NCBI GenBank assembly: GCA_942492995.1
Contig: OW818653.1
Coordinates: 1,710,001 to 1,742,000 of the forward strand
Source of the DNA: an uncultured Erysipelotrichaceae bacterium
Lineage (GTDB): Bacteria; Bacillota_I; Bacilli_A; Erysipelotrichales; Erysipelotrichaceae
Direction: 5' to 3'
Length of the DNA stretch: 32,000 bases
Every line of letters starts with the position of its first letter. The first letter of the stretch is position 1. This document shows, piece after piece, positions 1 through 32,000 of this stretch. The notes below the pieces were generated by a model. It saw nothing but the letters and a program-made list of their open reading frames with translations, did no database searches and was not told where the DNA came from. The translations under genes were made by a program, and so were the position numbers.

Positions 1-1
1 C

Positions 2-601
2 TCGGCAATTGGATTTTATTGTTTTGTATTGATCTACATTGAATTGATTGCGTCGATGCAAGCAATGGTGTTAGGACTTGGGACTTCAGGTCGTGAATTA
101 CGTTTACGTACCTCTGAGTTTATCATTACTAAACCAGTAACCCGTCTTCAAATCATGTTTGCGAAAACAGCGTCGATTCTTGTGATTCTACTCGTCACAA
201 ACATACTTCTAACCATTACGTCATATATAGCGATAAGCCAAGTCACGTTTGATTCATTCTCAACACAATCCTTTTTGATGGTATGTCTCAGTACCTTCTT
301 ATTACAATGTGTCTTCGCATCCATGGGTATTCTATTGGGTGTAACATTTAGAAAATTACGTTCAGTTGCGCCAGTATCACTTGGAATCGTTTTTGGTTTC
401 TTCGTGGTGAATATGTTAAAGGCTATCTTTGATGATGCATGGATTCGTTATTTCTCGCCTTTCCAATTCTTTGATAAGTATTCGATTGTGCTCAAGGGTA
501 ATCTAGAAATTGAATTCTTAGTTTGGGGAATTGTATTAATCATTGGTATGACTTTAGTAGGATTTGTGTACTTTAATAAAAAAGACATCCATGCGGTGTA
601 G
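2..601 (+). CDS. ABC-2 family transporter permease (5' partial, runs off left edge)
   Basis: The frame stays open from position 2 with no upstream stop, so the TTG at 29 in the ORF track is probably internal. The protein is polytopic and hydrophobic. Motif SEFIITKPVTR matches the E-F-L-x-x-K-P-V-x-R motif of the adjacent paralog. Confidence 0.7.
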   Translation, partial: SAIGFYCFVLIYIELIASMQAMVLGLGTSGRELRLRTSEFIITKPVTRLQIMFAKTASILVILLVTNILLTITSYIAISQVTFDSFSTQSFLMVCLSTFLLQCVFASMGILLGVTFRKLRSVAPVSLGIVFGFFVVNMLKAIFDDAWIRYFSPFQFFDKYSIVLKGNLEIEFLVWGIVLIIGMTLVGFVYFNKKDIHAV

Positions 602-610
602 GAGGTCAAT

Positions 611-1411
611 ATGAACTTATTTCTTCATGAAATGAAGCAGTATTGGAAGTATTTGTTGTTCTGGGGTATTGGGATAGTCGCAATGGTAGGTGGAGGTATG
701 GGTAAATTTACTGCTCTCTATGATGCGGGTGATACATCCATTACCGACGTATTTAATCAACTTCCTAAGGCATTCCTCGCAATGTTTGGGATGGTGAATT
801 TAGAGGTCACATCATTAAGTGGTTTCTATGGAGTGATTAATTTCTATCTTGTGATAATGGGTGCGATTTTTGCGATTATCTTAGGTGCTGGTATATTGGC
901 TAAAGAAGAACGCGATAAAACAGCTGAATTCTTATTGGTAAAACCTGTTACACGTACTTGGGTACTAGGTCAAAAGCTTGCGGCTGGATTAATCTATGTT
1001 CTAGCGTTTGTAGGAATTGATTATGCGGTCTCTGTCGCGATTATTGCGAAAGTAGCGCCGAATGAAGATATATCGACCGAATTATTCTTGATGATGGTAG
1101 GATTAACATTAGTTATGTTAGCGTTCTATTGTTTATCGTTTGGATTATCTGGAGCACTTAAGAATAATACGAAAGCTTCAATGATAATGATATCTGTGAT
1201 GGGTGCGAGTTATATTGGGACGGTTATGTATGATATGATTGAAAACTCTGAATGGGTTAGACCTGCATTAATCTTTAAATACTTTCCAAATGATGAAGTA
1301 ATACGTACTTTAACTTTGGATCCAATGTATGTAGGGTTGACTGTATTATGGATTATCGTTGGATTAGCCTTAGCCTTTGTACGATTCCCACGTAGAGATT
1401 TACATATCTAA
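611..1411 (+). CDS. ABC-2 family transporter permease
   Basis: 266 aa with ~6 TM segments. Motif KEERDKTAEFLLVKPVTR is typical of ABC-2 exporter permeases. SD GGAGG lies 6 nt upstream, and the gene starts 9 nt after the previous permease. Confidence 0.75.
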   Translation: MNLFLHEMKQYWKYLLFWGIGIVAMVGGGMGKFTALYDAGDTSITDVFNQLPKAFLAMFGMVNLEVTSLSGFYGVINFYLVIMGAIFAIILGAGILAKEERDKTAEFLLVKPVTRTWVLGQKLAAGLIYVLAFVGIDYAVSVAIIAKVAPNEDISTELFLMMVGLTLVMLAFYCLSFGLSGALKNNTKASMIMISVMGASYIGTVMYDMIENSEWVRPALIFKYFPNDEVIRTLTLDPMYVGLTVLWIIVGLALAFVRFPRRDLHI

Positions 1412-1417
1412 ACAGTA

Positions 1418-1444
1418 AAATACCACTTCAATGAAGTGGTATTT
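1418..1444. terminator. Bidirectional rho-independent terminator between convergent genes
   Basis: Stem AAATACCACTTC / GAAGTGGTATTT (12 bp) with a 3-nt loop. T-runs are present on both strands. Confidence 0.8.
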
Positions 1445-1454
1445 CTTTGTTTGA

Positions 1455-2863
<1,409 letters not shown>

Positions 2864-2865
2864 CT

Positions 2866-3945
2866 CTAAATTAGATTGAAAAAGGGAAACACAAAGCCAA
2901 TAATTGCGCCAATTAGGATTAACCATGTTGGATTAACTTTCGTTTTCATTAAGAAAAAGAGCGCAATTGGAAATAACACAAATAAGGGTTGGGCAATAAA
3001 ACTAGTCCCAATCGATAATGCGACATTTGCCATTAGTGCGAGTGATGCGAGTTTAATGCCTTCTAATACAATTGATACATGTTTATTTTGACTAAGTTTC
3101 TTGAAGAATGGATGTAAGACAATAACTAATACGAAACTTGGTAAGAATATACCGATTGTTGCGACAATACCACCAGTAACTCCAAATAGCATATACCCAA
3201 TCGCAGTTGCGGTTGTAAAGACTGGACCTGGTGTAACTTGTCCAATCGCAATCGCATCCATAATTTGTGATAAGGTAAGAACTTGATACGTATCTAAGAA
3301 CTCTGTTTTAACAAATGCCAGTAAAACATAGCCACTACCATACAATACAGCCCCTATTTTAAGGAATGTCCAAAACAACATTCCCATCGTAAATGGTTCT
3401 ACGGAATACGCTTTAAAGTTTGGTGTTTTCTTTATGATATAGTAAAGAACACCTATCCCTAATAAGATTAAGATTTCACTATAGCCCATAAACGCTAAAC
3501 TAAATGCGAATATCATTAGACTAAAACTTAAACGATCTTTTAAGAGTTTACTTCCAAGATTAAATAGTACACTTACGACAATCGCCAACATGACAGGAAT
3601 AATTCCATTCATCAATGAATCGACACTTGGTAAAGATCCATAGGTTACTAAGAAATACGAAAGAATTAATACAAGTGTCATAGCAGGCACGATAAAACAA
3701 ATCCCTGCCACAAACATGCCAAGTGCACCACCATGGATATATCCGATATGCAGAGCCATCTCAGTTGAGTTAGGTCCTGGGATTAAATTGGTAAAACCGA
3801 TGAGATTAAGAAATTCATCCTTATCCAACCACTTACGTTTTTCGACAAATTCTGTCTCCATCATTGCGATATGAGCGGCTGGTCCACCAAACGCAAGGGT
3901 TCCTAATCGACTAAAGATTAGGGCTATTTCGATATATTTGTTCAT
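2866..3945 (-). CDS. chrA: Chromate transporter (CHR family)
   Basis: 359 aa polytopic protein. FGGPAAHIAMMETEFVEKRKWL and LIPGPNSTEMA are the characteristic CHR-family motifs, with the second repeat half GQVTPGPVFTTAT. Confidence 0.85.
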   Translation of the reverse strand: MNKYIEIALIFSRLGTLAFGGPAAHIAMMETEFVEKRKWLDKDEFLNLIGFTNLIPGPNSTEMALHIGYIHGGALGMFVAGICFIVPAMTLVLILSYFLVTYGSLPSVDSLMNGIIPVMLAIVVSVLFNLGSKLLKDRLSFSLMIFAFSLAFMGYSEILILLGIGVLYYIIKKTPNFKAYSVEPFTMGMLFWTFLKIGAVLYGSGYVLLAFVKTEFLDTYQVLTLSQIMDAIAIGQVTPGPVFTTATAIGYMLFGVTGGIVATIGIFLPSFVLVIVLHPFFKKLSQNKHVSIVLEGIKLASLALMANVALSIGTSFIAQPLFVLFPIALFFLMKTKVNPTWLILIGAIIGFVFPFFNLI

Positions 3946-4025
3946 GGCAATAGTATAACTTATAATTTCAAAATTTCGAAGAATTGTACTTCAAAGATTT
4001 GTTAAAGCTGATATACATAATCAAA

Positions 4026-4054
4026 CCAAAAGAAAACGGATGAATTATCCGTTT
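4026..4054 (-). terminator. Rho-independent terminator of the CoA-binding protein gene
   Basis: Stem AAACGGAT / ATCCGTTT (8 bp, 5-nt loop), followed on the minus strand by TCTTTTGG. Confidence 0.7.
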
Positions 4055-4058
4055 ATTA

Positions 4059-4445
4059 CTACAAGTAATTTCCTACAACAAGTACACATGCCTCGACAAC
4101 GCCCAATCCTAAATCTTTCGCATCTTCTAATAAATCAATTGAGATTGTACCTGGTTGAAGCCATATGGTTGGAATCCCTAAATTCTTTATCGAATCGAGA
4201 TAGTTTACTCCAATGGTAGGATTAACGACGAATACAACTAAATCAGGAACACTAGGACACTTTTCAATCGACTCATAAACGACATCTCCAAATAGAGTCT
4301 GATACTTAGGATTGATCGGATAAGCGACTTTATTCAATTGTTTAATCTTACGTACAATCTTATTCGCGTATGAATCACTGTCTGTATTTACGCCAAGCAC
4401 GGCAATGGTATGACTATTACTTAATACTTTTTTTGGATCTAGCAT
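4059..4445 (-). CDS. CoA-binding domain protein (YccU/YneT-like)
   Basis: 128 aa. IAVLGVNTDSDSYANKI and PINPKY, plus the overall size, match the small CoA-binding fold family. SD GAAGAGGTG. Confidence 0.7.
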   Translation of the reverse strand: MLDPKKVLSNSHTIAVLGVNTDSDSYANKIVRKIKQLNKVAYPINPKYQTLFGDVVYESIEKCPSVPDLVVFVVNPTIGVNYLDSIKNLGIPTIWLQPGTISIDLLEDAKDLGLGVVEACVLVVGNYL

Positions 4446-4605
4446 ATTAACACCTCTTCTTCCATGTATTGTATACTAGTAAACATTTTGAGTAAATGAA
4501 AGTACATTTAACGAATTTGTCTTAAATAGTATGAAGGATTATGCTATAGTTTTTTTGCACGGATTTATTCTTATTCGGGGTGAATGGTGTTAAAAGGGTG
4601 GGCAA

Positions 4606-5229
4606 ATGAAAAATTTACTCAAGTTATTTTTGGTTATTACGCTAGGTTTAACAGTTTCCGCATGTTCGAATCAAACTGAAGAGTATGAAACGTATGTTAG
4701 AGGAGAATGGGAAGAGACTATCTATACGAATGATTTTGTTGGATTAACATTTACGTATCCTGAAGGATTTACGTTATTAACCGACGAAGAATTAATTAAC
4801 ATGTTTGAGATTGAATTAGATGATTCAAAGTTTGATGAACAAAAAGATAACTTTGAAGAGGCGATGGAATTAGCCACAACATTCTTTGACTTTACGTTAA
4901 TGAATTATAATACAGGCGAAAACGTAATGTTGATGGTTGAAGACTTAACAAAAACAAATAGTATTGATGTCACAACAGATGTGTACATGGATTTGTTTAT
5001 TGAGAACCTAATAAGTGTTCTAGAATACAGTTATGTGATTGGTGATAAATATGATGTCGTAATTGCAGGCGAAACATATCGAGTTGTTGATGTGACAATC
5101 GAAGATATGGCAATTCAAAAAGTATATATTCGAAAGAAAAGTAAATACATGATTGCGTTGACAATGTTTGAAATTATAGGACTTGAAAATGGGACGGCTA
5201 AGGTTTTCGAAGAGCTAAAGAATAATTAA
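4606..5229 (+). CDS. Lipoprotein of unknown function
   Basis: 207 aa. Signal peptide MKNLLKLFLVITLGLTVSAC has a lipobox (VSAC). The mature part is acidic. No family recognised. Confidence 0.7.
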   Translation: MKNLLKLFLVITLGLTVSACSNQTEEYETYVRGEWEETIYTNDFVGLTFTYPEGFTLLTDEELINMFEIELDDSKFDEQKDNFEEAMELATTFFDFTLMNYNTGENVMLMVEDLTKTNSIDVTTDVYMDLFIENLISVLEYSYVIGDKYDVVIAGETYRVVDVTIEDMAIQKVYIRKKSKYMIALTMFEIIGLENGTAKVFEELKNN

Positions 5230-5243
5230 TATACGTTTATTTT

Positions 5244-5268
5244 AAAGGATACAAGCGTATCCTTTTTT
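5244..5268 (+). terminator. Rho-independent terminator
   Basis: Stem AAAGGATAC / GTATCCTTT (9 bp, loop AAGC) followed by a T-run. Confidence 0.85.
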
Positions 5269-5306
5269 AGTTATTTAGCTTATAATTAAGATAAAGATTG
5301 AAGTAA

Positions 5307-5336
5307 TTGACAAAAGTGAACACTATTCGTTATTAT
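5307..5336 (+). promoter_or_regulatory. SigA-type promoter for the degV pair
   Basis: TTGACA (5307-5312), 18-nt spacer, TATTAT (5331-5336). It sits ~22 nt upstream of the SD AGGAGG. Confidence 0.65.
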
Positions 5337-5358
5337 GTCATTACTCTAGGAGGCTATC

Positions 5359-6213
5359 ATGAGTAAAATATGTATTATAACCGATTCGTCGGTGTCTCTT
5401 TTTCCGGAAGACGCAAAAAAATTAGGAATTGAAGTTGCGCCTTTGTCCGTTATCGTAGACAATGTGGAATTCAAAGATTTTATCGATATTGGTCCAAAAC
5501 AAATTATTGAAGCACTTCAAGCTAAAAAATCATTAAAAACAGCTCAACCCAATCTAGGTTTTCTAGATGAAATGATGGAGAGAATCAAGAAAGAAAATTA
5601 TGATCATATTCTTGTGTTCTCGATCGCAAGTTATTTATCGGGTACTTTCCAAGCGTTCCGTTTAGCTGCTACCAACCATGATATTGAGAATATAACATTT
5701 GTGGATAGTCGTTCGGCGGCTGCTTCAATTCGACATGTCGCAATTAAAGCACGTGAAATGGCTGATAAAGGTGTAAGTATTGAAACTATTCTAACGTATG
5801 CGGATCGTGTATTCAAAGATTGTAAGACGTATATCTTGCCAGATAATATTGATCAACTCGTAAGAGGCGGTCGTGTTAAAGGTCCAGTCGCAGCGCTTAT
5901 CAATTTATTAAAAGTTAAATTAGGGTTATACATTGACTACAACGTAAATACAATTGAAAAATTTGATACTGCACGTACTGAGGCAAAACTCTTTACGGCA
6001 GTTATTGAAGATATGGTAAAACGTGGTGTAAGTGCTAAAACACACAAAGTATACTTCCCAGAGTGTGATGCGAGTGGTCGTATCGATTCATTCATTAAAT
6101 TGATGGATGAATCTATTCCAGGTTGCGAAACAGAAGTAATTATCCTTCCAGCAGGGGTTGCGGCTCATGTTGGACTAAATGCCTTTGGAATTCAAGCAGT
6201 TTTGAAAGATTAG
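5359..6213 (+). CDS. DegV family fatty-acid-binding protein
   Basis: 284 aa. N-terminal ICIITDSSVSL..APLSVIVDN and the length are typical of DegV/FakB. Confidence 0.85.
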   Translation: MSKICIITDSSVSLFPEDAKKLGIEVAPLSVIVDNVEFKDFIDIGPKQIIEALQAKKSLKTAQPNLGFLDEMMERIKKENYDHILVFSIASYLSGTFQAFRLAATNHDIENITFVDSRSAAASIRHVAIKAREMADKGVSIETILTYADRVFKDCKTYILPDNIDQLVRGGRVKGPVAALINLLKVKLGLYIDYNVNTIEKFDTARTEAKLFTAVIEDMVKRGVSAKTHKVYFPECDASGRIDSFIKLMDESIPGCETEVIILPAGVAAHVGLNAFGIQAVLKD

Positions 6214-6268
6214 TGATTGATGAAAGAACCTCTCAGTGATACCATAAACACAAGAGAGGTTTTTAATT

Positions 6269-7120
6269 ATGAAAGTTGCGGTCGTAACAGATAGTGCATG
6301 TGGCATGAGTCATTTGAATATCAAGATGGATGGATTGTATATGTTACCTCTTCAAATCACAGATGGTGAGAATAATTACTTTGAAGGTGAAAATATTACG
6401 AATGACCAATGTTATCAGATGATGTTCATGGGTAAACATATGAAATCATCGCAACCGTCTTTTGGTCGCATTCAAGAATTATTTACCGAATTGAAAAAAG
6501 ACTATGATCATATTTATGCCGTACCTCTTGGCAAAGGTCTTTCGAGTACATTAAACACAATGGAGCTTGTGGCTAAAGAAGTTGATGTGCCATTTACTGG
6601 AATGGATTGTTACTCCATGGCAAATATTGAACTTGTCTGTGCAGTCACAGCACGTCAATTATTTGATCAAGGGAAGAGTATTGAAGAAGTGGATAAAGTC
6701 ATCCGTGATATGGCAGAACATAGTATTACATTGATCATGGCAGAAGACTTAAAACTCTTTGCGAAGAATGGACGTACAACAGCTCTTGCCGCAACAATCG
6801 GTGGATTTCTAAATATAAAACCAGTTCTTGTGATACGTAAAGAAACTGAAGGTAGAATTGATATATTAGAGAAATTAAGAACGATTCATAAAGCATTCCA
6901 TTTTATCGTGGATGAATTTGAAAAGTTTGGGGTTAATGAAGACTATGAATTTTGTATCGGACATGCATGGAGTAAAGAAAATGCGGAATTACTGGAAAGT
7001 ATGGTTCGTGAACGTTTCCCTGATTCAAAACTCTATGTGACAGATCTTATTTGTAGTGGAGGAGTGAATGCAGGCCTTGGTTGTGTTGCGACTCAAGCAA
7101 TTCGTAAACCAAAGATTTAA
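6269..7120 (+). CDS. DegV family fatty-acid-binding protein (second tandem paralog)
   Basis: 283 aa. VAVVTDSACGM..LPLQITDGE and the sSQPS motif (KSSQPSFG) are DegV-like. Confidence 0.85.
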   Translation: MKVAVVTDSACGMSHLNIKMDGLYMLPLQITDGENNYFEGENITNDQCYQMMFMGKHMKSSQPSFGRIQELFTELKKDYDHIYAVPLGKGLSSTLNTMELVAKEVDVPFTGMDCYSMANIELVCAVTARQLFDQGKSIEEVDKVIRDMAEHSITLIMAEDLKLFAKNGRTTALAATIGGFLNIKPVLVIRKETEGRIDILEKLRTIHKAFHFIVDEFEKFGVNEDYEFCIGHAWSKENAELLESMVRERFPDSKLYVTDLICSGGVNAGLGCVATQAIRKPKI

Positions 7121-7169
7121 CTTGAGTTAAACGTCATTCCTCGTTAAAATAGGTCTAATGAGGTAAGTT

Positions 7170-7871
7170 ATGCGTCGATTTAATTTTAAAGCAGTGTATA
7201 ATTGTCGAGATATTGGTGGTTTTTTAACACAATCAAATCAAGTTGTTAGAAATAATGTTTTTGTACGAAGTGATAATTTAACCGATCTACAAACCGATGA
7301 AATGGAATTCTTACAGGCGTACGGTGTACAAGCAGTTATTGATTTTAGACATCAAAATGAAATCGATCATGCGCCAGATCCATTTGTAAATCATCCTAAT
7401 GTAGATTACTATAATATTGCGATCTTAGATCATGCACAGTTTACACTTGAAGATCTTAATCGTATTAAGCTAAGTGATTTATACATTTCAATGTCAGAAA
7501 ATAAAACGTTTATTAAACAGGTGTTTGATACATTTGCGAAGTACGATAAAGCGATTTTGTATCATTGTACAGCTGGAAAAGATAGAACAGGTGTTATTAC
7601 AGCACTACTATATAAATTAGTTGGTGTACCAGATATCGATATTATTGCGGATTATGAAGTATCGTTTACGTATCTTATCCCTAAGTATGTTGGTAGAGAT
7701 GAGAATGTTAGTGAAATGTATCAAGATTTATTCAGTTCAAAACCTGAAACGATGACTACATTTCTGAATTATTTGAACTATAAGTATCCGAACATATTGG
7801 ATTATTTTATCTCTAGAGATATCTCAATGGAAACCATTGATATCATAAAACGTAAACTATTAGGTGCGTAA
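7170..7871 (+). CDS. Protein-tyrosine-phosphatase-like protein (CX5R; Y_phosphatase3-like)
   Basis: 233 aa. The P-loop HCTAGKDRTG is present, along with N-terminal NCRDIGG and VIDFRHQNE. Paralog of 17211-17927. Confidence 0.8.
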   Translation: MRRFNFKAVYNCRDIGGFLTQSNQVVRNNVFVRSDNLTDLQTDEMEFLQAYGVQAVIDFRHQNEIDHAPDPFVNHPNVDYYNIAILDHAQFTLEDLNRIKLSDLYISMSENKTFIKQVFDTFAKYDKAILYHCTAGKDRTGVITALLYKLVGVPDIDIIADYEVSFTYLIPKYVGRDENVSEMYQDLFSSKPETMTTFLNYLNYKYPNILDYFISRDISMETIDIIKRKLLGA

Positions 7872-7879
7872 GGAGCTCT

Positions 7880-8146
7880 ATGAATCTCAGAAAAGTTTTA
7901 TTAAGCCTAGCATTGATTTTCTTTAGTATTTTGTTTTACTGTATTTTACAAACATATGCGTTATTGGATACTGCAGTTAAAGCGACTGGTGTAACACTTG
8001 CTGAATTATCAGGTAGTGGATTTAATACATTTATCGTATGGCTTCAATTCCCGCTCGTTATTTTATTAATTATTATCTTCATTTATCTAATCTTTGGGGA
8101 TAAGAGTTTAACGGCACAAGCTCAAAACGCTAAACCATTAAAGTAA
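7880..8146 (+). CDS. Small membrane protein (2 TM), unknown function
   Basis: 88 aa with two hydrophobic helices. SD AAGGAG. The gene starts 8 nt after the phosphatase stop. Confidence 0.55.
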   Translation: MNLRKVLLSLALIFFSILFYCILQTYALLDTAVKATGVTLAELSGSGFNTFIVWLQFPLVILLIIIFIYLIFGDKSLTAQAQNAKPLK

Positions 8147-8153
8147 TCAAGTT

Positions 8154-8175
8154 AACACCTGTAAAGGTGTTTTTC
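8154..8175 (+). terminator. Rho-independent terminator (modest)
   Basis: Stem AACACCT / AGGTGTT (7 bp, loop GTAA) followed by TTTT. Confidence 0.55.
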
Positions 8176-8191
8176 GATTAAAGGAGATTCA

Positions 8192-8848
8192 ATGGATAAT
8201 TTATATCAATTAAGGTCTAAGAATGATAAATCGATTAAACAACTTGATCCTGCATCAAGAGAATTAATTCGTTCTATCATGAGTAATATCAGTCAGTATG
8301 AAGTATCTCGTTATGAGTTAGAGAAGATTAAAGGGGATATTTTAGATAAAGCGCATGGTTATACAAAGCGTAATACATCGTTATTTAAAGAAGTGAAGAA
8401 TGTGAAAGCATATTGTACAAATCTAACAGAAAAGTTAAATCTAAGTAAAATAAGCATTAAGAACTTATTACTCATTGAGTACTTACCTATGATTGGTTTC
8501 TTCTTTATGTTTGTAATATTAGTCTTACACTTCTTAGGACTTTGGTTTAGTGGTAATGGTCTAATCACAAGTATTGATGTATCAGTTGGTTATCCAATCT
8601 TTATGGTAGTACAGTACTTCTCGATCGTGTATTTGTTATATCTTGAAAGACGATATTCAATTGAGAATAAATCGAAGAAAAATCTAGGCTCATTTGCGAA
8701 TATATTCCTAGTTCTTACCGTTATTCAGTTTATTTCCGATAGTCCAACACTATCAAGTACACTTATCCAATTAAATCTATTTGTGTTAGTTGGAATCTTA
8801 TTCCTATTCCTCGCATGGGTCGTATATAAAGAACTTCAAACAAATTAA
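8192..8848 (+). CDS. Paralog A: membrane protein with HAAS/DUF1129-like N-terminal helical domain and ~4 TM helices
   Basis: 218 aa. The soluble N-terminal ~85 aa end in KNVKAYCTNLTEKLN, with K-A-Y at residues 72-74. That is the same register as paralogs B, C and E. A hydrophobic C-terminal half follows. SD AAAGGAG. The gene has its own terminators on both sides. Confidence 0.7.
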   Translation: MDNLYQLRSKNDKSIKQLDPASRELIRSIMSNISQYEVSRYELEKIKGDILDKAHGYTKRNTSLFKEVKNVKAYCTNLTEKLNLSKISIKNLLLIEYLPMIGFFFMFVILVLHFLGLWFSGNGLITSIDVSVGYPIFMVVQYFSIVYLLYLERRYSIENKSKKNLGSFANIFLVLTVIQFISDSPTLSSTLIQLNLFVLVGILFLFLAWVVYKELQTN

Positions 8849-8852
8849 AACG

Positions 8853-8880
8853 ATAACTGATTCATTCAGTTATTTTTTTC
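8853..8880 (+). terminator. Rho-independent terminator
   Basis: Stem ATAACTGA / TCAGTTAT (8 bp, 5-nt loop) followed by T7. Confidence 0.8.
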
Positions 8881-8902
8881 TATACAACCCTAGATATTCT
8901 AT

Positions 8903-8913
8903 GTATAATATAC
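8903..8913 (+). promoter_or_regulatory. -10 box TATAAT embedded in palindrome GTATA-A-TATAC (candidate PadR auto-operator)
   Basis: TATAAT at 8904-8909 lies inside a perfect 11-bp palindrome at 8903-8913. Including 3 nt of flanking sequence on each side it reads TAtGTATAATATACcTA, which is imperfect. It sits ~20 nt upstream of the padR ATG. Confidence 0.45.
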
Positions 8914-8928
8914 CTAGGAGCACTAGGT

Positions 8929-9267
8929 ATGGATAAAAACTATATAGGAGCAGGTTCGAATTTATTAATATTAGGTTTAATTAGCCAAAGAGATCGTTAT
9001 GGATATGAGATTATTCGTGATTTAGAGATATTATCTGAAAACGTATTTCAATATAAAGAAGGAACACTTTATCCAATCTTACATAAGTTCGAGGCATTAG
9101 GATATGTAACATCCTATTTTAAACGTGAAAATAATAAAGAACGTAAGTATTACCAGATTACCAATACAGGACGTAAACAATTGATTATCGAGAAAGAAGA
9201 ATTTGAGCTATTTAAAAACACGTTGAGTAATGTCGTGGGGACATTTAAATATGAGTTCAGTGAGTAA
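8929..9267 (+). CDS. PadR family transcriptional regulator (short, ~110-aa subclass)
   Basis: 112 aa. LLILGLISQRDRYGYEIIRDLE ... KEGTLYPILHKFEALGYVTS ... RKYYQITNTGRKQL matches the PadR wHTH consensus. SD AGGAG. Confidence 0.9.
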   Translation: MDKNYIGAGSNLLILGLISQRDRYGYEIIRDLEILSENVFQYKEGTLYPILHKFEALGYVTSYFKRENNKERKYYQITNTGRKQLIIEKEEFELFKNTLSNVVGTFKYEFSE

Positions 9268-10009
9268 TTCATACATTAAACAGGTTTTGAAACATGTTAA
9301 GTTTTTTGTGGATCATCGTTCGATTAAACGTGAACTTAGAAGTCATATCAATGATTTAATTGAGGAACACAATTGGCAATCTCTTTCCAATGAAGAGTTA
9401 AATAATCGCATCATGGAAGAAATGGGTAATCCGGAAGATATTGGAAAAGAGTTAAATAAAATTCATCATCCTATTATCGGGTATGTTTGGGTAATTACTA
9501 GAGCAGTTTTTATTGTGATTCTATGTTTATCGCTCTATAACATATATAAATCAATTACCTTAACATCACAAAGCAGTCTTAATAAATCGGATGAAAATCT
9601 TGATATTAAAAGTATGCTTTATGCGATTGGATACACAAAGGGTGAAGATTTATCGAATGTAAAGTATAGGGATTGGGATATTCGAGAAGTAGTTGAGATT
9701 GATAATACTATATTAATTTTTGAAAGAGTCTTATTGCTTGAAAATGATAATTTAGTTCTTTTATATCGAACAGACGGAAAATTTAATCTGTTTAATCAAT
9801 ACAGTAATATTTTTATGTATAAATCTTTAAAACTTAATCTAAACGATAATAAAGAATATCCTCAAGATATTAATGTTCAAATGTGGATGAATGATTTAGC
9901 GATCATCTATTTTACAGGTGTACCATATGAAACTAAATCAATTAATTTGAATTTTGAACAAGTTAGTGAAGCATTTAATCTAAGTATTAATGGGGATAAT
10001 TATGAATAA
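9251..10009 (+). CDS. Single-pass membrane protein with DUF1700/HAAS-like N-terminal helical domain and ~150-aa extracytoplasmic domain
   Basis: N-terminal region IKRELRSHINDLIEEH...EELNNRIMEEMGNPEDIGKEL resembles the helical module commonly encoded next to PadR genes. One TM helix follows (IIGYVWVITRAVFIVILCLSLY). I prefer the start at ATG 9251: the SD-like GGGGA lies 9 nt upstream, and the gene then overlaps the padR end by 17 nt. The track ORF begins at 9230. Confidence 0.7.
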   Translation: MSSVSNSYIKQVLKHVKFFVDHRSIKRELRSHINDLIEEHNWQSLSNEELNNRIMEEMGNPEDIGKELNKIHHPIIGYVWVITRAVFIVILCLSLYNIYKSITLTSQSSLNKSDENLDIKSMLYAIGYTKGEDLSNVKYRDWDIREVVEIDNTILIFERVLLLENDNLVLLYRTDGKFNLFNQYSNIFMYKSLKLNLNDNKEYPQDINVQMWMNDLAIIYFTGVPYETKSINLNFEQVSEAFNLSINGDNYE

Positions 10010-10367
10010 GAAAATGAAGATTATACTTTATTTAGTAATTAGTATCTTTGGGTTAATCTATCTGTTGAAATCAAATCACATGTATTTGAGTTTAGAAGAT
10101 TATGGGAAATCTCGAGCTAAGGCAGAATTATTTAATAATCCAATCATTGATATTATTCAAATCAAGGGAAATGATGGCATTCTCCTAGCATACGAAGATA
10201 ACTATGTGTCTTGTTACTTCGGTAGGAAATCATTTGGTTTCTTGTGGAAAGACTTTTCTGGAATTGGAATGTTACGTGAAGTAGATGATATGAGTGATGA
10301 AGCTATTGAAACGTATAAACAAGATTGTATCTACTCATATGAGATTAATCATATGAAAGACTGGTGA
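10002..10367 (+). CDS. Small N-terminally anchored membrane protein, unknown function
   Basis: 121 aa from ATG 10002 with N-terminal TM helix KIILYLVISIFGLIYLL. The start overlaps the upstream stop (ATGAATAA). SD-like TGGGGA lies 5 nt upstream. Confidence 0.6.
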   Translation: MNKKMKIILYLVISIFGLIYLLKSNHMYLSLEDYGKSRAKAELFNNPIIDIIQIKGNDGILLAYEDNYVSCYFGRKSFGFLWKDFSGIGMLREVDDMSDEAIETYKQDCIYSYEINHMKDW

Positions 10368-10378
10368 ATTTATTAACA

Positions 10379-10407
10379 TTGTATGTCGTCTTTATTTCTA
10401 GTATCAT
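10379..10407 (+). promoter_or_regulatory. Candidate promoter for the paralog B-E operon leader
   Basis: TTGTAT (10379-10384), 17-nt spacer, TATCAT (10402-10407). An alternative -10, TAAAAT, lies at 10407-10412. Confidence 0.4.
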
Positions 10408-10467
10408 AAAATATAGATAATCATTCGGGGGAATGTATGGGGAAACTAATCATTAAATTTTAGATGT

Positions 10468-10490
10468 AAAACTCATTTTTTGAGTTTTTT
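10468..10490 (+). terminator. Weak terminator/attenuator hairpin directly upstream of paralog B
   Basis: Stem AAAACTCA / TGAGTTTT (8 bp, AU-rich, T5 loop) followed by TTGTTTG. It ends 10 nt before the SD AAGGAGAG of paralog B. Confidence 0.5.
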
Positions 10491-10507
10491 GTTTGTAAGG
10501 AGAGAAC

Positions 10508-11164
10508 ATGTCAGAACTTGTAATACTTAAAAAAGAAAATAAGAATTTAAGGAAATTACTTAAAGGAGATAATAAAAAGTTATTTTTAGATATCGACTAT
10601 TATATTTCAAGACATTATACTTCCAAACAAGAGTATCGATCCTTAATTAATGAAGTGTTAATTGATTTTTCAGATCGAACAAATCTTGGTGAAGATCTGT
10701 GGGATACAATTGAAGATCCTAAAGCATATATTGATAAGTATATTGAAAAGTATAATTTGGAAAAAACGAAATGGGGAACAGTAACAAGTGAATACATTTT
10801 AGTGTTTATAGGATTTCTATGTTTCTATTTCATTTCAACAAACTTTTTATCGCCATCTTCTAATATGCTTAATAATCCATGGTTAATTGAAGTTAGTACT
10901 GAAGGATTTTTTAAATGTTTAGGATATAGTACTTATGGTCTATATTTTGAACTACTAACCAAAGCAACTTTATTTAAAAAGAATAAAGCAATGACTACTC
11001 AAAAAATATTAGTGTTCTTCGGATGGGCTTTACTTATGTTTATTCTATTGGCTTTATCTGGTATGAATATTGTGACAATCACATTGCCTAAAGTAATCGT
11101 ATATTTAGTTTTATTTCTATGTATTTTACTCATTTATCTAATTCAAAAGAAAAGAATGTTTTAA
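10508..11164 (+). CDS. Paralog B: HAAS/DUF1129-like N-terminal domain plus ~4 TM helices
   Basis: 218 aa. EDPKAYIDKYIEKYN, with P-K-A-Y at residues 71-74. N-terminal LKKENKNLRKLLKGDNKKLF. Hydrophobic C-terminal half. SD AAGGAGAG. Confidence 0.75.
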   Translation: MSELVILKKENKNLRKLLKGDNKKLFLDIDYYISRHYTSKQEYRSLINEVLIDFSDRTNLGEDLWDTIEDPKAYIDKYIEKYNLEKTKWGTVTSEYILVFIGFLCFYFISTNFLSPSSNMLNNPWLIEVSTEGFFKCLGYSTYGLYFELLTKATLFKKNKAMTTQKILVFFGWALLMFILLALSGMNIVTITLPKVIVYLVLFLCILLIYLIQKKRMF

Positions 11165-11186
11165 TTAATCAATATTTGGGGGAACA

Positions 11187-11855
11187 ATGATTACAACTGC
11201 TGAACAATCGCAACAAATAAAGGACATTACGAAGAGTCTTGATCGAAGTGACACAATCTTTTGTATGCATGTCGATACTTACTTAAGACAATTTGACTTA
11301 CTTAGAAGTGAATTTATTGAGGCAAAATGGATAATATTGACAGATTTATATTCAAAAGTAATTGATGGAGTAAACATTTGGGAATTATATGAAGATCCAA
11401 AGGTGTATTGTGCGTCGATTGTGTCAAAGTATAATCGAAAATATCTAGGGTTTATAGGTGTAATAATTAAACGCGTTATACCATTGTATTTTGGGTCAAT
11501 CTTATTTATGTTATTAATATTTTCACCTAATGGTTTTTCAAGATTGTTATATTTAGATAATCCTGGTATAGAAATATCAGTAAATACTTTATTGAGATTA
11601 TCATTGATGGTGTTTCTATATTTCTCAACCAGATTATTTGAATACAAAATGTTATTTAATAAAGAACGAAGAAATTTTACGTTTTATTATAATGCGATAA
11701 TACAAGTCTTCATTTTAATAGTACTGACTAATAATTTTACATTAGAAAATAATTTAGCTCAAAACATGGTTACATTAAACCCAATGATAATGGTTATATT
11801 ATTAGGTTTAATTCTTATTTATTACATATATAACCTTAAAAAGTTAATCATATAA
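11187..11855 (+). CDS. Paralog C: HAAS/DUF1129-like N-terminal domain plus ~4 TM helices
   Basis: 222 aa. EDPKVYCASIVSKYN, with P-K-V-Y at residues 71-74. SD TGGGGGAA. 22-nt gap after paralog B. Confidence 0.75.
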   Translation: MITTAEQSQQIKDITKSLDRSDTIFCMHVDTYLRQFDLLRSEFIEAKWIILTDLYSKVIDGVNIWELYEDPKVYCASIVSKYNRKYLGFIGVIIKRVIPLYFGSILFMLLIFSPNGFSRLLYLDNPGIEISVNTLLRLSLMVFLYFSTRLFEYKMLFNKERRNFTFYYNAIIQVFILIVLTNNFTLENNLAQNMVTLNPMIMVILLGLILIYYIYNLKKLII

Positions 11856-11891
11856 GAAATATTAATAATATAGAGAGAAAGGAAATTCATT

Positions 11892-12539
11892 ATGAGTGAA
11901 GTTAAAAACGCAAATAAAATTCTCAAACGCAAATTATCTAAAGACAACTTAATGTTCTATAAAAAAATCCATCAATATATTCGTACACATGACATAACAA
12001 GAGATCAACAACATCAAATATTGAATGAAATACTATTGGATTTTGTAAATAGACAGAACAATGATGAGTTGTTAATGGGATCAATTCGAAACCCTGAAAC
12101 CTATACTAATGAAATATTAAGTAAATATGAAATTGGAAAAAGTAGTTTTGCGATGCTTACGTTAAGACGTTTTCTACCTTTAACAATAATAATCTACTGT
12201 ATATACTTTCTTTATCCTTCATTTCTTAATCCGTTTCCTTATTCAGATTTAAATCCAAATCTAGTAATTATACAGTTACAAGTATTAGTACTTGCGATAC
12301 TTCTGTTTATTTTATTTTTGGTTACTTCGGTGGAAAGTAAAGAAAAGATATTTAGACCTGGTTTAGGGTCAAGTGTTAAATCATTGATTGTTCTTATCGA
12401 TTTTATACTAACATTAATCGTGTTTGATCGATTTAAACATTTAATTGTCACGAGTATACTTGTACCTAAAGCTATCATTTATCTTTTCTTAGGTTTAGCA
12501 ATCCTTGTTAAATTTATTGATAGGAGGAAAGTATTATAA
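11892..12539 (+). CDS. Paralog D: HAAS/DUF1129-like N-terminal domain plus ~4 TM helices
   Basis: 215 aa. RNPETYTNEILSKYE at residues 66-80, a register shifted by -3. SD GAGAAAGGAAA. Confidence 0.7.
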   Translation: MSEVKNANKILKRKLSKDNLMFYKKIHQYIRTHDITRDQQHQILNEILLDFVNRQNNDELLMGSIRNPETYTNEILSKYEIGKSSFAMLTLRRFLPLTIIIYCIYFLYPSFLNPFPYSDLNPNLVIIQLQVLVLAILLFILFLVTSVESKEKIFRPGLGSSVKSLIVLIDFILTLIVFDRFKHLIVTSILVPKAIIYLFLGLAILVKFIDRRKVL

Positions 12540-13207
12540 TGAGTGATCTAAAAACTTTAAGAAAAGAAATGAATAATAGAATGAAATTGTTAGAAAAAGA
12601 TGATCAACATTTCATAAATGGTATCATCCGATATCTTGTAAAGTATGAATTTACGGATAATGAAATATTATCAATTAAGGATGAACTAATTAATAAGTCG
12701 AATGAATCAAGAGATAATTTTAGTGATATTACGCAAACAATTATTAATCCAAAAGAATATTGTAATAAGTTAATTATGAAAGATAATCGTAGAAAAGTGA
12801 GTTTGTTTAGTCAATTTACATTAGTATGGGGTGGTCTTACACTATTACTGTTACTAGTCACATTACTGTTTGATGGTGAGACATTTCGGATAAATGGTGG
12901 ACCGGATAATATGGTGTATACTGTTTTGAAATATAGTTTTATTAGGTACATTATCGGTTTTATGTTTATTATTTTATCTACTTACTTTGTGGATAGAAAA
13001 TTTGATTTTAATCAGAGAGTATATACATTTGTAAGTACTATTAGAATAATCATAATGGTACTTCTAATGGATAGAATATTCTATACTTCGATTGATGTGG
13101 AATGGATAAGAATCGATACAAAAATCATAATAGGATTGATAGTTCTAGTTTCAGTTATTACTCTTATTTTATACATCAGACAAAAAGAACTAAAAAAGCA
13201 GCCGTGA
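12539..13207 (+). CDS. Paralog E: HAAS/DUF1129-like N-terminal domain plus ~4 TM helices
   Basis: 222 aa. INPKEYCNKLIMKDN, with P-K-E-Y at residues 71-74. The start overlaps the paralog D stop (TAATG). SD AGGAGG lies inside the 3' end of D. Confidence 0.75.
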   Translation: MSDLKTLRKEMNNRMKLLEKDDQHFINGIIRYLVKYEFTDNEILSIKDELINKSNESRDNFSDITQTIINPKEYCNKLIMKDNRRKVSLFSQFTLVWGGLTLLLLLVTLLFDGETFRINGGPDNMVYTVLKYSFIRYIIGFMFIILSTYFVDRKFDFNQRVYTFVSTIRIIIMVLLMDRIFYTSIDVEWIRIDTKIIIGLIVLVSVITLILYIRQKELKKQP

Positions 13208-13215
13208 GGCTGCTT
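13192..13215. terminator. Shared hairpin between convergent paralog E and the helicase gene
   Basis: Stem AAGCAGCC / GGCTGCTT (8 bp, loop GTGA). The paralog E stop TGA sits in the loop and the helicase stop lies in the 3' arm. The T-run is good on the minus strand (A6 on plus) and poor on the plus strand. Confidence 0.75.
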
Positions 13216-14854
13216 ATCGTTTGTGACGGCTATAACCGTTGGAATGTCCACCGGTATTGCTTGTCTTAGGTTTAGGAGCACGACCAGTTAGTTCAAATGC
13301 TTTAATCTTAAAGCCTTTGATTGTTCCTTGGTTTAATGCGTCCACAACTTCACGGACAAATTCTTGTGGAATCTCAACATGTGAGAAACGATCTTGGATA
13401 CGGATCTTACCGATATCCTTACCACTGATACCAGCAGATTCTGCGATTGCGGAAACTAAGTGAGCTGCCGCAATGCCTTGTCTTGAACCAACATCCAACT
13501 CAATAGTTGTACTGTTGATCTTAGTAGCACGGCGTTGTTTTTCAATTGGACGTTGAGCTTCTTGGAAGATATCATCGCCAATTACTTTGTATAATAATGC
13601 TTCAGATAGTTGGATTGGGGATAGACCTTCATCCACTAGTTTTTCAACCAATGCTTTGATTTCAGCAGGAATATCTGCTTTTAGCGTCTTCATAATGTCT
13701 TGAGTCATGTGATCGAATCGAACAGATTGGATCTCATTTAATGAAGGCATTTCTTTACGAGCAATCGTAGCTTTTGTTAAACGTTCTAATTCAGAAATTA
13801 CATAACGTTGACGAGGTGTTGTTAGTGTAACGGAAATACCTGATTTACCAGCACGACCTGTACGGCCAATACGGTGAACATAATATTCTGTTTCTTGAGG
13901 AACGTCGTAGTTGAATACCATATCGAGTTCATCAACGTCAATTCCACGCGCCGCAACATCTGTACAAACTAAATGTTGGATCTTCTTGTTTTTGAATTTA
14001 CCCATAACAAGCGTACGCATTTCTTGTTTCATATCACCGTGAATTGCGGCAGTACTATAACCTTTAGAAGAGATGAGGGCACATAAGTCATCAACCATTT
14101 TCTTTGTGTTACAGAAAATCATACTGCTTTCAGGACGATAGAATTCTAATAATTGAACAAGTACTTTAGCCTTGTCACCTTGATTAACTTCGTACACGAA
14201 TTGTTGAATACTATTAACAGTCATTTCTTTCTGTTTAGTCTTAACATGTACTGGGTTAGTCTGATAATTATTCACAATGTCTAAGATTGCCTTAGGCATT
14301 GTCGCAGAGAAGAGTAACGTTTGACGTTCAGTCGGTAAAGACTTAATAATTTCTTCGATTTCTTCCTTAAAGCCCATCTTCAACATTTCATCCGCTTCGT
14401 CTAAAACGAGCGCTTTCAATGAGGAGAACTTTAATGTTCTACGATTGATGTGATCTTGAATTCTCCCTGGTGTACCAACGATGATATCGGCTCCACCTTT
14501 TAAATCTCTGATCTGTGTGGTAATCGGATCTCCTCCGTAAATGGAGACAACCCGTATGCCTTCTTTATATTTTGCAAACTTGCGCATTTCAGCGGTAACT
14601 TGCAGAGTAAGTTCTCGGGTTGGTGTCATGATGAGTACTTGTGGTAATCTCTTCTCAAGTACTTCCAATTTCTCTAATAAAGGTAATCCAAAAGCGGCAG
14701 TTTTACCGGTACCAGTTTGTGACTGACCGATAACATCTCTTCCATCCATAACGGCAGGGATGCACTGTTCTTGGACGGGTGTTGCTTCAACGTAACCAAG
14801 CTCTTCAATGGCTCTGTTAAGTTCAAACGATAAATTTAATTCACTAAATTTCAT
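13214..14854 (-). CDS. DEAD-box ATP-dependent RNA helicase with DbpA-type C-terminal RNA-binding domain
   Basis: Motifs ATPVQ (Q), SQTGTGKT (I), DEAD, SAT and HRIGRTGRAG are all present. The C-terminal ~75 aa resemble the DbpA/DeaD RNA-binding domain, followed by a basic tail. I set the start at ATG 14854 (MKFSELNL, SD AGGAAA). The track start at 14908 lies upstream of the predicted -10. Confidence 0.9.
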   Translation of the reverse strand: MKFSELNLSFELNRAIEELGYVEATPVQEQCIPAVMDGRDVIGQSQTGTGKTAAFGLPLLEKLEVLEKRLPQVLIMTPTRELTLQVTAEMRKFAKYKEGIRVVSIYGGDPITTQIRDLKGGADIIVGTPGRIQDHINRRTLKFSSLKALVLDEADEMLKMGFKEEIEEIIKSLPTERQTLLFSATMPKAILDIVNNYQTNPVHVKTKQKEMTVNSIQQFVYEVNQGDKAKVLVQLLEFYRPESSMIFCNTKKMVDDLCALISSKGYSTAAIHGDMKQEMRTLVMGKFKNKKIQHLVCTDVAARGIDVDELDMVFNYDVPQETEYYVHRIGRTGRAGKSGISVTLTTPRQRYVISELERLTKATIARKEMPSLNEIQSVRFDHMTQDIMKTLKADIPAEIKALVEKLVDEGLSPIQLSEALLYKVIGDDIFQEAQRPIEKQRRATKINSTTIELDVGSRQGIAAAHLVSAIAESAGISGKDIGKIRIQDRFSHVEIPQEFVREVVDALNQGTIKGFKIKAFELTGRAPKPKTSNTGGHSNGYSRHKR

Positions 14855-14888
14855 AAATTTCCTAACTGTACTATAGACATACCGGTGC

Positions 14889-14918
14889 ATTATAGCACGT
14901 ATTGACAAAAAATGTCAT
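14889..14918 (-). promoter_or_regulatory. Promoter of the DEAD-box helicase gene
   Basis: The minus strand reads ATGACA, an 18-nt spacer, then the extended -10 TGCTATAAT (plus-strand coordinates 14889-14897). Confidence 0.65.
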
Positions 14919-15109
14919 AAAAAGATTCGTTATCGTGGAAATGGTAGAGAATTAGATACAATTTCAGTTTAAACCTAAATTTTAGAAAATCAATCGTTTG
15001 GAATTATTTGTTAATTTGAAAGAAACATAGGGTTAGATAAGCGTTTTGTAAAAATGTGTTTAAAATCGATCAATTTCTGATGTATACCTAAATTATTAAT
15101 CATCATGAC

Positions 15110-15138
15110 TTGATAATATTTGATAGCTAGGTTAAAAT
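15110..15138 (+). promoter_or_regulatory. SigA-type promoter of htpG
   Basis: TTGATA (15110-15115), 17-nt spacer, TAAAAT (15133-15138). It lies immediately upstream of the CIRCE element. Confidence 0.7.
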
Positions 15139-15141
15139 ATA

Positions 15142-15168
15142 TTAGCACTCACATCATTAAAGTGCTAA
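15142..15168 (+). promoter_or_regulatory. CIRCE operator (HrcA binding site)
   Basis: TTAGCACTC-N9-AAGTGCTAA differs from the consensus TTAGCACTC-N9-GAGTGCTAA at one position. It sits between the -10 box and the htpG SD. Confidence 0.85.
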
Positions 15169-15178
15169 GAGGAGATTT

Positions 15179-17071
15179 ATGGCAAAGAAACAATACAAAG
15201 CAGAAACGAAACGATTATTGGATCTAGTTATTCATTCTATCTATACGCACAAAGAGATATTCTTAAGAGAACTTATCTCAAATGCGTCTGACGCATTGGA
15301 TAAAGCGTATTACACATCATTAACGGAAGATTTGGCAATTGATCGTACAAATCTATCCATTCGAATTGAACTTGATCCAACATTGCGTACTTTAACCATT
15401 ATTGATAATGGGATTGGTATGACAAAAGAAGAAGTTGAAGATAACCTAGGGGTAATTGCGAAGAGTGGTTCGTATAACTTTAAGAAGAATTTAGAAACGG
15501 CAGATAAACAAGAAGAAGTCGATATTATCGGACAATTTGGAGTAGGATTCTATTCTGCGTTTATGGTTGCGGAAAAAGTGGAAGTCTATACACAAAGCAT
15601 TCGTGACGCTGAAAGTGTGTACTTTGAATCAACCGGTGAAGATGGGTATCGCATTGAAACATTAGATGAAAAATTACCAGTTGGGACAAAAATTGTTCTA
15701 CATATAAATAAGGATGAAGAAGATGAGAAATATGGGGAGTATTTAGAAAGCTATACGGTTAAACGTTTAGTGAAGAAATATTCAGATTATATTCGTTATC
15801 CTATCTTAATGGATGAAGAAGTTAAGGATTATGATGATAAAGGTGATGTAACTGAAACGCGTATTGAGACGAAGACATTAAACTCAATGGTTCCAATTTG
15901 GAAACGTTCGAAGTCAGATTTGAAGGAAGAGGACTACAATACCTTCTATCAATCTAAGTTTAATGATTTCGAGAATCCTCAAAAAGTGATTCATACGAAT
16001 TTAGAAGGTTCTATTTCGTTTGATGCGTTACTCTTTATTCCAAGTCATGTACCTTACAATTTCTATTCTGCAGAATATCAAGCGGGTCTACAACTCTACA
16101 GTAGAGGAGTATTCATTCTAGATAATGCGAAGGAATTAATTCCTGATGCGTTTAGATTTGTGAAGGGATTGGTTGATTCACCGGATTTATCATTAAACAT
16201 TTCCAGGGAAATGTTACAACATGATCGTCAATTAAAGGCAATCGCATCACGATTAGAGAAGAAGATTAAATCAGAACTCTTAGGTATGTTAAAAACAGAT
16301 CGTGAGAACTACGAGAAATTCTGGAAGAACTTTGGACTACAAATTAAATATGGTACCTATGCGAACTATGGTGCGAATCGTGAATTGTTAGAAGACTTAC
16401 TATTATTCACATCAAGCCGTGATAAGAAGTTGGTATCACTTGAAGAATACGTTAGTCGCATGAGTGAAGATCAGAAAGAGATCTACTATGTATCTGGCGA
16501 AACCATAGAGAAGTGTGATAAATTACCACAAGCTGAATGGGTAAAAGAAAAAGGTTTCGAAATACTTTACTTAGTGGATGATGTGGATGAGTTTGTATTA
16601 TCCATATTACATACTTATAAGGAAAAGACATTTAAAGCAATTAATCAAGGTGATTTAGATTTAAGCAGTGAAGAAGAAAAAGAAGCACTTAAATCAAAAG
16701 CTGAAGAGAAGAAAGATTTATTAACTTCATTAAAAGAAGCACTCAAAGACGAAGTAGTCGATGTACGCTTAAGTTCACGTTTGAAATCACATCCTGTATG
16801 TTTAGTTGCGGATGAAGGAATCTCACTTGAAATGGAAAAAGTATTGGCGCAAATGCCAGATGCGAACAATCAAGCTAAGGCAAAACGTATCTTAGAACTT
16901 AACAGTGATCATCCATTGATTGAGGCATTAGGTCATGTCGCAAGTGATAAAGTATCTACTTACGCAAAACTCTTATACAATCAAGCATTACTCATTGAAG
17001 GGTTTACCATTGAAGATCCGATTGAATTCTCGAACGCAATGGCACAACTCATGATTGATGCGTCTAAATAA
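15179..17071 (+). CDS. htpG: Molecular chaperone HtpG (Hsp90)
   Basis: 630 aa. ELISNASDALDK, IGQFGVGFYSAF and the length are diagnostic. SD AGAGGAG. Confidence 0.95.
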   Translation: MAKKQYKAETKRLLDLVIHSIYTHKEIFLRELISNASDALDKAYYTSLTEDLAIDRTNLSIRIELDPTLRTLTIIDNGIGMTKEEVEDNLGVIAKSGSYNFKKNLETADKQEEVDIIGQFGVGFYSAFMVAEKVEVYTQSIRDAESVYFESTGEDGYRIETLDEKLPVGTKIVLHINKDEEDEKYGEYLESYTVKRLVKKYSDYIRYPILMDEEVKDYDDKGDVTETRIETKTLNSMVPIWKRSKSDLKEEDYNTFYQSKFNDFENPQKVIHTNLEGSISFDALLFIPSHVPYNFYSAEYQAGLQLYSRGVFILDNAKELIPDAFRFVKGLVDSPDLSLNISREMLQHDRQLKAIASRLEKKIKSELLGMLKTDRENYEKFWKNFGLQIKYGTYANYGANRELLEDLLLFTSSRDKKLVSLEEYVSRMSEDQKEIYYVSGETIEKCDKLPQAEWVKEKGFEILYLVDDVDEFVLSILHTYKEKTFKAINQGDLDLSSEEEKEALKSKAEEKKDLLTSLKEALKDEVVDVRLSSRLKSHPVCLVADEGISLEMEKVLAQMPDANNQAKAKRILELNSDHPLIEALGHVASDKVSTYAKLLYNQALLIEGFTIEDPIEFSNAMAQLMIDASK

Positions 17072-17078
17072 TCTAATT

Positions 17079-17104
17079 AACCTAAGAAATTCTTAGGTTT
17101 TTTT
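17079..17104 (+). terminator. Rho-independent terminator of htpG
   Basis: Stem AACCTAAGA / TCTTAGGTT (9 bp, 3-nt loop) followed by T7. Confidence 0.85.
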
Positions 17105-17210
17105 ATGTAAGTTACGATTATTTCTCCACCTTAACAATCCTTTTACTGTGTCTACACAAAAACAAGTGTAAAAGAGGCTATGCTAAGTTTGATGTAAACT
17201 AGGAGGATTT

Positions 17211-17927
17211 ATGCAATACATACGATTACCATTGAAAGGAAGTTATAATACGCGTGACTTAGGTGGATATCCAACTTATGATGGAAACGCAACACGTTTT
17301 AATCAGTTTTTAAGAAGTGATGAAGTAGGGTATCTAAGTGAAGAAGATATTGGGTTTCTTAAAGAATATGGGGTTAAGACAGTGATAGATTTAAGGACAG
17401 AGAATGAACTGGAACAGATTCCAAATCCATTTGAAAATGATCCATCAATACGATTTCATCATATATCACTTATTAGTCAATCGATGATCCACGAGATGAC
17501 CGAGAACTATAATACGATATCAATGGATGTGAATTATGTTAATACATTAGAAAAGGAAAAGCGATCAATTGCGAAAGTATTGAAAGTCATCCAAGAAAGT
17601 GAAGAGGGTTGTGTGTTATTCCATTGTTCAGCGGGAAAAGACAGAACCGGATTAATCGCAATGTTACTTCTGGGGATTGCGGGTGTTGATCATCAAGATA
17701 TCATCACAAACTATGAACCATCCTTCGCAAATATTAGTCATAATCCAAGAGTAAAGAAAATGATTATGCGTGATGTACCAGCGATGATGTTATCAAATTA
17801 CACGTTTATGCAAAAGACGCTTAAACATATCGATTATAAGTATGGATCGATAAAGGACTATGTAAAGAGTTTAGGATTCATTCATTCTGAGATTAATCAA
17901 ATACGAAATCGACTTGTAAATCGATAA
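17211..17927 (+). CDS. Protein-tyrosine-phosphatase-like protein (CX5R), paralog of 7170-7871
   Basis: 238 aa. P-loop HCSAGKDRTG, plus NTRDLGG and VIDLRTENE. SD AGGAGG. Confidence 0.8.
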   Translation: MQYIRLPLKGSYNTRDLGGYPTYDGNATRFNQFLRSDEVGYLSEEDIGFLKEYGVKTVIDLRTENELEQIPNPFENDPSIRFHHISLISQSMIHEMTENYNTISMDVNYVNTLEKEKRSIAKVLKVIQESEEGCVLFHCSAGKDRTGLIAMLLLGIAGVDHQDIITNYEPSFANISHNPRVKKMIMRDVPAMMLSNYTFMQKTLKHIDYKYGSIKDYVKSLGFIHSEINQIRNRLVNR

Positions 17928-17932
17928 AAACG

Positions 17933-17957
17933 AATCCGGATTTCCGGTTTTTTTATT
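17933..17957 (+). terminator. Probable terminator (short GC stem plus T7)
   Basis: The CCGGA/TCCGG stem has a very small loop and is followed by TTTTTTT. The geometry is marginal. Confidence 0.45.
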
Positions 17958-18013
17958 CTTAATCTAATCTTAATCACTCTTTTGATAGGATAAGGATGTA
18001 AAGGAGTAAAATT

Positions 18014-18151
18014 ATGATAAACCTAACAATCTTACCTGTGCATCCAATTATCGAAACACTTAGTGCGTATAAAGTCCATTTGCTTATGATTGAGTTTGGG
18101 ATTATCCTTATATTATTCCTAATATCGCGTAAGAAGAGGAGACAAATATGA
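18014..18151 (+). CDS. Unannotated 45-aa single-TM peptide translationally coupled to the response regulator
   Basis: My hand translation is MINLTILPVHPIIETLSAYKVHLLMIEFGIILILFLISRKKRRQI. SD AAAGGAG lies 8 nt upstream. The stop TGA overlaps the response-regulator ATG (ATGA). It is too short to appear in the ORF track. Confidence 0.5.
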   Translation: MINLTILPVHPIIETLSAYKVHLLMIEFGIILILFLISRKKRRQI

Positions 18152-18819
18152 AATTATTACTCGTAGAAGATGAAAAAGATCTCTTAAATGCGTACCAAAA
18201 AGGACTAAAAGCGGAAGGGTATGGAATTGATGCGGCCGCAAGTGCGGAAGAAGCGTTAGATTTACTTTCCTATAATCAATATGACTGTATCGTATTGGAT
18301 TTAAACTTGCCTAAAATGAGTGGAATGGAACTACTCGAAAAGATACGTAAACAAGATGACCAAGTTAAGATTATGATCGTTAGTGCATTACACACGGTTG
18401 ATTGTAGAATTGAAGGATTGGATAAAGGAGCGAATGATTATTTAATTAAACCATTCGATTTCCAAGAGTTAAAGGCACGTTTACGTGCATTAAATCGTAG
18501 AGATTTCTCAGTTAAGCCAAATACACTTAAAGCAGGTGATTTTGAATTAGACCTTGCTTTACATCAAGTGAAATATAAAGATAAGATTATCGGATTAACC
18601 GTTAAAGAATACTCTATCTTCTCGTACATCTTTTTGAATCAAGATCACATTGTGAGTGCAGAAGAGATTCTAGAGAAATGTTGGAATGAAGCGGCAGATC
18701 CATTTACAGATGTTATGCGTGTACATATCTACGCATTACGTAAGAAAATTCATGAAATAACAGAGCGTGATGATGTGATATTAACAGTGAAAGGGGTCGG
18801 TTACCGACTAAATCCTTGA
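18148..18819 (+). CDS. OmpR/PhoB-family response regulator
   Basis: 223 aa. The receiver domain shows LLLVEDE, VLDLNLP and LIKPF. The winged-helix output domain shows TVKGVGYRL. Confidence 0.9.
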   Translation: MKLLLVEDEKDLLNAYQKGLKAEGYGIDAAASAEEALDLLSYNQYDCIVLDLNLPKMSGMELLEKIRKQDDQVKIMIVSALHTVDCRIEGLDKGANDYLIKPFDFQELKARLRALNRRDFSVKPNTLKAGDFELDLALHQVKYKDKIIGLTVKEYSIFSYIFLNQDHIVSAEEILEKCWNEAADPFTDVMRVHIYALRKKIHEITERDDVILTVKGVGYRLNP

Positions 18820-18820
18820 T

Positions 18821-19927
18821 ATGAAACGTAAAAGTATAAAGAAACAAGGGATTGTATACCTATCACTCATCGCATTTACCTTTGTATTGTTTATTGGTGT
18901 ATATGCAGTCATGACTTGGCCAGAAACACATATCGAAGAATCAATGATGGTTGCGGCTGATGAATTTAGAGCTGCGGAACCAATGTTAAAAGCTGCGCCA
19001 GAGACGACTATATTATCCATTGAACTAAATCCAACGACTAAATTTATAGGTTATATTTCATTCATTTCGCTAAGTTTATTGGCGATGTTAATGTATGGAT
19101 ATAAACGATTAATTGAACCAGTCTATCAATTAGGTAAATCAATTCGAGGTTATACAAACAATCGTATTGAGAATAAATATGATTTTGAAGAACTCGAAGA
19201 TATTCGTTCTTCATTTAATAGTGTCACAACGAAATTGAATTCTGCACTAAGTTATCAGAAACGCTTTAATGCGAGTATGGCACATGAATTAAAGACACCG
19301 TTATCGATTATTAAGACACATATTGATGTATTAAATGAACAAAAAGATAAAACGATTGATGATTATCAGAACACATTAGAAATTATCCAAAAAACGGTTC
19401 GTAAAATGAATGCGTTAGTTGAAACATTACTCGATAGTTCACAAGAAGGATCCGATTCATTGAATGATGTGATTAGTGTAGAAGAACTCGTTATGGATGT
19501 TGTGGATGATTTAACGGTATTAGCGAATGATAAACACGTTGAATTAAGTTATAACGTTACGAATACACCAACTTCCTATGGGAATCAGGTACTAATGTAT
19601 CGAGCATTGTATAATTTAATCGAAAATGCGATAAAATATAATAAACCAGGTGGTAGAGTCCATGTCACATCAGAATTTGATGATAAAGCGTATATAATAC
19701 GCGTTAGTGATGATGGTGTAGGGATACCTGAACAAGACTTAGAACGGATATTTGAGCCGTTCTATCGTAGTCGTAAAGAAAATACGGATGGTTTGGGTTT
19801 AGGTTTAGCGTTAGTACAAACCGTTGTACATATGCATAGTGGACAAGTTGTTGTGTTGAGTAAAGAGAATGAAGGATCTGTGTTTGAGATGCATCTTCCA
19901 TATTTAAGTAAAGGGGATAATGTTTAA
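18821..19927 (+). CDS. Sensor histidine kinase (HisKA/HATPase_c, two TM helices, short ~40-aa external loop)
   Basis: 368 aa. H-box SMAHELKTPL, N-box LIENAIKYNKPGG, G1 DDGVGIP and G2 GLGLGLALV. The gene starts 1 nt after the response-regulator stop. Confidence 0.9.
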   Translation: MKRKSIKKQGIVYLSLIAFTFVLFIGVYAVMTWPETHIEESMMVAADEFRAAEPMLKAAPETTILSIELNPTTKFIGYISFISLSLLAMLMYGYKRLIEPVYQLGKSIRGYTNNRIENKYDFEELEDIRSSFNSVTTKLNSALSYQKRFNASMAHELKTPLSIIKTHIDVLNEQKDKTIDDYQNTLEIIQKTVRKMNALVETLLDSSQEGSDSLNDVISVEELVMDVVDDLTVLANDKHVELSYNVTNTPTSYGNQVLMYRALYNLIENAIKYNKPGGRVHVTSEFDDKAYIIRVSDDGVGIPEQDLERIFEPFYRSRKENTDGLGLGLALVQTVVHMHSGQVVVLSKENEGSVFEMHLPYLSKGDNV

Positions 19928-20484
19928 TGAATGTTTATGATTTCGATAAGACAATCTATAAAGATGATAGTTCAAAAGATTTTTATCTGTTCAATTTAAA
20001 AAAGAATCCATTTATCTTAAGATATGGAATACGTCAACTAATCGCATTTCTAGGGTATTCGATGCATCTTATTACTAAAACAGAGATGAAGACAGTTATC
20101 TATACCTACTTTAGAAGTATTAAAGATATGGATAAAAGAGTATTGGAATTCTGGGATAAACATGAACATAATGTGTTTGAATATTACTTCTTACAGAAAC
20201 ATCCTACCGATGTGATTATATCCGCATCCCCTGAATTTATGTTAAAACCGATTTGTGATAAATGGGGAGTAAACTTAATCGCATCAATTGTGGATAAAAA
20301 GTCAGGATTTTCGAAAGAGAATTGTTACGGTGAAGAGAAAGTTAAACGTTTTAGAGAACTTTATCCGGATGCACATGTGAATTCATTCTATTCGGATTCA
20401 TTATCAGACACTCCAATGGCTAAACTTGCGGATGAAAGTTTCTTAGTCACAATCGATGGAATTATACCTTGGCCTAAAAGCTAA
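19927..20484 (+). CDS. HAD-superfamily hydrolase (HAD-IB-like phosphatase)
   Basis: 185 aa. Motif I is VYDFDKTIY (DxD), with a C-terminal YSDSLSDTPM (motif IV-like). The start overlaps the kinase stop (TAATG). Confidence 0.7.
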   Translation: MNVYDFDKTIYKDDSSKDFYLFNLKKNPFILRYGIRQLIAFLGYSMHLITKTEMKTVIYTYFRSIKDMDKRVLEFWDKHEHNVFEYYFLQKHPTDVIISASPEFMLKPICDKWGVNLIASIVDKKSGFSKENCYGEEKVKRFRELYPDAHVNSFYSDSLSDTPMAKLADESFLVTIDGIIPWPKS

Positions 20485-20493
20485 GGTTTTTTT
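20467..20493 (+). terminator. Rho-independent terminator overlapping the HAD gene stop
   Basis: Stem CCTTGGC / GCTAAGG (7 bp including one G-U, 6-nt loop) followed by T7. Confidence 0.7.
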
Positions 20494-20527
20494 AAGGGAA
20501 ATTAATCGAGTAATCATATGTATTAAT

Positions 20528-21631
20528 ATGAACATAAAATGTGAACGATGTGGATGTGAAGAGCTAAAGTACTTTGTGAATCTTAATGGCCGTATGCAAT
20601 GTCGACGTTGTATACAGTACCAAGGTTTAGAAGGATCGGTTCTTTATTACGATGATTCAGTAGAAACTGAAATGAGTTATCAGTTAACAGATTCGCAAAA
20701 AGAATGTTCAAAGAAGATATTAGAAGAAAGTCGTAGTAGAGATGTATTAGTATATGCGATATGTGGAGCTGGTAAAACGGAGTTAGTGTTGGAATCGATT
20801 CAATATGCATTAGAACATAAACAGAAAGTTGGCATTGCGGTTGCACGTCGACAGGTAGTGCTTCAACTCTACGAAAGATTAAAGAAGATATTTACATCGA
20901 TAAAGGTAGTAGCGGTGTGTGAGGGGCATACAGATGACTGTGAGGGGCACTTAATCATTTCTACTACACATCAATTATTTAGATTCCACAAAATGTTCGA
21001 TTTACTCATTCTGGATGAACCAGATGCTTTTCCATTTTGTAGTGATGATACACTTCAAGGATTTGCACGTCAATCGGTTAAAGGACATACCATCTACTTA
21101 ACTGCGACACCGAGTGATGAACTAGTTAATGATGTTAAGAACGGAAAAATATCAGAAGTTCGTTTATTTAGACGGCCGCATGATCATGGATTGGTAATTC
21201 CGGTATGTAAGTACATTCCCTTGTATGGCCAATTTGTATATCTGAAACATTGGTTGAAGAAATTCGAAGAATCATGTTTGATCTTTGTGCCAAGTATAAA
21301 ACTAGGGAATCAATTATCAACCTATCTTGGGATACCATTTGTTTATGCTGGATATTCGAAATTAGATGAATCTATTAAATTGTTCAAAGAAAATTCAGGA
21401 AGTAGATTAATCTGTACAACTGTGCTAGAGCGAGGTGTAACGTTCGAGAATGTTCAAGTGGCGGTTGTATATGCGAACCATACTGTATTTAATCTTGCGA
21501 GTTTAACACAGATATCCGGAAGAGTAGGTAGAAGTATGAACTATCCAAATGGTAGAGTGCTTTTTCTTTGTACAGAACGAAAGGCAGATGTGACCCAATG
21601 CGTAGAGATACAAATACAGGCGAATGTTTAG
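20528..21631 (+). CDS. comFA: Competence protein ComFA (DEAD-like helicase/DNA translocase)
   Basis: N-terminal Cys4 motif CERCGC...CRRC, Walker A AICGAGKTE and DEAD-like LILDEPD, with ComFC immediately downstream. I chose ATG 20528 (MNIKCERCG). The track start at 20456 lies inside the HAD gene and its terminator. No clear SD. Confidence 0.8.
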   Translation: MNIKCERCGCEELKYFVNLNGRMQCRRCIQYQGLEGSVLYYDDSVETEMSYQLTDSQKECSKKILEESRSRDVLVYAICGAGKTELVLESIQYALEHKQKVGIAVARRQVVLQLYERLKKIFTSIKVVAVCEGHTDDCEGHLIISTTHQLFRFHKMFDLLILDEPDAFPFCSDDTLQGFARQSVKGHTIYLTATPSDELVNDVKNGKISEVRLFRRPHDHGLVIPVCKYIPLYGQFVYLKHWLKKFEESCLIFVPSIKLGNQLSTYLGIPFVYAGYSKLDESIKLFKENSGSRLICTTVLERGVTFENVQVAVVYANHTVFNLASLTQISGRVGRSMNYPNGRVLFLCTERKADVTQCVEIQIQANV

Positions 21632-22251
21632 TCTGTTTTAGACCTGTAATTAAAGGGCTAGATTTATATGAACTTATTACAAAAAAAGATATCTTATGCG
21701 GAAATTGTCGTAAGAAACTGATTCGATTAGATCGAGTAGTTGATGTGAATGGATTAAAGGTACATGCGTTATATCAATATAATGATGTCTTAGAGAAGTG
21801 GATGTATCAAATAAAAGAGTCGAAAGATGAAACTTTGGGGAAATGTTTCATGTATGGCTTGTCAAACAAGATTAATAAAGCGTATCGTGAATATGTTCTT
21901 GTGCCCGTGCCTTCATCCATCGAGAAGACAGAGGAACGAGGATTTCATGCCGTACATAAAATGTTTGCGTCAATCGATTGTGTTAAGTTAGATTGTTTAA
22001 TCAAAGATGATATTAAACAAAGTAAACTTAATCGGTATGAGCGCCAACATGTAAGTTCCGCAATTCATCTGATAGATAACTCAGCAAAACAAATTCCCAA
22101 ACTATTAATTGTGGATGATGTTTGTACAACTGGGGCTAGTCTAAAAGCATGCGTAGACTTATTACAAACAGATCATAATCAAATTAAGATTTGTGTTATT
22201 GCGATACATGAAATGTGGATAAAGAATTGTTCTATGAAAAAAGTATTTTAA
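21598..22251 (+). CDS. comFC: ComFC (ComF family phosphoribosyltransferase-like protein)
   Basis: N-terminal CLVC...CGNC zinc-finger-like motifs and the PRTase motif LLIVDDVCTTGASL. The start is uncertain: ATG 21598 or TTG 21568. Either choice overlaps the comFA 3' end. Confidence 0.8.
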   Translation: MRRDTNTGECLVCFRPVIKGLDLYELITKKDILCGNCRKKLIRLDRVVDVNGLKVHALYQYNDVLEKWMYQIKESKDETLGKCFMYGLSNKINKAYREYVLVPVPSSIEKTEERGFHAVHKMFASIDCVKLDCLIKDDIKQSKLNRYERQHVSSAIHLIDNSAKQIPKLLIVDDVCTTGASLKACVDLLQTDHNQIKICVIAIHEMWIKNCSMKKVF

Positions 22252-22269
22252 ACCAACTGGTTGTATTTC

Positions 22270-22297
22270 TTGCATTTTTCTTTTTTCGTGTTATTAT
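22270..22297 (+). promoter_or_regulatory. Promoter of the cold-shock protein gene
   Basis: TTGCAT (22270-22275), 16-nt spacer, extended -10 TGTTATTAT (22289-22297). Confidence 0.6.
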
Positions 22298-22348
22298 GTA
22301 CCTAGTAGTGCATAGATTCATTACGGGAAAGGCATAGGATTTTAGTAA

Positions 22349-22546
22349 ATGCAAGGAAAAGTTAAGAAGTTTAACAAAGAAAAAGGGTTTGGATTCATCA
22401 AATTAGCAGATGATAAAGATGTATTCTTCCACTATTCTGAGTTGAAAATGGATGGTTTCAAAACTGTTGAAGAAGGCGCAGACGTCGAATTCGATATGGT
22501 TGAAACTGATCGCGGATTTCAAGCTCGCAACATCGTTAAAATTTAA
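22349..22546 (+). CDS. Cold-shock protein (CspA family)
   Basis: 65 aa. RNP1 KGFGFI and RNP2 VFFHYS. Confidence 0.95.
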   Translation: MQGKVKKFNKEKGFGFIKLADDKDVFFHYSELKMDGFKTVEEGADVEFDMVETDRGFQARNIVKI

Positions 22547-22552
22547 CTAACA

Positions 22553-22577
22553 AAAAGGTTGGCTTGCCAACCTTTTT
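22553..22577 (+). terminator. Rho-independent terminator of csp
   Basis: Stem AAAAGGTTGG / CCAACCTTTT (~10 bp) followed by a T-run. Confidence 0.9.
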
Positions 22578-22603
22578 CATTGTCTTTTTTCATAAACCAA
22601 ATA

Positions 22604-22612
22604 TGTTACAAT
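22604..22612 (+). promoter_or_regulatory. Extended -10 promoter for secA-prfB
   Basis: TGTTACAAT lies ~25 nt upstream of the secA ATG. The -35 is poor. Confidence 0.5.
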
Positions 22613-22637
22613 ATCGATGGATACTGGAGGCTTTTGA

Positions 22638-24980
22638 ATGAATATTCTAGAAAAATTATTCAATGGAGATAAGAAGAGACTTGAAGAAATTCGAGTAATT
22701 GCACTTAAGGTTGATGCCTTAAAAGATGTGACGGCTTCATTGGACGATAACCAACTTAAACAAAAAACTGAAGAATTTAAAGAACGCATTCGTGTAGGAG
22801 AATCATTAGATGATTTACTACCTGAAGCATTCGCTGTAGCGCGTGAAGCTGCACGACGTGTAATTGGAGAATACCCTTACTTAGTACAAATTATGGGGGG
22901 TGTTGTTTTACATCAAGGTGATATCGCAGAAATGAAGACTGGGGAAGGTAAGACATTAACGTCTGTTCTACCAGTGTATTTAAATGCGTTATCCGGTAAA
23001 GGTGTACATGTTGTTACAGTGAATGAATATTTAGCAGGACGTGATGCGAAATGGATGGGGTCGATCCATCAATTTTTAGGGTTAACGGTCGGATTAAATG
23101 TTCGTACATTAACACCAGCTCAAAAGAGAGCTGAATACAATTGTGATATTACCTATACGACAAACTCTGAAACAGGCTTTGATTATCTTCGTGATAATAT
23201 GGTTACGAATGTTAAGGATCGTGTTTTAAGAGATTTAAATATGGCTTTAGTCGATGAAGTGGATTCAATCTTAATTGATGAATCACGTACACCTCTTATT
23301 ATTTCAGGCGGGCAGAAACAAACCGCTCAACTTTATATTCAAGCAGATCGTTTCGTTAAGACTCTAGTTAAAGATGAAGGATTTGTATTGGATGTTAAAA
23401 CTAAGAGTGCACAATTAACTGAACTTGGGGTAACTCAAGCTGAAAAAGCATTTAGAGTTAGTAACTTATACGAAATCAGTCATACGCATTTAGTACATCA
23501 CTTACATCAAGCTCTAAAAGCGAATTATGCGATGGATCGTGATGTTGAATACGTTGTGCAAGATAATGAAATCGTAATAGTCGATTCATTTACAGGTCGT
23601 TTAATGAAAGGCCGTCAATATTCTGATGGTCTACATCAAGCGATTGAAGCGAAGGAAAATGTTCCAATTAAACAGGAAACTTCCACAATGGCTACGATTA
23701 CCTATCAAAACTATTTCCGTCTATACGGTAAATTATGTGGTATGACAGGTACAGCTAAAACTGAAGAAGAAGAATTCTTAACAATCTATAATATGCGTGT
23801 TGTGGAAATTCCAACAAATCGTCCGGTTGTTCGTCAAGATTTACCGGATGCGATTTTCGGTACACAAAAAGCGAAGTTTCAAGCACTTATGGCTGAAATC
23901 AAAGAAAGACATGAAAAAGGACAACCTGTTCTTGTTGGGACCATTGCGGTTGAAACAAGTGAATTCATTTCTAAGATGTTAACTCAGAATAAGATTCGTC
24001 ATGAAGTATTAAATGCGAAGAACCATGCGCGTGAAGCTGAAATTATTGCGAAGGCTGGACATAAAGGTTCAATTACCATCGCAACTAATATGGCAGGTCG
24101 TGGTACAGATATTAAACTGGGTGAAGGTGTTAGAGAACTCGGTGGATTAGCAGTCCTAGGTAGTGAACGTCATGAATCACGTCGTATTGATAATCAATTA
24201 AGAGGTCGTTCAGGTCGTCAAGGTGATCCTGGATATTCACGTTTCTATGTATCAGTACAAGATGAACTAATGGTTCGTTTCGGTAGTGATCGTTATCGTG
24301 CAATCTTTGATCGTTTAGGTGATGAAGCTGTTGAATCTACATTAGTTACTAAATCAATCACAAGTGCTCAACGTCGTGTTGAGGGTGTTAACTTCGATGT
24401 TCGTAAGACATTGTTAGAGTATGATGATGTTCTTCGTCAACAACGTGAAACCATCTATAATCAACGTGATTATATTCTTGAACATCAAGATGTTCATGAA
24501 TTAATTCGTGAAATGTTTGACCGTGTTATTGAAAATCTAGTAAAAGCTCATGTAGAACTTAAAAATCGTCAAGAAGAAGTGAATGTGGAAGGATTACTAA
24601 CCGCATTAGCCGCAAATCATTTTGTCGATATTACACTTAATGAGTCCGATATAAAAGGTAAGAGTGTACAAGATGTTATTGACCATGCGAAACAATTAGC
24701 ATGGAACAGTTATGAAGCTAAGATTGAACCATTTAAAACACATGGTTTATCCCTTGAAAAGAACATTGTTCTATCAATTGTGGATCGCTCATGGCAAGAA
24801 CATATTGATACAATGTCTAAATTAAGAGAAGGTATCCATTTACGTTCATACGCTCAGAATAAACCTCTTCAAGCTTATGTGGCTGAGGGTTATGAACTCT
24901 TTGAAGATATGTTACAACGTATCTCACAAGAAGTTGTTAGTTTCTGTTTACGTATGAAAGTTGAAGTGAGGAATAAATAA
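22638..24980 (+). CDS. secA: Preprotein translocase ATPase SecA
   Basis: 780 aa. Walker A MKTGEGKTL, DEVDSILIDE and LRGRSGRQGDPG. The protein ends ...CLRMKVEVRNK without a Cys-rich C-terminal tail. Confidence 0.95.
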   Translation: MNILEKLFNGDKKRLEEIRVIALKVDALKDVTASLDDNQLKQKTEEFKERIRVGESLDDLLPEAFAVAREAARRVIGEYPYLVQIMGGVVLHQGDIAEMKTGEGKTLTSVLPVYLNALSGKGVHVVTVNEYLAGRDAKWMGSIHQFLGLTVGLNVRTLTPAQKRAEYNCDITYTTNSETGFDYLRDNMVTNVKDRVLRDLNMALVDEVDSILIDESRTPLIISGGQKQTAQLYIQADRFVKTLVKDEGFVLDVKTKSAQLTELGVTQAEKAFRVSNLYEISHTHLVHHLHQALKANYAMDRDVEYVVQDNEIVIVDSFTGRLMKGRQYSDGLHQAIEAKENVPIKQETSTMATITYQNYFRLYGKLCGMTGTAKTEEEEFLTIYNMRVVEIPTNRPVVRQDLPDAIFGTQKAKFQALMAEIKERHEKGQPVLVGTIAVETSEFISKMLTQNKIRHEVLNAKNHAREAEIIAKAGHKGSITIATNMAGRGTDIKLGEGVRELGGLAVLGSERHESRRIDNQLRGRSGRQGDPGYSRFYVSVQDELMVRFGSDRYRAIFDRLGDEAVESTLVTKSITSAQRRVEGVNFDVRKTLLEYDDVLRQQRETIYNQRDYILEHQDVHELIREMFDRVIENLVKAHVELKNRQEEVNVEGLLTALAANHFVDITLNESDIKGKSVQDVIDHAKQLAWNSYEAKIEPFKTHGLSLEKNIVLSIVDRSWQEHIDTMSKLREGIHLRSYAQNKPLQAYVAEGYELFEDMLQRISQEVVSFCLRMKVEVRNK

Positions 24981-26081
24981 TGGAAGTTTATGAGATGAAA
25001 CAATCGGTCAATGAGATCAAAGCCAAGTTAAAGCAGCTTGGCGACTCTCTTTGACTTACCAGGTAAACAAACACGAATCGATGAGATTGATCAATTAATG
25101 ATGTTAGACCATTTTTGGAATGATCGTAAAAAAGCACAAACGCTGATCAATGAAAAAAATGATCTTGTTAGTATAATTGATTCATACACAAAACTTAGTT
25201 CTCAATATTCATCCATGGATGAAACTGTTGAAGTGCTAAAAACAGAATTTGATGAAGAGATGATGGCAATGGTAGAAGAAGAAGTTCTAAGTGCACAAGA
25301 GGCATTTGAGAAGTTCGAAATTAAGATTCTACTATCTCATCCATACGATCATTCAAACGCAATCTTAGAATTACATCCAGGAGCCGGCGGAACGGAGTCA
25401 CAAGATTGGGCAGAAATGCTTTATCGTATGTATACACGTTATGCCGAACAAAAAGGATTTAAAGTAAAAGTATTGGATTATCAGACAGGTGATGAAGCGG
25501 GTATTAAGTCAGTATCGATTTTAATTGAAGGTGATATGGCGTATGGCTATCTGAAGGCAGAACGTGGTGTACATCGTTTAGTACGTATCTCACCATTTGA
25601 TTCATCAGGTCGAAGACATACATCTTTCTGTTCATTGGATGTTATGCCGGAATTCAATGAAGAAATTGAGATCGTGATTAATCCCGACGATATTATTCTA
25701 GAAGTACGACATGCGAGTGGAGCTGGTGGGCAAAACGTTAATAAAGTATCGTCAGCTGTTCGTTTAATTCATAAACCTACTGGAATTGTCGTAAACTGTC
25801 AAACAGAACGTTCACAATTAAATAATCGTGAGAATGCGATGAATATGTTAAAGAGTAAACTCTATCAATTAGAGATCGAAGCTCAAGAGGCTAGATTAGC
25901 TGGGATTAAAGGTGAACAGAAGTCCATTGAATGGGGTTCACAAATTCGTTCGTATACCTTTATGCCTTATACATTGGTTAAAGACCATCGTACTGGTGCA
26001 GAAGAAGGTAATGTTCAAAAGGTTATGGATGGATCGATTGATAACTTCATTTATGCTTATTTGAAACAACAAATATCTTAA
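24980..26081 (+). CDS. prfB: Peptide chain release factor 2, requires +1 programmed frameshift: join(24980..25051,25053..26081)
   Basis: Frame 0 from ATG 24980 gives 24 codons ([24 protein letters not shown]) and then TGA at 25052. The +1 frame continues DLPGKQTR... and carries the SPF (RISPFDS) and GGQ (GAGGQNVNK) motifs. Total length is ~366 aa. The ATG overlaps the secA stop (TAATG). Confidence 0.93.
25049..25055 (+). other. RF2 autoregulatory +1 frameshift site CTT TGA C
   Basis: The sequence is exactly CTTTGAC, with the in-frame TGA at 25052-25054. Confidence 0.9.
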
Positions 26082-26138
26082 TTTTTGATTGGTTGTTTGT
26101 GCTTTAAATGTACACTGATAATGTGTATAATGATTTAG

Positions 26139-26219
26139 ACAAGTTCGCTTGTTTAAGGCACTGACTTCCCCCCAAAATTAAACCAGTGCCTTATAAAATC
26201 ACCAGAAATGGTGATTTTT
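26139..26219 (+). ncRNA. Candidate small RNA or structured prfB 3'UTR: three hairpins, the middle one with a C6 loop, the last a terminator
   Basis: Hairpin 1 is ACAAG-TTCG-CTTGT (26139-26152). Hairpin 2 has a 10-bp stem TAAGGCACTG/CAGTGCCTTA (26154-26193) with the 20-nt loop ACTTCCCCCCAAAATTAAAC. Hairpin 3 is the terminator ATCACCA-GAAA-TGGTGAT plus a T-run (26195-26219). A TATAAT sits at 26126-26131 with a weak -35, TTTAAA. Confidence 0.25.
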
Positions 26220-26244
26220 CTATTATTTCACATAAAAATAAAAG

Positions 26245-26253
26245 TGCTATAAT
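26245..26253 (+). promoter_or_regulatory. Extended -10 promoter TGCTATAAT for the 181-aa hypothetical gene
   Basis: TGCTATAAT lies ~24 nt upstream of ATG 26277, downstream of the prfB-region terminator. Confidence 0.55.
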
Positions 26254-26276
26254 AAGGAAAAAGGGGGGTCCTTTTT

Positions 26277-26822
26277 ATGGGGTATCATTATGTAGTACCA
26301 GTTGAGATAAGTGCTCAAACAAAGATACTGGTAAGCCGAGTGATTATTGGGAATGAAGTCGCAAAAATCACAAGTCGTTTTGGGATAACGTATGATTGTG
26401 TATTTAATGAGACTGATATTACGATTGGAATGACGAATCCGTTTAAGTTGAAAGAAATAGAGAATGCGAAGGCAATCATTCCATATAATAGAATAGAGAT
26501 GATTAAGTTTTCAATTGTGAAATTACCGATTCGAAATATCCTCGAGCATGGTCATAATTTCGCTTTAGATGTATTGATTCAAACGAAAGACTCGAGTTAT
26601 CATTGTGAGACATTTGCGTATTCATTACTTGATAAGATGATTGAAATTGCGAAACACAATCATATTCATGTGATTGATCCAATTGGGTTAGAATCGATGT
26701 GTGCAGGTTTATGTGTTGAAGCAGTTAAAGAAAAAATAACACCAATTTATGATGATTTAAAACATAAATATCACTTACAAGATATACGTACATTAGATGA
26801 TCGTTCCAAGGTAAGTTTATAA
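26277..26822 (+). CDS. Hypothetical cytoplasmic protein, no family recognised
   Basis: 181 aa with no TM helices. The SD is a G6 run (AAGGGGGGT) 8 nt upstream. The gene has its own promoter and terminator. Confidence 0.6.
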   Translation: MGYHYVVPVEISAQTKILVSRVIIGNEVAKITSRFGITYDCVFNETDITIGMTNPFKLKEIENAKAIIPYNRIEMIKFSIVKLPIRNILEHGHNFALDVLIQTKDSSYHCETFAYSLLDKMIEIAKHNHIHVIDPIGLESMCAGLCVEAVKEKITPIYDDLKHKYHLQDIRTLDDRSKVSL

Positions 26823-26844
26823 AGGACACTGTCATAGTGTCCTT
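26822..26844. terminator. Bidirectional terminator between convergent genes
   Basis: Stem AAGGACACT / AGTGTCCTT (9 bp, 5-nt loop). It overlaps the stop of the minus-strand peptidase gene. Confidence 0.8.
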
Positions 26845-27880
26845 ATTTGATAATAGGGGAATCTTTTGGATAATGATTTAGCACTTCACAACCATTCTCT
26901 GTGACAAGAACTAAATCTTCGATACGAATACCTCCACCATCCGGTAAATAAATACCAGGTTCGATTGAGAAGATCATGCCTACTTCACATATAACATCAC
27001 TACTTGCGCTAACATCATACGGTTCATGAACTTCTTGACCAATACCGTGACCTGTACGATGGATAAAGTATTCTCCGTATCCAGCAGATTGGATTACGAA
27101 TCGTGCCGCATGATCAATATCTTTAAGTAATACACCTGGTTTTACTGTATAAATTGCGGCTAAATTAGCTTTAAGTACAGTTTGATAAACATGATTCAGT
27201 GTATTATCCTCTAAGAAGAATGAGCGTGTCATATCGCTACAATACCCATTCTTAATACATCCCATATCGATAATAATTGGTAACCCTTTAGTTAAGCGTG
27301 TACCATTTGGGACTGCATGTGGGTCGGACGTATTATGTCCAAATGCGACAATCGGAGTAAAACTAACATCATCTGCCCCAAGCGATAGGAATATCTCAGG
27401 GATAAGGGATGCGATTTCCATCTCACTTACGCCTTCTTTCAAATGAGATCGAACAATTTCCATTGCCTTATCATTTAATTGACTCGCAATTCTCATTTTA
27501 TCCATTTCAGATTCATCTTTAATGGATCGTACTTTATCCGCTATTTCTTCGATTTCTACTTTTAATAAAGGATTCATATGCATAAGTCGTAATAAAAATC
27601 CTGCGGCCATATGTTTATCAACATAAAGTACATCAGATTTTAAATCATGATTAACGAGCTTCATAGGATCATCTGTATCATCAAATCGACGTACAGTTAA
27701 ACCAGTTAATTGGGTAGGAAAAAGATTATTTAAATACAGTATAATTTCGTCTTTCTTAATCAGTAATCCGATAAACCTTTCTGATACATGGAATCGTTGA
27801 CCGACTAAATAAGCTATCATTTTTTCATCCGTAATAAGGATTGGATGATTAATCCGTGCTTGAACTTGATACGCTTTCAT
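26843..27880 (-). CDS. M24 family Xaa-Pro peptidase (aminopeptidase P / prolidase-like)
   Basis: 345 aa. Metal-ligand context DMGC..YCSDMTR, HRTGHGIGQEVHE, SIEPGIY and IRIEDLVLVT. No SD upstream of the ATG, and no alternative in-frame start before an upstream stop. Confidence 0.85.
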   Translation of the reverse strand: MKAYQVQARINHPILITDEKMIAYLVGQRFHVSERFIGLLIKKDEIILYLNNLFPTQLTGLTVRRFDDTDDPMKLVNHDLKSDVLYVDKHMAAGFLLRLMHMNPLLKVEIEEIADKVRSIKDESEMDKMRIASQLNDKAMEIVRSHLKEGVSEMEIASLIPEIFLSLGADDVSFTPIVAFGHNTSDPHAVPNGTRLTKGLPIIIDMGCIKNGYCSDMTRSFFLEDNTLNHVYQTVLKANLAAIYTVKPGVLLKDIDHAARFVIQSAGYGEYFIHRTGHGIGQEVHEPYDVSASSDVICEVGMIFSIEPGIYLPDGGGIRIEDLVLVTENGCEVLNHYPKDSPIIK

Positions 27881-27900
27881 GAAATAACAATAACATAAGA

Positions 27901-27929
27901 TTGATTTATTGGACAGTTTTGAGTATTAT
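27901..27929 (+). promoter_or_regulatory. SigA-type promoter of the cyclophilin gene
   Basis: TTGATT (27901-27906), 17-nt spacer, TATTAT (27924-27929). SD AAGGAG downstream. Confidence 0.6.
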
Positions 27930-27960
27930 ATATAAGCGTTGATAACGTAAGGAGAATTTT

Positions 27961-28476
27961 ATGCGAAACCCTCTAGTCACACTAACTTTAGAAAATAATC
28001 ATGTCATTAATATCGAACTCTTTCCAGAGGTCGCTCTAAATACAGTCAGTAATTTCATCCAACTTGTTTCTGAAGGATATTACAATGGACTGATCTTCCA
28101 CCGAGTTATTCCTGGATTTATGATTCAAGGTGGATGTCCACAAGGAACAGGGACAGGTGGTCCTGGTTATAGTATTAAAGGTGAATTTAATGCGAATGGC
28201 ATTAAAAATGATTTGAAACATACACGTGGAACCATTTCGATGGCACGTTCTCAGAATCCTGATAGTGCAGGTTCACAATTCTTTATCATGGTTGCGGATG
28301 CGCCTCATTTAGATGGACAATATGCCGCATTTGGTAAAGTAGTGTCAGGCATGGATGTCGTAGATAAGATTGTGAATGAAAAACGCAATACGTATGATAA
28401 GCCACTTACAAGCCAAGTAATCGTGAGTGCTACGGTTGATACATTCGGAACAGTTTATAACGTGATCAAAAAATAA
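27961..28476 (+). CDS. ppiB: Peptidyl-prolyl cis-trans isomerase, cyclophilin type
   Basis: 171 aa. FHRVIPGFMIQGG, SMARS..PDSAGSQFFI and FGKVVSGMDVV. Confidence 0.92.
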   Translation: MRNPLVTLTLENNHVINIELFPEVALNTVSNFIQLVSEGYYNGLIFHRVIPGFMIQGGCPQGTGTGGPGYSIKGEFNANGIKNDLKHTRGTISMARSQNPDSAGSQFFIMVADAPHLDGQYAAFGKVVSGMDVVDKIVNEKRNTYDKPLTSQVIVSATVDTFGTVYNVIKK

Positions 28477-28497
28477 ATTCCTTCGGGAATTTTTTTA
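28475..28497 (+). terminator. Rho-independent terminator
   Basis: Stem AAATTCC / GGAATTT with a TTCG loop, followed by T-run. Confidence 0.85.
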
Positions 28498-28534
28498 TTG
28501 GATAATGGGTCTCGTTGTGAGAAAATAAGTACAA

Positions 28535-29800
28535 ATGTTAAAGCGAAAAATAGTTAAGAAACTAAATGATTGGAAAGCAGATGTTGCTCGAAAGTCACTT
28601 ATCATTGAAGGTCCCCAACAAATAGGTAAAACATTCATTTTACGTACTTTTGGTTACCAAAACTATAAACAGGTTGTATATATTAACTTTAACCAATATC
28701 CATATATGAAACGACTTTTTGAAATGGATATGGAACTAGACGCATTAATCTTACAGATGACATTACTCATTCAAGGTGCGAAATGTATACCATATGAAAC
28801 ACTAATCATACTCGAAGAAATAGATTTATGCCCTCCCGCAATGAACGCGCTAATAAAGTTCTCATCCGATTCAAGATATGATGTCATCGCAACACGGACG
28901 ATGTTAAGTACATTAAATAATCCTGAAGAAGTTACGGTCATGCGTATGCATGCGTTAGACTTCGAAGAGTTCTTATGGGCGAATAATGTAAGTAGTGTCA
29001 CAATTCAGGAGATTAAGAATAACTTTCTACAATGTCGACCTGTGCCGAGTGATTTACATAAATATCTTTTGGATATGTTTCGCTATTATTTGGCAGTTGG
29101 CGGTATGCCTAGAACTGTACATGCTTTCCTTAATACAGGTTCATATGAAGGAATACGATTATCACAACGATTTATTAACGAAGTTTATTTAAGTGATATT
29201 GTAAGTCGTGTAGAATTAAATAAGAAATCACGTGCTGTAGAGATATTTCATTCCATTCCTAAACAAATTCGTAATGGAAATAAACGTTTTAAGTACAGTG
29301 AAGTTGCGAAGAATGCGTCGTATCGTACACATTGGGAAAGTATCTTATTTCTCTATCAAATGGGATGGTTATTCACAATATTTAAAGCAGGTCCATTGAA
29401 TCTACCTTTACTTGATAATCGTCAAGATGATAACTTTAAATTATGTGTACGTGATAATGGATGTTTAGTTGGACAATTGGATGATGGGGATGTGGAGTAT
29501 CTCTATGAACCATTGGTAATACAGAAAAATATATTGCTCGAGAATTGTGTTGCGGAATTATTGGTGAAACGTGGTTTGAGAATGTTCTATTCAGAAGATG
29601 GTCAACATCGTTTCTTAATTGCTCAAAATAAGGATCGAAAGATTGGTTTGTGTTTTGATGATTCGAATACATTACGTAGAATGAATAAACTTGTCGATAA
29701 AGGATTATTAGATGAAGCATATGATTTGATCGTAGAACCATTAAACAAAGATCGAAGTGGAATACATTTACCATTGTATAACTTGATGTTTGTGGAATAA
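28535..29800 (+). CDS. AAA+ ATPase of the AAA_14/DUF4143 type, function unknown
   Basis: 421 aa. Walker A-like EGPQQIGKT (family consensus GPRQxGKT), Walker B-like LIILEEID, and the length and C-terminal region typical of this family. Confidence 0.7.
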   Translation: MLKRKIVKKLNDWKADVARKSLIIEGPQQIGKTFILRTFGYQNYKQVVYINFNQYPYMKRLFEMDMELDALILQMTLLIQGAKCIPYETLIILEEIDLCPPAMNALIKFSSDSRYDVIATRTMLSTLNNPEEVTVMRMHALDFEEFLWANNVSSVTIQEIKNNFLQCRPVPSDLHKYLLDMFRYYLAVGGMPRTVHAFLNTGSYEGIRLSQRFINEVYLSDIVSRVELNKKSRAVEIFHSIPKQIRNGNKRFKYSEVAKNASYRTHWESILFLYQMGWLFTIFKAGPLNLPLLDNRQDDNFKLCVRDNGCLVGQLDDGDVEYLYEPLVIQKNILLENCVAELLVKRGLRMFYSEDGQHRFLIAQNKDRKIGLCFDDSNTLRRMNKLVDKGLLDEAYDLIVEPLNKDRSGIHLPLYNLMFVE

Positions 29801-29812
29801 GAAAGGGACAAA

Positions 29813-30709
29813 ATGAAAAAATATTGCGGAATTGATGTTGGGGGTACAAGTATAAAGTTTGCGTTGTTAGATGAAGAGGCAAATATTCTAGAAAAGGGCG
29901 ATGTGGATGTCCCACGTGATAGTTTAGAATCATTTGTGGAAGCGATTGGACAAATTTATGATCGTTATGCGTCTCAGATTGAAGGGATTGCGATGAGTGC
30001 ACCAGGAAGAATCAACTGTAATACAGGATTTATGTTTACAGGAGGCGCATTACGTTATATTCAGAATGTGGCGATGAAAGAAGAACTTCAAAAACGTTGT
30101 CCAACTGATATCAGTATTGAGAATGATGGTAAATGTGCAGCACTTGCGGAATTATGGAAAGGATCGCTTAAAGATTCTGAACATGGTTTAGTTTTAACAT
30201 TAGGAACTGGAATTGGTGGCGGTGTTATTGTGAATGGTAAACTACTTAGAGGGAATAACTTTGCGTCAGGTGAGTTATCAAGTTTCCCTACTACAATCTT
30301 ACCGATTAATGATCCTGTAAATTTCTGGGCGAATATTAATGGAACACGTGGTTTAACACGCGTTTATGAAGAACGCAAAGGTTTAGATAAAGATTCAGTT
30401 AATGGTAAAGCATTCTTTATCGCAGTGAATGATAATGATGAAGTTGCGATAAATGTATTAGAAGAATTTGCGTCTAATTTTGCGAATGCGATTTTTGCGA
30501 TTCAAACTGTATTGGATACAGAAAAAGTAGCGGTTGGTGGAGGAATTAGTTCTCAAGATCGTCTAATTGAAGCGCTTAACCGAAAGGTATCTGATTTGTT
30601 TGATTATTATGGTAAATATACGCCTATTTTAAAACCAGTCGTTGTACGTTGTGAGTTTGGGAATGATTCGAATTTAATTGGAGCACTCTATCATCACATA
30701 TATGAATAA
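29813..30709 (+). CDS. ROK family protein (sugar kinase-like; lacks the CxCGxxGC zinc motif)
   Basis: 298 aa. N-terminal GIDVGGTSIKFALLD, ENDGKCAALAE and TLGTGIGGG. The usual GH...CxCGxxGC region is replaced by GELSSFPTTILP. Confidence 0.8.
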   Translation: MKKYCGIDVGGTSIKFALLDEEANILEKGDVDVPRDSLESFVEAIGQIYDRYASQIEGIAMSAPGRINCNTGFMFTGGALRYIQNVAMKEELQKRCPTDISIENDGKCAALAELWKGSLKDSEHGLVLTLGTGIGGGVIVNGKLLRGNNFASGELSSFPTTILPINDPVNFWANINGTRGLTRVYEERKGLDKDSVNGKAFFIAVNDNDEVAINVLEEFASNFANAIFAIQTVLDTEKVAVGGGISSQDRLIEALNRKVSDLFDYYGKYTPILKPVVVRCEFGNDSNLIGALYHHIYE

Positions 30710-30739
30710 GACAAGCACATAATGGCTTGTCTTTTTTTT
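30707..30739. terminator. Terminator after the ROK gene, shared with the convergent small ORF
   Basis: Stem AAGACAAGC / GCTTGTCTT (9 bp, 9-nt loop) followed by T8 on the plus strand. Confidence 0.85.
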
Positions 30740-30747
30740 ACTATTTA

Positions 30748-30879
30748 CTATTCATCCCCATAATCTTCTTCTTGTGTTGGAACCTTCATGTCATTCGGAT
30801 GTGAATCCTTAGAAAATGTCCCAACAATGATATAGAATAGTACGGGTATGAGTATAATCCAGAATATAAAGTCCCCCAT
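30748..30879 (-). CDS. Unannotated 43-aa membrane peptide
   Basis: My hand translation of the minus strand is MGDFIFWIILIPVLFYIIVGTFSKDSHPNDMKVPTQEEDYGDE. The SD is a G6 run (CAGGGGGGAACTT-ATG) 5 nt upstream. There is one TM helix and an acidic tail. It is in a different frame from the track ORF 30809-31006. Confidence 0.5.
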   Translation of the reverse strand: MGDFIFWIILIPVLFYIIVGTFSKDSHPNDMKVPTQEEDYGDE

Positions 30880-31000
30880 AAGTTCCCCCCTGTTTAATAT
30901 AATACACCAAAATACTTGTATTGTAATAACAACTCGTCATTAATCTATACCGTTCATTTTTGGTGGATAATATGAGACTTTTTTTATTGAACACGATACA

Positions 31001-32000
31001 ATGCATAGTATGAAACAGGTTAAATTACACTATTCAATTGAGTTCATTAGTACATTACTAACCCAATGGGTTTTTACCTTAACACCCATCTATTATGTAT
31101 TGAAAGGTCAGTTCAATCCACTTCAACTTATACTGATCGGAGTTGTATTAGAATCAACGGTATTGTTGTTTGAAGTTCCAACTGGATATCTTGCGGATCG
31201 TAAGAGTCGTGTTCTATCGTTTGCGATTGGGTATGGTTTAATGGGATTAAGCTTTGGGATATTAGTGTATCAACCGAATTTTATCTTTAGTTTGATGTAT
31301 TCTTTCTTATTGGGCTTAGGTTATACCTTTGTGAGTGGTGCACAAACGGCATGGATATTAGATGAATCAGAAGAATCAACTCATCAAACAATCTTAATTA
31401 AGGCAAGTCAATATGGATCTATTGGAGGTATCGTTGGAATTGGTTTAGCGGTTATCATCTCGCTTAATACATCAATTGAAGCATCGATATTCATCTCTGG
31501 TTGTGGACTTGTGTTGTTAAGTTTAGGGATATTAGTGTTCGCAAAAGAAACGAACTATGTTAAACACAATAATGTTCATAGTAATGAATCAAATCTAATT
31601 ACACAAAGTATTAATCTAATAAAATCGAGTTCAATATTAAAATCATTAATCATAATTGCGCTATTCTATGGTTTTGCGAGTGAAGGGTTTGATCGTTTAT
31701 GGGGATTAAAAGTCTTTGGGTCGAATCAACTCACTGAGATTGAGAGTGTATGGGTCATTGGTGGTTTAACCGCAATCGTTTATTTTGTGCATGTGTTTAT
31801 GATGAAGATGATTGAAAATCGAGTTAAGAAACCAATACTATTTATTATTATCCTTAATTCAATCTTAGTATTTACCATAATACTCTTTGCGCAAAGCAGT
31901 ACTATTCCATTTCTTTTATTGTTTTATTCATTGAGTAGTACCTTACGTTCAATTAACTATCCAATGTTTAGTATATTAAACAATCAATACCTTGAATCAT
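31001..32000 (+). CDS. MFS transporter (3' partial, runs off right edge)
   Basis: The frame is open from ATG 31001 (or ATG 31010) to the window end. It encodes multiple TM helices and the MFS loop motif EVPTGYLADRKSR. No obvious SD. It is absent from the ORF track because no stop falls inside the window. Confidence 0.75.
   Translation, partial: MHSMKQVKLHYSIEFISTLLTQWVFTLTPIYYVLKGQFNPLQLILIGVVLESTVLLFEVPTGYLADRKSRVLSFAIGYGLMGLSFGILVYQPNFIFSLMYSFLLGLGYTFVSGAQTAWILDESEESTHQTILIKASQYGSIGGIVGIGLAVIISLNTSIEASIFISGCGLVLLSLGILVFAKETNYVKHNNVHSNESNLITQSINLIKSSSILKSLIIIALFYGFASEGFDRLWGLKVFGSNQLTEIESVWVIGGLTAIVYFVHVFMMKMIENRVKKPILFIIILNSILVFTIILFAQSSTIPFLLLFYSLSSTLRSINYPMFSILNNQYLES

Follow-up and report, generated by a model that had tools for sequence, protein, structure and literature searches.

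The locus analysed here, part of a 32,000-nucleotide stretch (the window) from an uncultured Erysipelotrichaceae bacterium, carries a gene for a single PadR-type repressor beside several genes for membrane proteins. A first-pass annotation had described one short padR gene among six genes for membrane proteins with HAAS-like helical N-terminal domains and suggested, as one possibility, that they form one array of partners of one regulator. DUF1700, DUF1129 and DUF1048 together make up the HAAS superfamily; its pairing with PadR has been suggested to offer an alternative to two-component signalling, and HAAS fusions to uncharacterised 4-TM domains have been described (Aravind/Ravi groups, PSP paper, bioRxiv 10.1101/2020.09.24.301986 / PMC11237479). 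Nine ORFs, every one on the + strand, were confirmed at 7880-13207, including all those described earlier (8192-8848, 8929-9267 and 10508-13207). As previously stated, the block lies between a phosphatase on its left (a Y_phosphatase3 protein by Pfam) and a DEAD-box helicase on its right (Pfam annotation of syntenic loci), and the signals recovered for the terminators said to bound it are a hairpin at 8154-8171 and a bidirectional terminator at 13196-13215. The block also encodes two small membrane proteins that had gone uncounted, tm88 and o125. The features are as follows.

7880-8146, + strand: tm88, 88 aa, two hydrophobic segments forming two TM helices
8154-8171, + strand: terminator-like hairpin and T-run from the terminator scan (fold -11.6 kcal/mol, z=-2.5)
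8192-8848, + strand: paralog A, ORF with a divergent DUF1048/DUF1129-type N-domain and a TM region
8847-8879, + strand: intrinsic terminator after paralog A (inverted repeat I6, stem and T7 run)
8881-8909, + strand: padR promoter, TATACA-17-TATAAT, 10/12 consensus positions
8890-8930, no strand assigned: candidate PadR operator cluster, four CTAGGTAT-type half-sites
8899-8917, no strand assigned: IR1, CTAtGTAT-AAT-ATACCTAG, overlapping the -10 box
8910-8930, no strand assigned: IR2, ATACCTAG-GAGCA-CTAGGTAT, overlapping the RBS and start codon
8929-9267, + strand: padR, ORF of 112 aa with a Pfam PadR match
9230-10009, + strand: partner gene, ORF of 259 aa with a HAAS-like N-domain, one TM helix and an ectodomain
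9990-10367, + strand: o125, ORF of 125 aa, one hydrophobic segment at residues 8-26
10419-10445, + strand: 27-nt block AATCATTCGGGGGAATGTATGGGGAAA found by alignment, with a CATTC-GGGG-GAATG stem-loop
10468-10490, + strand: weak terminator-like hairpin AAAACUCA/UGAGUUUU with a U-run, 17 nt 5' of the paralog B start
10508-11164, + strand: paralog B, N-domain and 4 TM helices (family HMM E=1.6e-38)
11187-11855, + strand: paralog C (family HMM E=2e-23)
11892-12539, + strand: paralog D (family HMM E=5e-26)
12539-13207, + strand: paralog E, sub-threshold Pfam DUF1129 match
13196-13215, both strands: bidirectional intrinsic terminator, 8-bp stem with 5 GC pairs (terminator scan), common to the array and the convergent helicase gene

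How unusual this arrangement is can be judged from the wider family of the paralogs, sampled in 80 metagenomic loci, with PadR counted on the non-redundant loci having at least 400 nt upstream (n=65). PadR lies directly upstream in 63 of these 65, and in most loci its reading frame overlaps that of the N-domain + 4-TM protein by 1-83 nt, which implies co-expression and probably a complex. This overlapping gene is nearly always present in one copy (36/38 loci, ~95%). The expected pattern of a single partner per PadR is thus borne out, and six candidates are indeed exceptional: with its five copies and a separate HAAS partner, the window is an outlier.

The five paralogs are collinear, each consisting of a ~85-aa helical N-domain followed by four TM helices, and all match the wider-family profile (E=1e-23 to 1e-38; paralog A, E=3e-31). 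Searched directly against Pfam, all fall below thresholds, paralog E alone giving a full-length if sub-threshold DUF1129 match (E=0.006, 16.6 bits, model positions 4-201 of 207). However, a profile of the paralogs, searched against 1.84 billion representatives, retrieved 397 cluster representatives mostly of similar size, the best 147 of which include 94 with DUF1048 and 59 with DUF1129, and a second profile, made from the proteins so retrieved, hits DUF1048 proteins of known structure (2HH6, 2O4T and 2O3L). This supports the assignment of the N-domains to PadR-associated helical families, as the DUF1048/DUF1129-like label had claimed. Pairwise identities of only 17-31% and a block G+C of 26-30% might suggest that these AT-rich hydrophobic ORFs look alike through biased composition rather than homology, a view to which we give practically no credence and which is refuted by the full-length, collinear matches (for B versus D, BLASTP E=4e-24), by the nature of the proteins retrieved and by the conservation of orthologs of each paralog in other genomes under purifying selection.

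The motif x-[DN]-[PV]-[KE]-x-Y noted at the end of the N-domains is real, and is a degenerate form of the wider-family signature G-x-D-[YP]-K-x-[FY]-C-D, with V for P in paralog A (NVKAY) and E for K in D. Mainstream DUF1048 N-domain + 4-TM proteins in Clostridia and other Bacillota (loci L011-L015 and L018-L097) share with the paralogs a length of ~215-230 aa, the layout and profile homology. However, the mainstream genes overlap the PadR stop codon, are single in ~95% of loci and keep G-x-D-Y-K-x-F-C-D, while the window copies number five, do not adjoin padR and keep only the [DN]-P-K-x-Y core. Indeed, the window paralogs score just 18-47 bits against this mainstream family and no longer carry most of the residues that are invariant there (the G in G-x-D and the triplet F-C-D), which suggests that PadR binding may have been lost. 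An AF2 model of paralog B (pLDDT 81) has a helical N-domain at residues 3-81 and four TM helices; read together with the sequence, in which the TM2-TM3 loop is K-rich and lies inside with the C-tail and the K/R-free TM1-TM2 loop lies outside, it places the N-domains in the cytoplasm. The N-domain is retained in every copy, and in B and C its conservation exceeds that of the TM part.

The regulator itself is unambiguously assigned by its sequence as a short, single-domain PadR-type wHTH repressor (Pfam PF03551, E=3.3e-23, 81.9 bits against a cut-off of 27), with 3L7W, 5DYM and LmrR (3F8B) as nearest solved structures. Its identity of 93-99% across loci and dN/dS of 0.01-0.05, versus 0.13-0.5 for all membrane proteins, point to very strong constraint on PadR and to much faster evolution of the membrane proteins. 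Just one good promoter was identified, in front of padR, and the palindromic operator candidates are confined to that position too. The promoter is almost unchanged across five loci, the operator cluster is invariant in L001, L004, L009 and L010, and the exact octamer occurs within the 32 kb only at 8910 (+) and 8923 (-). IR2 could equally be an RNA hairpin occluding the RBS.

The partner gene overlaps padR by 38 nt and is translationally coupled to it. The earlier reading of its N-terminus as a HAAS-like helical module stands on structural hallmarks, with profile matches that are sub-threshold: residues 29-76 score 17.4 bits against Pfam HAAS (cut-off 27) and 27.3 bits against NCBIfam perm_prefix_1 (cut-off 30), both over one segment ending at the motif MEEMGNPED. 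In the AF2 model, helices 54-65 and 68-78 are broken at an invariant G66-x-P68, the GxP kink that is the HAAS hallmark; next come a TM helix (82-117) and, over residues 146-254, eight strands. The partner is thus modelled as a HAAS-like domain in the cytoplasm, joined through a single TM helix to a beta-sandwich outside the cell; comparison with PDB folds gave no significant match. Relative to L001/L009, identity is 70-74% in the N-domain and 43% in the ectodomain. Against the mainstream family HMM the partner gives no match whatsoever, and its direct profile comparison with the paralogs gave no significant similarity (hhalign E=0.09-0.2); the six candidates are thus not all of one kind. The o125 protein, whose gene overlaps that of the partner, is anchored by an N-terminal TM segment and has ~95 aa predicted to form an extracellular domain; it matches no Pfam or NCBIfam family, and is present in all cassette-bearing loci whose sequence extends to that point.

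Paralog A has to be set apart from the rest. It appears to be an independent transcription unit not tied to PadR, because a covarying terminator precedes the padR promoter: the stem is AACTGA..TCAGTT in the window and AATCGA..TCGATT in L001/L009, and the RNA fold of 8845-8935 has z=-5.15. Orthologs of paralog A lie away from any PadR in L006/L007, where the flanking genes are unchanged, and in L008, where the context is unrelated; for A, this refutes the proposed link to PadR by the standard that the first-pass annotation itself had set. Conservation of paralog A is lower in the N-domain (45-51%) than in the TM part (63-64%). The tm88 gene, which begins 9 nt past the phosphatase gene, is always 5' of paralog A in syntenic loci, including the PadR-less L006/L007, but not in L008; the 8154-8171 hairpin sits between the two, immediately 5' of the RBS of paralog A. 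The tm88 protein is 50% identical to its L001 ortholog, versus 87-93% for the flanks. Paralog A and tm88 would be an older, separately transcribed pair, independent of this PadR.

Paralogs B-E are co-oriented, with gaps of at most 36 nt (the E start and D stop codons have one base in common), and are closed by a strong terminator, but two genes and a 140-nt spacer lie between them and padR. In this spacer, the 27-nt block is invariant in 4/5 loci and differs at two positions in L009, while flanking sequence diverges; its stem-loop is predicted in all three variants, and it has neither an Rfam match nor any resemblance to the padR-operator half-sites. The stem of the 10468-10490 hairpin, between which and B there is no room for a promoter, is retained in L001/L009, where loop and stem extension differ. 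Together, element and hairpin suggest separate or additional control of B-E.

Nor is the downstream array fixed, as copy number in close relatives is 0, 1, 2, 3 or 4. Orthologs of B occur in L002, L016 and L004, those of C in L016 and L001, those of D in L016 and L004, and that of E only in L016/L017. The copies are old paralog lineages, and their varying number thus reflects differential loss or gain. B is only 78% identical to its L016 ortholog, where the flanks are 99-100%. The range of copy number, a 112-aa decayed remnant in L004/L005 and a raised dN/dS (0.13-0.3) suggest that individual copies are dispensable. Of the six-partner unit first proposed, HAAS-type families and unusual number remain, while paralog A is separate and the array varies. 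However, B-E-type genes were never found in syntenic loci without padR, partner and o125, and in L006/L007 the cassette is absent with all its parts.

Comparison with known systems highlights similarities and differences. Like the HAAS-PadR pairs described, the window has a standalone short PadR coupled to a membrane protein whose cytoplasmic helical N-terminus, with GxP kink, is followed by a TM helix and a sensory domain. It differs in having two HAAS-superfamily architectures for one PadR, a single-pass beta-sandwich partner and five N-domain + 4-TM proteins (four in a variable tandem array not adjoining padR, one in an upstream independent unit), and in the absence of PspC, Toastrack/DUF4097 and LiaI-LiaF-TM domains from the block. 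In Listeria monocytogenes, de-repression by PadR-type LftR on aurantimycin needs the DUF1048 co-regulator LftS (bioRxiv 10.1101/2023.07.27.550809; genetic link in PMC4517056). This bicistronic PadR-DUF1048 pair has an operator, GTAWTAC-N3-ATAC (a GTA..TAC-N3-ATAC palindrome), similar to the window's GTAT-AAT-ATAC core (GTAT-N3-ATAC) over the -10 box. However, the Listeria pair is one-to-one and LftR targets an ABC transporter encoded at another genomic site, whereas the window's DUF1048-like domains belong to proteins with four TM helices and occur in several, highly divergent copies. Listeria LltR represses its own operon (lmo0599-0600-0601), which encodes PadR, a DUF1700 membrane protein and a DUF4097 exoprotein (PMC6624303). 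This layout parallels padR, partner and o125, for which we infer a similar autoregulation, but the partner ectodomain and o125 match no known family and Listeria has no appended paralog array.

We tentatively favour, at somewhat less than an even chance, an autoregulated HAAS-PadR envelope-signalling module with an appended tandem set of a second HAAS-superfamily kind, gained and lost over evolution. Counting for it are gene order, overlaps and signals, the identity of PadR, the HAAS features of the partner, paralog family membership, the 63/65 adjacency, the cytoplasmic N-domains and their conservation in B and C, and the LftR-LftS and LltR precedents; counting against it are the 18-47 bits with absent residues, the non-adjacency to padR, the spacer element, the 0-4 copies, paralog A without PadR and a partner-paralog homology that is not demonstrable directly. 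It is possible, though less probable, that padR, partner and o125 are a complete sensor-regulator unit and B-E its regulated effectors, protective or transport-like in the envelope, with the N-domain an inherited fold no longer contacting PadR. Their distal position behind regulator and coupled partner, and their lack of the invariant residues of the PadR-coupled family, would fit this, as would copy-number variation and weaker purifying selection if dispensable effectors face variable external agents. However, in those same 63 loci this protein type is the sole PadR-coupled gene, in a co-regulator position; all copies keep the cytoplasmic N-domain, which is preferentially conserved in B and C, and no transporter, enzyme or defence family was matched.

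Unlikelier still is that the array is a decaying remainder left by earlier PadR-DUF1048 pairs and now under its own control, the 10419-10490 element and hairpin being an attenuator or another regulator's site and the PadR link weak or absent, with adjacency historical. The near-invariance of the 27-nt block, without padR half-sites, amid diverging spacer, the piecemeal loss of copies with a remnant in L004/L005 and the PadR-less state of paralog A are consistent with such decay, and synonymous divergence of the cassette above that of the flanks points to recombinational turnover. However, the dN/dS of the array copies denotes purifying selection, not neutral decay; no convincing promoter was found between o125 and B; B-E-type genes keep constant company with padR, partner and o125, and the four-copy state is maintained in two lineages, the window and L016.

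If the signalling module with its appended set is correct, a PadR dimer would repress its own promoter via the CTAGGTAT inverted repeats, while the partner ectodomain, possibly with o125, would sense an envelope signal relayed by the HAAS domain, freeing or capturing PadR and de-repressing the operon. B-E would then be expressed by read-through of the weak 10468-10490 hairpin, and their cytoplasmic N-domains may serve as additional co-regulators of PadR at the membrane. As each is linked to its own 4-TM sensing module, several inputs would converge on one repressor. The locus represents a lineage-specific expansion of a signalling pair that is already known, though mostly from computational prediction.

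What is new in this locus is that a single PadR is accompanied by two architectures of the HAAS superfamily and by a variable four-gene array, and no description of such arrays was found in the literature searched. The first-pass annotation had described one PadR with six HAAS-like membrane partners, and both its description and its coordinates proved correct, with nine plus-strand ORFs in place between two flanking genes.

7170-7871: Y_phosphatase3 gene, left flank of the block
7880-8146, plus strand: ORF, tm88 (88-aa protein with two TM helices)
8192-8848, plus strand: ORF, paralog A
8929-9267, plus strand: ORF, padR
9230-10009, plus strand: ORF, partner (259 aa, single-pass membrane protein), starting 38 nt inside padR
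9990-10367, plus strand: ORF, o125 (125-aa protein), overlapping the partner gene
10508-11164, plus strand: ORF, paralog B
11187-11855, plus strand: ORF, paralog C
11892-12539, plus strand: ORF, paralog D
12539-13207, plus strand: ORF, paralog E
13196-13215: strong bidirectional terminator, end of the block
13214-14908, minus strand: DEAD-box helicase gene, convergent, right flank

A 140-nt spacer separates o125 from the array B-E, and the G+C content of the block is 26-30%, compared with 33-37% in the flanks. Exact look-ups of the window proteins A and B returned no record. PADLOC found no anti-phage defense system among the nine block proteins, with nothing better than E=0.0045 (14 bits), and no Rfam family was found across 7000-15300. 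Matches to STnc50 (28 vs 55 bits) and MicX (23.8 vs 75) at 13150-13324, far below the gathering scores, almost certainly reflect chance similarity to the hairpin of the bidirectional terminator between E and the helicase gene.

The core formed by padR, the partner and o125 looks like an instance of the HAAS-PadR pair, and it resembles the Listeria lltR operon, which encodes a PadR, a DUF1700 membrane protein and an exoprotein (PMC6624303). The identity of PadR is unambiguous by sequence (Pfam PF03551, 81.9 bits vs a cut-off of 27, E=3.3e-23). Its length of 112 aa and its best solved relatives, the short PadRs 3L7W, 5DYM and LmrR (3F8B), assign it to the short, LmrR-like single-domain type, defined by a PF03551 match above the gathering score, about 110 aa and one C-terminal helix. 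In one relative (L009), some 9 kb beyond the cassette on its downstream side (19533-20636), a second PadR gene lies beside a minus-strand gene for a DUF4097 (Toastrack-type) protein. No such second locus was found in the window, where a local PadR HMM finds one PadR only; judged by its motifs, the minus-strand ORF at 26843-27880 (345 aa) resembles an Xaa-Pro/M24 peptidase and not DUF4097. In the partner, residues 29-76 match both Pfam HAAS PF22564 (17.4 bits, cut-off 27, E=0.006) and NCBIfam perm_prefix_1 NF038403 (27.3 bits, cut-off 30, E=2.3e-6), each below its cut-off. The two matches fall on the same segment, extend to the model's end and finish at MEEMGNPED. HAAS has been described as consecutive helices, the third kinked at a GxP motif, always found beside a standalone PadR (bioRxiv 10.1101/2020.09.24.301986, published as PMC11237479). 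Both features are found in the partner. Its AF2 model (pLDDT only 70) splits helices 54-65 and 68-78 at G66-N-P68 and continues with a long TM helix and, at 146-254, a beta domain of eight strands; all of 16 orthologs keep G66 and P68, and their cytoplasmic N-domain is highly conserved; and the partner's start codon lies within padR. Besides the window, nine related loci keep the padR-partner pair, among them L001-L005, L009, L010 (where the contig ends within the partner) and L016, and partner orthologs are confined to this clade. Foldseek of the partner model against PDB gave generic Ig-like/beta-sandwich matches only, none at E<=0.001.

The paralogs A-E, which are collinear and 17-31% identical, are placed by transitive profile search as divergent members of the DUF1048/DUF1129 branch. 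Pfam DUF1048 (PF06304) and DUF1129 (PF06570) do not match A-D, and NCBIfam scans likewise fail. The only direct match among the five is that of E to Pfam DUF1129, which is full-length and scores 16.6 bits vs a gathering score of 29.1; weak Pfam matches occur in 2 of 16 clade members. A narrow clade profile of the paralogs, searched against 1.84 billion cluster representatives, retrieved, at E<=1e-3, 397 proteins that with few exceptions are of similar size and matched over their full length, and among the best 147 of these, 94 match DUF1048 and 59 match DUF1129 (Pfam, E<=1e-3). A broad profile of those 147 proteins matches every window paralog (E=1e-23 to 1e-38) and, over the N-domain, the DUF1048 structures 2HH6 (4e-6), 2O4T (5e-5) and 2O3L (0.011). 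This chain of matches bears out the initial view that the paralogs are DUF1129/DUF1048-like. The DUF1048 structures were reached by the broad profile only: a PDB sequence search with the narrow profile gave no meaningful match, and Foldseek of the full-length B model against PDB gave nothing significant and did not recover them. For B, the AF2 model (pLDDT 81) shows four TM helices after an N-domain (residues 3-81) that is helical and broken at the D-P motif; the N-domain is predicted to be cytoplasmic because the TM2-TM3 loop and the C-tail are lysine-rich. Published work unites DUF1048, DUF1129 and DUF1700 in one HAAS superfamily, and a putative single fold for partner and paralogs is taken from the HHpred result reported there (PMC11237479); our own hhalign comparisons of the partner with the paralog profiles gave E=0.09-0.2 and a probability below 1%, with the GxP and [DN]P motifs in register. 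Incidentally, 2HH6 (BH3980) and 2O4T (BH3976) come from Bacillus halodurans genes four locus tags apart, a spacing that hints at another multi-copy DUF1048 locus.

How far this arrangement departs from the rest of the family becomes clear from the wider survey. Scanning metagenome contigs with the motif IGxDY[KQR]xFCD returned 80 loci, the best matches to a single motif-bearing subfamily, which were annotated with local HMMs. The rule of one PadR to one partner was borne out. Among non-redundant loci whose upstream sequence spans 400 nt or more, a PadR gene lies immediately upstream in 63 of 65 (~97%), and a 64th PadR-adjacent locus (L058) was missed only by the distance filter. In the 63 loci the gap between the PadR gene and the family gene is -83 to +7 nt, so that the reading frames mostly overlap. 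Where there was enough flank on both sides (38 loci), 36 have one copy (~95%), one has two and one has three. In the locus with three copies, L088 (6227-8642), the family genes stand in tandem behind a single PadR and encode 259, 229 and 219 aa; L092 and L094 have two family genes each, and in L079 no PadR is found in the 1 kb available upstream of the family gene. The Erysipelotrichaceae clade is thus not alone in showing small expansions and, rarely, uncoupling. Among Clostridial loci fetched separately, L011 has one copy and L013-L015 have two. In two respects the window is an outlier, since it has five family copies and the PadR-coupled position is filled by a different protein, the 259-aa HAAS partner. 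Compared with the mainstream PadR-coupled family of N-domain plus four TM helices, A-E differ in Pfam score, signature and adjacency to padR. The mainstream signature G-x-D-[YP]-K-x-[FY]-C-D is not kept, and what persists is a [DN]-P-K-x-Y core, in which A has V for P and D has E for K. A, B and E lack the signature G, which is not assessable in C and maybe present in D, and the C-D pair is reduced to C alone in A, C and E and to D alone in B. None of the five holds the mainstream position directly downstream of padR, usually overlapping it: B starts 1240 nt past the padR stop, and a terminator separates A, on the upstream side, from padR.

Comparison with close relatives shows that the array is variable and that A stands apart from it. 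Except for L008, the loci L001, L004-L009, L016 and L017 are syntenic, with the same flanks as the window (DegV-DegV-phosphatase and helicase-HtpG), and their content is as follows.

Window, L016, L017: four downstream paralogs
L001: three downstream paralogs
L004, L005: two downstream paralogs and a 112-aa remnant
L009: one downstream paralog
L006, L007: tm88 and A only, with the helicase gene directly after; no padR, partner, o125 or array
L008: ortholog of A in unrelated surroundings, no PadR

In a tree of all copies the lineages are old, with no recent duplications: A occurs in every listed locus, B in four, C and D in three each and E in two, and at least one further paralog type is confined to L001 and L009. 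The array differences therefore reflect differential loss or gain. The 112-aa ORF after the second downstream paralog of L004 and L005 has a weak family HMM match (E=9e-6) and is a decayed paralog; copies are thus lost by pseudogenization. The called ORFs in these regions (L004 10648-11320, L005 2987-3659) are 30 and 93 aa. The six membrane proteins do not form one unit as the first-pass annotation had proposed, because A is terminated before the padR promoter and is PadR-less in L006, L007 and L008; its expectation that paralogs would not occur away from a PadR gene fails for A, at these same loci. A, with tm88, is an independent, PadR-free member, as seen from the covarying terminator that precedes the padR promoter, from the PadR-less loci and from its N-domain, at 45-51% identity less conserved than the membrane part at 63-64%; in B, C and the partner the order is reversed. 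A scan with paralog-A orthologs returned two species-level genomes only. In the syntenic loci tm88 always lies between the phosphatase gene and A, the PadR-less ones included (e.g., L006 9669-9935).

The membrane proteins also evolve differently from their surroundings. Between the window and L001, identity is 95% for PadR and 87-93% for the flanking genes, and it is 50% for tm88, 59% for A, 54% for the partner, 56% for o125 and 61% for C. With dN/dS of 0.01-0.05 for PadR, 0.02-0.14 for the flanks and 0.13-0.5 for the membrane proteins (0.5 for tm88 vs L001), the latter are under purifying selection that is clearly weaker than in PadR and the flanks; values below 1 throughout give no sign of gene-wide positive selection on the paralogs. 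Relative to L016, dS is 0.21-0.46 in the cassette genes (window 8929-13207; padR 0.30) and 0.04-0.15 in the flanks (helicase 0.04, tm88 0.035, HtpG 0.10), which suggests that cassette alleles have been exchanged by recombination and have a history unlike that of their surroundings.

The regulatory signals of the block are as follows.

8881-8909: padR promoter, TATACA-17-TATAAT, the best in the block
IR1, covering the -10 box: CTAtGTAT-AAT-ATACCTAG, inverted repeat, candidate operator
8910-8930: IR2, ATACCTAG-GAGCA-CTAGGTAT, perfect inverted repeat covering the padR Shine-Dalgarno and ATG
10419-10445: 27-nt block, AATCATTCGGGGGAATGTATGGGGAAA, invariant in 4 of 5 loci, two positions differing in L009
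10468-10490: weak hairpin and U-run, 17 nt before the B start codon

Four CTAGGTAT-type half-sites surround the padR promoter in a region that is nearly invariant across loci, and the 32 kb contain no other occurrence of the exact octamer. The GTAT-N3-ATAC core of the candidate operator resembles the Listeria LftR operator. As RNA, IR2 forms a 9-bp hairpin (z=-5.15 for the fold of the region 8845-8935), so it may act on DNA as an operator, on translation as an RBS occluder, or in both ways; since it is invariant in all loci, covariation cannot decide between the two roles. The terminator between A and padR lies ahead of the padR promoter and its stem is kept by compensatory changes. No PadR operator half-sites were found upstream of A or B in the window. 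The 27-nt block and the hairpin have counterparts in L001 (12187-12260), L004 (~9130-9200) and L009 (~12190-12260). The spacer around the block diverges; the block itself holds a stem-loop, CATTC-GGGG-GAATG, has no Rfam match and is unrelated to the padR operator. Possible roles are those of an attenuator, a protein-binding site and an RNA-processing signal. A leader peptide was discarded as an explanation, the short frames not being conserved between the window, L001 and L009. The hairpin leaves no room for a promoter between itself and B, and the simplest route to expression of B-E is thus read-through from upstream. A hairpin and T-run in the same layout also precede the RBS of A.

The working model is that PadR would repress its own promoter, that the partner, perhaps with o125, would relay an extracytoplasmic signal to PadR through its HAAS domain, and that de-repression would lead to expression of B-E. 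For the array itself, we tentatively favor a role as further membrane-tethered PadR co-regulators adding inputs, because the type found across the wider family is a PadR-coupled gene and because in Listeria a PadR repressor needs a DUF1048 protein as co-regulator (PMC4517056; bioRxiv 10.1101/2023.07.27.550809). Against such a role, however, most mainstream invariants are lost in the paralogs, the copies are far from padR, a separate conserved element lies ahead of B, and individual copies are dispensable. B-E might instead be pure cargo or effectors of the operon, which we hold to be somewhat unlikely, or a largely decoupled, separately controlled remnant array, which is more doubtful still. 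These three readings are not fully exclusive.

The many-to-one hub of the first-pass annotation, in which up to six HAAS-superfamily membrane proteins, each equipped with a separate sensing module, would compete for or sequester one highly conserved PadR, appears improbable to us. Were it true, the locus would be a one-component-style analogue of several sensor kinases converging on one response regulator. Its sensor set, with 0-4 copies drawn from at least six old lineages, would turn over by gain, loss and recombination, so that the kinds of envelope insult able to de-repress the operon would be tuned by the sensors present.

A published proposal casts the HAAS-PadR pair as a widespread Gram-positive alternative to two-component signaling (PMC11237479); it rests mostly on genome context and a few Listeria genetic studies. 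Our survey puts numbers on two rules for which only qualitative statements were found, PadR adjacency and single copy. The reach of the locus itself is limited to a narrow, apparently uncultured Erysipelotrichaceae clade and to proteins without known biochemical activity. Within that clade, it offers a natural comparative system for the binding of N-domains to PadR, for the residues relevant to it, and for the use of several sensors per repressor.

Follow-up and report, generated by a model that had tools for sequence, protein, structure and literature searches.

A PadR locus of an uncultured Erysipelotrichaceae bacterium carries a strain-variable array of highly diverged DUF1129-type membrane proteins

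The window analysed here, a stretch of 32,000 nucleotides, contains a locus with the order paralog A, padR, a 259-aa gene, a 125-aa gene, a leader element and the gene array B-C-D-E. Its genes and elements are the following (positions within the window).

7880-8146, + strand: s88, small membrane protein of 88 aa, directly 5' of A whenever found
8192-8848, + strand: paralog A, 218 aa, core copy of the DUF1129-like subfamily; motif proline absent (NVKAY)
8853-8879, + strand: AT-rich hairpin and T-run 3' of A, terminator-like as read from the sequence
8881-8909, + strand: putative padR promoter, sigma-70-like, TATACA-17-TATAAT (10/12 match)
8929-9267, + strand: padR, PadR-family winged-helix regulator of 112 aa (Pfam PadR E = 3e-23)
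9230-10009, + strand: classical HAAS-type partner of 259 aa: helical domain at the N-terminus (MGNPEDIG), a single transmembrane (TM) helix, then a beta-rich domain outside the cell
9990-10367, + strand: protein of 125 aa, TM helix at the N-terminus, always 3' of the 259-aa gene
10419-10442, + strand: leader element AATCATTCGGGGGAATGTATGGGG with the palindrome CATTC-N4-GAATG, just 3' of the -10-like TAGATAAT
10468-10490, + strand: hairpin AAAACTCA/TGAGTTTT and T-run directly 5' of the B ribosome-binding site, attenuator- or terminator-like
10508-11164, + strand: paralog B, 218 aa, DUF1048-like N-domain and four TM helices
11187-11855, + strand: paralog C, 222 aa
11892-12539, + strand: paralog D, 215 aa, NPETY, motif displaced by 3 residues
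12539-13207, + strand: paralog E, 222 aa
13196-13215, no strand assigned: GC-rich hairpin 3' of E, common to the convergent DEAD-box helicase gene

The original prediction placed four tandem, co-directional genes at 10508-13207, and the ORF coordinates and lengths (218, 222, 215 and 222 aa) are as it described, with spacings of 22 nt (B/C) and 36 nt (C/D) and a 1-nt overlap between D and E (TAATG). Paralog A, which had been called unlinked, belongs to the same locus, 2.3 kb further upstream and immediately 5' of padR. A scan of genome contigs with paralog A found one short locus only. Also missed at that stage, in addition to the linkage of A, were the family identity of the proteins, the PadR/HAAS context and the strain-variable gene content. 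Another hypervariable ORF, at 4606-5229, was tested as a sixth paralog and rejected, being a lipoprotein gene without a profile match.

Pairwise identity among A-E is as low as had been judged by eye (21-26% in global alignments; 26% between D and B over their full length), yet the five proteins are true paralogs of one architecture, with full-length alignment scores at z = 6.3-31.6 relative to shuffled sequences. The N-domains alone give z = 2.7-17.4. The TM halves, which had been described as sharing almost no sequence, mostly stay at z < 3 when aligned alone, with B-D as the exception (z = 11). The register of the shared motif also holds: PKAY (B), PKVY (C), PKEY (E) and, in A, VKAY all occupy residues 71-74, PETY of D is shifted by three residues to 68-71, with K-Y-N, K-Y-E or K-D-N further along at residues 81-83. 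This register had been taken as a special coincidence, but P-K-x-Y is a signature of the wider DUF1048/DUF1129 family, in which the motif has the form D-[Y/P]-K-x-[F/Y]-C-D.

A-E belong to the DUF1129 membrane proteins, as a strongly diverged subfamily specific to their lineage. Homology to bona fide DUF1129 (PF06570) relatives extends over the full length: a profile built exclusively from 119 distant relatives (all <35% identical to every one of A-E over >100 aa) scores 96 (A), 108 (B), 56 (C), 82 (D) and 67 bits (E) and matches positions ~1-221 of 223, against < 8 bits for shuffled sequences. The paralog profile, used in an exhaustive HMM search, recovered 338 representatives, all of ~215-230 aa and matched end to end; among the 124 matches scanned, Pfam DUF1048 is present in 94 and DUF1129 in 49, and related database proteins are annotated as PF06570, 'DUF1129 family protein'. 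None of A-E reaches the Pfam gathering threshold for DUF1129 (29.1 bits). Paralog E has a weak DUF1129 match (16.6 bits, E = 0.006, profile positions 4-201 of 207), A-D have none, and the Pfam and NCBIfam scans of A-E otherwise yielded sub-threshold noise, with no direct match to Pfam DUF1048. The window proteins group in a clade of their own, marked by [D/N]-P-x-x-[F/Y]. Orthologs of A occur in many MAGs at 51-76% identity, those of C are 61-95% identical, and the E ortholog in locus L005 is 91% identical.

Like DUF1129 proteins, the paralogs are ~220 aa long and combine a helical N-domain of ~85 aa with four TM helices. The AlphaFold2 model of B (pLDDT 93) has five N-terminal helices ahead of four TM helices; the best-ranked Foldseek match of this model in the PDB is the DUF1048 structure 2O3L_A (prob 0.97, target-normalised TM-score 0.72, rmsd 2.2 Å over 76 columns, E-value 1.1). 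The N-domain also resembles DUF1048 (PF06304) by sequence profile. A broad family profile (A3) matches DUF1048 structures on the N-domain (2HH6, 3e-7; 2O4T, 3e-5; 2O3L, 6e-4); this breadth was needed, since a narrow profile (A2) found nothing meaningful among PDB sequences. The expected common topology is borne out by hydropathy, by which A, C, D and E each have four hydrophobic segments; the second TM helix of B falls under the hydropathy threshold and is supported by the AlphaFold2 model only, where it is confidently helical. The N-domain is cytoplasmic, and both protein termini are intracellular.

Upstream of the array, padR is a standalone winged-helix gene, as expected for a HAAS-PadR dyad. 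PadR identity among the syntenic loci is 81-99% (93-99% outside L019 and L020), and the membrane-protein genes beside it drop to 50-60%. The 259-aa protein has sub-threshold matches to Pfam HAAS (E = 0.006) and to NCBIfam perm_prefix_1 (E = 2e-6), and it scores 95 bits with a profile of the genes downstream of distant PadR homologs, 14/30 members of which contain Pfam HAAS. Its AlphaFold2 model (pLDDT 70) gave weak Ig-like or beta-sandwich matches only in Foldseek. The 125-aa gene is syntenic in every padR-bearing locus and s88 in L001, L002, L005, L006 and L007; neither protein matched a family in the Pfam and NCBIfam scans.

The candidate padR promoter is the best plus-strand promoter match in the region, is conserved as far as L006 and is overlapped by a conserved imperfect palindrome. 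The terminator-like hairpin between A and padR is kept in related loci. The leader is near-identical across all syntenic loci, irrespective of the type of the next cassette, as we call each paralog gene of the array. It could act as a DNA operator or as an RNA element; it matched no Rfam family, and no covariation was seen in its two hairpins. The core stem of the 10468-10490 hairpin is kept in eight loci and deleted in L019. Beyond E, the 13196-13215 hairpin is followed by a T-run on the minus strand only. The array begins 1.2 kb downstream of padR, beyond two genes and a terminator-like hairpin, and the promoter scan identified none for B-E.

Across syntenic relatives the array consists of one cassette, two plus a pseudogene, three or four, drawn from at least eight types. 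In L002, C is missing and one pseudogene is present; all four array ORFs are intact both in the window and in L005. Two relatives, L007 and L008, lack the padR block entirely and keep paralog A; the family can thus work without a local padR. Each cassette type is a clade with 100% bootstrap common to several strains, and the housekeeping genes of the strains sharing types differ by dS ~0.5-1.6, in agreement with the earlier proposal of old duplications. Paralog D is an allele mosaic (dS 0.32 relative to L002, 0.97 relative to L005), and such uneven values point to allele exchange. No DNA repeats that could drive recombination were found between cassettes. A tblastn search with B against plasmids and phages gave no match, and hence no sign of a mobile-element origin. 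The copies are real and highly diverged members of a known family that usually pairs one-to-one with a PadR repressor; with one conserved PadR and a strain-variable array, the locus departs only modestly from that known system.

The original prediction attributed the divergence to diversifying selection, which the gene-wide substitution rates do not show. Between orthologs, gene-wide dN/dS (our own implementation of the Nei-Gojobori method, NG86) is 0.13-0.30 for the cassettes, clearly < 1 in every type. These values indicate purifying, though relaxed, selection, and because of them we regard the array genes as functional; gene-wide positive selection is rejected, dN/dS being below about 0.3. 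Flanking genes have 0.02-0.10, so that the cassettes are 2-10 times more relaxed, and the corresponding values are 0.04-0.16 for paralog A and 0.01-0.05 for padR. Within type C, conservation is highest in the N-domain and lowest in the TM helices, but across orthologs the divergence by region is mixed, without a clean split between a conserved N-domain and a variable sensor.

The closest comparison is with the distant DUF1129 relatives, of which the three examined all lie immediately downstream of padR as simple padR+DUF1129 pairs. Units of this kind in Ca. Contubernalis alkaliaceticus (L010) and a Lachnospiraceae bacterium (L011) share with the window proteins a length of ~215-225 aa, full-length profile homology, the N-terminal helical domain with four TM helices, D-x-K-x-[F/Y]-C-D and a nearby PadR gene. 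Unlike them, the window proteins fall under the Pfam cut-off and form their own clade, and whereas those units are single-copy and adjacent to padR, the array holds 1-4 strain-variable cassettes that do not adjoin it. In Listeria monocytogenes, aurantimycin derepresses LftR targets only when the DUF1048 protein LftS is present (bioRxiv 10.1101/2023.07.27.550809). The window locus resembles LftR-LftS in the DUF1048 fold and profile of its N-domains and in the linked short PadR of 112 aa; the co-regulator role is in the window a proposal. LftS and the crystallised 2O3L, 2HH6 and 2O4T are soluble single-domain proteins of ~85-113 aa, whereas the window domain is fused to four TM helices and multiplied.

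The HAAS-PadR dyad model unites DUF1700, DUF1129 and DUF1048 and places DUF1048 in the HAAS superfamily (PMC11237479). In such dyads, one being the LltR operon of Listeria with Lmo0600 (DUF1700) (PMC11237479), a standalone PadR-like winged-helix gene precedes the gene of a membrane protein that carries a helical signalling domain at its N-terminus, an arrangement that the 259-aa gene fits. A-E differ: they have no HAAS (PF22564) match in the Pfam scan and score ~0 bits with the HAAS profile of PadR-downstream genes, which their locus partner of 259 aa matches at 95 bits. An hhalign comparison of the paralog profile with the 259-aa family was not significant (prob 0.4%), so the DUF1048-HAAS link of A-E is taken from the literature. 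B-E carry [D/N]-P at 70-71 (67-68 in D) without the G of the GxP kink that is conserved in the third HAAS helix, and A has N-V; that these residues correspond to GxP is suggested by this non-significant alignment only. In Bacillus cereus, the PadR regulator BC4206 and its four-TM neighbour BC4207 are induced by enterocin AS-48, to which BC4207 confers resistance (PMC2774856, PMC3506622); going by the published description, the likeness lies in a PadR gene with a neighbouring four-TM protein in an envelope-stress context, and the difference in BC4207 being a single gene and the window an array.

We lean towards a reading in which B-E, together with A, are the DUF1129 subfamily at the variable tail of a PadR locus, with N-domains that co-regulate PadR. 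Their function would most likely be that of membrane-anchored co-regulators or sensors, and possibly also of resistance proteins. Weighing against this reading are the sub-threshold Pfam and NCBIfam scores of A-E, the non-significant hhalign comparison, the two genes and the hairpin between padR and the array, the array's lack of a promoter in the scan, the presence of A without padR in L007 and L008, and the mixed divergence by region. The N-domains would act as membrane-tethered co-regulators of the single conserved PadR repressor, and each four-TM module could signal its own kind of perturbation of the membrane or envelope, for instance by membrane-active antimicrobials. Once a perturbation is sensed, PadR repression of the locus would be lifted; a direct protective effect of the induced proteins on the membrane is also possible. 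Strains hold different sets of one to four cassettes from the at least eight old types, and recombination probably swaps their alleles. That an invariant PadR and leader drive a combinatorial, strain-polymorphic repertoire of interchangeable sensor/immunity cassettes, taken from at least eight ancient types that recombination shuffles and each recognising a different membrane-active antimicrobial, we think unlikely.

Three other explanations deserve weighing. The cassettes could be pure effectors of a membrane-protective or immunity type, switched on by PadR and the 259-aa HAAS sensor, each neutralising a different membrane-active peptide and having an N-domain without a signalling role. By analogy with BC4207, which lies beside a PadR gene and raises AS-48 resistance on over-expression (PMC2774856), such a role is conceivable; a classical HAAS sensor already sits directly 3' of padR, and the strain-variable content of old, diverged types resembles immunity-gene islands. 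But the N-domain is a conserved family signature, and its strong constraint in type C would be unexpected for a passive anchor, while the canonical relatives are padR+DUF1129 pairs without any other sensor, which leaves the pure-effector account rather unlikely. The tight packing and translational coupling of genes with one architecture throughout would also suit subunits of one hetero-oligomeric membrane complex, with different copies needed jointly. Syntenic relatives function with one, two or three cassettes of differing types, however, and canonical relatives are single-copy, making a joint complex very unlikely. Equally, the relaxed dN/dS of the cassettes, the pseudogene and missing C in L002 and the absence of the whole block from L007/L008 might suggest redundant duplicates drifting to loss, the divergence reflecting relaxed constraint only. 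This is highly improbable given purifying selection in every type, four intact ORFs in the window and in L005, and types maintained among strains whose dS is saturated.

The DUF1129 and DUF1048 families are widespread among Firmicutes, and we know of no established function for either; the HAAS-PadR idea is to date mostly a prediction from comparative genomics. The locus is a natural experiment, in which an extremely conserved PadR and leader are combined with naturally varying, very diverged sets of partners, and in which it can be asked whether DUF1048/DUF1129 domains regulate PadR and what the four-TM modules sense or protect against. Beyond this, the locus shows a known family that has expanded and diverged, and no new kind of system. 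If the repertoire reading is true, PadR-DUF1129 modules would form a diversifying system of envelope defence, akin to immunity-gene islands.

Four packed, co-directional genes, B to E, encode paralogous membrane proteins, and a fifth similar open reading frame, A, belongs to the same locus:

8192-8848, A, fifth similar ORF
8929-9267, gene for a PadR regulator, between A and B (Pfam E = 3e-23)
9230-10367, genes for a 259-aa and a 125-aa protein, between padR and B
10508-11164, B, 218 aa, co-directional with C-E
11187-11855, C, 222 aa, co-directional with B, D and E
11892-12539, D, 215 aa, co-directional with B, C and E
12539-13207, E, 222 aa, co-directional with B-D

The ORF list matches the four-gene arrangement of the original prediction, including lengths and spacing (22 nt, 36 nt, then a D/E overlap, TAATG), and this observation is real. 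A, which had been called an unlinked paralog, belongs to this locus too, 2.3 kb upstream. Global pairwise identity among A-E is 21-26%; full-length comparison with shuffled sequences gives z = 6.3-31.6, significant for all pairs. The signal is concentrated in the N-terminal 85 residues; the transmembrane (TM) halves compared alone mostly give z < 3, B-D excepted. The P-K-x-Y register had been read correctly, with the core spanning residues 71-74 of B, C and E, VKAY at 71-74 in A and PETY shifted to 68-71 in D, followed at residues 81-83 by K-Y-N, K-Y-E or K-D-N.

Direct Pfam and NCBIfam scans of A-E returned nearly nothing, the single weak match being E to DUF1129 (E = 0.006, profile positions 4-201 of 207). 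An exhaustive search of 1.84 billion representatives with a profile (A2) of the five paralogs and their orthologs retrieved 338 proteins (E <= 1e-3); almost all are 213-230 aa long and align over their whole length. When B and 123 matches were scanned singly, Pfam DUF1048 was found in 94/124 and DUF1129 in 49/124, and a word-index search with a wider alignment led to proteins pre-annotated as PF06570 and named 'DUF1129 family protein'. As a circularity control, a profile was built only from 119 relatives with <35% identity (>100 aa) to each of A-E. Its full-length scores were 96, 108, 56, 82 and 67 bits for A, B, C, D and E, and among 200 shuffles per protein none reached 8 bits. The motif columns of these distant relatives read D (87), Y/P (63/23), K (81), x, F/Y (75/30), C (106) and D (92), and P-K-x-Y is the signature of the family. 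The Cys at residue 75 (in B, about nt 10730) is near-invariant (106/119 distant relatives) and is present in A, C, E and the further cassette types F and G found in related genomes; B has Ile and D has Thr.

The wider profile also matches, through its N-domain, the three solved DUF1048 structures (2HH6, 3e-7; 2O4T, 3e-5; 2O3L, 6e-4). An AlphaFold2 model of B (pLDDT 93, pTM 0.82) shows residues 3-81 as five helices at the N-terminus, then TM helices at 89-114, 131-153, 164-184 and 195-217, plus a small beta-hairpin on the outer side; its top PDB match by Foldseek is 2O3L_A (prob 0.97, target-normalised TM-score 0.72, rmsd 2.2 Å, E-value only 1.1). Because the TM2-TM3 loop and the C-terminal tails of the paralogs are basic, the positive-inside rule would place both termini, and hence the N-domain, in the cytoplasm. 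These results establish the family identity and architecture of A-E: the family is known but functionally uncharacterised, A-E form a divergent subfamily of it, and their regulatory context is of a known type.

Distant DUF1129 relatives on long contigs lie directly downstream of padR in 3/3 cases, in two-gene units with overlapping genes, and thus one-to-one pairing with PadR is the canonical arrangement. In such units the partner adjoins padR, unlike the array in the window. Here the 3' end of padR is overlapped by the 259-aa gene, whose product begins with a helical domain that ends in MGNPEDIG and continues with a single TM helix and a beta-rich outer domain; its Pfam HAAS and NCBIfam perm_prefix_1 matches are under the cut-off. 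A profile of 30 genes downstream of distant PadR homologs, 14 of them with Pfam HAAS, gives this product 95 bits and A-E about 0, and the 259-aa protein is therefore the classical HAAS partner of the locus PadR. Its predicted outer beta-sandwich has only weak structural matches (Ig/NEAT-like), and no homologs were found outside the present lineage. In the syntenic loci, which the search for its homologs covered, the gene for the 125-aa single-TM membrane protein always comes next.

The region's best promoter match is that of padR and is overlapped by a conserved palindrome, and an AT-rich hairpin with a T-run lies 3' of A. B-E presumably form an operon. A 140-nt leader upstream of B carries a -10-like TAGATAAT and the element CATTCGGGGGAATGTATGGGG, with a hairpin and T-run immediately 5' of the B ribosome-binding site, and a GC-rich hairpin 3' of E is common to the convergent DEAD-box helicase gene. 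Positions 10419-10490 hold the 24-nt AATCATTCGGGGGAATGTATGGGG, with its palindrome CATTC-N4-GAATG, and then a terminator-like hairpin. The 24-nt element is near-invariant in all syntenic loci, though the remainder of the spacer and the next cassette type vary. Element and hairpin gave neither an Rfam match nor covariation, and may act either as an operator for PadR or as an attenuator at the RNA level. At 8477-8525 of the related locus L019 the hairpin is absent, apparently deleted between two ATGGGG repeats, and the conserved element therefore serves as ribosome-binding site of the single cassette.

The array is polymorphic between strains.

Table. Gene content downstream of padR and of the 259-aa and 125-aa genes in syntenic loci (L numbers) of related genomes.
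Window, L005: B-C-D-E
L002/L003: B-D and one pseudogene (further type); no C
L006/L013: C-F-G
L016, L019, L020: F alone
L018: G alone
L007/L008: s88 (88-aa small membrane protein gene)-A, then the helicase directly; entire padR-to-array block absent

Each of types A, B, C, D, E, F and G has 100% bootstrap in a neighbour-joining tree, and with one type from the short contig L009 and the L002 pseudogene there are at least eight cassette types. A tree that includes 123 library representatives groups all locus types and 18 of the representatives in a single clade (45/153 sequences); a [D/N]-P-x-x-[F/Y] signature occurs in 14 of those 18 versus 8/105 outside. The disrupted L002 cassette (10733-11317), called as 30- and 93-aa fragments, is ~30% identical to type B and is a further type. 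L007 has a GAF-HD gene (12785-13921) between the DEAD-box helicase and htpG, where the window has none.

Table. Amino acid identity to the window and dN/dS (Nei-Gojobori, NG86).
Flanking housekeeping genes: 80-99%; dN/dS 0.02-0.10
PadR: 93-99% in most syntenic loci, 81% in L019/L020; dN/dS 0.01-0.05
A: 59-95% (94% in L001, an Erysipelotrichaceae MAG); dN/dS 0.04-0.16
259-aa gene: 54-91%
125-aa gene: 56-90%
Array orthologs: 51-91%; dN/dS 0.13-0.30 (B-E)

B-E are under relaxed but purifying selection, and purifying selection acts on every cassette type. The original interpretation was half right: old duplications and diverged partners stand, whereas diversifying selection was not demonstrated, the gene-wide values giving no evidence for it. 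By region, the picture from ortholog pairs is mixed; in type C the N-domain is most conserved and the TM helices most variable, and type A has a conserved TM2-TM3 core and a variable N-domain. Because dS is mosaic along the locus (versus L005, D 0.97 and E 0.19; versus L002, D 0.32, B 1.33 and flanks about 0.9), alleles have probably been exchanged by recombination, and together with the conservation of PadR this suggests shuffling of alleles around a fixed regulator. PadR is 93-99% identical in most strains where neighbouring membrane-protein genes drop to 50-60%. A 207-aa predicted lipoprotein (4606-5229; signal peptide ending LTVSAC) is encoded by a second hypervariable surface-protein gene, 39-45% identical to its L001 and L006 counterparts where flanking genes are 80-98%, and absent from L002 and L007; it was rejected as an A-E paralog.

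HAAS domains, which HHpred groups with DUF1700, DUF1129 and DUF1048, have been proposed as PadR signalling partners that pass a membrane signal to PadR via a groove where a helix is kinked (PMC11237479). LftS (DUF1048) is needed for aurantimycin-induced derepression by the PadR protein LftR (bioRxiv 10.1101/2023.07.27.550809), and the PadR protein BC4206 and its 4-TM neighbour BC4207 respond to enterocin AS-48; BC4207 gives protection from this bacteriocin, which has no effect on BC4206 DNA binding in vitro (PMC2774856, PMC3506622). Based on these models, A-E, which are linked to PadR, could be tethered to the membrane as co-regulators of PadR or as sensors, and may in addition be protective membrane proteins; we infer binding of the N-domain to PadR, and likewise the nature of the signals. 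Against this proposal, hhalign of the paralog family with the locus's HAAS protein was not significant, the array is not adjacent to padR, and A is kept without padR in L007/L008. What is new here is one PadR for up to six HAAS-superfamily membrane proteins, and a strain-variable cassette array behind an invariant regulator and leader.
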